From Podarcis melisellensis (taxonomy: Eukaryota), in assembly GCA_964234715.1 (NCBI GenBank), contig OZ174275.1: DNA of 64,000 bases; one strand, written 5' to 3'. Below, in pieces: positions 1 to 64,000 of this stretch; within the stretch, counting starts at the first letter, position 1; each line of letters opens with the position of its first letter. The notes beneath the pieces were generated by a model, which was not told the origin of the DNA, made no database searches, and saw nothing but the letters and a program-made list of their open reading frames with translations. The translations under genes and the position numbers were made by a program.

Positions 1-25
1 CTACATTTGCCCTATGAGACAAGGT

Positions 26-200
26 TTATTTCATTTTATTATTACGTTTATACCCCCACCTTTCCTCCAAGCTCAGGGTAGTGTATGGTTCCTCTCTTCG
101 TTTTAGCCTCCCAGTCCTGTGAGGTGGCTTTGGCTGAGAAACAGTGAGGGGCCCAAGGTCATCTCCTGAGCTTCATGCATAACTGGGGATTTGACCCCTG
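26..200 (-). mobile_element. Older tRNA-derived SINE remnant, interrupted by the SINE at 215
   Basis: Reverse B-box GGGTCAAATCCCC near 185-197; A-rich tail (plus-strand TTTATT) near 26-50. Confidence 0.5.
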
Positions 201-214
201 CCTTACTCTGACAA

Positions 215-575
215 AAGGGACGCAGGTGGCGCTGTGGGTTAAAGCCTCAGCGCCTAGGACTTGCCGATCGAAAGGTCGGCGGTTTGAATCCCTGCGGCGG
301 GGTGCGCTCCCGCTGCTCGGTCCTAGCGCCTGCCCACCTAGCAGTTCGAAAGCACCTCCGGGTGCAAGTAGATAAATAGGGACCGCTTACCAGCGGGAAG
401 GTAAACGGCGTTTCCGTGTGCGGCTCTGGCTCGCCAGAGCAGCGATGTCACGCTGGCCACGTGACCCGGAAGTGTCTTCGGACAGCGCTGGCCCCTGGCC
501 TCTTGAGTGAGATGGGCGCACAACCCCAGAGTCTGTCAAGACTGGCCCGTACGGGCAGGGGTACCTTTACCTTTA
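215..575 (+). mobile_element. Sauria-type SINE, full length
   Basis: GGGACGC..GGTGGCGCTGTGG tRNA-like head, B-box, TACCTT tail; 13-bp TSD CTTACTCTGACAA (202-214 / 576-588). Confidence 0.9.
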
Positions 576-2559
576 CTTACTCTGACAAGCAAAGGCTCCT
601 GACTTTTCAAAAACGATACAAAGCTGTTTACATGTAGACACAACTCTGTAGATTGTCCGTGGTGGCTTCTCATGAATGTAAGAACTTAAAATAATGTACA
701 AACAAGCCTCATGGCTTTCAACATCCTAACCTACAATACCTTTTGAGTTTGGGAATAAGGACTGCCTTCATAGTTTTAGATAAGCTTTGTTATAAGATGT
801 ACAAGGTATCCAGTTTATGTTGCTACAGCTGTGACTACTAGTGTGTGAACTTGGCCCAACTGTCAGCTAGACAAATCTACCCTGATTTAAAGTGAGGAGC
901 ATACAATCAAGGGTCCCACAACATGAAAGACACTGCAGAAACTTAAAATTTGGACTACAGTTCGCATAATCTCCAACTACTGGCCATGCTGGCTGGAGAT
1001 GTGAAGTGTAGTCCAAGGCATTTGAAAACCCTGAGCTAGGTTATTATCTCAGCACCTCTTATAAACCAATATTCTTGTGTTAATACACACCTTGAAAAAC
1101 TTTTTACTGTATATAAAATAAGTGCTGGGGAACTTACGGTGCTGCAGATGTTGCTGGTATCAAACTCCCATCAGGTGCATGCATGGCCAAGTTGGGATGA
1201 TGAACTATTCCCCCCCTCTGATCTATTTATTTATATTTTACAAGATGTATATGCTGATAATCAATAAAAACTCCCATGTGGTTTTCATAGAATATAGTTG
1301 TAATAAAATGCCAGTGAAATAAAACTTTGAAACCAAGAAGACAGAAAATGTTATCAAACATAAGTAAAATCAGTAGTTTCAAAACAAATACACAAGTTAC
1401 ATGAGTTACATGTCTGCTAAAAAAAGGGACCAATAAAAGACACTATCAGGTCAATTCTGCATTAAAAACTTATGTTTCAGCAGATGGTTGGGAGTTACAT
1501 ACATTAAAATTAATTTTTCAGCAGTAATTTTTGTTGCTCTCGACTTTTTTTTTTGCTGGTTAGGATGCAAACTGTTAATTTTGATGGTGAGATTAATGTT
1601 ACCAACATCAACTCCAGGGAGCCATGCAGCTAACTTTACCTTTTATTGCTGCACTGCTGTTGCTAATTTAGCATTGTATGTCCATACATATCAAGCATAC
1701 ATTCTTGTTTTCAAGTGTTCAGTGTTGCTTTTTCGATAAACCATACATTGAAGCTGCTTTATAGCAGTCAGGCCACTTGTTCATCATGAATAGGCTTCCC
1801 CAACCTGGTGCCCCCTCCAGATTGGACTCTTAAACCATCACCCTCAGACAGCATGATCAATGATCAGCAGATGACAGGAGTCCTCATCTCACACATCTGA
1901 AGGGCATCAGATTAATACCTGACAGCAACTCTCCAGTTCAGCGGGATCCTGCCTGGAAATGCTAGGATCCAGTTATGGCCCTTTCCCTTTTTGTGAAGGG
2001 TTGTGGTAAAACAGACCATTATTCAGTTTTTTATTGTTCTTTGATTAGTTAGGCTGTCACTTCTATCATTGCGTAACAGGTCAATTACATATAATTTGTC
2101 TCCTAGAAGTGGTATGGTTCCCATTCTTGAGATTCCATTCCTTCCCGCCTCCCCCAGTAATTGTAACAATACAATTCACTAGGTGGGATCTAGATTAAGT
2201 TTGGCAACTTTGTTTTTACTTCAACTTGTATTTTGTTGGTGTTTTATTGTACTCTATTTAAATTATTACTGTTAGTCACAGCAACATTTGGTGGAAACGT
2301 AGGCTACAAATTTAACAAATTGTACTTAGGGACTTCAGTTAGTCATAACTAACATGACTAACTTGATTTCAACAAACTCAAGTGCAACCAGCTTATTCTA
2401 GATCCAACTCAACACTATATAGTTTGGCCAGTGTGCAGAATTTGAAGCTGTATTTCCATACTGGGAAGTTTTTTGCCAGATCAACAAGCCAACTAATCCA
2501 TTACTTCCAGAAATGAAATAGAAGTAGTAGTATATTTTGAAACATAATTAAATAATCAA

Positions 2560-3899
2560 AATCCAGATCAAATATATACATTTTTAATATCTGAAATATT
2601 TACATGATGGAACCATTTATAGGATCCCATTTATTAAGAACAGTTTTTTTTCCAGCTGTCTTCTTATAATGCATGTACTCAGTAACTCAGTGTCATGGTT
2701 GCACCTCCTAAATAGGTCAACCTGTATCCTTCAGGTAAAGAGATATCAGAAGAGCAGTATTTTAAAAAGTGAGAATTGTTGCTTCCTGGAAAGTGTTCAT
2801 CCTGCAATCAAGAAGGCCCATAGCGTACAGTCTTTCTACTTGTGAAGATTTTAAAAAATGCAGTTTACAGTACATTGTTATTGATACCACATCAGCATAT
2901 GTATAAAACTCATACAGAGTAAGAGGACAAGAAATATCATCCTCTATCCGACAGACAGCTTACAGTACAAAAAGGAAGTCACAACTGACTTGATGACTTA
3001 CATAAAAACAAATTTCTCCATTGTTCGAAAGCATATGATTTTAACATTGTAAACTGTTGTGCTCAAGTTACATTTTCAAACCTTTTCTATCCACAAGTTT
3101 CCCAAACCTGTCTATGGATTTTATTTTAAATAATTAAAAAAGAATACTTTAGATGTCAGACTTGTATTAGTAGGAAGCTAAAATTAAATAAATTTGTGCA
3201 CTAGTTATCCTTGATTAAAAACACAACTGAGTATGAAATTCTGTCACCACCGTAACTGAACAAAAGGCCTCATGTAACGAGCAGGAGGAAATTTATCAAT
3301 GGCTTTACAAGAATGCCTGAGTTGAAGCAAGTCCACCATGTTTTTCTACAGATTCCTCTAGAAATATTAGAAAGTCCAACAAGGGAATGATCCCCTATCC
3401 ATGCAGATGAAAACTGTGTGCCAACAAAATGACTCCCATCCATTTTTAGAATTTTAAAGTTTATTCTAATATTTTAAAATGGAGAAGGGAAAGAAGAGGT
3501 TGGTGTATTTACATAAAATTCAATTATTTTGGTTTGTGGTAAGCACAGATGTTTCTAAAACATGGGTCTTTTCAATATTTACAAGGAACAGTTTAGAAGA
3601 TGAATATCAGAGACTGTGTACAGCAGCTGCAGTAGTTTATGAAACAATACCTGTAACTGTACCTGGTGAGTGAAAAACCACCAATGCAGAAGTCAGATAA
3701 TTACAACCAAGGAAGCTGGGGTGAGGGTGGGAGGGAGGGAGAGGGGACCTCAGTGTAACAAGATGGAAAAAAATTCACATTTTCTACATTTAAAAAATAC
3801 AGGTCTCACAAATGTCTCTTGAAGACAGAGAAACTTCAAAGTTCTTCAGTGATGCAGAACAAAAGTTGAAATGGCGCCCCCAAAACAAAAAGGGATTCT
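2560..3899 (-). other. RBM25: RBM25 3' UTR (distal end approximate)
   Basis: AU-rich sequence with no recognisable repeats after the stop; minus-strand AATAAA near 3460, 3120 and 2630, ATTAAA near 2583. Confidence 0.55.
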
Positions 3900-3992
3900 T
3901 TATTTCACCAGCCCAATTTTTTTGGCTTCTGTTTCATATATTAATAACCTCCACATTTTGACTATAAAAACTTCAGCTTCTTCATCTAGCAC
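3900..3992 (-). CDS. RBM25: RBM25 exon 19 coding part (stop)
   Basis: VLDEEAEVFIVKMWRLLIYETEAKKIGLVK*. Confidence 0.95.
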   Translation of the reverse strand: MLDEEAEVFIVKMWRLLIYETEAKKIGLVK

Positions 3993-6900
3993 CTACACCA
4001 AAAAAGAAGAAAATAGGGCATTAAAAACCAGAGGAAAAAGTACATCTCTCTGAATACATTTAGTGAAGGTGATTCTCACAGAAGAGCTCTAAGTTACACA
4101 AATTCGAAATTCTGGATGTGGCATGTTTTTCCTTTACTCACCATAGCAACATCATCCAAGATGCTCTGCGGTGAACTATGAGCCATAACCTGAAAAAGAG
4201 AGGCATATCAACATTGAGAACACAGCACTTGTATGACTGAAAATTGAACCATGCAAGATTTAGAACTGTTACCCGCATAACAGTAACATTCTAGCAGGTA
4301 GCAAACACATGTATCTTAAAATAAAATCCATGAAAAGCAAGCCCGTTGCTTTCAATTTTAAATAAGGTTGTTTGCTCCAGGGGAAGCTTCTGAGAATGGA
4401 AGCAAGCGCTGTGATTTTTACTGTTTCCCCTCTTCCCTCTGTAGCTCCTTGCACCTCAAAAACCTGTTCCAGAGGATTGGGGGGGGGCTTTTGGAAGAGC
4501 ATGGGAGGTGTTCCAGGTATGTAGGAGAAATAGGAAATTTGGGAAACGGCTTCTCTTCCCAATCCATTCACAAAAGCCTCTGCTGATAAAAAACCCTTAT
4601 TGTGAGTAGAAACACAACTGGATACAACCCTAAATGATTTGAAAGGTGGACCAAAAGGCATTTTTAGTTTCAACTCCCTTGTTCGATTCATAACAGGTAT
4701 TTGATTGCATTTGTGAGTGACCGAGGTAGACCAAGAACAGGGAGAAAGGAAAGTTACCACTTGTGTCCTGCCACCTTAGTTAACTCAAAACAAAACCCTC
4801 ACACAGTTTGCAGTCATGTTGGAGCAGACTGTAGTTCCCAAAATAACTGATGCACAAGCCTGCAGGTTATGTGTGCAAGTCTAGTATCAGGCTTTTGAAC
4901 CATCAGTTTAAAAAACAACATAGTTATATATTTATGCATAGAAGGCAACACACTGTTAGTAGTTTACTTTGGGCAAATACTGTGAAATGAAAGTGCACGG
5001 ATTGGGAGGTGGAGAGAAAGTTACCACTGTACCTACCTGAAGGGTAGATTTGCTTGTCCAGTGTAGTATCACTGAGTTGGGCTTCCTTGCGCCTCCAGTG
5101 GATGAAGGGAGGAGTACCTTTTACAGGAAATAGGCTGACTCCTCTCTAGTTTTGCGTACTCACTGAGCATGAACAGTCCAGAAATGAAACTCAGACTAAT
5201 GTTAACCTATATCCTACAACTGAAAGCCGACCGTGCTAGCAGAGGTGGAAAGAGATGTTGCAGGCTATGCAAGGGTGTGGCCTCGGTGATGCTACATTGG
5301 ACAAGCAAATCGACTCTTCAGATAGGTACAATGGTGCTATTTCACTTGCCCATGTAGCATCACTGGGTTGGGATGTACAAAAGCCCAACTAAGTAGGGTG
5401 GATCCCAACAGCAACAACTTACTACTCCAGCCAATGCTGTTTCAGAGGAAGCAAAGGGTGTGAGACAGGCATGCTGTAGAAGTAGTACTGGGTGGCCAGA
5501 CATGCTGCCTGAAGTTTGAGCCAGTCAATGCTGTGCTGTGACTCAAAGGGTCTCCCATCCATCTGGACCAGTTGCCCCTCACAATGTGCTCCAATGCACT
5601 CATGTGATGCTGAGACTGCCATCCTACCTTATAAAGGGGATATTAGCTCCATTGGTGAAGGGAATGCCACACACAGCTGTGGTGTCCTCTAGGCCTGGTC
5701 TAGCCTGCTCAGGAGTGTTTGGCCTACTTCAGGCTGTGGTGGCTTGGGTGCATAGGGGCTGGGAAACAGCTCATACTTTGACTAGTGATGACAGTACAGT
5801 GGTACCTCAGGTTAAGAACTTAATTCGTTCTGGAGGTCCGTTCTAAACCTGAAACTGTTCTTAACCTGAGGTACTACTTTAGCCATTGGGGCCTCCCGCT
5901 GCCGCTGCGCGATTTCTGTTCTCATCCTGAAGCAAAGTTATTAACCTGAGGTACTATTTCTGGGTTAGCGGAGTCTGTAACCTGAAGCGTCTGTAACCAC
6001 TGTACACATTTCTAAAAATCCACCTCAGCCAATGACACCTCTGTTAGGGCTAAAAATTAAAGCCTGCAGAGAGGTAGATCTCACTGTATCACTGCTGCTA
6101 AGGAGGGCAATCCAATTATCCCTAAAAGGGGGGGGGGGGGGAGCTTCTTGTGTCTCCTTCTCAGAAGCCAGTCTGTGAAGATGAGGGAAAGGAAGTCTAA
6201 TTTTTATTTTTAGTATTTATACATAGAAAGAACAGTAGAAATAGCGGAATCACACAAGAAAATTGCTAAGCTGAAATGAAAGAGTAAAAGGAGCCAGCCT
6301 ATTTGCTGTAAAGGCTATTCCTGACTTAGTCCAGAGGTGCAAGTAAGTCCAACTGGCAAGCAAAATTATAGCACCAGCCACCTAAAATATGTATTTATGA
6401 AGAAGTTTACCTTTGAACAAACAAAGTCAACTAGCGTTGCTTCTTCTTCACCAATATATTCTATTATTTTCTTGTTGATCCATGGTCTAATTCGACGTTC
6501 CATTAATGTCTAGAATAGAAAATATTATCATTTTAAATAGTTTCCATATTTTTTTATTTGGACCATACATTGCTTTCATCCCTTGTCACTTATAAAAGGC
6601 AAAAGTAAAGATAAAAGTAAATGACCCCTGGATGGTGAGGTCCAGTCAAAGGCTGGGGTACAGTGCTCATCTCGCTTCAGGCTGAGCGAGCCAGCATTTG
6701 CCCAAAGACATCTTTTCAGGTCATGTGGAGAGCATGACTAAACTACTTCTGGCGCAACAGAACACCGTGACAGAAGCCAGAGCGCACAGAAACACTGCTT
6801 ACCTTCCTGCCACAGCGGTACCTATTTATCTAATTGCACTGGTATGCTTTTGAACCGCTAGGTTGGCAGAAGCTGGGACAGAGCAATAGGAGCTCACCTC

Positions 6901-9900
6901 ATCAATTGGATTCGAATCACCAACCTTCAGATCAGCAAGCTCAAGAGGTTCAGTGGTTTAAACCACAGCACCACTCACGTCCCTTTGTCACTTATAGCAA
7001 CAATACTGTATTAATATTGAAAGAAAATCTCTGCTAGTTCAGACTAAAGGCCTATCTAGTCCTGCAACCTGTTTCCCAGAAAGGCCAACCAGATGCCTCT
7101 GGGAAACAAACATGTAGGACATGAATGAAATAGCCCTGTTCCCACTGTTCCCCAGTGACTACTACTGATGAATTTTGCCTCCAGATCCTGGAGGCAGTAT
7201 AAAGCCGTTATGCCTAATAGCTACTGAAAGCCTTCTCTATGAATTTGTCTAATCGCATTTTAGCTGGTGTCTATGACCACATCTTGTAATGTAGTGTGTA
7301 AAGAAGTTCCTATTGTGTTTATGACTGCAAGATTTAAATGGGCTTACATCAGTAAATAAACCAAGTAAAGCTTGAATTAATTTTAACTACTGGTTTTTTT
7401 AGATTTATCTGCTTCTGGTGTTTAATTATAGCAGAATGAAATAGAAAAAATGTTTGAGGTTGCAACCCTACACACCTGGAAATAAGTCCCACTGAACTCA
7501 ATGAGACTTACTTCTAAAACAATATGCATAGGACTGCAGAGTTAAGATGGCAATTCCTTTATCAAAATTTGCTTTAAATTCCTTCGATTTCAAGGCATGT
7601 ACAGTATGTAACATGTAAAAAAAATTAAGTAGATCAGTTAAAAGACAAAATGTTTATGAACTTAACATTATTTAATTGGTAGCTAGCACTTGCCAAACTT
7701 GTAAGCCAGGATCCATAATAGGACATGGGCAGATGTATCAATACAACAGGTTTTAGTTGTCTCCCTTTGCCTGCAGCAGATCTCATCAAGGAGACAAGTT
7801 TGACTGAACAGCAACTTACTTCTTGCCTGCTATATATTCCATGCTACCACTACTAAATGATCTGATATATAAGTGAATGGCTTGAATCCAGAATTCTCTT
7901 TCACTGATTAAAGTACAGTGAGCAGAAGTGATTTCCTCTTCCCCCCAGCCTCTTGCGTCCTCCATACAGTGGTACCTCGGGTTAAGTACTTAATTCATTC
8001 TGGAGGTCCGTTCTTAATCTGAAACTGTTCTTAACCTGAAGCACCACTTTAGCTAATGGGGCCTCCTGCCGCCGCTGGAGCACAATTTCTGTTCTCATCC
8101 TGAAGCAAAGTTCTTAACCCGAGGTACTATTTCTGGACAAAAAAAATTCCTTCCAGTAGCACCTTAAAGACCAACTAAGTAGCACCTTAAAGACCAACTA
8201 TTTCTGGGTTAGCGGAGTCTGTAACCTGAAGCGTATGTAACCCAAGGTACCACTGTAATGTGTTCCATAGGTTTGGGGGAATTTCCAGAACATTGTGGGA
8301 GAGCTTTAAGATGAACAAGTGAATATTGTCTCCCCTTCCTACTGCTAGTGGAATCCTTTGCTAGACTGGAAGCCTTTCACAAGCAGAGGGGCACTTAGAA
8401 ACTTAGGATCCAAGCCAATCTTTGCATTTCGGTACTAACTAACTAACTATCTACACCAGCCACTCTGGGCGGCTTTCAACAGAACATAATTAAATTAATT
8501 TTAAATAAAATAAAATAAAATAAAATAAAATAAAATAAAATGATGTGACATGCCTATGTTTAGGGTAGTATTTTTTTCTAGTTAAAGATAAATAGCAGGC
8601 ATGTGGGCTTGGTTATGTACCGAAATAAGGATTTTCCCACAGAGCTCATATTATTCAATAAGGTGCATAAATTTTACCTATACTCAGTGTTGAACCACAA
8701 GAGCTGGCAAATTAGTGCAACACATGTCCTGTAGTTCACACTCAAGATTTTGTAAAAATTTACACTTACTGAATCCACAATAGACCAGTCAAGAGGATAA
8801 GCAAAGAGTTCTGGTTTGGCTGTGGGAATTTTCTCAATTAGACTCTTAATGTGCTTGCGCTTCTCCTCAGTATTGACGCTGCCTTTGGAGGAGCCTTTGT
8901 CTTCATCACCATAATCCAGGGGCACCAGTTTCCTTTTTCGGGGCATGTCATCACTGTCTTCATCCTCAAACTTATTGAAGACACTGTCCACAGTGAGTTT
9001 CTTTCTTTTCACGGCATTGGGTTGGTTAGGACTATTGCAGGCACCTAAAATATAAAGAAGATTCATTCTAATATATTTAAACACAATCTGGAGACTCTTC
9101 CAAATTCAGGTAAGAGCTGCACTTTTAAAAACAATGGGATATCAACAAAATAATAATAATAAAAGACTGGGGGGGGGGAATCAACCACAGAGCAAAGTGG
9201 CTAAGATTAAAGAGTTTATTCTATGCTGCTTCACTCAACTGCTCTGCTCTCAAATGGATCAATAATAATTATACAATCAAAAGGCTCAAAGAAGGGAAGC
9301 ACAGAATCTGACTTCCTATCTTTGTGCCCTACTTCCTCACATGGATAGAAACAAGAAAAAAAACTTGCCCAATTTGAGGCTAAGCCCTATTTTAGGCCTG
9401 TACTCCTCTGGCTGCTGCTGATCTGGCGAGTTTTCATGTGGGATGATAATACCACAGGGAGATTCATCCCCAGGAGTGTTGGGAGTTGCATTGCCACTTG
9501 CTGAGGAAACAGATGGGGCAGAGCTGATGGGTCGCAAGGTTGGTTTAAGGCAGGGCTTTTGCTCTGGCTCTTCCTCCTCTTCTTCGGGTTCTTCCCTCTT
9601 CTCTTCCTTTTCTTGCTTTTCCTCCTCCTCTTCCTCAGATTCTGGCTCCTGTTTGGTTTGTGGCTGTCGACGCCTTTCAGCCTCTTGTTCCATCTATGGA
9701 ACAAAATTGTGGTCTTATGCACATTCTTCACCAAATGCACTTATTAGGAGTTAAAACATGCAAAGCAAGCCTGGCTGTCCCCGTAAATGGATAATCCTAG
9801 TTAATCCGAGGCAGTTTTTTAAAAGCTCAATTTTATTTGGCTTTATAAGTAAGGAATAATCCAGATTAACAATACTATGATACTTATATAAAGAGATCTG

Positions 9901-12900
9901 AAACAAAAAACTGCTTTCCACATGAACATGGGGATAAAGCCAGGACATGTCAACCAACAGGGTCAGTCACAAATCTCTAGCTTACCAATAGTCGACTACA
10001 TGACACGGTCTACTATTATAAAAATGCTCATTCACCACACTTTGCCAAAAAAGGCATTCCTTACCCTCTGTAGCTCTGCATCTGGATCTGGGTGTCCTTC
10101 CGCAAGAAGACGTTGCCGGATTTCTTCCAGTTCTTCCTTTTCCCTTTTCCTATCTCTTTCATCTGCTTCCATTTCCTTTTCCCTATCTCGCAATCGCTTC
10201 TGCAGAGCGCTTCCCCTGTAACATGTATTCACTTTTGTTTTAAAGGTCTCGTGGCACTTGTTTCCCACAAATATTTGTCAAAAACAGCACACCATAAGCA
10301 CCCGATACAGAATATTGACTGTAAAGTTTCATGTTTCATTCCCTACATCAGAGAAATAAAATACTCTGTTTGGAGTAGGATTTAGCCATGTACTTCTTTG
10401 CACCTGGATTCTTACAAGAACATGCCAGGAAGGAATAGCAATTCTTAAAACTAGGGAAATAAAAGATCCTTTAGTTTGAAAGTGATTACGAGTCTCCTCA
10501 TTCTTCCAACACAAAGTTATCTGAATATGTTCAGTGCTTTTCATAAAAGAGGTGCATATTTGCTAGGATTTATCTAATGATCACTCTTATTGGTGCTGCA
10601 TTAAATTTACAAATTTGGGGCTGCCATCTCCATCATTGAACACACAGGTTTCCTTTGTGGCGTGGAGCACCTTTGGCCAGCTTAACCTGATTCACCCACT
10701 ACATGCCCCACATTGGGCAGAAATGTCCCTGTGTTGCAGTGGGTTCGACTAGATGACCCTCATGATCCCTTCCAACTCTACAATTCTATTATTCTAAATC
10801 ACATTGTCTGTAAACCTCTCCTACTCATCACATGTTGGAACACAAGGTTTCCTACGTATGTCTTTCTGATAGGAGTCGTGTTGACGAAACCTGAGAACAC
10901 AAACTGATTTATCTTGTGAACCGCCCTGAGACCTGCGGGTATAGAAGGGTATACAAATTTAATAAATAAATAAAAATCTCCTGCAGTTCATGCTAAGCAT
11001 ACCTATAGTATTTTGGATCATCTCTGTCATCATCATAATCTTCTAGAAATTCTTTTAGACGCTTAGCTTCTTTTGCCTGTAAGAGAGTTGAAAACATTTA
11101 ATTAATTTCAGACCGAAATTAGCTCGTCACCCTTGAAGGAGTAGAAGTTATTCCTTGCCAGAAAGTTTCTAGAGTAGCACCTTCCTTTAAGTTGATAGTA
11201 AGTCACTACTAGTTTGCTTTTCCTGCTTCTGGAACTGTATTTCCTCCTCACAAACTACTGAACCCTCTGAAGCTGGAGTTGAGAGTGGACTTTCCAGTTC
11301 TGAACTAAAGTGTAGAGGCATGAGATAAGTTAGCCAGGCTTTGCATAAGGGACCTGAAATAATCGCTTTGAGTGCAAATCTGCCTCAAGTAGCCTGTCAG
11401 TTCTGGCTAGGATGCAAGAGAACCAAGTTAATGATCTCTAAATGCATGAGAGGAATTTGGGCATGCATTTTAGAAAGCAGTTTCCTGTGCCAATCCACTT
11501 TTGAAAACAGTCTACAATATAGCTTTTGAAAATGGATGGGTCCTGCTGTTGAAAGAAACATGTAAAAATGTCACTAGGCATGCAAACTTAGATCCAGCTT
11601 CTGCTCCCGCACAAGTAGGAGCGGAATCAGGGCTGCTTAGCTGGGGAGTGCAAAGCCCCTGTTTCCCAGGTGAGAGATCTCTGACCCCACTCCTGCTTGC
11701 ATGGGAGCAGAAGATGGATCAGCTGAGGAGGTGCTGGCTCCATCACACTTTTCCTGTGAGAGGTGTGTAGCTACGTTCCCCTCAATGGAGAAGTTTAAAG
11801 GAGCACCACCTGGCAAGGCGGAGACAGGCGGACAGCTGCATTAGAGGCAGTGCAGGAGTTCTCAAGATGCAGCTGCCGGGCTGCAGAACGGGATCATGGC
11901 TTTCTCAGCTTGGAAGGGCTTGAACTCCCCAGGTGAGCAATCCCACTCCTACTTGCATGCAAGCTGGAGTGGGAGCGGGCATCTCTCAGGTGGGAAGTGG
12001 ACCTTTTCACTTTATAAGGAACAAAGTCTGTAAAGCAGCCAAACACTTTCTTTTTGCATAATGCTTTTTTAAAAATTGTGGCAACATACAGACTCAGCTA
12101 TTTTGCATTCACATTTGTGAGCTACCACTTAAGTCACAAAAATATTACGACTACTACTACTGCCACTACAGGACACCCTTGTATACCAGCATAGAGATTC
12201 TGCCATTTGAGAATCTAATAAAGGCAGTGCAAAAAATAATGAACCCCTTACCATTTCTCTTCGCCTTTCTTCCTCCCTCTCAGCTTCCTTTTCATATTCT
12301 CTAGCTTTTTTCCGTTCTCTGATCTCCCAGTTTTTAAGACGCTGAAACAAAATAATCTGTTTACCATTTACTGAACCAGAGGGGGGGGGGGAAATCTCAT
12401 ATGTCACTTGAGAGAAGCAAAACCATCCACATTTAATTATATCACCCAGTCTTCTATTTCAATACAGAGGTTCTGTAAAATGCTCTGAAGTTTGATGGTC
12501 AATGCTACAAAATTATTAGAATACAGGTATGGGCAGGAAACATGCTCCACGATAATGGAGTTGGATCTTTAACAACTATTATCAGACCTCATTCAGAGAA
12601 CGGGGCTTTCACCCTGAAAAGAGACAACCTCCTTTCAACAAGTGTCTCCTGAGGGAGGATGGGGTACTGGAGGAGAGCGGCTTCAATGCAGGGCTCTGAT
12701 GCCAGTGGGTGGAATGGTAGAGTTAATATTCTTACCCCACCCCCGAAAACCGGGTGCTTTCCATTTGCAACAGAATCCCTTTGAATCCAATCCCCAAATC
12801 AGAAGCAACATCCTCCTATACCTCTTGATAAGCTGCTTCCTTTTCACGGAGCTTCCTTTCCAGTTTGCGCCGCTCATAGGCATCTTCTTCATCCTCTTCT

Positions 12901-15900
12901 CTATCCCTTTTCTTGTCCTTTTCTCGCTCTCTCTCCCGTTGTTCTCGTTCCCTTTCCCGCTCCCGTTCCCTCTCTCGCTCCCGTTCCCTCTCCCGTTCTC
13001 TCTCGCGCTCCCTTTCTCTGTCTCTGCTTTTCTCTCTGTGGACAAATATAATGACAAATGATTAATGCATGTAATTGTCAACATTTAATACTGCTGGTAA
13101 TAGAGGTTAGGTCTAACAAAATTAACTCTAATAGATAATTAAAACACCATACAATACGAGGTTTACAAAAGTTGCGATTTTGAGATCACCGAAATTAAGC
13201 CAAAACTGAAAACCTCTGTTAAGTTTTTCAAATTAGCCACAACGTTGCTTGTGTAGTCATTAGACAAATGACGTTTTGAATAGACACAGTACATCAGTTT
13301 GCTGTCTTACATTGAGAGGCAGACACAGACACACACACAGTCTCTCTGTACGTTGGTTGTGGCTTTATTCCGTCAGCCAAACCATACAAAAGGGCCTGAG
13401 GGTCAGGGCACCACGGCTGTCAGCAAATCATACCATTTAATTCACTGCCTCATGGCTTATTGCATGCTGGTCTTCAAAACAGGTTGCACCCATGAATTAT
13501 TTCCTTAAGAACCATTGTCAAATTTATTAACAAGTATTCATTACACAGCACAATTTACCTAGATCTGCTCCGATCTTTATTTCGGTCTGAACTTCTTTCG
13601 CGGTCTCTGTCTCGATCTCTTTCCCTGTCCCGGTCTCTGTCTTTAGTGCGGTCCCGATCTCTATCCCGTTCTCGTTCACGCTCCCGTTCCTTTTCCTTCT
13701 CTCTTTCACGCTCTCTCTCCCTCTCTCTTTCACGCTCCCTTCTTTCTCTTTCACGCTCCCGCTCCCTCTCTCTTTCGCGCCGTTCTTTTTCAATTTCTTG
13801 TCTCTCTTTCTCCTTTTTGCCTTTTTCCTCCTCCAATTTCTAGAAACCAAGAGGATTTTCAAAGTTAGCATGTAGCTAGAGTCGGAGGCCCCACCCCACC
13901 ACCAAGCACAACACCCAAGGCTGGTAGTGAGCATTTCAAAAACACCAATAATTTAACATTTAAATATTTAACAGCTTACTGTCAGCTCATAAGAAAAAAA
14001 GTTCTGCAATCGTAAGGCTAGATTTCGTGCAAAAAGCATATATCTAACATAGACTGGCAATCTCCAACCTTGGAAAGAAGGGCAATGCTCACCTCATATA
14101 TGCATATGCTGACAATTACATAGTGCATTGCCATCAATAGTTCACAGAAAACTCCCGAGCCACGAAAGATAGAAAAGAGCTTGAACACAGATGAATTTTT
14201 AGCTGGCAAAGTTAATTCTGCCCATGTAGGCAGATCATTTAGTAGGATGCTGACAGACAAGATTACCTCATACCACAGCCAAACCAAATTCATTCTATGC
14301 AAGGATGGGAAGTAAAATCAACTTCAACTGTGTATGTTACTTGAAATGTTTGGAAGGATACATCTTACCAATCACTTTATTCTCCCCAACTTTTAAAATT
14401 TTTTGCATTCACTGCTTAAAGTAATGGTTTCTAAAGAACAGGATCCTCAAGAAGGTTGGAAATCGCACATAGACAAGACTAAAAGGTTATACAGTACATT
14501 TTTACTGAATTCTATACAAAAGTGCATTTCTTAAATTCAAAAAGTCATGCCTATTACCAAAACTCCCATGAAGACAATAGAAAAATAAAATCTCATTAAA
14601 ATGATAGATAAATCCATCCTTGGAAGCAATTGGTGTGTGTTAACTTACAGATGCTGTGCTAGGACATGGACCGCCAACACTGGATTAACCTTGCCTACAA
14701 GCTATATTTCTGGGAGGAAGAGCAAGTACATGGTTCACAAGTAAACCAAAAAAAGGAAGGGAAAAAAACATAAGCCAAATATCAGCCTGATGGGTGCCAA
14801 AATATTAAGGGCATGATCCTTCCACATCCAAGTGTTGTGCCTGAAGAGATCAACGTAGGGCTTAACAGAGCCCATTTCTCACGCCTTCTCTCCTTAGCGC
14901 ACAATCAGTGCACCGAACGATTTCAGCCAATAAGAGGCTCTTGCATCACTACTCAGCCCCCTCTTGTCACTTGGTGGAAGGAGCATGATCCGTTCCTTCA
15001 CCAAGTGGCAAGAGGAGGAGGGTGTAAGAGAAGTGCACAAGCCTCTTATTTTCAGCAGTGGCCTGGTTCATTGCCTGCATGTATGCTAAGGAGAAAGTAA
15101 CAGAGCACCATTATCATTACAGGACCCGTCTGTGCATGGGTGTAGCATGAGTGAGGAAGGATTATACCCTGAATATATTGTATGCAGTTGATGCAAGGGG
15201 GGGAGAGCAAAATCGCCCCATTTGGCACCGTGTTTACCACTGCTGAAATAATTTATAAACTGGAACAATAAAGTGCGCATATATTTCTCTCTTTCAACAA
15301 AGAATTTAAGACAACTTTAAAAACAATCTTACCTGTCAGACAGTCTTCTCGTGTGCGCTCATGGACCAGAGAACCAAAACAAAGTCACAGTAATAAAACT
15401 AATAAACAAAAGGTCAATATATCTAACCACCACACTAAATGGTACCAAAAGTGAGATATAGGGAGGGTGGTGTTAGATACATTGAACTCACAAAAGAAAA
15501 GGGTGTTTGAGAATGGTAGAGAACAGCCATAATGGAGGAGGAAAAGTGAAAGTGTACAGAATGTGGCAACCTACTTTCTAAGTGAAATGCTCTCATACAA
15601 TATAATTTCATTTAGTGTATTAAGGTTATGCTAGCTATATTAACTTTCAAAAGCAGAACTTACCTCAAATTTCATATACTTTTATAGAAAAGTTTATATA
15701 CTGAAATGATCGATACTTACAGATTATTTTAGTTGTTCCAATAACAATGTCTTTGGTTAAGTTCCGGGATTCCCCCGCAAAAATTTCTTTTGTAGTAAAA
15801 GCCATGATAAAAATTTGCATTGACTTTTGGCATCTTAAGGCTTTTATTTCAAGCTTCTCTTTTCTTAAAAGCCAAATCAGCACTGCTGTTTCATATTGAA

Positions 15901-18900
15901 AATTTAAGTAATAGGCTGCTTCCAAGTGAACAAAAGGATGTTTTATAGGAAATGAGGGGTGAAAAGGATTCAGGATATGCTAATAAAGTAATGAGCAAAG
16001 ACGGTAGGTAGAAAAAAAAGGAAAATCTTACCTTCGGTTCTCTTCAGACTCATCTGTGCTGTAAATGGACACCCCCTGCAATGCTGATACCCTAACAGTC
16101 CAATTGTTTGTAAATTCTAACCAAAAAACATGCAAAGGTTCACTGTGCTCATTAGCCAGCCCCTTTTTGAACATCCCACCCAATATATGAAATGGCCATT
16201 TTGTATTAGATTTAGTTCCATCTATTAGAAAAGGTTAATTCAAAATATTCCCCCAATAGGATAGATCAAAGGCAGCAAAATGCCCGATTGCTTCTGAAAC
16301 AGTGAAGCATATTTTGATTTTGTTTTAATCACATTATTTCTTTACATTTCAGAGGTATGTTGGGGCTTGGAAATAAGACGATGTTTCACCACTGAACAGT
16401 TTCATACATCTTCTGGAACAATTATCCTCAGGTTCTCATTCCAAAGTTATATTACAATATGTTGCATTGCCAGCAATGTACACCCATTTTTGCTTTAAAG
16501 TAAGTGTGATCCTGTAACCAGAGTACTTTTTACCCGTTTCGTAAATTCACACCATTATACCAATATTAGCAAACTACAAGCACTCATTTCAGGGATAAAT
16601 ACTTCACTGAGCGTGCAGTACTCCAGCCTTGGTGGGCAGTTCATATTCCCTTAGAAGCTAACATCAAGAGACAGTGCATGCATAGCTTGAATTTCACCTC
16701 CCTTAAACCACCCTTCCCAACCCAACCGGAACACATTCACAAATTCACATTACAGAAACCTCTGTAGGTGGGAACCCTGAGGTAGGATTTGCTGTGTAAA
16801 CACATTTCCAAGCCAGTTACCCCTTTGCATATTTTTCTGAGGGGGCATCCATAAATAATAAAAAAAACAGAAGCTCATACTTACATCCTATTCCATGTTA
16901 CTTTCCAAGCTGTGTTTTTCATCTTGCATTAGTCACCATATGATCTCTATCATAATGGTGGGGGTCAATGAATAGATTAGCTTAATGGGAATTTACAGTT
17001 CTTCCATGCATCTAAATTTTGGTAAAGTCTGATAACCACTAACCTAATTTAATTTCACCCCCATTCTCAACTCAGAGCTATTAAATTAAATCTCAAGTTT
17101 AAATTAAGCAGCAGAGCTCAGTAAAACAGAGATTGAATTATGTCTTACAACTGCTTGAATGATGTGGGGGCCAGAATGTTTTACGCAGCAGCCCAGTCTA
17201 ATTATTGGGTCTTATGTAAATGGTTTTAGCTGCTTTGGGTTAATTTAAAGAAAAGTGGGGTAGATGTGTTTGATTTTTTTAATGTATTCACACTGAGGAG
17301 ACTGCAAGGTAGTCATTAGAAAATAAAAAGGACAAAATAAGATGATTTAAGTGGGATTTTGTCCTTAGTGGCTTTTTAGACACACATTATGCCTACTATA
17401 TGTGATATGGTCATGTGCTTTTAAATTTTCTAAAGGGGGAGGGAAACTGGATTTTGCAAAAACCTAATTTTGTATAAGGTACAAAAATAAGTATACTACC
17501 TTGTGCGTATCTCTGAATTTACTGATCTCTCGGGATATCAGGTCCCTTTTATCTTCTTCCATTTCAATAGCATTTATATCCTCCTGTAAGAGAGAAAGGG
17601 GGGCAGAACAGGAGATAGAATATTAAAACCCATCTGCACAGAAACAGGAGAACCAAAAGAAAAGCTGAAGGTTAGATGTTTTGTACCAGTCTTGTAAGAG
17701 ATAAATAAAGGCCTTCTGCAGTACCAAACCTCACAGTCTGATGTTAAATGAATGGAAAAAAAAATTAGATGGACACGAGTCACAAATCTGGTAACTAGCA
17801 GTAAACATAGTCATTGTCAAAGCCTACAATGTAAACGAACCTTGGTGATGAGTGGATAGGGTATCAGTGGGGCCACTGGAAATCTGCGGAAAATCTGCGG
17901 AAAAATCCACGGAGATTTCTTTTTTAAAAAATAGATTGCACGCTACTCTGGAAAAAAAACAATGTTCTGTATGTTTGCAGAATAAGCAATATTGCATTGC
18001 TGTGACCGTAGGTCTGACTCAACAAAGTTACAGAAGAACCTCGCTAATTCTCCGTTTACTGATCTACTTCTCGGCAAAGGTTTGCTGGGTGCCACCTCAC
18101 CCTGGCATGTCTCCATTTAAAATTGCAGAACATTAGCATTCTAGGAAATCTTGCAAGCTAAGCTACGCTTGTTCAAAGTGGCCTTTTGTGGTACTATTAT
18201 AAGCCTCGTTTTGTTTCTTACTCGCTAATTCGCAAAATTGTAATTATATCAAAGGGGGGGTTGCCAACAGTTACTGCAAATTAGCGAGGTTCCCCACATC
18301 TGAAATCAAGAGTCAGATTTCACTTGCCATTTCCTTTCCCCGCACTCTCAATTTCCCCACATTATCCCTCATCTTTTCAACAAACAGAATGGGCAAGGGA
18401 ACCAGTCACAATTATAAGCATTCAATAAAGGGGATAACAGTGCCTCAAAACCAGCTTGACATGGCGCCCACCACAGTTTTATATACTTCCCTCCCCCCAC
18501 CATGCACAGAGCTTTTTTAGTCCCACACTTCCCAACAGATAAGGGGAGGAGAAGTCATGCTCGTGTCCCATGTTCATCCTTACAAAATAAAGATGCACTT
18601 CCACTATTTCAAGGGGCAGGAAGACAAGGACACAGTTAAATATTTCATTGTTCTGATAGACCACCCTAAATTTAAAACCCAGCTACATCAGCAAGGTGTG
18701 GCTACAGGTCACCCTAAAACTAGCAGTTATTAAAGGAGGAAGATCCATATTCAGTTCTTTTAATATGGGCTTCTAAAAAGTAACCTCTCAGTGCCATTAT
18801 GTCTCTCGATACCATTATATTCTTGATTATATACATAGCATGGATAATAACTTTTAAAGAGAGAGACATGGCTTGCCTATAAATAAGTGCAGAATGCAAA

Positions 18901-21900
18901 AAAATCAGTGCAAGAATAAGTTACGTGGAGGCTAAAGAACAGTGGGAGGTGCACTCACTCCCTGAGTGAGAAGCATTATTTCTTGCACTGCCTTTTCATA
19001 CACTTCACCAGCAGCCAAGGCTATCTTATTGCTTGCACAACATAAGGGAGAAAGTTAAGCTTAGTAAGCAAGGCTGCAGAAACCAAAATTCACCCCCATC
19101 TTTTGCTGTGAGTGGCAGGTATTAAGAGCCCATCATTGAAACAATCATGACGCATTTTCAAGGCTGGCATAATGACTACTAAGCTGTACCCTCCCCCCCC
19201 CCCCAGAGGAAAGCAAAAATTAGTGTAATCATCAGCAGGGTTATCCACAGAAGGGGAATTATAGCATTTTGGGTCAAATGTTACACTTAAAAAGTATGGA
19301 TGTCAGGTGGCCCAACAGCCAAATATTAACAAACCATTTTGTAACATCATGGCTTTCATCCCTCAAGGATAAGAAAGAGCTTCTTAGCTATGTGCACAAA
19401 CATAATTAAATCAGGACAGTGAAGAAGGGCTGCCAATCAGCTGAGTTGTGGCTATAACACCAGTGCAAACCTCTATGACCCAGTGACTTAGGGCATTTAA
19501 GATGTCAAACATTACAGGCAGAATCTCTTTTAGGGTCTTAAAATCTTCTCCCCATCTCAAAAAAACATTTTGCAATTATTTCAATACATGTATTTTAGAA
19601 GGGATGAAAGGCTGAATCAAACCTGCTGAGATTCAAACCTGTAGCTCCAAGAAGTCTAGCCATTTGTGACCTTTGTGTTCACAGACCTACAACATCCACA
19701 GGGTTTGGCATCTAGAACTGATTTAATTTCAGTATGAAACATGAAAACTTCTGCTAACATCAAGGTTTTGTTGATTTGTGTTCTCATCAGATGCTTTGAG
19801 CTAATGTATTGGCACAGGGTTTGGCCCTTATGTAGGGAGATGAAGTAAATCTGTTTGTGTCCAAAATCAAAACACATACATCCTCCTTCTTTTCTTTTTT
19901 CTTCTTCCTGGGATGAGAGTCAGACTCTTGGGAGGGGGCATTGAGCTCGCTGGAATATTCCCGTATTAACACTTCAATGGCCCCTTTAATTAGCTGGTCT
20001 CTTCTCTTTGCTTCTTCATCCAGGGCTTCATCATCATCAGTTGTAGTTTCTGGCCTGGTGTTCTAAAGAGTAACACAAATCTTGAAGTCAAGCACATGGG
20101 ACATAGCAGAACAGCATCCAAAATGTTTACTTCATATGAACTAGATAGGTCTATTATTACATGTAGCTAGCAAGTGGAAGTGCTAGGTGTACTTAACATC
20201 CTTACAATCAGCCTTTAACTACAGATTCTAGTAGGTCCTCACTATCGCTGGGCGATATGTGGTTTTCAACATTGTGCTATATGTAGAGGCATTGGCTGGC
20301 TTCAGTTTTCCCACATTGGGATTTCTGCATAACTAACACCTCTCCCCCCCCCCCCATGATTCTCAATATACAGTGGTGCCTCGCAAGACGAAATTAATCC
20401 GTTCCGTGAGGCTCTTCGTATAGCGGTTTTTTCGTCTTGCGAAGCAAGCCCATTGACAGCTTAGCGGATTAGCGCTACAGCTGTCAAGCGGCTTCCAGCG
20501 ATCAGCTGTTAAGCGGCTTATCAGCGGAACAGCTGATAAGCGGCTTAGCGGCTTAAGAAAAGGGTGAAAAAAGCGGAAAAAACCCGCGGGGGGATGCAAG
20601 ATTTTTTTCGTCTTGCGAAGCAACCCCATAGGGGAATTCGTTTTGCGAAGCGCCTCCAAAACAGAAAACCCTTTCGTCTAGCGGGTTTTTCGTCTTGCGA
20701 GGCGTTCGTCTTGCGGGGCACCACTGTATTGCTAGGTCAAAAATTATGAAACCGATATAATGATATGGACTTCAAGCAGTTTTGGATGATATATCAATAC
20801 ATTGCCCAGCCTTAGTCCTCACAAGAGTGATACACAGAATTTTTCAATTGGCAAACCCAGAAAGTTCACATATATCCCCATCATTTTCTCAAGACAAAAG
20901 GCCTTCCTAGCACTCTACTACTTATTCTCATTGTTGGAAGACAAAGCTAAATTAATGCCTAAAGCACTGCTTGTGTTGCTAGAGTTGAAAATGTTTTGTT
21001 TTGTACAGAACCAACCAGCTGACAAAGTTGCAGAGTGGTCACACACACACACACACACAGCATTGCGTTCAGAAAAGACCAGCTGAAAAGTGCTTGGCAC
21101 TTGCTGCAGGAAGGTCCTCTGTGCATTTCTGGGAAGTGGTACCCAATAACTCCTGGGTGAAGAGAGCAGCATGCAGTTTTGGGTGCTGCACAAAGGTGCC
21201 TAAGATGCATTTAGGTAGCAAGAGCCAACACTTCCCGTGCCTGCCAATCCTTTATAGCTAAGTCTCTTTTGGTTCCTCTGCCATACCGCCTTCCTCCCAA
21301 TTTTGAAGCTGGGGCGGTGGCAGGAACCACCACTCTACTGCTCAGAGAATAATGCTTGCCGCTCATCACACATGACAAGAGGGCAAATGAATTTGCTGAC
21401 GCCTGGCACAAACTTTAAAGAGAATGATACACTACAATGTGGGCGCTCTCTGAACAAATAAAAATAATTTAGTGTGGATTCATGTGATATTTTTATGCAG
21501 CAAGTACAACATAATACAGTGCAGGTTTCAAATTAATACGCTATGTCAGCAGTTATAGAAATATTCTGTTCCGTAGGATTAATAATGCTGTTCAACAAAG
21601 TGGAGAACACATACAAGGCAACACCGTACCAACCTACCCTTTGGGTCACACATTACCAAACTTATACACAAAGTTTGTCTGCAGTATAAACAGACTTTTG
21701 CATGTAAGTGGTCATACTGCACAATGACAATACATGTGTGTAAAATGCTTTAACATACGTATCTGTAGACTGTCACTTCCACACTAGAATTGCTGAATTT
21801 CAATTTTCCATGTAAGATGAATGTAACATAGACTTTAAACTATTAATAAAAACATTAATATATACACAGTTGCCTACAAAACTTTAATGATTATATATTT

Positions 21901-24900
21901 AAAGGCTTATAGCTTGCCTCTCGGAAGGCTCAAAGGGGCTCACAACAATTCTAAATCTAAAAATAAATAAATCACAGAATCAAATACAGTAAGAAATGAA
22001 AATCCCCACTTTCCTCCTTACAAATAGTAAATAGATAAATTCTCATCTGCACATGGAAGTATGAATGACCTGAGGCCAAGTGACTTCAACTTGCTCCAGG
22101 CCATTCTCAGCCTACAGCCTGGCTGCAAGGAAAACCTAAATACAGAAAAAGAATGTGCATATTACATTTATTTTTTTATCTTCCATCCCATCAAACATTT
22201 GTCACTGCTGTCGCTACTGAGGAGCAGTGGGGGGAAAAACAGGCAATGTCCTATCATGTCCCCCCCCTTTTTTCATACACTTGTATTAAACTTAAATAAT
22301 AAATTCTTGCCTTAAAAAGAGGGGATGGGAATCTCACCTGAGAATAAGAGATGGATGTCCAGTCAAATGCCAAGTGGATAAAGAGTGAATAGGAAAGAGA
22401 CAGGCTTATGGAGAAGCAGTAGCTAAGAAGTAGGGGCAGGAGGGGATTTCAGCTGGTGCAGAAGCTGCAATGTCAAGGAGGAACAGCCTGAAATGACCTA
22501 ATAGGTAGTGCCGCTTAGGTGGTAGTAAAAGAAATTAAGGGGGTAACAGTATTAGTCAGGGATGGAAGTTAAGTAGAGCCAGATATCTGCCTTATTTAGT
22601 TTCTCCATATTTTAAGAAAGCAGGAATTTATGGAGAGCTTTCTTGTCTGCTCATGTGAAATAAATGCAGTGGTACCTCGTGTTACGTACTTAATCTGTTC
22701 CGGAGGTCCGTTCGTAACATGAGGCGCACTTTTGCTAATGGCGCCTCCTGTGCCCCTGGAGCGCGACTTCCGCTCGCATCCTGGGACAAGGGGCATCTAC
22801 TTCTGGGTTAGCGGAGCGTGTAACCCACAGCATTCATAAGGGGCACGGTACGTAACACGAGGTAGCACTGTACTAAAATACTCCTACTTTATAGGCTGTG
22901 TATCAAAAGGGTAAACCCTAAACCCCTTTCTATGGCACATGGGTAACTAAATTTAACTCATTAAAAGCTTTTAACTACTTTATCACACAAACATAGCAAA
23001 AAGTTAACAATGCATTAAAACACTTTTTAAGATGTTTCAGTGAGCGGGTTGGCTGTGTTTTGCTTCTGGTCTTTATTTCTCCCTTCCTTGCCCCAAGGAC
23101 AAATTATAGTGAATGGTGAGGCATGTACTCCTAACCAGGAGCTTGCAGAAGCTGCTAGAGTACAGCAACACTGTAAGCTATGCAAGATTGCTTAAGTTAC
23201 TACAAGTAAGAAAATGCACTATATTTCACATCGTCTTTGGCTGAGCCTTGGCCATAGACTTAAATCAAGATAAAAAATTCTAAATATTTTGTGTTTTTCT
23301 CTAACATTATCATTCCAGAAAAGCTGTATTATTAGGTAAGGTAAAGGTAAATGACCCCATAACGGTTAAGACCAGTCAAAGACAAGTACAGGGTGCGGCG
23401 CTCATCTTGCTTCAGGCCAAGGGAGCCAGCATTTGTCCACAGACAGCTTTCTGGGTCATGTGGCCAGCATGGCTAAACCGCATCTGGCACAACAGAACAC
23501 CGTGACGGAAACCAGAGCGCATGGAAACGCTGTTTACCTTCCTGCCACCACAGTACTTATCTACTTGCACTAGCATCTACTTTCTTGCATGGATTCAAAC
23601 TGCCAACCTTCCGATCAGAAAGCCCAAGAGGCTCAGTGGTTTAGACCCTTTAACACTGTATTATTAGCAGACAGCTTATTATTAGATACATTTTTTAAAG
23701 TGATTTGTGAATTCACGTGTTGATAGGCAAGTCTGTAAAAAAAATGAAGGACTTGCAACTTGTGAACTTATTTGAAATTTTTGATAATAGTGCACCTGTG
23801 TGAAATGACTCACTTTCTAGATTGATTTCCTTATGTTTTGCATCTTAGCCAGGGGCTGACTGTTCTTGGGACTATTATATGCCTTACTTCTTCCAATCTT
23901 ACTACTTTCTCTTCTAAATACAGTGGCACCTCGGGTTACATACGCTTCAGGTTACATACGCTTCAGGTTACACACTCCGCTAACCCAGAAATAGTGCTTC
24001 AGGTTAAGAACTTTGCTTCAGGATAAGTACAGAAATTGGGCTCCGGCGGCGCGGCAGCAGTGGGAGGCCCCATTAGCTAAAGTGGTGCTTCAGGTTAAGA
24101 ACAGTTTCAGGTTAAGTACGGACCTCTGGAACGAATTAAGTACTTAACCCGAGGTACCACTGTACTTAATTGTGAGGATGTTTACAAATGTGATTTGACA
24201 TGCAGTTTGTGGCTAGGTTCACCTGCTTGTGCTTGTTATGAAGCTATCACTTAAATGGTTAGGTTGAACTATGGTGGCCTGAGAAGGTATATGGGCACAG
24301 TGCTTGTTGGCAGAAGACATGCAAGCACATGTACAACTTTGCATGTTAAGCAAAGCTTTTCATGCTGGTCATACCCAGCGGGAATCAGATTTTTTTTACT
24401 TTGGAGTTGGCAGACTCTACTCTGGATCAGCAAGTCTAGCAGAGAGCAGGACATCTGGTTTCCTCCTGGAAATGGTTGGGTTTGATCTGAGAGACTGCAG
24501 CTGCTTATCCCTTAACCTTCTTCTGTCAGTTTTATAATCCAGTTCCTCAAGCAGAAAGTGCAGTTTGTTGGGGATTTGAAGTTTACACTCAAATTCTGAT
24601 CATGAAAATTAAACAAAAGAACAGTGCAACGGTCATCTGCAGAAAAGGTGTAATAAAGTCAGCATAGCAGGTTAAATTGCAACAGAAAATAAGCAAATCA
24701 GGTAAAAGAACTAAGAGCACTTAATGCCAATCCAATTTATTTGTAATTCAATTGTTTCCTGTCCCAGTTTAGCATAGTTACACACAACATACCCCATTGG
24801 AAGCCCTTTTCTTCGCTTTCCATTCATCTAGCTGAGCCTTCGTCTTGGCATCAACTTTCACAAGTAGTTTCTTTTCTCCAATTTGGAGATCGTGTAGTAG

Positions 24901-27586
24901 CCTGAGCGCACGTAGTGTGGATTCTGGTTCTTTATACTCGCAGAACCCAAAGGCTAGGGGATGAATAATTGAGATTTATAAAAGCAAATTTTAAAAATTA
25001 TATATCCACATGAGAGCAACACCCACACCCAATTGCCTTTAATATCAACTATTTGTTTTATGATTACACCAAATATATGGTAGGACCTCAGTTAAAACAC
25101 ATTTTTAAGTGCCTTAAAAAATCTTCAGCCCAATCCCATAAACCCAAGCAACTGCAATTCAGAGGGTGAAGGCTACACCCATCCTGTGATGCTGCCTTTC
25201 ATCTGAAATCCCATTATGGTCAGTTACTCGTTTTTCAAAAATACTAGGTTGCTGCAACATTTAACTGGCTGCATAAAGTTACAATCCACTCTTCAGTAGT
25301 AGGGGAAGCTGGTTAACATGGCAGCATTAATTCTCAGTGCCATGTTGGTACAGTACAGTTGGGCAGCAAGCAGTGCCAGAACAAGTGCCCAGATCACCAC
25401 TGATCTGCAGTGGAAGGCACAACTTGTGTTCCATCCGATACACTTATTGACTCACAGAATAGCTCAGAGGAAAAATAAAATTAAGCCCTTGCTACTGAAG
25501 CGTGGGCACTTCAGAAATTTAACCAAGCTTGCGTATATCCTCATAGCTATTAGAGGGAAAAGAAAAGGAAAAAAGTATATATACCTTGAAGTTTTCCAGA
25601 TGCTCCTTGAACTCTCTTCCAACTCAAAACCAAGCCACACTTCTGTAAAATATTTTTAACATAATGTTTATTGAGGCAATTGATTTTTTATATTTTTTTT
25701 GCTACTCAGAAAACTTCTCTCACTCTTCAAAGTTCTCAATGAATTTTGTGTCAGTTGAGAAGACATCCTAAAAGAAATTAGCACACCTAATAATTGTGGT
25801 GGTGTCTAGTATTTTATTATCACAACCTTGCTAATCGTCATTTAACCTCTTCTACCACCTCCACAGACAGCTCCTTACTCCTTGTACATAAAAGTTTGTC
25901 TTAAAACATATCCTCTATTATCTCTCAGTGGGTTTGATTATTTTTTAAAAGGAGAGGAAAAAGAACCAGATTTTTTAAAATACTAAAAATTTCAAGTTAC
26001 CACTTCCCTATTTATAAAGTGTCTCTTTAAAAACAACCTGGTTTAAAATGAAATATGAATTAAGAACTGTACTTCTATATACTGATAGGGTTGCATCTTA
26101 TAAAGCACGATCGTACATTGGCACTTGCACTACCAAAATCTGGAGAATTAGGCGACACACCAGAGCAAATTCTGGGGTTTGTATGTGGCTGGAAAGGGAA
26201 AAATCAAAATCAAAGTCTCATTCTGCAAATGGGTTGCCAGAATTGCATCTCACTTATAATTTCTTAAAACCCTACTAATCATGATAATTTATAATCACTT
26301 GGTTGGTTAGGTCATGGTGCTGATAACACCAAGGTTGCAGGTTCGATCCCTGTATGAGACAGCTGCATATTCCTGCATTGCAGAGGGTTGGACTAGATGA
26401 TCCTTAGGGTCCCTTCCAACTCTACAATTCTATGATTCTAAAGGCTGCCATGTTTAAAACCCTAATCTACAACCCTGGTGAGTTGAAGGTCTGCCATCTC
26501 CTTCCAAATACTCATTTCCTTGACTGAAGTCTTTGCAATAAGGCCCTGTTACATCTGCTCCTTTTATCTGAGGCATAGCAATTAGATATGGTCTTTTCAG
26601 TAGTGGTGCCCCAGCTATGGAACTTTTTTCCTAGGCAGAAATATCTTTTAAACTTTACACAATGAAAACCTATTCTTTCCTGGATATTTGCCCTTCAAAT
26701 CCAATCTGATTTAAGTTTTTTAATTGTGCCATTGTAACCCACTAGATAGGAATCTGGTTTTAATTTTGAAAATCATTTGTAGCTCATATTTGATTTTTAT
26801 TGTTATTATTTTTATGGACTGTATTTGCTATTTCAGTTTCTGATTTAATGTATATGTTTTAGTGTTCTCCACTAAAGAACATAAGGCCAGCCATCCTGGA
26901 TCAGGCCATTGGCCCATCTAGTCCAGGATCCTGTTCTCACAGTGATGAACCAGCTGCCTATGGGAAATCTTCACGAAGGACCTGAAAGCAACTGTACCTC
27001 TCCCAGCTTGTGTTACCCTTGACATACTGCTAGTGAAGGCATAACCTAGCCTTATTTTCCATGAAAAGAGCTACTCCAAGAGTTTAGTTTGGTAACAGCC
27101 TAAACTACATCAACCCACCACTGACTATCCTAACACAATGCAAAGAGATTGGTAAATTAGTAATTTGTACTTAGCTTCAGGGCTGAAATAATATGTAGCA
27201 ATAATCTAGCATTTCATAGATTCAGGCAGCCGTGTATTGGGAAATTTTAAATGTCTGATGTTTCAACAATTTTTTTATATGCTGTAAGCCACCCACAGTG
27301 GCTGGGGAAACCCAGCCAGATGGGTGAAGTATAAATATCATCATCACCACCACCACCATCATCATCAAATTGTAGAGTAGGAAGGGACCATGAGGGTCAT
27401 TAGTCCAACCCCCTGCAATGCAGGGATTTTTTTGCATGTTTATTGGGGGTAGATTATTTATCTTTGTAGGGCAGCCCCTCATGTGTCATGAGATTTGGTC
27501 TGGAGGGCCCTGATCTTGAGGGTGGACTTTCCAGAGTGGCTGGGGAAGCCCAGCCAGATGGGCGGGGTATAAATAATAATTATTAA

Positions 27587-27635
<49 letters not shown>

Positions 27636-29012
27636 GGAAGAGGTGAGCTAAAAAGCCCTGCATGCATATGGAACACTTAACATGAAAGAATTTACGGTAG
27701 CTAACATTTTAAAGAAAACAAAAAGTCAATGAGACCAATGAAAAATTAAGCAACACTAAAATCTCTAATCAACACAATGCAAGGTTGCTTTCTAAAAGGC
27801 AATTCCACTTACGGCAAGAAGCTGTCGTATAAGCATGTCTGAAGCCTTTTCAGATATGTTGCCTACGAAAACAGTAGTAGTGGGACCGCTGTTTTCATCA
27901 TTTTCCTTGTTCTTTAGACCTGGATGTTCCTTTCTAACTCCCATATGTTTTCCAACCATTGACACGGTAGTTGGGACCAGAACCTGAAAGACGAGGAACA
28001 AATACCTCTTGTGATTTTTTTCCCACTGCAACAATTAGTAAGTTCAAAAAGCACTGTTCCTAAGGTACCAAGCAGGAACTTAGCATTAATTATTTTTGCC
28101 TGAACAGATTAGCCTGCAAAGGAAATTTCATACAGTTCCTTTGAGTCGATTCTGCTTCACAAATTGCAATACACGTGCTTTATAAATAAAAGCACACAGG
28201 AAATAGCATATAAGTCAGGAACCTTGTATTTAAGTGTGTTACACTGTTACAGCCTTGCAATTTTTCATGCGCATTCTTTTCAAATTCAAAGACGTCACCC
28301 CAACCATAGTTAGTGTCAGTGCAGATCCAATGATTAAACATGGTTAAAGCCAAAAAGCGAAAGGAGGTAGGACATTGTTTTGGAGGAGAGTGGGTCATGG
28401 GAATGGTTCCCAATTTGCTAACTATGATATGGGATCAGTACAGTGTTACATATACAGTAGGGAGAAGATGAACACAACTATGCTGTGTTTTATTATTTGA
28501 TGCTGCTAATTATGTCTTTATTGTTATTTATTTTAATGCTTTTTTATAAAGTTATCATTTAAATTAAAAATATATTTACAGTTAACAGTGGCTTATGCGA
28601 TACTTACAGTTGGTGCAGGAGCCATAATACCCATTGGCACAGGAATCATCGGTGTTCCTGTGAAATAAGAGGTTGCATTAATAGTCTCTGAGCAACAGCT
28701 ACCAAAAAACTATAAATATTTTTTCAAATCATGTATTAAATAGGCGGAACAGAACTGTTAAGTGCTCTCAGGAAGTATAGAAGCTGCAGGATCATTTTGT
28801 TCACATGTCACAAAGAAAAACTAAACACCAACCTAAAATGTTAAGATATTGCTGACCAATATAGAAGAATGAGGTTTATCAGACAAGCTTCTGATAGAAA
28901 ACTTACCAGGAGGTACAGGTGGAGGAAAACCTGGAAATTGTGGAGGTGGAATTCCAGGTGGAAGTGTTGGGATACCCATAGGAGGGCGATTCAAGTGAGG
29001 CGGAAAAGACAT
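3900..29012 (-). CDS. RBM25: RNA-binding protein 25, whole coding span (18 coding exons, 2517 nt, 838 aa)
   Basis: Spliced translation MSFPPHLNRPPMGIP...RRM (TTVFVGNISEKASDMLIRQLL)...RE/RD repeats...PWI (IRPWINKKIIEYIGEEE)...KKIGLVK*. All intron phases are consistent. Head-to-head with ZFYVE1 as in mammals. Confidence 0.97.
4142..4189 (-). CDS. RBM25: RBM25 exon 18
   Basis: VMAHSSPQSILDDVAM; 48 nt. Confidence 0.94.
5797..6002. mobile_element. TcMar/Tigger-like MITE, family A
   Basis: TA|CAGTGGTACCTC...CCACTG|TA. Confidence 0.85.
6411..6509 (-). CDS. RBM25: RBM25 exon 17 (PWI)
   Basis: TLMERRIRPWINKKIIEYIGEEEATLVDFVCSK; 99 nt. Confidence 0.95.
6595..6984 (-). mobile_element. Sauria-type SINE
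   Basis: Reverse head and tail; 12-bp TSD TTGTCACTTATA (6583-6594 / 6985-6996). Confidence 0.87.
7967..8255. mobile_element. TcMar/Tigger-like MITE, family A, with nested 60-bp insertion
   Basis: TIR CAGTGGTACCT, TA TSD. Confidence 0.87.
8502..8541. repeat. (TAAAA)n microsatellite
   Basis: Direct reading. Confidence 0.9.
8770..9044 (-). CDS. RBM25: RBM25 exon 16
   Basis: GACNSPNQPNAVKRKKL...ELFAYPLDWSIVDS; 275 nt. Confidence 0.95.
9369..9693 (-). CDS. RBM25: RBM25 exon 15 (ends at a GC donor)
   Basis: MEQEAERRRQPQ...PKIGLSLKL; 325 nt; phase requires TGG|GCAAGT. Confidence 0.92.
10065..10215 (-). CDS. RBM25: RBM25 exon 14
   Basis: GSALQKRLRDREKEMEADERDRKREKEELEEIRQRLLAEGHPDPDAELQR; 151 nt. 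Confidence 0.95.
11003..11076 (-). CDS. RBM25: RBM25 exon 13
   Basis: AKEAKRLKEFLEDYDDDRDDPKYY; 74 nt. Confidence 0.94.
11591..11720. repeat. Old GATCCA-terminated palindromic MITE
   Basis: GATCCAGCTTCTGCTCCC...GGGAGCAGAAGATGGATC arms of about 35 nt. Confidence 0.6.
12252..12341 (-). CDS. RBM25: RBM25 exon 12
   Basis: RLKNWEIRERKKAREYEKEAEREEERRREM; 90 nt. Confidence 0.95.
12822..13035 (-). CDS. RBM25: RBM25 exon 11
   Basis: REKSRDRERE...EEDAYERRKLERKLREKEAAYQE; 214 nt. Confidence 0.93.
13559..13839 (-). CDS. RBM25: RBM25 exon 10 (RE/RD repeat)
   Basis: KLEEEKGKKEKERQEIEKERRERERE...DRSRS; 281 nt. Confidence 0.94.
17500..17583 (-). CDS. RBM25: RBM25 exon 9
   Basis: EDINAIEMEEDKRDLISREISKFRDTHK; 84 nt. 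Confidence 0.94.
17841..17894 (-). CDS. RBM25: RBM25 exon 8
   Basis: IFRRFPVAPLIPYPLITK; 54 nt; weak GTTCGT donor. Confidence 0.92.
19880..20062 (-). CDS. RBM25: RBM25 exon 7
   Basis: NTRPETTTDDDEALDEEAKRRDQLIKGAIEVLIREYSSELNAPSQESDSHPRKKKKEKKED; 183 nt. Confidence 0.95.
20371..20726. mobile_element. TcMar/Tigger-like MITE, family B (CpG-rich)
   Basis: TA|CAGTGGTGCCTCGCAAGACG...CGTCTTGCGGGGCACCACTG|TA. Confidence 0.87.
22667..22870. mobile_element. TcMar/Tigger-like MITE related to family A
   Basis: CAGTGGTACCTCGTGTTACG / CGTAACACGAGGTAGCACTG TIRs. Confidence 0.82.
23336..23655 (-). mobile_element. Sauria-type SINE with internal deletion
   Basis: Reverse AAGGTA tail; 12-bp TSD CTGTATTATTAG (23324-23335 / 23656-23667). 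Confidence 0.87.
23921..24162. mobile_element. TcMar/Tigger-like MITE, family A, opposite orientation to the 5797 and 7967 copies
   Basis: TIRs, TA TSD; reverse complement of the 7967 copy. Confidence 0.87.
24793..24953 (-). CDS. RBM25: RBM25 exon 6 (RNP1 AFGFCEY)
   Basis: AFGFCEYKEPESTLRALRLLHDLQIGEKKLLVKVDAKTKAQLDEWKAKKRASNG; 161 nt. Confidence 0.95.
25585..25642 (-). CDS. RBM25: RBM25 exon 5
   Basis: KCGLVLSWKRVQGASGKLQ; 58 nt. Confidence 0.93.
26298..26440 (+). mobile_element. tRNA-head / CR1-tail SINE (Squam3-like)
   Basis: GGTTCGATCCC B-box followed by GGGTTGGACTAGATGA...CCCTTCCAACTCTACAATTCTATGATTCTA CR1 tail. Confidence 0.75.
27570..27634. repeat. (TTA)n microsatellite at a retroposon 3' tail
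   Basis: Direct reading. Confidence 0.9.
27813..27983 (-). CDS. RBM25: RBM25 exon 4 (RRM start)
   Basis: VLVPTTVSMVGK...TTTVFVGNISEKASDMLIRQLLA; 171 nt. Confidence 0.95.
28608..28657 (-). CDS. RBM25: RBM25 exon 3
   Basis: GTPMIPVPMGIMAPAPT; 50 nt; AG/GTAAGT. Confidence 0.93.
28907..29012 (-). CDS. RBM25: RBM25 exon 2 coding part (start codon; exon extends to 29025)
   Basis: MSFPPHLNRPPMGIPTLPPGIPPPQFPGFPPPVPP; AG at 29026-27; GTAAGT donor. Confidence 0.95.
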
Positions 29013-29964
29013 TTTTAGCAGTAACCTAGAAAAAGAATGAACCTATTAGCTTCAAATCAGTGCTTGTTTACAGATGTTTCTACTCTCCCCCTAAATGAGC
29101 AAGATGCTTAAAACCAGGTAGAAAACAGGAGCTCTAGCCTAACTCTAGCTGCCTAAGAACATCTTGCTCCAAGTTATCAGATATGAGATAGCTAACTGTG
29201 AAACACCTACAGAGAAAGCCCATTGAGCATGGTTCTCACCTCAGGTTGTTGCTACACAAACTACCCCCCTATGTAGGTAGGGCTAGCAAGTTTTGTGGAG
29301 ATAAAAGGCTCCGTTGGGAACACAGCTGATCCTAATAGCCACAAAGGCCTGGTCTGGATAAGAATTGCAGCTGAGCTGAATATTTCTTCCTTGCTGCTCC
29401 CTTCATTGCACACCAGCTTTGATGTGATGACCCTGGCTTGTATTAAGCCAGAATTCCCCATTATATCCAAACTGAGGAACTCCAACTTAATGCTGGATGA
29501 CTAATCCTCAAGCCCTCCCAAAGTCCTAGTCAAAGAGAAGGGTCTTCACCAATCTACAAAAAGTCAGCAATGTCAGTGATCAGATGCATCTCCAATGAGA
29601 AAACAGTTCTCCCATGGGGAAAGCATCAGTTAGGACCATTATGTGAACCGTATGACACAAATTTTTAAGCAGGCTCACTAAATTCCCATGTGCTTCCAAG
29701 TACAATTCTGGTACTGGTGTTTTATATGAAGTGTTAATATGGCTTTGATTCAGGAGGATTGCTCCTGCTGGATCAAAAGCCCTTGTGCTTGGACAATGGC
29801 ATCAACTGGATATAACCTACTATGTTTTTGAGGTTGCTTTTAGAGCTGGAATTTTTGCTTGGATTGTTTTTGTCTGCTGCTGCCCTGTGTTTAGATTTGA
29901 TGTTGTATCATCTTGCTATTTACTGCTTGCTTGTGCTATTTTATTATTACTACAATAAATAAAA

Positions 29965-30326
29965 GGGACGCGGGTGGCGCAGTGGGTAAAACCTCAGCGC
30001 CTAGGGCTTGCCGATCGCATGGTCGGCAGTTCGAATCCCCGCGGCAGGGTGAGCTCCCGTCTTTCAGTCCCAGCTCCTGCCCACCTAGCTGTTCGAAAGC
30101 ACCCCTAAGTGCAAGTAGATAAATAGGTACCGCTTTATAGCGGGAAGGTAAACGGCGTTTCCGTGTGCTGCGCTGGTGCCGGCTTGCCAGAGCAGCTTCG
30201 TCACGCTGGCCACGTGACCCGGAAGTGTCTGCGGACAGCGCTGGCCCCCGGCCTCTTAAGTGAGATGGGCACACAACCCTAGAGTCGGACACGACTAGCC
30301 CGTACGGGCAGGGGTACCTTTACCTT
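29965..30326 (+). mobile_element. Sauria-type SINE, CpG-rich (young)
   Basis: Close to the copy at 215; 14-bp TSD TACAATAAATAAAA (29951-29964 / 30327-30340). Confidence 0.9.
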
Positions 30327-33300
30327 TACAATAAATAAAATAAAATTTTAAAGAGGTGGCATATAAATTTATAAAACAAAGTAAATATTAGACAAGGCAC
30401 TTAATGCTTTTATTTGTTCAATTCTATACATGTTTACCTGAAAGCAAGTCCCGTTGAAATCAGTACTTACTTCCAAGTAAATGAAATATGGGTGCACCAG
30501 ACCAAAAATACCTACAGCTCAACAATAAAAAGCATGAAGGCTTGCTCTAACCATATGACCTCAGGCTAAGCTCAGTAGTGTAGCACCCTTTGCATGTGGG
30601 TTTCAGGTCCAGTTGTTGCCATCCGTAATGAAAAGATTTCAGGCTGGGAAAGACTCTTAAGTACCAGAAAGCTTTTACCACTTAGACTGAACAATATAGG
30701 ACAAGATGAACAAACAGCTGCTGCATCTGGATGACACAAGAAACAATCCTTTATCATAATGAGAATGAGTCTAGGTGAGCCTTGGGTTTGCGTGTCCCTA
30801 AATCCTCTGAAATAGTCACTAAATTTTTGTAATAACAGTCTGTGTTGCCTGAACCTGAAAAACTACTGTTAATCTTAACTATGATTTATTCAAATAAATT
30901 ACTTTCCAACCACAGGTAGTTAAGATTAACTAGAGTTTGTCAGATTGGTATGTCACCTCAAGCTGCAGTTAATAAAAAATGAAATCAAAACTGTCTAAAG
31001 TCCTCTCTGCGGTACACAAGCCCCAGACTCGCTTAGGCTTATTCTCGTGATATACCAAAGTTTAATGTGATGTCTGAAAGTGGTCAATATAAGGCAGCTT
31101 CTACATTACAACATGAATGGTAATTTAACCAAGCAGCAGTAAGACTAGTGCAAGGGAAAGCTTAACTGATATCAAAGGGGTACAGAAGTGTTGACTTTAT
31201 AGTGACCTAGGGAAGACAGAAGTAGTTGGTCCAAGGAGCATCTGAAGGTGGAAAGGAGTGTGGATTCATGAGCAGAAAATGGAATGGCTGGTCAATAAAT
31301 AAGTAAGATTTCAGCAGAAGGCAGGCATGGGAAATAAAGAAAACAAGTTGAAAGAAAGAGAGATAAAGGAACAGAGAGAGTCTTGGGTAGTACAGTAATA
31401 GAAAAACAAAGGGATGGAAGACCCAAAAATGTAAAGGAGAAAAAAGCCCTTCAGCTGTCTGGTGTGGAAAACCTAAACATTTTGGGGGTATCAGATGCTG
31501 CTTCATGAATCAATCTTCTACCAATTATGAGTAAACATTTAGAAGATTAGTAAAAATATTATTACTGCTACTCTTTGTTCCAAAGGATAAATTAACCAAT
31601 AAATAATTAAAATCCTGTTTTAAAAAGGCAGGATTGGCAATCATACAATGGATATATCACTGACATATTTATCACACCTGCCTCCCGCCACTCCCGTACA
31701 TGCAGTATTGCTTTAATTTTTTGGATAAAGTCCATGCTCAGTCACCAAGCTCACCACTTGCATGCGTAAGCCCACCACCTCATTGCCTGTCTGACTGTTC
31801 ATTACAGTAATCCAGTTACCAATGCATGGACTATGGTGGCTAGAATATTCCAATCCAGATATGGCTTTTGCTGGTGTAGTAGGTGAAACTGATTGAAGAC
31901 CCAACTTTTGTATACTGCTTAATGCCAAAACAAACTTATAAAGGGTTCGCAAGTAAACAAATCAACTACTGTACAGCTATAAACACCCATAATTAAAATA
32001 CAGAATTTAACACTTAAATCACACAAAGTACATTTTAAAGAAATATTTATACAGCACAAAAAATGGCATGGCGTACTTTTAAACCTCTCCCTACTATATA
32101 AAAGTCAAACATGCATGCCATAGCCAAACAGTTTAGGGTAGCATTACATTTTCTATAATTCCCCCTGTTCAGGAAATCCACATCCTAGGTAGAAAGCAAT
32201 GGGGAACATGTGAAAGCAAGTCATGAATGAAATTACAGCAGTGTTAGGTCTGAAGATTACAAGAGAAGCATTCTAATTTGACTGCTGGAAGGAAGGTTAG
32301 CAGGCAGGAGTTGCAGAAGTTCAAACCAGTTCAAACCATAAACAAGTTAGCAGTAAAGAGATAAATAAACCTGGAAAGACTGAAGGACTGACAAAACTTG
32401 GCCAAAAACCTTGGCCTGGATGGAGAAAAGTGCTTATTCCTAGAATGCTGCCTTAAAATAAAGAGCTCTGCCATAGTCATACATATAACTGTAAAAAAAC
32501 AAAAGAACTAAAAGATTTGTGTATTGAATAAATGTCAAGAAATAAAGGAATAAATTAAAACTTATTTCTGCCATGTTCAACTCTGGATACTGGCAAGACA
32601 GCTAGACAATAAACAGAGCTCAGAAGGATTCCAGGAGAGAGGGATACAGGTGAAAATCACATCAAAGCCATCAACTGTCCTTTGGGAAGGATTCCAGGAG
32701 ATGGGAATGCAGGCAAAGACTACATCAGAACCTGCTCCAGTAGATTTTTCCCACATTTCCCAGAGGGCGATCTACCACCATATGTCCTGTGGAAAGAATC
32801 CCAATGGTTCTGTATGTTGCTACTTCTTATCGTGTGTTGCTTTACTTTTTTTCAACACAGATTAATGTTACTTATAAGCTAGCTCGGAAGCATTTGTATC
32901 CTGAGAGGTGAGATACATGTGTGTGCAATAAAGATGAGACATTAGGACTGAATTTCCATTTGCACTTAGTTGAGTAAATTCCATGAAAATCAATGGTACT
33001 TCTGAGTAGACATGTATAGCACTGTCTTGCAAATATGGCATTTTAATGAATCCAGCTTTTATGATGAGGCTGTTCAGTATGCAAAAAGAGAAAAATAAGG
33101 AGTTAAAGGATGAATTCCATAGAATTCAAAGTTGGGGGGGGGGGGAGTCAGATAGTAAAAATCTTGGACAAAGCCAGGCTTTTAGATGCATGAAAGACAA
33201 AAAATTCCTGGTCATGTTATATGATCCCAGAATGTTTTCCATTTCTCATTTGTTGAAATATTTTTAAATAAAGTTTAAATTAAGAGGGACATAGACATAC

Positions 33301-33496
33301 ACCAAGCCACATTTCCACCAGAGATCCTGTAAATACCAACAGGTCTTTGCAGCTGTTTAATTTTTGCTTACCAACTCATCTTAATCTGTATTTTTAAAAA
33401 AATGATATTTCATGTTTAACACGTATATATATCATCTTGAAATGTATGGTGGTATAGAAATATATATATTAATAAATACAGGTGACCAACAAAATA

Positions 33497-33938
33497 CTGT
33501 ACTTTTCTGTGTATAAGACTAGGGTTTTTTTTACTCCCCCCCAAAAAAGAGGTTTAAAAACTGGGGGTGTCTTATACATGGGTAGTGGGTAGGGATGACT
33601 GGTTGCAGCCACGAGCTGCAGATTGTCATTGGCGATTTGTAGTGTGATCGGTGGCTGTGGCAAAGGGGTTCTTTGTATTAGTTGTGGGAAAGAGGTGTGT
33701 GATTGGTTGCTGCGTTAAGGGCAGCTGAGGATCGGCTGACGGTGATCGGGCAGCTGCCTGTAGCTGATGTGAGCGTTTATTAACAAGCAGCACAAGTGAT
33801 TGCAATCACTGGGTTAGTGATTTACTGCACCCCCCCCCCAAAAAAGCTCAACAACTGTGGGCAATTTTATGAAATTGGAGTGCCCAAAAATAAAGGGTGT
33901 GCTATACAAGAGAGCATGTTATACATGGAAAAGTACGG
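33497..33938. mobile_element. Tc1/mariner-superfamily non-autonomous element
   Basis: TIRs CTGTACTTTTCTGTGTATAA / TTATACATGGAAAAGTACGG, TA flanks. Confidence 0.75.
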
Positions 33939-35079
33939 TATTTGAAATACTATTATGCTTAGAAAAGAAAAAATGCCAAGATTATATAGAAGTTTGTTTT
34001 GATACACCTAAAGTTAAGCTATTTACATTGTATTAATTGTTTTAAGGTACTCCTCTTGCATGCTCTTCATCCTGCTATAGATTGTTTTATGTTTGAACAA
34101 ATTTCAGTAATCAGTCTGCACCAGAGATTGCAAGTTTGGATTAACTGGTGGCATCTTGGTTTAAATATGAAAAAACAAGATTATAGATGCAATACAGTTA
34201 GCATTTTTCTTAACATTTTATCAAAATGTTGCCTAAACACAAGTAGACAACTAGCTTAAGAGTCACCGGAAACAGAGCCAGAGGACTATGAACTACTGTA
34301 TTTTGGAATTGCATAAAATGATCTGAAATGTTCAGTGTTAATTTAACATGAATTTTCTGGAGATATTTAGAGATAGAAAGCAGTCAGACCACACAGCCTT
34401 CTAGTTCAGCAATACCTAGGCTGACTGGCAGTCTCTCTCCAGGATTTCAAACTACAGTCTCCCCCAGCCTTACCTGAAGATGCTTGGAACTGAATCTGAG
34501 ACCCTCTGCATGCAAAGCTGATGCTCTAACACTGAGCTATGATCAATATGCCAGCTCTCCCAGCATTATTTCTGCTGCAAGTCTAATTCAAACCAAGTTC
34601 CATTGGGGTTTCATTTCAGGTAAATGTTATTAAGGCTTAAAACACATTTCTCACACACATAATGGAAAACCTCCATTGAAGCTGTGCAGATTCATTACCG
34701 TTACATTCCACAGCCTTGCCTGCAATAAAGGAACAATAACCTGCTACTTAAAATACATTTATGAATGATTGATCCCAACCCCATTATGTGGGCATGTTGC
34801 AGGTACTTCTACGAGATTATCTGCATGTTCAAGTATAGAAGCTGCAGGATTATTAATTTTTTTACACGCTGAACTTGAAAGATAGCGAAGTTCAGCTTGC
34901 TGCTCAACATTTTGGAATAAAATTACCCATTTGCCAACGCACTGCCATATAGAAGCTTATTCTGCACGAGTGAGACCTTTCAAGAACACTGCGCTTTAAT
35001 AAGCTGACAATTCTGCCTACGGTGCGTGATCTGCGATGGCCCCATTCAAACGTACGAGTCAAAGCTTGATGCTCGTCAA

Positions 35080-36260
35080 GCTCTGAACACGCACGTCGTG
35101 AATCAGGCCCGTGTACAAAACACGCAGGGGGCTTCCAGGAACACTATAAGGCTTCGTTCTAAACGGGCTAACTCGCAGGGCGGTTGAGAGTGTGGCCCTG
35201 CCTTCCGAAGAAGCTCTCGTCCACTAGCGCCCCCCACAGCCTCTCCCTCCGCCCATCCGCTAAGAAAGGGGGGGACCTCCAAACAACCCCCTCCCCGCGA
35301 AAGAGGACCCGATCCCACCGCCCAGCTCCCCTCCCCCCTCGTGGCCTGTAGGTCGCGGATTCCGCCATTCCGCCTCCCCCGGGGAAACCAAGAGCGGACC
35401 CCCCCAACCCCCTCGACCCGCTCCCGCCCCCTGCTAGAGTGGCGCCCAGTACCGCAGGTGCCCCATGCCGGCGAGGCCCGTCATGTCCTCGCCCCCTCCC
35501 CGTTCCTTGAGGAGGATTAGCGGCAGCGGCCCGGACGTCACCCGCCTCTCACCGCAAGCGCTGCCGGAGGAAACGAGGCCTTTCCCTCGCGACGCCTCTA
35601 AACCCGGCAAAGGCAACTAGGCCGCGAACGCACCGCAATGAGCCACAGGCGCCGTCGCGTTACGCCGCTGGTCACGTGAGGGGCCGCCCCTGAGCGCCTT
35701 TCGTCAGAAGACCGGGCTGCAGCGCGCGCGGCCGACCATAGAGATAGGAGCTAGAGCGACCCCCGCTCCGAAAGGAAACAGAAACCTCTAGGAATCACCT
35801 CAGCTCTTCCCCACGGCCTGTCCGCCCGTCTCTCAGAGGGTAGAGTTGTAACTGACTAGTTTTCTCATTGAGAAAAATCGCCGAGGATTAAAGCTGAGTT
35901 AGAGAAAAGTGCGAACCTCTGCCCCTGCTGCAATGTTTCCTAGGAGTAGCGGCCTCCTTTAGCTCACACAAGAAGAGCGTCAGAAGGAATGAAGTCTGTG
36001 GTGCATCTCGTCAATTACCTGCAAAGAGGGCGGCGAGCGGCTTGACGACTGTGTCGCCATCTTTGCTGTGGGCAGTCTACACTACCGCATAATGTTTTGC
36101 GGCGAGCCGCCATTTCCCGGTCACATCTGAGCTTCTTTGGATTCTTACCATGGAAAACCAACATTGCAGAGCGTCTTTGTTCTCATCGACCCCTTCATGC
36201 ATTAAGCATACGCCAGCGCTTCAAGCGAACCTATTGGGGCTCTCTTCGTTTCCGAAATGG
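35080..36260. promoter_or_regulatory. CpG island / RBM25 promoter: E-box GTCACGTGA (35671-35679), GC boxes, YY1 motifs (36055-36063, 36106-36115)
   Basis: High GC and CpG density against a CpG-poor background; motifs read directly. Confidence 0.85.
35553..35650 (-). other. RBM25: RBM25 non-coding first exon (TSS approximate)
   Basis: GCG|GTGAGA donor at 35552 inside the CpG island. Confidence 0.55.
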
Positions 36261-36593
36261 CTTCCTAGACACGAACAGCCACAATAAACATTCAGGAACC
36301 CTGAACTGTAGGGCTCCGTACTTCAATAGCAGGCTGCCTTCAGTGCCTTCGGAAAAGCTATGAAAATAGGAACCTGCTGTGGCCTTATTTCTAGGTAGCG
36401 AAGCCAAGGTGTCTTGGTGTAGGGCAGCTTCATTCTTGAAATTTGAAATCCAAACAACTCTCTGAGGTAGATCAAGTTGAGTAGTAACTGGCCAAAGGTC
36501 ACCAAGTAAAATTCAGGGGGGGGGGATTTTGAACTTGTGCCTGATTTCCCCTGTTGTGGTTTGGCATTATAAGAATTTTTAGGTCGTATATAT

Positions 36594-36682
36594 CATAGCT
36601 GTCAACTTTTCCCTTTTCTTGCAAGGAATCCTATTCAGAATAAGGGAATTTCCCTTTAAAAAAGGAAATGTTGACAGCTATG
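36594..36682. mobile_element. Short palindromic MITE (hAT-like)
   Basis: CATAGCTGTCAAC...GTTGACAGCTATG TIRs. Confidence 0.7.
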
Positions 36683-36745
36683 ATAATAATAATAAATGTT
36701 CATAAATGTACCAAGTAAACACATATATAAATATATAAAACCACA

Positions 36746-37302
36746 TGTCTGAAACCCATAGTAAAAGTCCTAAAGCCATTTTGACTCTTTCAGTCACCTC
36801 AAATATTTCTCTACAAGGTCAAAGGAAATGCAGAAACCTCCCCATTGTCCCTGTCCTCACAAATCCTGCCTTAAGGGCACATTTAAGGTGTGAATAGGGT
36901 GAGCCTGTGACCTGGCTCACATTACAAAAGGATGGCCAGACTCCCCAGGTAATCTGGTCAAGTGACTATTAACAGGTAACCTGGCAGACAGGGTAGAAAC
37001 AATGCACTCAGATTTCTGTGATGTAGGGATGATGTATCTGGGGGGTGGTCTTGGACAATTTGAAATGTCTATATAACAGTGGGCACACTTTTGTTCTGGG
37101 TCCTCCTCTCTCCTGCGTGTGGGGGAGCACCCTGTTGCAACGGTTTTTTAAAATAAAAATCATGCTTAACTAGCCGTCTTGCTTTTCACTAGAATTCTGG
37201 TCTGGTCTCTGTCGTTTTACTAGCTGGTAAGGGCTTTCAATTGTGCTCTGCCAGAGGTCCAGGCTCCCTCCCGGAGAAGGACCCCTTTTAACTCTTATTA
37301 CA
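36746..37302 (+). mobile_element. Probable solo LTR (ERV-like)
   Basis: TG...CA ends, GCCATTTTG near the 5' end, TATATAA 37070, AATAAA 37152, AACCAC on both flanks (offset by 1 nt). Confidence 0.55.
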
Positions 37303-40300
37303 AACCACTAATACACAACACATCACATACATACGCTCAGGGCCCAAGCTACATTATTCTCTAGACTGTTCATATTTTACAAGCTCTTAAGTAGAAAAAC
37401 TGACACTTCCCCCATCCCCCATTTCTTAATAAAACTCCATGTGTCTTTCTGCGCATGAGTACAGTTGCTATGCTAATGCAGGTGTTTCTTTTTAAAAATT
37501 AAAAATACAAATAGGTCTCTGAATAGTTTTGCAGGGTTCTACATTGCCCAGGGAATCTACAGTAGAGCAGGATTCCTGCAGCTGATGGTCCCTAAAATTT
37601 GTGCAAAGCACTCAGCACTCTGTTCACTAGAATAATACTGAATTATGAGGTGTTTCCTGTGTAGCTTCTAGACTGAACACGGCAAAGCATGAATTACAGT
37701 ACATGTCAGTATCAGCCTGGGATAAAAAAAGTACTAGTAATCGTGTAAATCCAGGCCTCTCTATCTGGCCCTCAGGCCTCTCCAGACCACACCTCTCACC
37801 ATCCCTGCTTTGCACCCTCGGGTGATTTTTTTAAGTAGAAACTGTCCTTTAACACATATTACATTTCTTGCTTGCCTAGATGGAGGTTAGTGAGGGGTGT
37901 GCAATTCTGTGAATAAACTAGCTTGCCACACAAAGGTAAAATACAGATTCATTGCTCTGTCCACATTTGCCTGTGATTTTACCAACTGCTGGCATGTGGC
38001 TCCTGGAAGGTTGTCCAGAAAGGAATGTGGCCCCTTGGTTTGAAAAGGGTTCCCCACCCCTGATGTACTATAATGTAAGTTGTGAATGAGGATGGGGTGG
38101 TGGTGGAACTAGCATACCTGGCCCCACTCTTTCAGCTTTTGTATATTACTTCTTCATGAATATAATGCCTGAATAGGGATAGAAAGAGAAAAGGACAGAC
38201 AGAAAGACTACGGGTCATGGATTTATATTTAGCCTTTGTTGTTCCATAGGCTCAGAGTAACAACCGTTTTTAAACAACTAGCAGTCTTACAATACAAGTA
38301 ATGAAGATACAAGTAATAATTATCAGTGGGAATATTAAGATGTGGCAGATGATCTGGCTATTGATGAAGCAGTTTCCAATTAAACTCAGTAGAGTAACAA
38401 CTATATTTTAAATTATGCTTTATGCAATTACATTTACATACCTTGCATTCTGATCTTTATACATCATTACACTGGCTGATGGACAACTCCTCATTAAGCA
38501 GTCATAACAATACAATGCAATTTCAGGATTTATTTGCTTGCTAATTGTTCCACATTGGCATTCCCTCAATAGAAGCTAAGGTTGAAGTTTCCTGAGAAAA
38601 GGTGTGTGTGTTTGTTTGTGACTAACAGAGAGTGATCATGCTGAGAGTTTGGATAGCGTTAGCTAAACTGTGATGCAGCCTTGGTTGGGGCTACAACAGT
38701 TGCTCTCAAAAAATTAGAATACAATCCTAGTCGTTAGGCAGAGCTTGATGGAGTGGCAAAGCCAGCTTCACATCTACAGCCCAGTTCTTGTACTGGCCAA
38801 GGCAAAGTGCAGTAAAAATACTGCTTTACTTTGCTAGCTCCGAAGCTCCCCACTCAGATAAAGTTGTGCTATATTCTTATTTATGCCAGGTCATAGAATT
38901 GTCTCCAATACCCCAACATGATAGCTAATGCATCCTATGCCTGCCATACGTGAGGTTAGTAATAACACATCTCCAAACAAAAAACAAAGACAAGGATAGA
39001 TGTGCCCACCCTCGCTCCCTGATGCAGCTCAAACATATGCCACAACCACTAACAATGGCCACATGACATGTGGAGGCAGCCAGTATCATTGCAATGATTC
39101 AGGCACTTCCTCACTCACCCCACACAGAATGTACACTGCTACAGTGTACTCCAACAGACATAGTGGCACACTCCATAAAGCACAGTTTGGGAAAGAAGTT
39201 TGAACATCAACAGGGGAGAGTGGGCTAATTGGGAAGCACCCCAACAATCCTTCCCAGTGGACATAGGACTTGACACCACACTTCAGATACCATAGAGCAG
39301 TTGCCTACACATTTAGCCATAAGAGCAGAAGGCAAGTACAGACGTCATGGAGCATTTGTCACTCCGAAGCCCACAACCCCAACATGCAGTCATAGGTACC
39401 AGGAACATAGGAGATGCAAGAGGAGCCCTGGGCTGGTGGAACAATTTCTGCATGTTTGGAGGGCCCTAAGTCAAATTCAGGGTACACTAGGAAAGAAGGA
39501 TCAGCCTCCACACCCAGACACACCTAAGCCAACTAGGAGGAATGTTGCATGGAGTAAAATCCTGCCGCTCTATTAGCCAACTAGCCATATTGACCCCCTC
39601 CTTTCCCTATGGCAACTTCCCCTGTATTGCCTGATAAGCCCAATGTAGTAGCATTGCAGCAGGACTCCATCATCCTATCTAGACCAACTGACTACGCATG
39701 CTATTCTATTTGAGCAGCCTAGGAAGCATGCTCCCTTAAAGCTTACGGGACCTAAGTGAACCGAGAAAGGAGGTGCAGCTGCCCATTAGCAGATCCAGCT
39801 CCCTGCCTTACAGTCACCTCCTGAAGTCAGCTACAACCAGATCACACTATGTTGGTGAAAACAGAAGACCCCTGTAGAGTTGCCAACCAGCCCTTTGAGC
39901 AGCTTTTGTGCTTTGACGGTGGTTCAACGCACAAACTTAGCTCTAACAACTTTCTCAACATGCATCGTTATATAAACTATCATGTCCGCTTACTCTTTTT
40001 TTTTTTGTAAACTAATAAGTCCCAAACATTGTAGCCTTTTCTTGGAAGTGAGTTGCTTCTGCCTCCTGATTATTTTGTTTGTCATTTTCTACACCTTTTC
40101 CAGCTCTGTGGTAACCAGAACTGTCAAGAGAATTCCAAGAGTGATCACACCATAGATTTGTATAAAGGCAGCAAGAAGTAGTCAACATCACAGGAATAAG
40201 TAGATAGAGATCCCATTTTGTTTGCCTTAAACTATTAGATATCTGTGTGTTGTAGTTATGGAGTTTTGAATGTTGCCTTGGGTTCACCATGTGAGTAGAA

Positions 40301-41739
40301 AAATGGTTGAAAAATTGTATAAAATGTTCATATCCGAAGTGGTTGCACTCTAGTGTTCATACCAGCCCAGTACAATTTTGTCCAAGTGCATTCAGTGAAG
40401 CTTACTTCCAGAGAAATGTGTACAGGCTTGTAGCATTGCACTGCATTACTACGTATACTCAGAAATAAGCCATTTACTAAGGGTTTAAAGGATTGCAACC
40501 CTATAGTCCAATGAGAGTGAAGATACATGTTGTAGCTGAATGCAAAATAGAAACAAAAGGTTTTTCTCATGAAGAATTCTATTGAATTCAAAACGTGTTG
40601 GTCATTTTGGGTCTAAAAAAGCCTTGTATACGCCTATAGAAATCTTTGCTAATTTACACGTTAGGATGTTCATCTCTTATTGATCCTAAGTGACTTTATT
40701 GGCAGCACATTTATTCCGTATCATGCTCAGACTAGCATATGCAATGGCATCTTTGTTTAATACCAAATACATGTACTTTATGTATAGCATCAGTTTCTAT
40801 TAATGTGTTAATGTAACATAATCACTTATGCTCAAGTAATCTTATATTATTGATGAATAGTTTGAAGATTTCCATTTATACATATATATCATAGTTTCAG
40901 GCACTTTAGTTCAAAGTACAATTATTCTGGGAGTGTGTGCTCTACACCAGTGTGTTTGGGAACTGGTGAATAGGAAGGGCAATCACAAAGGAGATTCTGA
41001 CTAAACATCAGGATTAACTTGAAGACAGTAAGAGGTGTTTGACAGTGGAAGAGAATCCCACAAGGGGTGATGGACTCTCCTTCCTTGAAGGTTTAAGTAG
41101 AGGTTGGGTGGCAACCTGTCATGTATGACCCAGCTCAGATTCCTAAATTGTGGGTGACTGAACTAGATGACCCTTGAGGTCCCTTCTAACTACAGTTCTA
41201 TAGTCCATTTTATCTGTTCCCTTTTAGTGCAACTTGTATTGTGACTGCAGACCCCGCCTGACATCCTCTTCATCCTTCATCAGATTGTTATATAGCGCAA
41301 TCACTTTCAGGTTCCAGTCCAACTCTACCAGTTTTCTGCCAGTAGATCTCCCAGTGCCAAAGCCAAGTTTAACGGACCAACTTCACTCATAGCTATACGG
41401 AGGTTCTGCTAGCAATTGGACAGAAGTTCACCATCCATCAAAAAGATGGAACCGGGAGAACAGGTTCGAAGCGCTTTCTGTTAACAACTCCAGCAGCCCT
41501 TGGGATCCCAAGTTTTTGCGGCTAAACTGACATTGTAAAGCTAACCAGAAGGAAGCCTGGCTTTGGGAATAAACCAGAGGGGAGTTTTATGGGGCTCTGT
41601 TGCAACCTCCTCCTTGATCCCTTAGCCAAACTGAAATCCCAGGTGCGCCGCAGTCAACCCTAATGTTCCATAAACTTGAAGAGCTTACATCTATACGAAT
41701 TTCCACCCCTTCCCGATAATCTCTCTTTATCCCTCCGCG

Positions 41740-42060
41740 TTACACAACACGTTACGCCACATCACACCCATCCATGCATTCTCCTCCTCCTCCTACGAAA
41801 CCTCACTCTGTCGCTGCGGCTTGTCACAATTACGAGCCCAGGGATTGTTGAAACTACATCTCCCGGGATGCTGTGCAAGGCGGCTCAACTTCTCTCCGCA
41901 GTGCATGTTGGGACATGTAGTTCTGTCCCCGCTCCGAACGCGTTGAAGCGCCGCCCCCTGAGCACTACGATTCCCACAATGCACCCGGCCTTTCCCCCCT
42001 CGACCGCTCACCTTCCTGTCTTAGAAAAAAAAATAACCCTGAAGTTCCCTCGATCAGCTG
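41740..42060 (+). promoter_or_regulatory. ZFYVE1 promoter with three ZNF143/SBS (ACTACANNTCCC) motifs
   Basis: ACTACATCTCCCGGGATGC 41853-41871; reverse AACTACATGTCCCAACATGCAC 41901-41922; ACTACGATTCCCACAATGCAC 41964-41984; local CpG enrichment. Confidence 0.8.
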
Positions 42061-42700
42061 ATCAAGACTGACAACAAGGGGAGAAGGAGAAGAGCTTTGG
42101 ACTGGCCCCGATCCCTCCTAGGGGGTCCCAGGTCTACATGGTGGGGCTCAGGCATTGTGGGAGCTAAGCCCTAACCCTGCGGGGGAGAGGAAGGATCTGC
42201 CCAGCTCGATCCTTGAAGCTCAGAGGAGGAGGAGGAGGAGACTGTGATCTGATTACTTAGTCACTAAGACTTCCAGGGAGGAAGAGGAGGAGGAAGGTGC
42301 CTACTGTTTTTGTAAACAATAGATCCGGATGTTGGGGGGATATTTTACTCCTAGGCAGACCCTGTCATTTCGTTTATTCTGTTTCCTCCTCACCCCGTTG
42401 TTGTTTATGAGAAGATCTACTAGTTTAAAAGAAATGTTTAGTATATAGCAATATTTTCCTATTGTGATTTAAAGTAACCTTAAGTAAGCAGCTCGTTAGG
42501 TATATGTTTTGCCCTTTTTTAGGCAATATGGGCAGACAAATATTTATTGTGCTGTAAGGCAAAAGGTCCTGTTTTGGAAGCAAATAAGTTACAAATGTAA
42601 ACAGATGGAATGGTCTTACTGTAAGACTCCTTCCCACCCCGTTTGCTGGCTTAAACATTGCTTGACTTATGTTTGTAATTTATTATTGTCCTAATTTAAG
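42040..42700 (+). other. ZFYVE1: ZFYVE1 probable non-coding exon 1 (5' end approximate)
   Basis: Follows the promoter; perfect AAG|GTAAGT donor at 42700/42701; next acceptor TTTTCAG at 43200. Confidence 0.6.
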
Positions 42701-43522
42701 GTAAGTAGATACTCACTGCTGGGAAAAATAAAAACCCAGACAGTAGGGTTTAAAAATATGTGGCGCTTTGATGTGGCTCTCCCTGGTCAGATTTGTTTCC
42801 GTGCTTCCTACGGCTGTAATCCTATATACTGCCACCAGACTTAAGTCAGACTTATTTCTGAGTGAATATACATAGAATTGGGGCCTATGCCACTTACTTT
42901 TATAAAGGCCCTTCTGCTTATTTTGTGTGATGAACTTTAGTTTGTTCAGATATAATTGCAGCTGAAATAGAGATCTTGTCTGAGATAGCATTGCTGTGAG
43001 CAGACAAATACATTCCTTGTTTTGCAAAAAACATAGATCCAGAAACTGTCCACAAGTGCTTTGCATTGTTCAGGAGGAGTTGAATTGTGGCAGGAAAGCA
43101 CAAGGTTTACTAACATTGTCTGAATTTTCTGTTGATTTTTAAAAAAAATATAAAACCACTGATGTCATCTTTATAAATCTTTTTCCTATTTCTTTTTCAG
43201 GCCTTTCAGGGAAAAGATCTGGCTTACATTTAAGAAACATATCCTTGTTTTTCTTACACATATCTAACCTCAGTGTGACTTTTAAGCCCATAATTCATTT
43301 GGGCCTGTCCTTAATTGTGGAAAGCTGCTGTGTTTACATTGGCTTTGCATATGATGATACCATTATAGACGAGAGAAAATCAAGGCGGACACATTCTTTA
43401 ATAGAAATATCAACATATGCAGAGTTTCCTCAATGTTAAGATAAATACAAATTCTAATCCTTTGGAAAACCAATGTACATATCTGTTAAAAAATTGTAAA
43501 GCTAACAGTAAAATTTCTGAAA

Positions 43523-44014
43523 ATGAGTGCCCAGCCTCCAACAGCAGATAAGGGACTGAATACTGCCCTTTTGTGCCAGGAAAGCTATGCTTGCAGTGGC
43601 ACAGATGAAGCAACCTTTGAGTGCGATGAGTGTGGAAGCCTGCAGTGCCAGCGGTGTGAAGAAGAATTACACAGGCAGGAAAGGCTACGAAACCATGAAC
43701 GGACCCGAATTAAAGCCGGCCATGTCCCATACTGTGACACTTGCAAGGTTGCCAGTGGGAATATCATGCAGAGCAATATCATAAACTCCAGGCAGAGGGC
43801 AGCAATAAGATGCCAAGCATGCAAAATTAACCTCTGTGTAGAGTGTCAGAAGAGGACTCATGCCGGTGGAAACAAGAGGAAGCACCCCATCACTGTTTAC
43901 CATGGTGACAAATCTCACGAGGAGGAGGAGGGGATGGATGAGGAGACCAAGAGGAAGAAGATGACAGAAAACGTTGTAAGCTTCCTGTTGGTAGATGAAA
44001 CAGAGGAGATCCAG
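43523..44014 (+). CDS. ZFYVE1: ZFYVE1 exon 2 coding part (exon starts 43201)
   Basis: MSAQPPTADKGLN...FLLVDETEEIQ; CAG|GTAAGA. Confidence 0.95.
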
Positions 44015-47000
44015 GTAAGAAATGTTGTGACTCTTGAAAGGCAGACAATTAAATCTGCATGATTTATCTGAGGGACTCAAGGCAGCATCATATTGGGGGG
44101 AATAAACCCAATGATATACAGTGGTACCTTGGGTTACATACGCTTCAGGTTACATACGCTTCAGGTTACAGACTCCGCTAACTCAGAAATAGTACCTCGG
44201 GTTAAGAACTTTGCTTCAGGATGAGAACAGAAATCGTGCTCCGGCGGTGCGGCGGCAGCGGGAGGCCCCATTAGCTAAAGTGGTGCTTCAGGTTAAGAAC
44301 AGTTTCAGGTTAAGTACGGACCTCCGGAACGAATTAAGTACTTAACCCAAGGTACCACTGTAGTATAGAATTATTCTTTGTGACTTTTCAACTTGACAGT
44401 TGTGGGGTGGATACTTTCTTGAGTGGGCAAGATGCACGGTAAGTAGGTAACATTACAGCCTCAATTCAGTCTTTAAAGAATTTTTTTTTGAGAGCCTCTA
44501 CATATGTGCCTTACATTTAAATCTGTCTCTCTCTCTCTCTCTCCCTCCCTCCCTCCTATATAGCGCATATAACAAGTATTAGCAATGGCAAAATCAGTTT
44601 CCCCTTCTTCCTTCACCCACCCACTTTCCTTCCCACTCCTCAACTTGCAAATTTTAACAAAGCCACTTGGTTCAAATACATACAAATGAGGTCATGGTCA
44701 AAGTCACTTAAATCTGTCCTAACAGAGAAACTCTTCTGTAGTTTGTAGCATACACTGAAGTCAGGAAGCAATGGCTTCTTTGCTATGATGTCACAGTAGG
44801 CAGAGGCATCATAAGTCTTCTTGCTGCCACTGGGTTAACTGCTCTGATGTCACAGAAGGAACCTTTGGTCTGGCCGCTAGAGGAGTTGAGATCATAGGAT
44901 TTGAATTCCAAAGTCCACAAGCAGCTTTGAACTGCAATAAGTATGACCAATGCAAGTTGGTTAAGATGTAAACAGACAGATACTTGCTGATTTGTTGGAT
45001 GTCAGAATTGAACCTTCATTCCAATTTTTTTTGTAACGGTGGCTGCATAATAGTTCTGTTTTTCTGCACTGTGTCTTGCATAGTTTGTTCAGGTTTGAGA
45101 GTGCTGTTTGCTGGACCTCAAGACTATCATGGCAGTTAATCATACTTACAGTGTTCTTAGTTTTGCAATCCATTGAAAGAGTTAACCTACTTGGTATAAG
45201 GAAATTAAAGGGAGGCTGAGGTTGAGCAGATAAGTAAAGAGCTTCAAAGAGAATGATGAGTTCCTGTAGAGTCTTGCCAAAATCACACTCAGCTGTAATA
45301 TGCCTTTAAGGTCATGTTTGTGTTTGCACAACAAATGGGAACCCAAATTATATCCAAATAGTCCACATACTGTGCTAATAATAAAAGTTATCAACCATCT
45401 ACAACAATAACATATACTACAAATCACCCGTAAAACATCCATTTTCAAGCTCCACAGATGAAAAACAACTTCTACATTTCTTAGACGGATTCCAACTTGA
45501 ATTATATAATGCAATTGTTTTTCCTTGATAGCTGTGTGCTGCAGTTCTTCTAACTTAAAAGTATTTTCTTTTATAGAAAAATTATTGCCTTTAAGGTACA
45601 TTAGTTCCCTGCTTTATCACATTAAAATAACAACAACAACAACTCATATTTATTGGTTTCTAAATGTGCTTCAGTAGTTAGAACAAAACAAGCTGTCTGA
45701 AATACTACTGTAACATTACTGGCCTAAGGAAACTATCCTACTATCACTTCTCTGTTTTGTCAGCTGGACAACCTTCAGTCCTTTGACAGGACAATGACAT
45801 ACTTCTTCCATACAAGTTTTAAATAACATAAATGCCCATAAAAATATATCCAAAGTGGGAAATGTTGTGAAATCAAATCTTTAATTTAAATCATTGGGAA
45901 AAACTGTCTTTAATGTATCAATTCAATATGACTCCTGCTGAGTAATAGTGCTGAGGATTTGAAATTTTTGCTCAGTTGCAAAAAACTTCAAATGCTACGG
46001 TGTATGGTTGTATACCATGAAATATGGAAGTAATAAAGTTTCAGTTGTTCTGGTTCTGATCTTACTGCTCAATGATCCATAATTCCAAAATTCAACTTTT
46101 TTTGTTGTTCCTCCATATACACGTGGACAATGATATGCAGTCACGTAGATCACATGTGTGGAGTGACATGTAATGAAATCGCTTAAAACAAAAGCTTTAC
46201 CATCTTTAGGATTAAAAAATTCTTTTGTTTGTACAGGTTGTACAGATCTGGAATATTAACTTTGTTAAAATGTCCTTTAGTAATAAGGGGTTTCATGTGG
46301 TAAACTGTAACTGAATATACTATTTTGTTCTTCACATTTAAAGATCCAATATCCTACAACAGGCAAATCCTGGAGTATCTTATATTAAGTATCCGTGTTT
46401 CAGTACAATATGTCTAATAGGGAAAGGTATTCTGTTACATTTCATATACCTGAAATGGTTTTTCCCCCTCTGCTTTTGAACTGACCTCTTATCCTACAAT
46501 AACTCTTGTCACTTGGTTTACTGTATTTTTTACACAAATTTGTCAGTGTGATTTATAAGTAAAAAATTATATCTATTAAAAATCCATGTGCACTAGTGAT
46601 GCAAGAATCAATGTGTTCATCCAAGTAAGAAATTCCCAAACACCACTATTTAAACCCACACTGATATATATAATCAGTGATATATTATCTACCATAATAT
46701 GCCATGCAGTGTACATGTAGATTTTTCTCTTTGTTCAAAATTGCGGTTGTTTCTAAGTAGGACATACCAGTATTTTTATAACATTGCTCATCAGAATTTG
46801 GGTGTTTTGGAATTTCTTACTTGGATGAACAGGGTTGATTCCTGCATCAAATTCACTATGGATTCACCACATGTACCATTTTTGGACATTTATGATCAAT
46901 GCTTTCTAACAAACAAATCTGACTGACTGACTAGGTGGGGCTGAGAATGCCCCCTGTCTGCCACCCTGGAGGACTGTTAACACCAAACAATAGAGGGACC

Positions 47001-50000
47001 AAATAACCAGACTAGGTATAAGGCCACTTCCTAAGTAAGGCATCCATTGTCAGTTTCCATACTTAGTGATAAGGGAATAACTTTCCCCTTATCCATCTAA
47101 ACTGTTTCTATTGTATAGTCAAATGCTAGTGACTGACACGGAGGTAAAGCTTTTTCTGTTACAGAGATAAGGAAAACTGTAGCTGGGTGGGGTTCTGGGT
47201 ATGAGGTTGCTATTGCAGGCAGAAGAACAGCACAAGTGAAATAAAATGGCAGCCCTAACAACAGTGTGAAAGCTTACAGGCTTGTAAAATGCATTGTAAC
47301 TTCTGTTCTCTTCTTAGGCAAGTCTAGAGATGGGAAGGCCTGGAAAAAACCCGGAAAACTGGGGGGAAACCAGTCCCCCCCTTTTTTTGTTTTTTCCCCC
47401 CAAAGCTGTTTTTTCCCCATTTGGAAAAAAACGGGGGAAAAACCCCTAGTTTTTCTCCCAATTTTCCGTTTTTCCCCCAGGCCTTCCCATCTCTAGAGAA
47501 GTCGGTGGTGTGGTTCCTCATCTACAGGTCAGATTGAAAATAACTCATTTACCATATAAACTGGTGCAGTTCCACTGACTTTGAATAAGACTCCTTAGGA
47601 GCAAGGGTGTCATAGCTCATGGGCAGCAAGCAGTTATGAATATCCTTTTAGAGAAAGCTTTTAAAAAATGATTTACCTATTAACTTTATTTTGGGGTGCT
47701 GTTTTTAGCTCTTTTATAGCTTGACTGTCATGCTGTCTTGGATTTTCCTTTTTTATTACTGTTTTATATCTTTTTAAAGTTGTAAGTTCTTTTGAAAGAG
47801 GTATCTCTCTGATGCAACTACAAAAATTGTTGAATTAACAACACAACCCTAGCAGGTGTACTCGGAAGTGACTCTCACTCTGTTCAACAGGGCATACTCC
47901 CAAGAAGGTTTTTGTAGGATGTAGCCTCAGTTTTCTATCCCATTTGTCCTTGTTTCTAGCTCTTTCATCAGTAATGGGTGGGTAGGTGGAGCTGTTTTCT
48001 AATGCAATAAATGTCAAGCTTGTATTTGACTTCAGTGAGGACAAACCTTCCCATGGCTTCAGTTATGGCTTAGCAGCACATCTGTTCTCTTTTCTAATAA
48101 ACATAATGGTGACATTGAAAGTGGATCCCTAACAATTAAGGTTGCCGATTTGCAACCTGGAGAGTCTGCTTCTCTAACGTCCTCAAAGAAGTAGAAGAGA
48201 ATTCAGGTGTGGCTTCTCCTCAAAATATCTACCTTCATTTAAATAGTGTACATTGTGGAGAATTGCTGTACCATTTTTAAAGGCTGCAAGACAAGCAGAA
48301 ACATACCAGATGAAACTTTTCTTCTCGCTTCAGCTGTTTGCCAGGAAAAGCCTCGTCCGCTAAATTTTGCTTATCATGCAGTTGTTAGATGTAGAGGAGT
48401 CCTGCTAAGGAGAAGAAAGATGGTACAATTTATTTGACATATGCTTCGAATTATATGTATAATTTCATATCTCATTGACAAAGTCAAATTGATGCTGCGA
48501 TTCGACAAGAAAATACATGACAGCCATTCATATATGACCCCCCCTCTAATAGTTCATAGTTTTAGTTCACATTTTCATTGGCTCACTCAATACTGGAAAA
48601 ATGTATGTCAGTTGTATGTAATTAAAGTGGCAAAGAATCTATGATTGGATCATATTTTTTCCTGGAGGTAAGATAACAGCATAGTTCAGCTACGCTCAAA
48701 TATAATAACAGAATGATTTCTAGATGCTAAGAATTTTAAAATAGAGTAAGAGTAAAGGAATAAATCCTTACACAATCATTTAAGTTTTTTGCCCCTCTTG
48801 CTAAGATGCGACATCCTTAGGCAGGAATGCAAATATGCCTGTCTGGGCTAGCTATGTTACCGTCCATTCCTTGCCTAAACAAAAAAGTTTTTAGCAGGCA
48901 CCAGTATCTCAGAGTGTTACTGGCTAAAAGAATGTCACTTGCAGTTATAAGTCATGTCCAAGAAGCAGCACCATTTCAGCAGTGGGTTCTTTCCATTAAA
49001 AAGTTCTAACGCAATCTTTCTCTTCTTGTTTTGGAAGGTGGCAAACGAAGACGAATTTATCAGGAAACTGGACTGCAAACCTGATCAGCACGTAAAGGTG
49101 GTGTCTATTTTTGGGAACACTGGGGATGGCAAATCTCATACCCTTAACCACACTTTCTTCTACGGCCGTGAGGTTTTTAAAACATCTCCTGCGCAGGAGT
49201 CTTGTACGGTAGGGGTTTGGGCAGCCTATGACCCTGTCCACAAAATGGTGGTGATTGACACAGAGGGTCTTCTGGGGGCCACTGTCAACCTGAGTCAGAG
49301 GACCCGGCTGCTTCTGAAGGTCTTGGCTATTTCGGACCTTATCATCTACCGTACTCATGCTGACAGACTTCACAACGATCTCTTCAAATTTCTTGGAGAT
49401 GCCTCAGAGGCCTACCTAAAACACTTCACCAAAGAACTGAAGGCAACCACAGCCCGTTGTGGCCTGGATGTTCCCTTGTCCACTTTGGGCCCTGGAGTCA
49501 TTATCTTCCATGAGACTGTATACACACAGTTACTAGGTGCTGGTGAGTAGACAAATGTCGGTTGCTGCAATGTAAATCACTTGGGATGGATCTGTATCAT
49601 AACACAGCCAGAGTTGGGTGTTGCCATGTGGAAGATTTGGGGACTGAATCCTGACTTAGCTCACTATCTAGAATATAGAAGGTGGAGAGGTAACATGCAG
49701 GGAGTTTGCATCTGACAAATAGCAAAGCATAAGTCAGTTAGCTTGGATTATGTGTATTTTATGTGACTATGGCGTTTGGGATCACATTTCATCGTCCTTT
49801 TTAAAAAGCAAGGAGAAGAAGGAAATTTCTAGATATTTTAGCTGCAAAACTGGGGCTGAAAGCATGTGTATACCACCTGTTGAAATCTCAGAAACCAGAG
49901 GCAGGGTTGATCAGAATTTCCAGTGACAGGAAACATGGCTTCATTGTCTTCCATAGTTTTTCCCTTGATACCTAACAGAAGCAGACTAAATTATGCAATA

Positions 50001-53000
50001 GATGCAAATCCTGCTTGCATATTATAGAGTACTTTTATACATATTTTTTAAAAATAAAAAGCTTGGCAGTATGTACATCCCTGGTATCAGCCCCTCACTA
50101 AAAGGAAAGGAATTCCCTATGGACTGACTTTGCTGAGAATTACCAGTAGCTCTGGAGAACACCAGTGAAACAACCAAAAAACTGACAAAGATGCAGAAAC
50201 TATTTTGTTTTATTTAAGAAGTTTTAAAAATCTGCCTTTCAATAAGATGCTTCAGAGCTTTGAAGCAACAATATAATCAACAACAACAAAATGTAAATTA
50301 ATAAAACAAGCAGTAAACAGTAAAGACAGTCAAATAAGCATTTTAAAGAGCAGTGGTAAGTGGTCCAGCTGGTATATTCAGCAGCTGAGATCTCATCTGA
50401 ATGAAAGGAGTTTCAAGAACATGTTCCTGGAACTTTCTTGCAGGAGATGATTCTGCCATCTTTAGAGTATAATGGAGTATAATGTCACTGCCACTGATTT
50501 CACAAAAATAGATATAGTAAAAAAAACCCCACCAGAAAAACTCCACCACCACTTGTGCACACAAGAAAACAAGCAGTATTATATAAATTAAAAATCCCTT
50601 GTTTATAGACCATGGTAGTACAAGTAGTTTATGCTGTTGTAGGAGGCGGCGGCTTTCATCAGTTGCACCTTGCAGCAGATACACTTAAAAAACCCCAATG
50701 TGACCCCATTAGTAGGCCATCAATACAACTGAAGGCAATGGCACTAAAATTTCTACAGACCTGCATCTAAATAATGATGTAATATTGATAGTAAGATTTC
50801 CTATAAAGGGCTTCTTCTTCCCATTCCCCATTTCTTTCCTCTAATAACTTATTTAGGTTAACAATTTGTAAGCTACTTTTTTTAAGGTAAGTTCTGGCAG
50901 CATGGAGTTGGATCCAGTGATCCTGTCATCTGCTAATAGAAAAGGGCAGCTGGTTTTTTTTTTACCAGCCTCCCCCCTTTCCTCCAATCTACTCCAGAAC
51001 AGCATAGGTGACAGGGTGGTGATGGTGGGGCTGCAGGGATTGGAAGAAATTGCCCCTCCATCAGATTGAAGGCCCTTGTGTTCACAGAAATGTTGTTTCT
51101 GGGAAAGGAAGGTAACCTTTGGGTCCAGCCTATGCTTTGCTCTAGGTGTTTCCTATTATTTAGGAGATAATTCGTTGTTTTGATCAAGAATGCACATGCA
51201 AATACGTGTAAATATGTATGTAAAAAAAAATGTAAATACACGTGCAAACCTCACAATAATATAGCTAAAGTGATTGAATCTTTTAGATCACGCTTCTGAG
51301 GTGCCTGAGAAACTTGTCCAGGATCGGTTCCGGAAACTTGGGCTCTTCCCTGAAGCCTTCAGCTCGATCCATTACAAAGGAACAAGGACACATAACCCCC
51401 CAACGGATTTCTCTGGGCTCAGGCATGCCGTGGAGCAGCAGCTAGAAAATAATACGACCCGTTCTCCCCGGCCTCCTGGAGTTATCTACAAGGCACTCAA
51501 AGTAAGTTTAAGATGCTGAATTACTGTTCCTCTATACAAAGACCACAGATTCCGTCGCCACAGCCAGTAGCTCTGGGGGCAGGTGGCTATATTTCAAATT
51601 GCAAATTCCTCCAGTTTCATTCGTGGAGGGTTGGACTTTGATTGCCATCAGGTCCCTTAGAAATCAAAGTCCACCCCCCCGTCCCAAAGCAGGGTCACCC
51701 GCACTCCTCCTATCCACGGAGCAACTCCCATAATATAAAGCAAACAGCAAAGAACGAGAGTTGACCAGAGTAGACAGTGTATCAGAGCTCCTGAAGAGTA
51801 GGCAGACCCAGAACTGTACGGCAAGTGAGCCATGCCAAGAGAAAATGGACACCCCGCCTCCAGTTAGGCTGACACCGAGGGAAATTGAGGACATTGGCAG
51901 GCTTACAACTAACACTGAGGTCTGATTTGTACTTCCTGACTATTCCAGTTGCCCAGGCCATATCAGCTTCTGTGAGTTGTTTTCTTCTTTTAAAAAAAGG
52001 CCAGAAGAAACTTTGGACTGGGTTTGTGGAGTAGGTGAAAAGAGTACTTCATCAAGCCCGTGTCTCTTTAATACTTTCCCCCAGTGTTTACAAACGTAGT
52101 TTCTACAGACACTGTACTTCTACTAGTAGTCATGCACCATAAATGGCTAAGCAAGGCGGGACTAAGCTGCTGTACTACAATGGAAAGATCCTTCTTGTTG
52201 CCGGGGTAACTGAGAGTCAGGGCATGGTCTCCAGGCAACAACCTATTCTCTGACTTGCCTTGATTTTTCCCCTCAGTTTCCTTAAATGGTTTTTCATCTG
52301 TAGATAGCAAAGATGTAACATCTGGAGCTAGTGGAGGTCAAGACCACAGCTCTTCAGGGGACAATGTAAGAGTCAGGGAAAGTGTGTGAGCAAATGCTTG
52401 AGTATTTTAAAATGAGGATGGATATGTTTTTGGAGGAGAGAGTTTATATGTATGCAATTAGAAGTTTTACCGCAACACATCCTCCGCTGAGCATTTATTA
52501 TGCAATTAGATCTTTCCCATGTAATGAGAAGATGTATTTTTTGACTTCTTCCCTACAACCCCGCTCCTACATTTATTGTGGTGTTGTCACTAACAACACA
52601 GTCCTTAACATGTTCTCTCAGAACCCTATGATTATTTACGCTGTGCTCAGTGGGGTTTACTTCCCGGAAATTGTGTATGGCATTGCAGCCAAACTCTTCT
52701 TTTCCACAACCCCTCCTTGTTCGGTTTATGACTTGACAGGCATTTTTACAGTACGTGAAGAGTATAGTTACCCATGGTTTTAATGTTCATTATTCATTCA
52801 TGGCTTATCTATTTATGGATGTTGCAGTGTGAAGTATACACTTTCTGATCATGAGGTATTTAATGTTTTGTTGCCAGAAGAAAAGTTTCTCATCTGAATT
52901 GCAATCAGTTGCACTGTCTTAATCTACGGTTCTCGCCTGCTGAACCAAAGAGAGATTTTGTGGCTTTAATAACTGTGCAGCAGGGAGGAGTTTGCTTCTC

Positions 53001-56000
53001 CCAAAATGCATGCAATGGCCAGGCAACGATACCCCTGTAGTCTAAAAGGTTTCCAGGGTCTGCTTGGTGCTTTTGCAATCTTTACATTCAATCTTTGTGA
53101 GCAGGGCATGGGGGGAGAAGTTGCTTACAAAACATTCAGGGAAATTCCTGCCAATAGGCTGCCAATGTAGGAGTAAGCTCTTTGCCTCTCTTTCTCTTTC
53201 CTGGAAATTTTGGATTTTATGATTTATTTTTATTTTATGACACTTATATACCATTTAATTGTAATAAAAACCTCAAAGTGGTTTACAAAAAGAATAAATG
53301 AATGGCAATATGGCTAGAACCTAACAGTTTTGACAGTCTTTCCATCCTTGTTGAAGATCGGGCTGGGCAATATCTGGTTTTCAACACCACAATCTATCAC
53401 CAGCTAAACATCACAAGGCCTCAGTCTATCACGATATATATCCGCCACAGGAGAGAGCCTCGTCAGTCCTCCCTACAGTAGAGGAGGAACTCACTGACAG
53501 CAGACCCTTGCAGAGGGCAGGATTGTGCCCTCCGCTCATCTGCTTGTGAGCAGAGAGTTCTGTCCTGCTAGGTGTTGTGTTTCCTTTGGGGAACATGCAG
53601 GCAAAGCAGAACTCTCCCTCACAGTTCAGTTTTGACAGATTTGTGGAACCATCAGATACTTGTCAGGGAAGTGGCTCTGTGCATCTGTTAAAGTTGGCTT
53701 GCAGGGTGCGGGGAGAGAAAGATCTGACATGCCAGTCCGAAAATGTTCCATGCCCTGATCTGACACATAAGAGGTGCTTCACACTCCTATACTGTTCCAT
53801 AAAAGTTGGGTTTTTTTTTATGTCCCGCTAGCTCTATACTCACTGCTGGTTTCTCTCTGTGTGTTCTGCAGGCACTGAGTGATAGGTTCTGCGGTGAGAT
53901 CCCAGATGATCAGATGGCCCACAGCTCCTTCTTTCCAGACGAGTATTTCACCTGTTCCTCCGTATGTCTCAGCTGCGGGTAGGTGGAATGGGAAGAACAC
54001 TATTTGAATAAGATCTACAGTGTCAGAATTATGCTATATATTACAATATAATGACCATGTTACACGCAACCCAGTCATTGCCCATTTTAAATAGGGAGTT
54101 GCCAATGTCACTGTTAAGTAAAACTTGGGTGAGAAATTCTGTGGTTGGTTATTCATGTTGGGAATTTGCTTTGTTTCTTGTGTTGTTGGGAGAACACTGC
54201 TTCCGAAACGATCTTATTATCTTTAAATAAAATCCAACATTACTGTACAGTTGTACCTCTGCTTACGTATCCCTCTGGATACGTAAACTTTGGGTTGCAA
54301 ACACATACACTTCTGGGTTTCGCTGCATGTGCAAAAGCTCTCAATTGTGCCGTGTGCGTGCACAGAAGAGCGTCTCCAGTTACAACGTTTTCGGGATGCA
54401 GCTGGGCCTCCAGAATGGATCCCGGTCACAACCAGAGGTACCACTGTATATATATTTAGTGTGTAAGGCATTGGGTAACATCATAAACCTGGAATCTATA
54501 TAATCAGGGGTGGGGAACCACTTTTAGCTGGTGGGCCAGATCCAATTGTAACGAACAACCCATGGGCCACATTTGACAGGTGGGCATCTGCCAGTCATCT
54601 GACATAAGGATGATCTGACTCCCGGCTGAAGCAGTGTGGCTTGCATGTGACTTGTAATTGTAAAGAGCAACCAATGCGAGCCACAACTGCAAAAGAATGA
54701 TTGGGAGCCTTAGAGATCCACTAGGGAGCTTCCGGTCAGTCTGCCTTCTGAGTATTTATGTGCTTTGCTTTGAAACTCCAGGTGTGGATGTAAAAACAGC
54801 ATGAACCATTCAAAAGAAGGGGTACCTCATGAAGCCAAGAATCGGTGTAGATACACCCATCAGTACGATAACAGAGTGTTTACATGCAAGGTGAGTGGAG
54901 CAAGTGAAAGAGAGCTTCTGGTACTGGAGGTTGACAAGAAGAGCCTGCATAGCTTATAACCTGCTGAGATTAATGTAGCCCATCAATCCATGTATTGTAG
55001 CTTGCAAGGTGCTTTGCAACCTGTGATGGTTATTCCTTGTATTTTGGAAGTTTTGTCAACTTACCTGAAGAGGTTAAGGGCAAACTCTGCATTCTCCTCC
55101 CTCTGTACATTACACGACCCATCTATGTTTGCAGTTGGAGGCAGAAACAAGCGGATCTCTGAGCCTCTGCTGGGCTGTGAATTCACTTTGGGTGGGTCAA
55201 AGATTTCACAGCTTTGGGCTAGAAAGAACTAGGGTTTTCCCTGGCCTGTTTTCTGGCACCCACTGTCTATTGAAGAACAGCGAGTTCCTAGTTTTAATGC
55301 TGTTAATGTTTTCGTGCATATGTTCAAACCATACCATTCCTCATTGCCTCCATTTTGGGGGAAGTCATAACTCTTCATTGTAAATGGAAGAGTTTAATTG
55401 ATATTTTGCATTTCAGGCCTGTTATGAACGTGGGAATGAAGTTAGAGTGGTGCCCAAAACATCCGCTTCCACTGATTCCCCTTGGATGGGACTTGCCAAG
55501 TATGCCTGGTCAGGGTGAGTACAGGAGCAGAGGAGCTGTTTTCCCCCTTCATCTTTCCCTACTCCCATTCTCTTCACTTGGAGCATGCTTGAGTGACCAG
55601 CTCTTCTTCCTTCCTGACTGCAGGTACGTGATCGAGTGCCCCAACTGCGGAGTTGTGTACCGCAGCCGACAGTACTGGTTTGGCAACCAAGACCCTGTGG
55701 ATACTGTGGTGAGGACAGAAATTGTGCACATCTGGCCAGGTGTAAGTCCACTTGCATACATTTGTTTCTTGTCCTTTTAATTGAAGGGGAAACGATTAGG
55801 CTGCTACAGTAGCAGGCATTCCACCCCTGTTGTGTTAAATCATCCCATTTCAGGAGATGTTGGCGATGAAAGAAGTTTTACATGCCCAGGTCATTAAAGC
55901 CAAGTTTGATGCCACCATGTTGTGTCTTGGGGACATGGATTGAGAAATATGTAAACCAGATCTCTCCTGTCCAGCTTCAAGAAATACTTTCTGTATTCAT

Positions 56001-59000
56001 CCTGGTTCATCTCCTTACCTCTCCATTAAGATCCATCCTAGTGTGTTTAGGCCACACATTCCAAAGCAGAGAGTGAGGGAAGGGACGAGAGCCATGCATT
56101 AGGATCTTCCATGCCCCTAGACAGAGCTCCTATTTTGAATTCCTTCTAAGGAATTTACATGAAGATTTGGGGCGTCCCAGTCAGTAACAGAAGTCTAATT
56201 TCCTTATGTGGTTGCACCGGTGAGTCACTTCCTTTCTCCAAATAAAAGACAATGTATATCTTCTGACATTTGGTAGAGGTCAACAGGTCAGCAGCAGGCA
56301 GGCACAATGAGATGTTAATTGTACTGAATATCCATTTTTGTTGCAGACGGATTGCAGTCTGAAAGACAACAACAATGCTGCTCAGCGCCTCATAGACGGC
56401 ATGAACTTTATGGCCCAATCAGTGTCTGAACTGAGCCTGGGACCCACGAAAGCAGTGACCTCTTGGCTGACGGATCAAATCGCTCCAGCCTACTGGAAAC
56501 CCAATTCCCAGATTCTGGTATCTAGCAGTCATCATACTTGCATGCTGATGAGAAGTCCTTTTCCTTTTCCCTACTTCTCTTTCTCCAAAGACATGAAATA
56601 ATGGTTCATTGTTTGATGAAATGCCTCTGTTGTGTTCTACAAATCTGTTGCCTCCAGCAGACATAGTGAGACAGCCCTGTGTGCAGTCTCCTCCTTTGGG
56701 GGCTCTCACTCTCCTGCTTCCCACTAGGAAAAAAGAAAGAAGCCCTTCTGCTCAAGGCTCAACAGCTGGGCCACAGACACCTCTGACGCAGGTGCCAATC
56801 CTGAGCCTCATGACAAAATGAAATTTGTTCATCGTGTGGTTAGCTCTGAGGCTGTAGCAGATGCTAATGACCCCTTCACACCTGCTTGCCTTGCCCAATC
56901 TTGTCTCAGGAGGCCTTTAGCAGAGAGCTGTGTCCTCACCATAGGAGCCAGCTCCTAGGGCAAGGTCCCTTTGCGCCCCCCCCAAATATTTGAGCGGGTT
57001 GGGTCCCCCAAGTTGATGGGCATTGCCATTCAAATGGTGTGTGTGCACTGTGACTTTGCTGTATCAGGTGTGGATATGATATGGCTTGAGTTCCCTGCTG
57101 GCCAGATGTTCCCACCACCAATTTAGCTAACTGAAAGACTAAAAATGCCTCTTCATCCTCTTTCACCAAACTACTTAGTCCAATGGCTTGTTGTCGTGTT
57201 TTTTTATCTCCTTCAGAATTGCAGAAAGTGTGGCATCTCTTTTAAAGATAATGACACCAAACACCATTGTCGGGCTTGTGGAGAAGGTTTCTGTGATGGT
57301 TGTTCATCCAAGACCCGCCCTGTTCCCGAACGTGGCTGGGGCCCCACACCGGTGCGAGTATGCGATGGCTGCTATGACAGCAGGGGCGTTCAGTTAGGTA
57401 ATCCCATCCTGACCATAGTAGGTGTGTGAACCAAAGGGGGGGAAACCTATAACCTTTTGTGTGTGTGTTGGTGTATCATGTTGTGCTTTTAAATGCTTGT
57501 CCCTGTTGCCTTTTGTCATCTCCCAGCTGAGATTGATGTCAGGCTATGTGAGATGTTGAAGATCTGTGATTGGATGTCTTGCTTTGATTCTTCAAAAGCA
57601 CCCATGGGGGCCCTGAGTTGGATTGGGATGGCATCACTGGAGGAAGCTGTTAACCTGTGCTATTTGCATCATCTAAATAATGTGTGTGGAACCTTTGGCC
57701 CTTCACGTGTTGTGGAACCACAACTCCCATCAACCCCAGCAAGCATGGCCAGTGGCTAGGGATGATGGGAATTGTAGCCCAGCAACATCTGGAGGACCAA
57801 AGGCTTCCCAACTCCTGATCTAAATACACCCCAAAGTCACTATTTGCCCCATGGGTGGGAGAATGTTCTGATTTAGGGCCTTCTGGTTGCTTATGAAATA
57901 AATTGGGGGATCTAGCTGTGGATTTCCAACATCTCATCTCTTTCATTAGAGGTTTTAAGCAGAAGCTGAGTGGGCACCTATAAGGGATGTGGTAGCACTG
58001 CATTTCTTGCATCAGGCAAGATGATCTCCTGTCCCTTTCAGTTGAGTGATTCATCTAGTTTGGGCCTGACACTCACCTGTGGTTCTTCCTGTATCCAAAA
58101 GTAGAGGGCAATTCCCACCAAACAGCAGAATAATGAGAAAGCAAAATGAAGAAGCATAATAATAAATTTTAGTTTCCAAATTTCTCAGTGCATTTACAAT
58201 TGAAGTCTTCTTCCTCCAGGAAAACAACTCACCTAAATCTTAAGAAATCACTATTCAGATTGAATTAAATCTCCTTCATTTTAACTTTAGAATCAATTGA
58301 TTTATTCACCGGTTGTAAGAAAATGATCTATTTAATGGCCATAGAGAAGAACAGTGTGTATGTACTGAGTAGCTTCCCCAGAGGAAGGAAGGACGTTGTT
58401 GATGCTTTCTTGTCATTCTGCTCCTGAAGCTGCTCAGTTCCAAACCGACACTTTCATCGTAGTTGCCCATGGACCCTGGAGAGCTGACTGGGCTGATGCT
58501 GTCATTCTTTATTTTGTTTTGTTTTAATTTCTGATGAGCACTGAGCTAATTGAACACAGCAGCTATCATCTTTTCTTACCCCAGAATTCCCAAGGCATTC
58601 TGGATTAATAAAGATGGCAGCAGACAGCTGCTTTGCTTGGCACATTGCTGGGGAGCACCAGGCTGAGTGCTGCCACCCATCTCTGCTGCTGCCATTCTGA
58701 GCTTACAAGGGGAGGAGGTGGCAGCACTCAGTCTGGTGCTCACTAGAGAAGCCTTGTGTGCAACCTGGGAGGGCAACCTGCCCAGGGCTATACCAGAGCT
58801 GTTTATGACTCTGGTAACATACCATTTCAAGACACTTGTCCATGATTCAAGCTAGGAGAACGTATTATAGAGGTTGCTTATACACCTGTGGATAAATGAG
58901 TTGATTCAAGAAGGGGGTATCATGGTGCTTGTACAGATGAAAAAATTTCAGCAGCTAGCCTGTTATGAAATGTACCTTCCCCTGCTCTGATCAAACGCAG

Positions 59001-61522
59001 GAAAGTCCTGATGTTCTGCTTTTCAGCAGATGCTGAATTTGACCGTGTAAATTGGCTAGCCATTCTGTCATTCACAAATCCACTTCCTTCTCAAAAGCAG
59101 TTTTATAAAGCTTAACACATAAATTGTATTAATAATAATAATAATAATATTTTTAAAGCACTGAACCAATGTTTGACGAGATGGCTAGCCAAGATCCTTG
59201 TGTTTTAGGTTCTCTCCCCGACCCACTTCCCTGCAAAGCAGTCATCTGCCGGAAGCGTAACGTGAGATGGTGCCCTTGCAAGAGTGGCAGCGGTGGTTGG
59301 GAAGAAGACAGGAGTGGCTGGTGCAGTGGGGTGGGACAGAGTGGCAGTGTGGCAAGGACTTCGCTGGGGCAATGGTGGGAGTGCCAGACTGGCTCTGCCA
59401 GTAAACCCACACATCCCTGATCTTGCCACTGCCAGTAGCTGGCAGCAGGGCTGCTGTACCAGGAAGGCACTCCTGCTGCATTACCCTGCCATGCCAGCTG
59501 CTTCTGAAAGCAGAGCTCCCTCCACAGCAGAAAAACCTTCTTCCTCTTTGAAGGCATATCTGTTCGCATCCCAAAGAATGCCAATCACACACTTTTGTTG
59601 ACTGTCTCAAGGCTCCTATGGCATTACAATGAATTCAAGAACTCCAGTTACCCTTTTATCCCTGGTATAATGGGCCTGCTGTTATTTACAGGGTCTCTTA
59701 ACCTGAAAGTGGGACGCGGGTGGTGCTGTAGGTTAAACCACAGAGCCTAGGACTTGCTGATCAGAAGGTCGGCGGTTCGAATCCCTGCGACGGGGTGAGC
59801 TCCCATTGCTCGGTCCCTGCTCCTGCCAACCTAGCAGTTCGATAGCACGTCTAAGTGCAAGTAGATAAACAGGTACCGCTCTGGCGGGAAGGTAAACGGC
59901 ATTTCCGTACGCTGCTCTGGTTTCACCAGAAGCGGCTTAGTCATGCTGACCACATGACCCAGAAGCTGTACGCCGGCTTCCTCGGCCAATAAAGTGAGAT
60001 GAGTGCCGCAACCCCAGAGTCGGTCACGACTGGACCTAATGGTCAGGGGTCCCTTTACCTTTACTTAACCTGAAATAAAACAAAGGGGGATCAAGAACCT
60101 GTTCCTCCCATGTTCAGCTCATTTCCAACTCATGCTCATGTAGAAACCATGTCTTTAAGCATGGACAGATAAGTAAGCTGCAGATTGAACAATTTGTTGC
60201 CTAAGCATGAGAAATCATAGCAAGTTTTCCTATGGCAGTTAGTCCCCTCATCTGCTGCTACCTTGAAAACCTTCACAGTCACACAGATAGCCTATGCCAC
60301 TGACAGGGTAGTGAAGCACAATAGTTTTACTCACACTACTGTGAGAATATAGCCCTGCTTTGTGCCTTGCACACTTGGCAGTAGCTGAAAGTAAAGGTAA
60401 CAAGAAAGGTAAATCGTGAGCTTTCATCTCTTCTTACTCATGGATTCTGCCCACAGAACAGTTTTTGGTGGGATCTTCCTGGGGAGGTAGCCTTCGGTGA
60501 AGATCTCAGTGTGGAAGATCTATGGATTTCAGTCATTGTCCCCTACCATGTTAGGAACCAACCACTGACTGCAGCTGGCTGCAACTTCTGGGGGAACGTC
60601 AATTTTAATTCTAAATAGAACAGCTGTGTCTTAGGCTGGAGTTGTGCCTTTGTCTCTGAGCCCTAACTTCTGTCATGCAGATGTGCCTGAGGCTCCAACT
60701 GATGAGGAAGGGGGGACAGTGATTGCCAGGAAGGTTGGTGAAGCTGTGCAGAACACTCTTGGAGCTGTAGTGACTGCCATTGATATCCCGTTGGGTAAGT
60801 GTTATTGGTGCATTTAGAAACCTTTTAGCTTCTCAGTTCAGTGGGTATGTATAGAATTGGAGGCTTTTCTTTCCCCCTCAGCAAGTAGCATTTAGTGAAA
60901 TAAAAGAAGTCCAGTGATGCAGAAGACCAGGGCTCTCCAGGTGTGGGGAATCTGCACAGGTACTGCCATCCTTCCCTCTCCCCCACCAAGTTAATGCTAA
61001 GATGCAGAGCTTTGCAATAGGTTGTTTTATTCTCTAAACCTGGTTCCCATACATAAGGTTGCACCCAAAAGCGTAAGCAGGGAAAACAGAAATCTTGGGC
61101 TTATCGACAACTTGTTCAGTAATCCTTTATAAGCCACAGCCTGAGAATTACTTGAACCATCCTATAGATTAGTCTTAATCCTTCATTAAGGGCAGCAAAA
61201 GCAGAGGTGGGTTTTGTACAGTCCCTCCTCCTCTTTATTGGTAACAAACAGAAACGGTGTTGTGGGTTTCCCCCCCTAACTCTCTGTAGGTCTTGTGAAG
61301 GATGCTGCCAGACCTGCCTACTGGGTGCCCGACCATGAAATCTTACACTGCCACAGTTGCCAGAAGGAATTCAATATCAAGCTGTCGAAGCACCACTGCC
61401 GTGCCTGTGGCCAGGGTTTCTGTGACGAGTGCTCTCTGGAGCGCAGAGCTGTCCCTTCCCGTGGCTGGGATCATCCTGTCAGAGTCTGCTTTAATTGCAA
61501 TAAAAAGCCCGGTGACCTTTAA
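43523..61522 (+). CDS. ZFYVE1: Zinc finger FYVE domain-containing protein 1 (DFCP1), whole coding span (11 coding exons, 2343 nt, 780 aa)
   Basis: N-terminal Cys/His zinc fingers, P-loop GNTGDGKS plus DTEG, two FYVE domains (TKHHCR, SKHHCR...VRVC), C-terminus KKPGDL*; all phases consistent. Confidence 0.97.
44119..44360. mobile_element. TcMar/Tigger-like MITE, family A
   Basis: Nearly the same as the 23921 copy; TA TSD. Confidence 0.87.
46800..46890 (+). mobile_element. Penelope-like reverse transcriptase fragment
   Basis: EFLTWMNRVDSCIKFTMDSPHVPFLDI fits the PLE RT motif F..LN....IKFT......FLD. Confidence 0.55.
47325..47495. mobile_element. Palindromic hAT-like MITE
   Basis: TAGAGATGGGAAGGCCTGG...CCAGGCCTTCCCATCTCTA; 8-bp flanks GGCAAGTC / GAGAAGTC (6/8 identical). 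Confidence 0.8.
49038..49542 (+). CDS. ZFYVE1: ZFYVE1 exon 3 (P-loop NTPase)
   Basis: VANEDEFIRKL...GNTGDGKS...DTEGLLG...QLLGA; 505 nt. Confidence 0.95.
51287..51501 (+). CDS. ZFYVE1: ZFYVE1 exon 4
   Basis: DHASEVPEKL...VIYKALK; 215 nt. Confidence 0.95.
53872..53978 (+). CDS. ZFYVE1: ZFYVE1 exon 5
   Basis: ALSDRFCGEIPDDQMAHSSFFPDEYFTCSSVCLSC; 107 nt. Confidence 0.94.
54248..54446. mobile_element. TcMar/Tigger-like MITE, older
   Basis: TA|CAGTTGTACCTCTG...CAGAGGTACCACTG|TA. Confidence 0.8.
54782..54890 (+). CDS. ZFYVE1: ZFYVE1 exon 6
   Basis: CGCKNSMNHSKEGVPHEAKNRCRYTHQYDNRVFTCK; 109 nt. Confidence 0.94.
55417..55514 (+). CDS. ZFYVE1: ZFYVE1 exon 7
   Basis: ACYERGNEVRVVPKTSASTDSPWMGLAKYAWS; 98 nt. 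Confidence 0.94.
55624..55741 (+). CDS. ZFYVE1: ZFYVE1 exon 8
   Basis: YVIECPNCGVVYRSRQYWFGNQDPVDTVVRTEIVHIWPG; 118 nt. Confidence 0.95.
56347..56517 (+). CDS. ZFYVE1: ZFYVE1 exon 9
   Basis: TDCSLKDNNNAAQRLIDG...APAYWKPNSQIL; 171 nt. Confidence 0.94.
57217..57397 (+). CDS. ZFYVE1: ZFYVE1 exon 10 (FYVE 1)
   Basis: NCRKCGISFKDNDTKHHCRACGEGFCDGCS...VRVCDGCY; 181 nt. Confidence 0.95.
59709..60063 (+). mobile_element. Sauria-type SINE
   Basis: 12-bp TSD CTTAACCTGAAA (59697-59708 / 60064-60075). Confidence 0.9.
60681..60794 (+). CDS. ZFYVE1: ZFYVE1 exon 11
   Basis: DVPEAPTDEEGGTVIARKVGEAVQNTLGAVVTAIDIPL; 114 nt. Confidence 0.94.
61290..61522 (+). CDS. ZFYVE1: ZFYVE1 exon 12 coding part (FYVE 2, stop)
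   Basis: LVKDAARPAYWVPD...SKHHCRACGQGFC...VRVCFNCNKKPGDL*. Confidence 0.95.
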
Positions 61523-63420
61523 CCCTACCTACCTTTCTGGGTCCTCCGTAACACCTTAGCTTCTCAGGGTTAGATAAAACAAAAGTCACCCTTTTTAACC
61601 TTTTACAGCCAGAGCGCATGCTCCTGATCTCTGGCCCTTTTCCCCCATGTGCGGATTTCTATAGGATTGCTGAACAGCTAGTTTTAACAAGTTCTGCAGG
61701 ACTTGGCCAACTTGGGATGTATGGAGAAGCTTGCAGTAAAATGAGGAATCCAAAAATCCAGTGTATTATATACCAGTTTAAAGTATGTATCTCTATATCT
61801 ATATTATTGAGTATGCTAAGAATGCAGCTGGCTGATGAAGCATTGATGATTTACAATTAAAACAAGCAAAGGTAAATAGAACTGTTTTCTGAAATGTAAG
61901 GGGGGTCAAACATACAGCTTCTTGAGTGCCTTGGAATTCTTTTGTGTGAAGCATTTTGCTGTTTGTTTACAGCGTCTTAGACTTACAAAGGCTTCGGTTC
62001 TATACACCTTGAACTAACCGTTGTTCATACTCCCTGTTTCGGACAGTGAGTCCTAAGCTTTTGGGTCTGACCCTTTGGAACTCCCATCACCCATATTTAT
62101 TTTACCCCAGTTGGCTTTTGTTCTGTTTATAGGGCCTTGTCATCCAGAGCTAAGGAGTTTCCTCATGGCTGAAAACAGCCGGAGAAATGAGGAAGCTGCT
62201 CTGTACAGGTCCTGATAAAAATATGTGCTGCTGCAGAAAGGATGGTAATCTTAGAAGGGCCATGCGATAAAGGCAGTGGATGTATGGGAGGAATCAAACA
62301 ATGTAACACAAAACTTATAGCTGGTCTTCTAACAGCTATTTCAGCTTCATTTTGGGCTGATGAGGCCTTATTTCTCTTGTTCACATTCCTCTATGCTTGG
62401 TTTTCCTTGTTGATGGACTCTTCCCCCCCCCATCAAAAATCTTTAGGCTAAGAGCAAAGGTAAGTACTAGGCAAGACCCACAAACCTGCAGTGTAGTGTT
62501 TGCTTAGCATCTTAGTCACTTGTCTTCTGTAAATGGTCCCAGGTATAGATTCTTAGCGGTATCTATGTGAACCACCCTTAAAGCACTCGTATAAACCAAC
62601 TTGGAAAACAGTGATGTACTTCTGATGACATCGGGGGATTGTCTTTTTGGAGGGAGAAAACCCTGCATTGAACCACTTTGAGACACTGATCAAACCACTG
62701 AGTAAAAATTATCGCATTAGACTTTGATGTGGATCTCTGCTTCCATGACGAGACCTTCAGAAACCCAATCAGTTTGAAGAATGAATCCCCTTCTCCTTTT
62801 TACTCCTGAGAATGGCACATTCCCATGGCAGAGATTTGTCGTCACTCATAACAGCTGGAGTTTGGCATGATAGTCAGGCACAATACCCTGGCACTGTTGT
62901 TTCTCCCACTTATTAAAATATAACCTTGTATACCTTGATGACTGACCCCTATTTTAGAACTGTAATATGAAATTAAGTGCTATAAAGGACTATCCCTTCT
63001 GAACAAGTGTGCTGATTTCTTCTGTATATCTACCTAATCTTGCTGTGTCTTGGGAAGGGAGAGACAGTTTCCGGCTTGCATGCCAAAATGGAACTGGATT
63101 ATGTAGTAGTACATTCCTGCTGTCTAAACTCTACAGGGATTAATATGTGTTTTGTAACTAGAAGCTGATAGGTTTTGGGTTTTTTTCTTCAAGGGATAGA
63201 AGTGGGAGAAGTTATCTTGTAGTGATTTTTCAACCTAGGTAACTGCACTTTGAAGTGTTTTATTTTTGACTCTGTGGTGGAAAATACAAGTGAAACCTGT
63301 TGTGTAGTCCATGCCCTCTGTATGTTCTCCATGCATGTAGGTATTTTACCATGTTATTGCACACCCAGAGACCACCGTTGGCATTCCTTGTATAAAATCT
63401 TCACTTGTAAGCTTCTGTTT
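61523..63420 (+). other. ZFYVE1: ZFYVE1 3' UTR (end approximate)
   Basis: Stretch with no recognisable repeats; ATTAAA near 62912; TATAAA at 63391 followed by a GU-rich tract. Confidence 0.45.
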
Positions 63421-64000
63421 CGTTGACTTGTCTGGGTTTTGTTGTTACCACAGAACAGCCTCATTCTCTTAAAGCCAGCTATTGCATTTCTACAATGCGT
63501 GCCATGGTGGGTTCAGTGTATCTGAGGGATAACAGAAAGCCTGTTAGCACCATCTCACTCTCTCTCCTTGCCCTCCCCTCTCCCCTTAAGTCACTGAGCT
63601 GTTCTAGAAAGTGGAGAAAGCGTATAAGTGGCAATGCTCTTAAGAACTGGCTCAGTTTCCACAAAGTAGAAATAACGTGCCATAATTTTAAGGAGATGGG
63701 GAAGTTGAACCTGTAATTTTGCTTGGCCCTGAAATACTCAGTATTATATTGGAAACAAGAGGGAGGTTTATGCTTCCAAGAGCAACTGGTTGCTTTCCTT
63801 TAGTTTCAAAATCATACCCAAGTCACAGATTGGAATCTCCAGATACAAAAGGACTCAAGGTATCAATATAATTAGGGTGCCTTTTCCCCCTAGATATTTT
63901 CTAGATATCTGAATGACTACAACCCCTCAGATAAAAGATTAGCTGTATCAGTAGCAAACCAAACAAATCTAGAAAATTTTCTAGCAAGAAACAAGACTTC

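Follow-up and report, generated by a model that had tools for sequence, protein, structure and literature searches.

A lizard-bird conserved cluster of candidate poison and decoy exons in intron 9 of RBM25

RBM25 is a U1-associated global splicing activator and a partner of LUC7L3, and it provides the activator domain of the dCasRx-RBM25 splicing tools. A literature search found no account of how the level of RBM25 is set, and no paper on RBM25 poison exons or on a detained RBM25 intron. Within the window, the whole stretch of 64,000 nucleotides from the lizard Podarcis melisellensis that was analysed (contig OZ174275.1), a first-pass annotation singled out intron 9 of this gene, in which many strong donor-like motifs follow a weak true donor, and read it as an array of decoy 5' splice sites in an autoregulatory detained intron. 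This raises the question of whether the motifs exceed what base composition would yield and, if so, what kind of element they belong to.

The PWI exon of the gene matches PDB entry 3v53 ("RNA-binding protein 25") with an E value of 2e-16, which identifies the gene as RBM25, and the minus strand of the window is the sense strand. The intron and its flanking exons are given below; here and in the following, a slash marks a splice junction.

17583..17500, minus strand: exon 9 (84 nt, phase 0), weak donor AAG/GTAGTA, letter-identical in the bird
17499..13840, minus strand: RBM25 intron 9 (3660 nt), boundaries from sequence, donor AAG/GTAGTA, acceptor ttggtttctAG
13839..13559, minus strand: exon 10 (281 nt, ER/RD-rich), 84% identity with the bird

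The comparison covers one lizard and two birds with the orthologous region, the bird referred to throughout being represented by two metagenome contigs (L001 and L007) and a second bird species by L002–L006. The exon 9 donor has a PWM score of −0.27, the lowest among 14 mapped donors, and the donor of exon 8, AAG/GTTCGT, is likewise weak and letter-identical in the bird. The pyrimidine tract of the exon 10 acceptor is moderate, with a fraction of 0.65 compared with 0.94 at exon 9. Reading through from exon 9 into intron 9 is predicted to reach a stop after 11 codons.

Each of the hexamer positions in the first-pass annotation is correct for the sense (minus) strand of intron 9. GTAAGT occurs at 16879, 15715, 15658, and 14643 and GTAAGA at 17143, 16026, 15327, and 14363, with GAG/GTGAGC at 14087 and GAG/GTAATC at 14261 as other donor-like sites. 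The eight GTAAG[AT] hexamers compare with 1.56 ± 1.22 in dinucleotide shuffles (P about 0.0005) and with a mean of 2.1 in sliding windows of 3.66 kb, for which intron 9 is the maximum in the window; the antisense strand of the intron contains two. When the exon side is also scored, using an approximate 9-mer PWM, four sites reach a score of at least 6 against a mean of 1.1, which is matched by 3–6% of windows, and at a PWM score of at least 3 the site count of intron 9 is unremarkable. Because there are about 35 independent windows and the motif was chosen post hoc, the GTAAG[AT] count alone is borderline. The annotation had named a background-level donor density beforehand as grounds for abandoning its reading; the density found is above background, with eight sites against about 1.6 to 2 expected. 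The 20 nt upstream of the donor-like sites are purine-rich (0.62), and U-rich tracts are found downstream of the decoys (0.49 compared with 0.35, P about 0.001). A recursive splice site, in which a strong pyrimidine tract and AG abut GTAAG, was rejected in view of the purine-rich upstream sequence and an intron length of merely 3.7 kb.

Conservation was assessed in blocks, defined as at least 75% identity between lizard and bird over 50 nt, with the stretch 14639–14750 left out of the count. The blocks comprise 1237 nt, or about 35% of intron 9 without that stretch, and no block falls within introns 10 and 11 of that contig (0%), for which a permissive BLAST found no match. Outside the left-out stretch, five of seven GTAAG[AT] sites are kept exactly in the bird, and five of the bird's six coincide with those of the lizard. 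The eighth site (TCT/GTAAGT, G at 14648), inside the stretch, is apparently kept when read by eye. As a baseline, 15% of all 6-mers (binomial P 1.4e-3) and 14% of other GT-hexamers are kept; composition-matched hexamers are kept in 32% of cases, and against these the GTAAG[AT] excess has a Fisher P of just 0.04. Neither of the two antisense sites is kept in the bird. Several G-runs in the intron are conserved as well. The two bird species differ at 2.4% of positions inside the blocks and at 12.6% outside (P 6e-10), and judged by this comparison the blocks are still constrained within birds. Lack of conservation was the other outcome that had been named beforehand as fatal to the idea; what the lizard-bird comparison shows is strong, selective conservation of the intron, with most GTAAG sites exact. 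The following sites are not kept in the bird.

17148..17143, minus strand: GTT/GTAAGA, not kept (GTAACA in the bird)
14368..14363, minus strand: TTG/GTAAGA, not kept
14266..14261, minus strand: GAG/GTAATC, not kept
14092..14087, minus strand: GAG/GTGAGC, strong by PWM, not kept (GCGAGG in the bird)

The conserved part of the intron consists of the following blocks, the first of which contains a candidate exon.

17110..16726, minus strand: conserved block A (385 nt), 88% identity between lizard and bird
17011..16885, minus strand: candidate poison exon PE1 (127 nt), acceptor ...aaaatttAG/ATGCAT, donor GAT/GTAAGT
16347..16248 and 16194..16011, minus strand: conserved blocks B, donor AAG/GTAAGA (G at 16031) conserved
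15768..15625, minus strand: conserved block C, donors YCT/GTAAGT (G at 15720) and GAG/GTAAGT (G at 15663) kept, 57 nt apart
15403..15277, minus strand: conserved block D, donor CAG/GTAAGA (G at 15332), then 33/34 nt identical
15273..15216, minus strand: conserved block with acceptor-like ATTTCAG/ and GTG/GTAAAC
14804..14564, minus strand: conserved blocks 14804–14775 and 14638–14564, flanking the left-out 14639–14750 and including a 33/33 identical run
14086..13981, minus strand: conserved block near the 3' end of the intron, holding the 3' arm (14071–14057) of a candidate helix

The identity of block A is higher than that of coding exons 10–12 (81–84%). PE1 has the same length in both species and is identical at 124 of 127 positions (bird copy at L007:5334-5460, minus strand), and its flanking AG and GAT/GTAAGT are both kept. 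In lizard and bird alike, every reading frame of PE1 is interrupted by stops, and its length is not a multiple of 3, which would shift the frame. The pyrimidine tract of the acceptor is poor, and the exon boundaries are predicted; inclusion is predicted to introduce a premature stop with at least eight exons downstream. At least one of the "decoys" looks like the donor of a full candidate poison exon and not like a lone U1 site.

Similar pairings of AG and GTAAG motifs are kept in the bird at three further places, where splice use is predicted. In blocks B, the conserved acceptor-like sequence TGTTTCAG/ would start an exon at about 16293, giving a candidate exon of ~16293..16032; the identity falls immediately past the donor at 16031, and the lizard has a second possible acceptor at 16116. 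A conserved TTCAG/ between the two donors of block C delimits a candidate mini-exon of 37 nt (15700..15664), and lizard and bird agree at 35 of 36 nt around 15663. The candidate exon of block D (15398..15333, 66 nt) has an equal length in the bird, with an in-frame TGA in the lizard only. A splice-motif scan can predict pseudo-exons in any intron. Intron 9 appears to hold several candidate elements and not a single one. A candidate long-range helix between 14466–14452 and 14071–14057 also has both arms conserved.

The donors fall into two classes. The first-pass annotation had described the donors of exons 8 and 9 as combining a strong exon side with a weak intron side, which is borne out, although exons 4, 11, and 17 are of the same class. 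Its contrast between such real donors and decoys that are strong on the intron side is conserved between lizard and bird. Sites 16884, 15720, and 14648 belong to the right-handed class, with an exon-side score of −1 to −3.9 and an intron-side score of +4.8, and sites 16031 (AAG/), 15663 (GAG/), and 15332 (CAG/GTAAG) are strong on both sides and not right-handed. A site cannot be called a decoy from its donor class alone, since the ordinary exons 2, 3, and 16 of RBM25 have xxx/GTAAGT donors, whose strength lies on the intron side.

The intron had also been described as free of recognisable transposable elements. This is correct for SINEs, as neither of the window's two SINE families has a copy within intron 9, but one segment looks inserted.

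15205..14808, minus strand: lizard-only segment of about 400 nt, absent from both birds

The segment contains a near-perfect hairpin of 225 nt (14875–15105) with a dG of −109 kcal/mol and a z score of −7.4, and it is probably an inserted palindromic (MITE-like) element. A repeat or tandem duplication as the source of the motifs was rejected, as flank alignments gave z < 2.4 save for two overlapping sites. When intron 9 was compared with the rest of the window by BLAST, no match was found. A search of Rfam gave no family at gathering score, only sub-threshold miRNA-like matches within the lizard-only hairpin, and a known structured RNA gene therefore does not explain the blocks.

We consider it fairly likely, from the sequences compared here, that intron 9 contains an ancient cluster, shared by lizard and bird, of candidate poison and/or decoy exons that limit RBM25 output. 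U1 and the splicing machinery would engage a cryptic element instead of joining the weak exon 9 donor to exon 10. The element would then be spliced into the transcript, or excision of intron 9 would stall and the transcript would be held back. With PE1 included, the transcript would gain 127 nt and translation would end ahead of the ER/RD and PWI exons; this premature stop is proposed to lead to nonsense-mediated decay (NMD). Both outcomes would yield less full-length RBM25, a homeostasis of a U1-associated splicing factor comparable with that of many other splicing-factor genes. The choice may be set by RBM25 itself, by LUC7 paralogues, by TIA1, or by G-run binders. From the earlier interpretation, we retain the donor excess, the conservation, and the donor-class contrast, and we qualify the absence of transposable elements and the picture of lone decoys; intron detention, RBM25 autoregulation, and sensing of LUC7 paralogues are hypothetical. 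Against our reading, intron 9 is AT-rich and 3.7 kb long and so differs from the short, GC-rich retained introns of the wider literature. RBM25 is also absent from the U1-auxiliary genes for which one study lists an increased retention of the gene's own introns (PMC7733475).

A more specific proposal is that intron 9 senses the balance of U1 auxiliary factors and so sets RBM25 output, the exon-side-strong donors of exons 8 and 9 being favoured by LUC7L3 and the unproductive sites, intron-side-strong or fully consensus, by LUC7L and LUC7L2; RBM25 itself would act together with the LUC7 ratio. LUC7L2 and LUC7L promote right-handed donors and LUC7L3 left-handed ones, and PTC exons with right-handed donors serve the cross-regulation within the LUC7 family (PMC11842720). 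RBM25 corresponds to Snu71, a U1 protein of yeast, and has been placed in one group with LUC7 and TIA1 (PMC9808567, PMC7733475), and when tethered downstream of an exon it promotes inclusion (PMC12868881). The letter-for-letter retention of AAG/GTTCGT and AAG/GTAGTA agrees with such a sensor, as does that of GAT/, YCT/, and (by eye) TCT/GTAAGT, together with the U-rich tracts after the decoys. We nevertheless regard it as doubtful: three kept sites (AAG/, GAG/, and CAG/GTAAG) are strong on both sides, exons 2, 3, and 16 use xxx/GTAAGT and exons 4, 11, and 17 are left-handed, and the LUC7 paper does not mention RBM25 (PMC11842720). Its fullest form, a sensor about 280 million years old that would read the ratio of LUC7L3 to LUC7L/LUC7L2 together with RBM25 on conserved G-runs or U-tracts next to the candidate poison exons, is put forward only tentatively.

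The blocks might instead never be spliced in themselves and act, as intronic silencers, enhancers, RNA bridges, or U1 landing sites, on exons 8 and 9, which would be the real alternative exons. Both exons keep the frame (45 nt and 84 nt), positions 18077–17444 including all of intron 8 are 83–98% identical with the bird, intron 8 has the same length of 257 nt in lizard and bird, and the conserved arms of the candidate helix and G-runs would suit such a role. However, block A lies 390–770 nt from exon 9 and other blocks up to 3.4 kb, the blocks carry paired acceptor- and donor-like motifs, and PE1, equal in length in both species and filled with stops, has the typical features of a poison exon. 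We judge this reading, which overlaps the decoy-exon version of our preferred explanation, to be unlikely. Conservation alone names neither strand nor function, and the blocks could also be non-coding elements apart from RBM25 splicing, such as enhancers or exons of an antisense transcript, with incidental GTAAG motifs; a plus-strand mirror consisting of a branch point (CTTAC), pyrimidine tract, and AG fits several sites. The sense excess of eight to two, the absence of both antisense GTAAG[AT] sites from the bird, and the finding of no conserved plus-strand donor partners make this improbable, and a conserved element within a splicing-factor gene is typically an unproductive exon (PMC6097662, PMC11357089). 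Finally, intron 9 might be an ordinary AT-rich intron whose hexamers, through chance and base composition, were picked post hoc. Motif and window were indeed chosen in that way, and with the exon side scored or lower thresholds the density falls within the top 5–25% of windows, but the selective deep conservation of intron 9 and most of its sites between lizard and bird contradicts this reading, which we consider scarcely credible.

If the candidate poison and decoy exons act as proposed, a deeply conserved, stop-filled exon-like cluster lying where the RRM half of RBM25 gives way to its ER/RD-PWI half would be a concrete, testable control point, and intron 9 would join SF3B1 intron 4 as the second intron with multiple decoys. 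The conserved donor-class contrast offers a natural locus at which the recently defined LUC7 donor classes can be tested directly, and a LUC7 sensor, if true, would make RBM25 part of the circuit in which the LUC7 family is cross-regulated. Should mammalian GENCODE-type annotation already have these exons, the value of the finding would reduce to their age and architecture.

The closest known arrangement is SF3B1 intron 4, whose retention is promoted by six cryptic decoy exons of high conservation (Parra et al. 2018, PMC6097662). As in that intron, a splicing-factor gene has one multi-kb intron with several short cryptic exon-like elements that have paired consensus splice-site motifs, are conserved in reptiles and birds and beyond, and are non-coding with premature stops. 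The RBM25 candidates measure 37–262 nt compared with 29–56 nt in SF3B1, where junction reads under NMD inhibition and minigenes prove use and the promotion of retention; the RBM25 elements are candidates predicted from sequence. PE1 resembles the ultraconserved poison exons of SR and other splicing-factor genes such as TRA2B, SRSF3, SMNDC1, and RBM39 (PMC11791180, PMC11357089, PMC10477243) in belonging to a splicing regulator, in having stops in all frames, and in its near-perfect conservation (124/127) above that of coding exons, although autoregulatory binding and NMD have been demonstrated for those exons. LUC7L and LUC7L2 are controlled via PTC exons whose donors have their strength on the intron side (Kenny et al. 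2025, PMC11842720), and RBM25 shares with them the nature of a U1 auxiliary factor gene, such a donor on a putative unproductive exon, and a proposed logic of balancing two donor classes; unlike them, RBM25 is no LUC7 paralogue, and just three of the six kept sites (one by eye) are clearly right-handed. Weaker 5' and 3' flanking splice sites and a higher nucleotide conservation than in other introns are statistical traits of detained introns (Boutz et al. 2015, PMC4281565), whose defining mark is a surplus of reads over neighbouring introns in nuclear poly(A)+ RNA, followed by slow post-transcriptional splicing; intron 9 has the statistical traits at the level of sequence. Decoy exons are a typical feature of retained introns that exceed 1 kb (PMC7373989, PMC12017769), and like OGT intron 4 with its decoy exon, intron 9 of RBM25 is longer than this and has a cryptic exon inside it, here a candidate one.

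RBM25 lies on the minus strand of the window; it is identified by its PWI exon, which matches both the Pfam PWI family and PDB entry 3v53 ('RNA-binding protein 25'). The exons were mapped by eye, and the exon boundaries of the candidate elements are predictions.

Part of RBM25 surrounding intron 9 in the lizard
Exon 8: end at 17841, minus strand, 45 nt, donor AAG|GTTCGT
Exon 9: 17583..17500, minus strand, donor AAG|GTAGTA
Intron 9: 17499..13840, minus strand
Exon 10: 13839..13559, minus strand
Exon 11: 13035..12822, minus strand
Exon 12: 12341..12252, minus strand

When translation of the lizard sequence is continued from exon 9 into intron 9, a stop is reached after 11 codons. At about 9366-9369 (minus strand), an exon ending ...LSLKLG seems to have a GC donor (TGG|GCAAGT), i.e. 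a GC-AG intron.

Exact look-ups with five ORFs of the window gave no match, and a word search with the ER-rich ORF of exon 10 returned zero scoring matches because of its low complexity. A word search with an alternative-frame ORF overlapping exon 10 led, through two ORF calls, to contigs carrying pieces of RBM25. These represent two species with 92% identity between them, and the repeats at the contig ends are of what we take to be bird type; for both reasons the contigs were judged avian rather than human. A 24-nt string common to lizard and bird, chosen from outside 14639-14750, was then used to scan JGI metagenome contigs and yielded contig L007 (8.9 kb), which is 99.97% identical to contig L001 of the same bird and reaches further upstream through exon 7. 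It contains bird exons 7-12 and the complete intron 9 (3602 nt). The comparison thus covers one lizard and two birds, with 14639-14750 and its bird homologues masked in the alignments and left out of the searches and conservation counts.

Conserved blocks were defined as lizard positions within 50-nt windows that match bird at 75% or more. They make up 35% of intron 9 (1237 nt; 14639-14750 not counted), 91% of intron 8, and 23% of intron 7, where they mostly adjoin exons 7 and 8, but 0% of intron 10 and 0% of intron 11. A permissive BLAST comparison of introns 10 and 11 between lizard and bird matched nothing past the exon edges. The conservation that the first-pass annotation had proposed as a check on intron 9 is therefore strong and selective. 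The largest block of the intron (17110-16726, 385 nt) is 88% identical to bird, compared with 81-84% for coding exons 10-12. Between the two birds, 2.4% of columns differ inside the blocks and 12.6% outside (P 6e-10; roughly the last 1.2 kb of intron 9 only), indicating that the blocks remain constrained in birds. Another conserved intronic flank lies downstream of exon 7, where intron 7 matches bird at about 77% of positions over its initial 150-280 nt (19595-19879, minus strand). In four studies on two related organisms, fourteen small contig sets each contain 0.54-0.56 of the words of 13500-17700; they were guessed to be RNA and could equally be DNA. So uniform a fraction would be consistent with libraries of DNA captured for an ultraconserved element of intron 9, rather than with RNA.

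Several blocks contain sites resembling splice sites. Donor coordinates refer to the G that starts the donor, and sites identical in bird are called kept.

Conserved blocks of intron 9
Block A: 17110-16726, minus strand, 88% identical over 385 nt, holds the candidate poison exon PE1
Block B: acceptor-like TGTTTCAG| near 16293, kept, and donor AAG|GTAAGA at 16031, kept; identity collapses past the donor
Block C: YCT|GTAAGT and GAG|GTAAGT, both kept, 57 nt apart, with a kept TTCAG| in between
Block D: CAG|GTAAGA, then 33/34 identical bases

PE1 (17011..16885) is bounded by the predicted acceptor ...aaaatttAG|ATGCAT and the donor GAT|GTAAGT. Its length is 127 nt in both lizard and bird, with 124 of the 127 positions identical, and all three frames are stopped in both species. 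Conservation extends beyond it by about 100 nt on the upstream side and 160 nt on the downstream side. The candidate exon of block D is 66 nt in both species and has an in-frame stop only in the lizard. A known RNA gene as the source of the blocks was ruled out by an Rfam scan of intron 9 on either side of 14639-14750, in which no family accounted for them.

The blocks also hold four sense-strand G-runs kept in bird (17058-17062, 16820-16823, 16072-16076, and 15216-15219), two of which flank PE1. Besides RBM25, G-runs bind hnRNP H/F. Separately, GCGAUUUCCAACCUU at 14452-14466 can pair at 15 of 15 positions, two of them G-U, with AAGGUUGGAGAUUGC at 14057-14071, about 380 nt downstream on the minus (sense) strand. 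Both arms lie within conserved blocks, and in birds one change in the 5' arm disrupts a terminal wobble pair. This pairing is a candidate long-range intronic helix.

All donor-like hexamers listed in the first-pass annotation are at their reported positions on the sense strand of intron 9. GTAAG[AT] occurs 8 times there, against 1.56 in dinucleotide-preserving shuffles (P about 0.0005) and a mean of 2.1 in 3.66-kb sliding windows on both strands, among which intron 9 is the maximum. Given about 35 independent windows and the post hoc choice of motif, this count by itself is only suggestive. When the exon side was included by scoring 9-mers with an approximate donor matrix, four sites scored at least 6 against a mean of 1.1, a number reached by 3-6% of windows; at lower thresholds the intron 9 count is unremarkable.

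Outside 14639-14750, seven GTAAG[AT] sites could be compared with bird. Five are kept (16884, 16031, 15720, 15663, and 15332), and those at 17148 and 14368 are changed; the eighth, at 14648 within 14639-14750, looks kept in both birds by eye only. The corresponding rate is 15% for all 6-mers of the intron (binomial P 1.4e-3), 14% for its other GT-hexamers, and 32% for composition-matched hexamers (Fisher P 0.04). Conversely, five of the six unmasked GTAAG[AT] sites of the bird intron coincide with kept lizard sites, and neither of the two antisense sites of intron 9 is kept. The two non-GTAAG donors that had been counted in the array, GAG|GTGAGC and GAG|GTAATC, are present in the lizard but changed in bird.

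The 20 nt upstream of the GTAAG[AT] sites are purine-rich, which led us to reject recursive splice sites. The 20 nt downstream have a T content of 0.49, compared with 0.35 at composition-matched hexamers of intron 9 (P about 0.001); the remaining 63 GTAAG[AT] sites of the window have about 0.28. Composition alone cannot assign the strand, because the pattern on the plus strand looks like a branch point with a pyrimidine tract and AG. The idea that the sites are repeat copies was ruled out, since they show no repeat relation among themselves or to the rest of the window. A telescripting signature, i.e. a shortage of sense-strand poly(A) signals (AATAAA, 2 sense and 7 antisense), is largely explained by T-richness, and the RBM25 motif CGGGCA has one copy only, at 16286, which is changed in bird; both ideas were set aside.

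The intron had also been described as lacking any recognizable transposable element. It indeed has no copy of the window's two SINE-like families, but it does contain an insert-like segment of about 400 nt (~15205-14808) that is missing from both birds. This includes a 225-nt near-perfect hairpin (14875-15105; dG -109 kcal/mol, z -7.4), for which Rfam gave sub-threshold miRNA-like matches only. A palindromic insertion of MITE-like type is the probable origin of the segment, which has conserved blocks on either side and may lie inside a bird candidate exon. The SINE-like families occupy other RBM25 introns and flanks, one of about 385 nt at 202-585, 6608-6990, 23325-23571, 29961-30345, and 59697-60082, and one of about 220 nt at 5793-5998, 7964-8136, 22658-22872, 23918-24171, and 44116-44362.

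The real splice sites flanking intron 9 are weak. Of the 14 RBM25 donors mapped, that of exon 9 is weakest, and the pyrimidine tract at the acceptor of exon 10 is modest. The exon 8 and exon 9 donors, both weak, are letter-identical in bird. They lie in a near-invariant stretch of about 630 nt (17444-18077, minus strand; 83-98% identical to bird) that starts in intron 7, 190 nt before exon 8, runs through exon 8, intron 8 (257 nt long in lizard and bird alike), and exon 9, and ends 56 nt into intron 9. Within it, identity is about 97% over the 100 nt that follow the donor of exon 8, and a duplicated acceptor, TTTTCCGCAG-ATTTTCCGCAG, is unchanged in bird. Because exons 8 and 9 preserve the frame, they may be regulated cassette exons themselves.

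The contrast drawn in the first-pass annotation between these weak real donors and intron-side-strong decoys thus exists and is conserved in bird, but it is not unique within RBM25. Exons 4, 11, and 17 likewise have donors weak on the intron side, and the ordinary exons 2, 3, and 16 have xxx|GTAAGT donors, so donor class alone fails to separate decoy from real sites. The proposal built on that contrast, that intron 9 senses the balance of LUC7 proteins, appears unlikely to us. Several of the 'decoys' are more likely the ends of whole cryptic exons than lone U1 sites. On balance, the conserved elements favor reading intron 9 as an unproductive-splicing module, which would act through one or more poison exons, PE1 foremost, and/or through decoy exons that stall intron 9. 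That RBM25 autoregulates by way of such a module is a more tentative proposition. RBM25 binds G-rich RNA, including G-runs (eCLIP and RBNS; bioRxiv 10.64898/2026.10.05.756609), an exon is included more when RBM25 is placed downstream of it (PMC12868881), and the yeast counterpart of RBM25 is the U1 protein Snu71 (PMC9808567). The literature searched describes no RBM25 poison exon, detained intron, or autoregulation.

The preference for an unproductive-splicing module comes from the combination of a splicing-factor gene, a single intron with several deeply conserved, stop-filled elements bounded by putative splice sites, and weak flanking sites, which matches known cases of such control. Detained introns show higher conservation and weaker splice sites (PMC4281565), and retained introns over 1 kb typically contain decoy exons (PMC7373989, PMC12017769). 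LUC7L and LUC7L2 are restrained through PTC exons with intron-side-strong donors (PMC11842720). Retention of SF3B1 intron 4 is promoted by six conserved cryptic decoy exons within it (PMC6097662).
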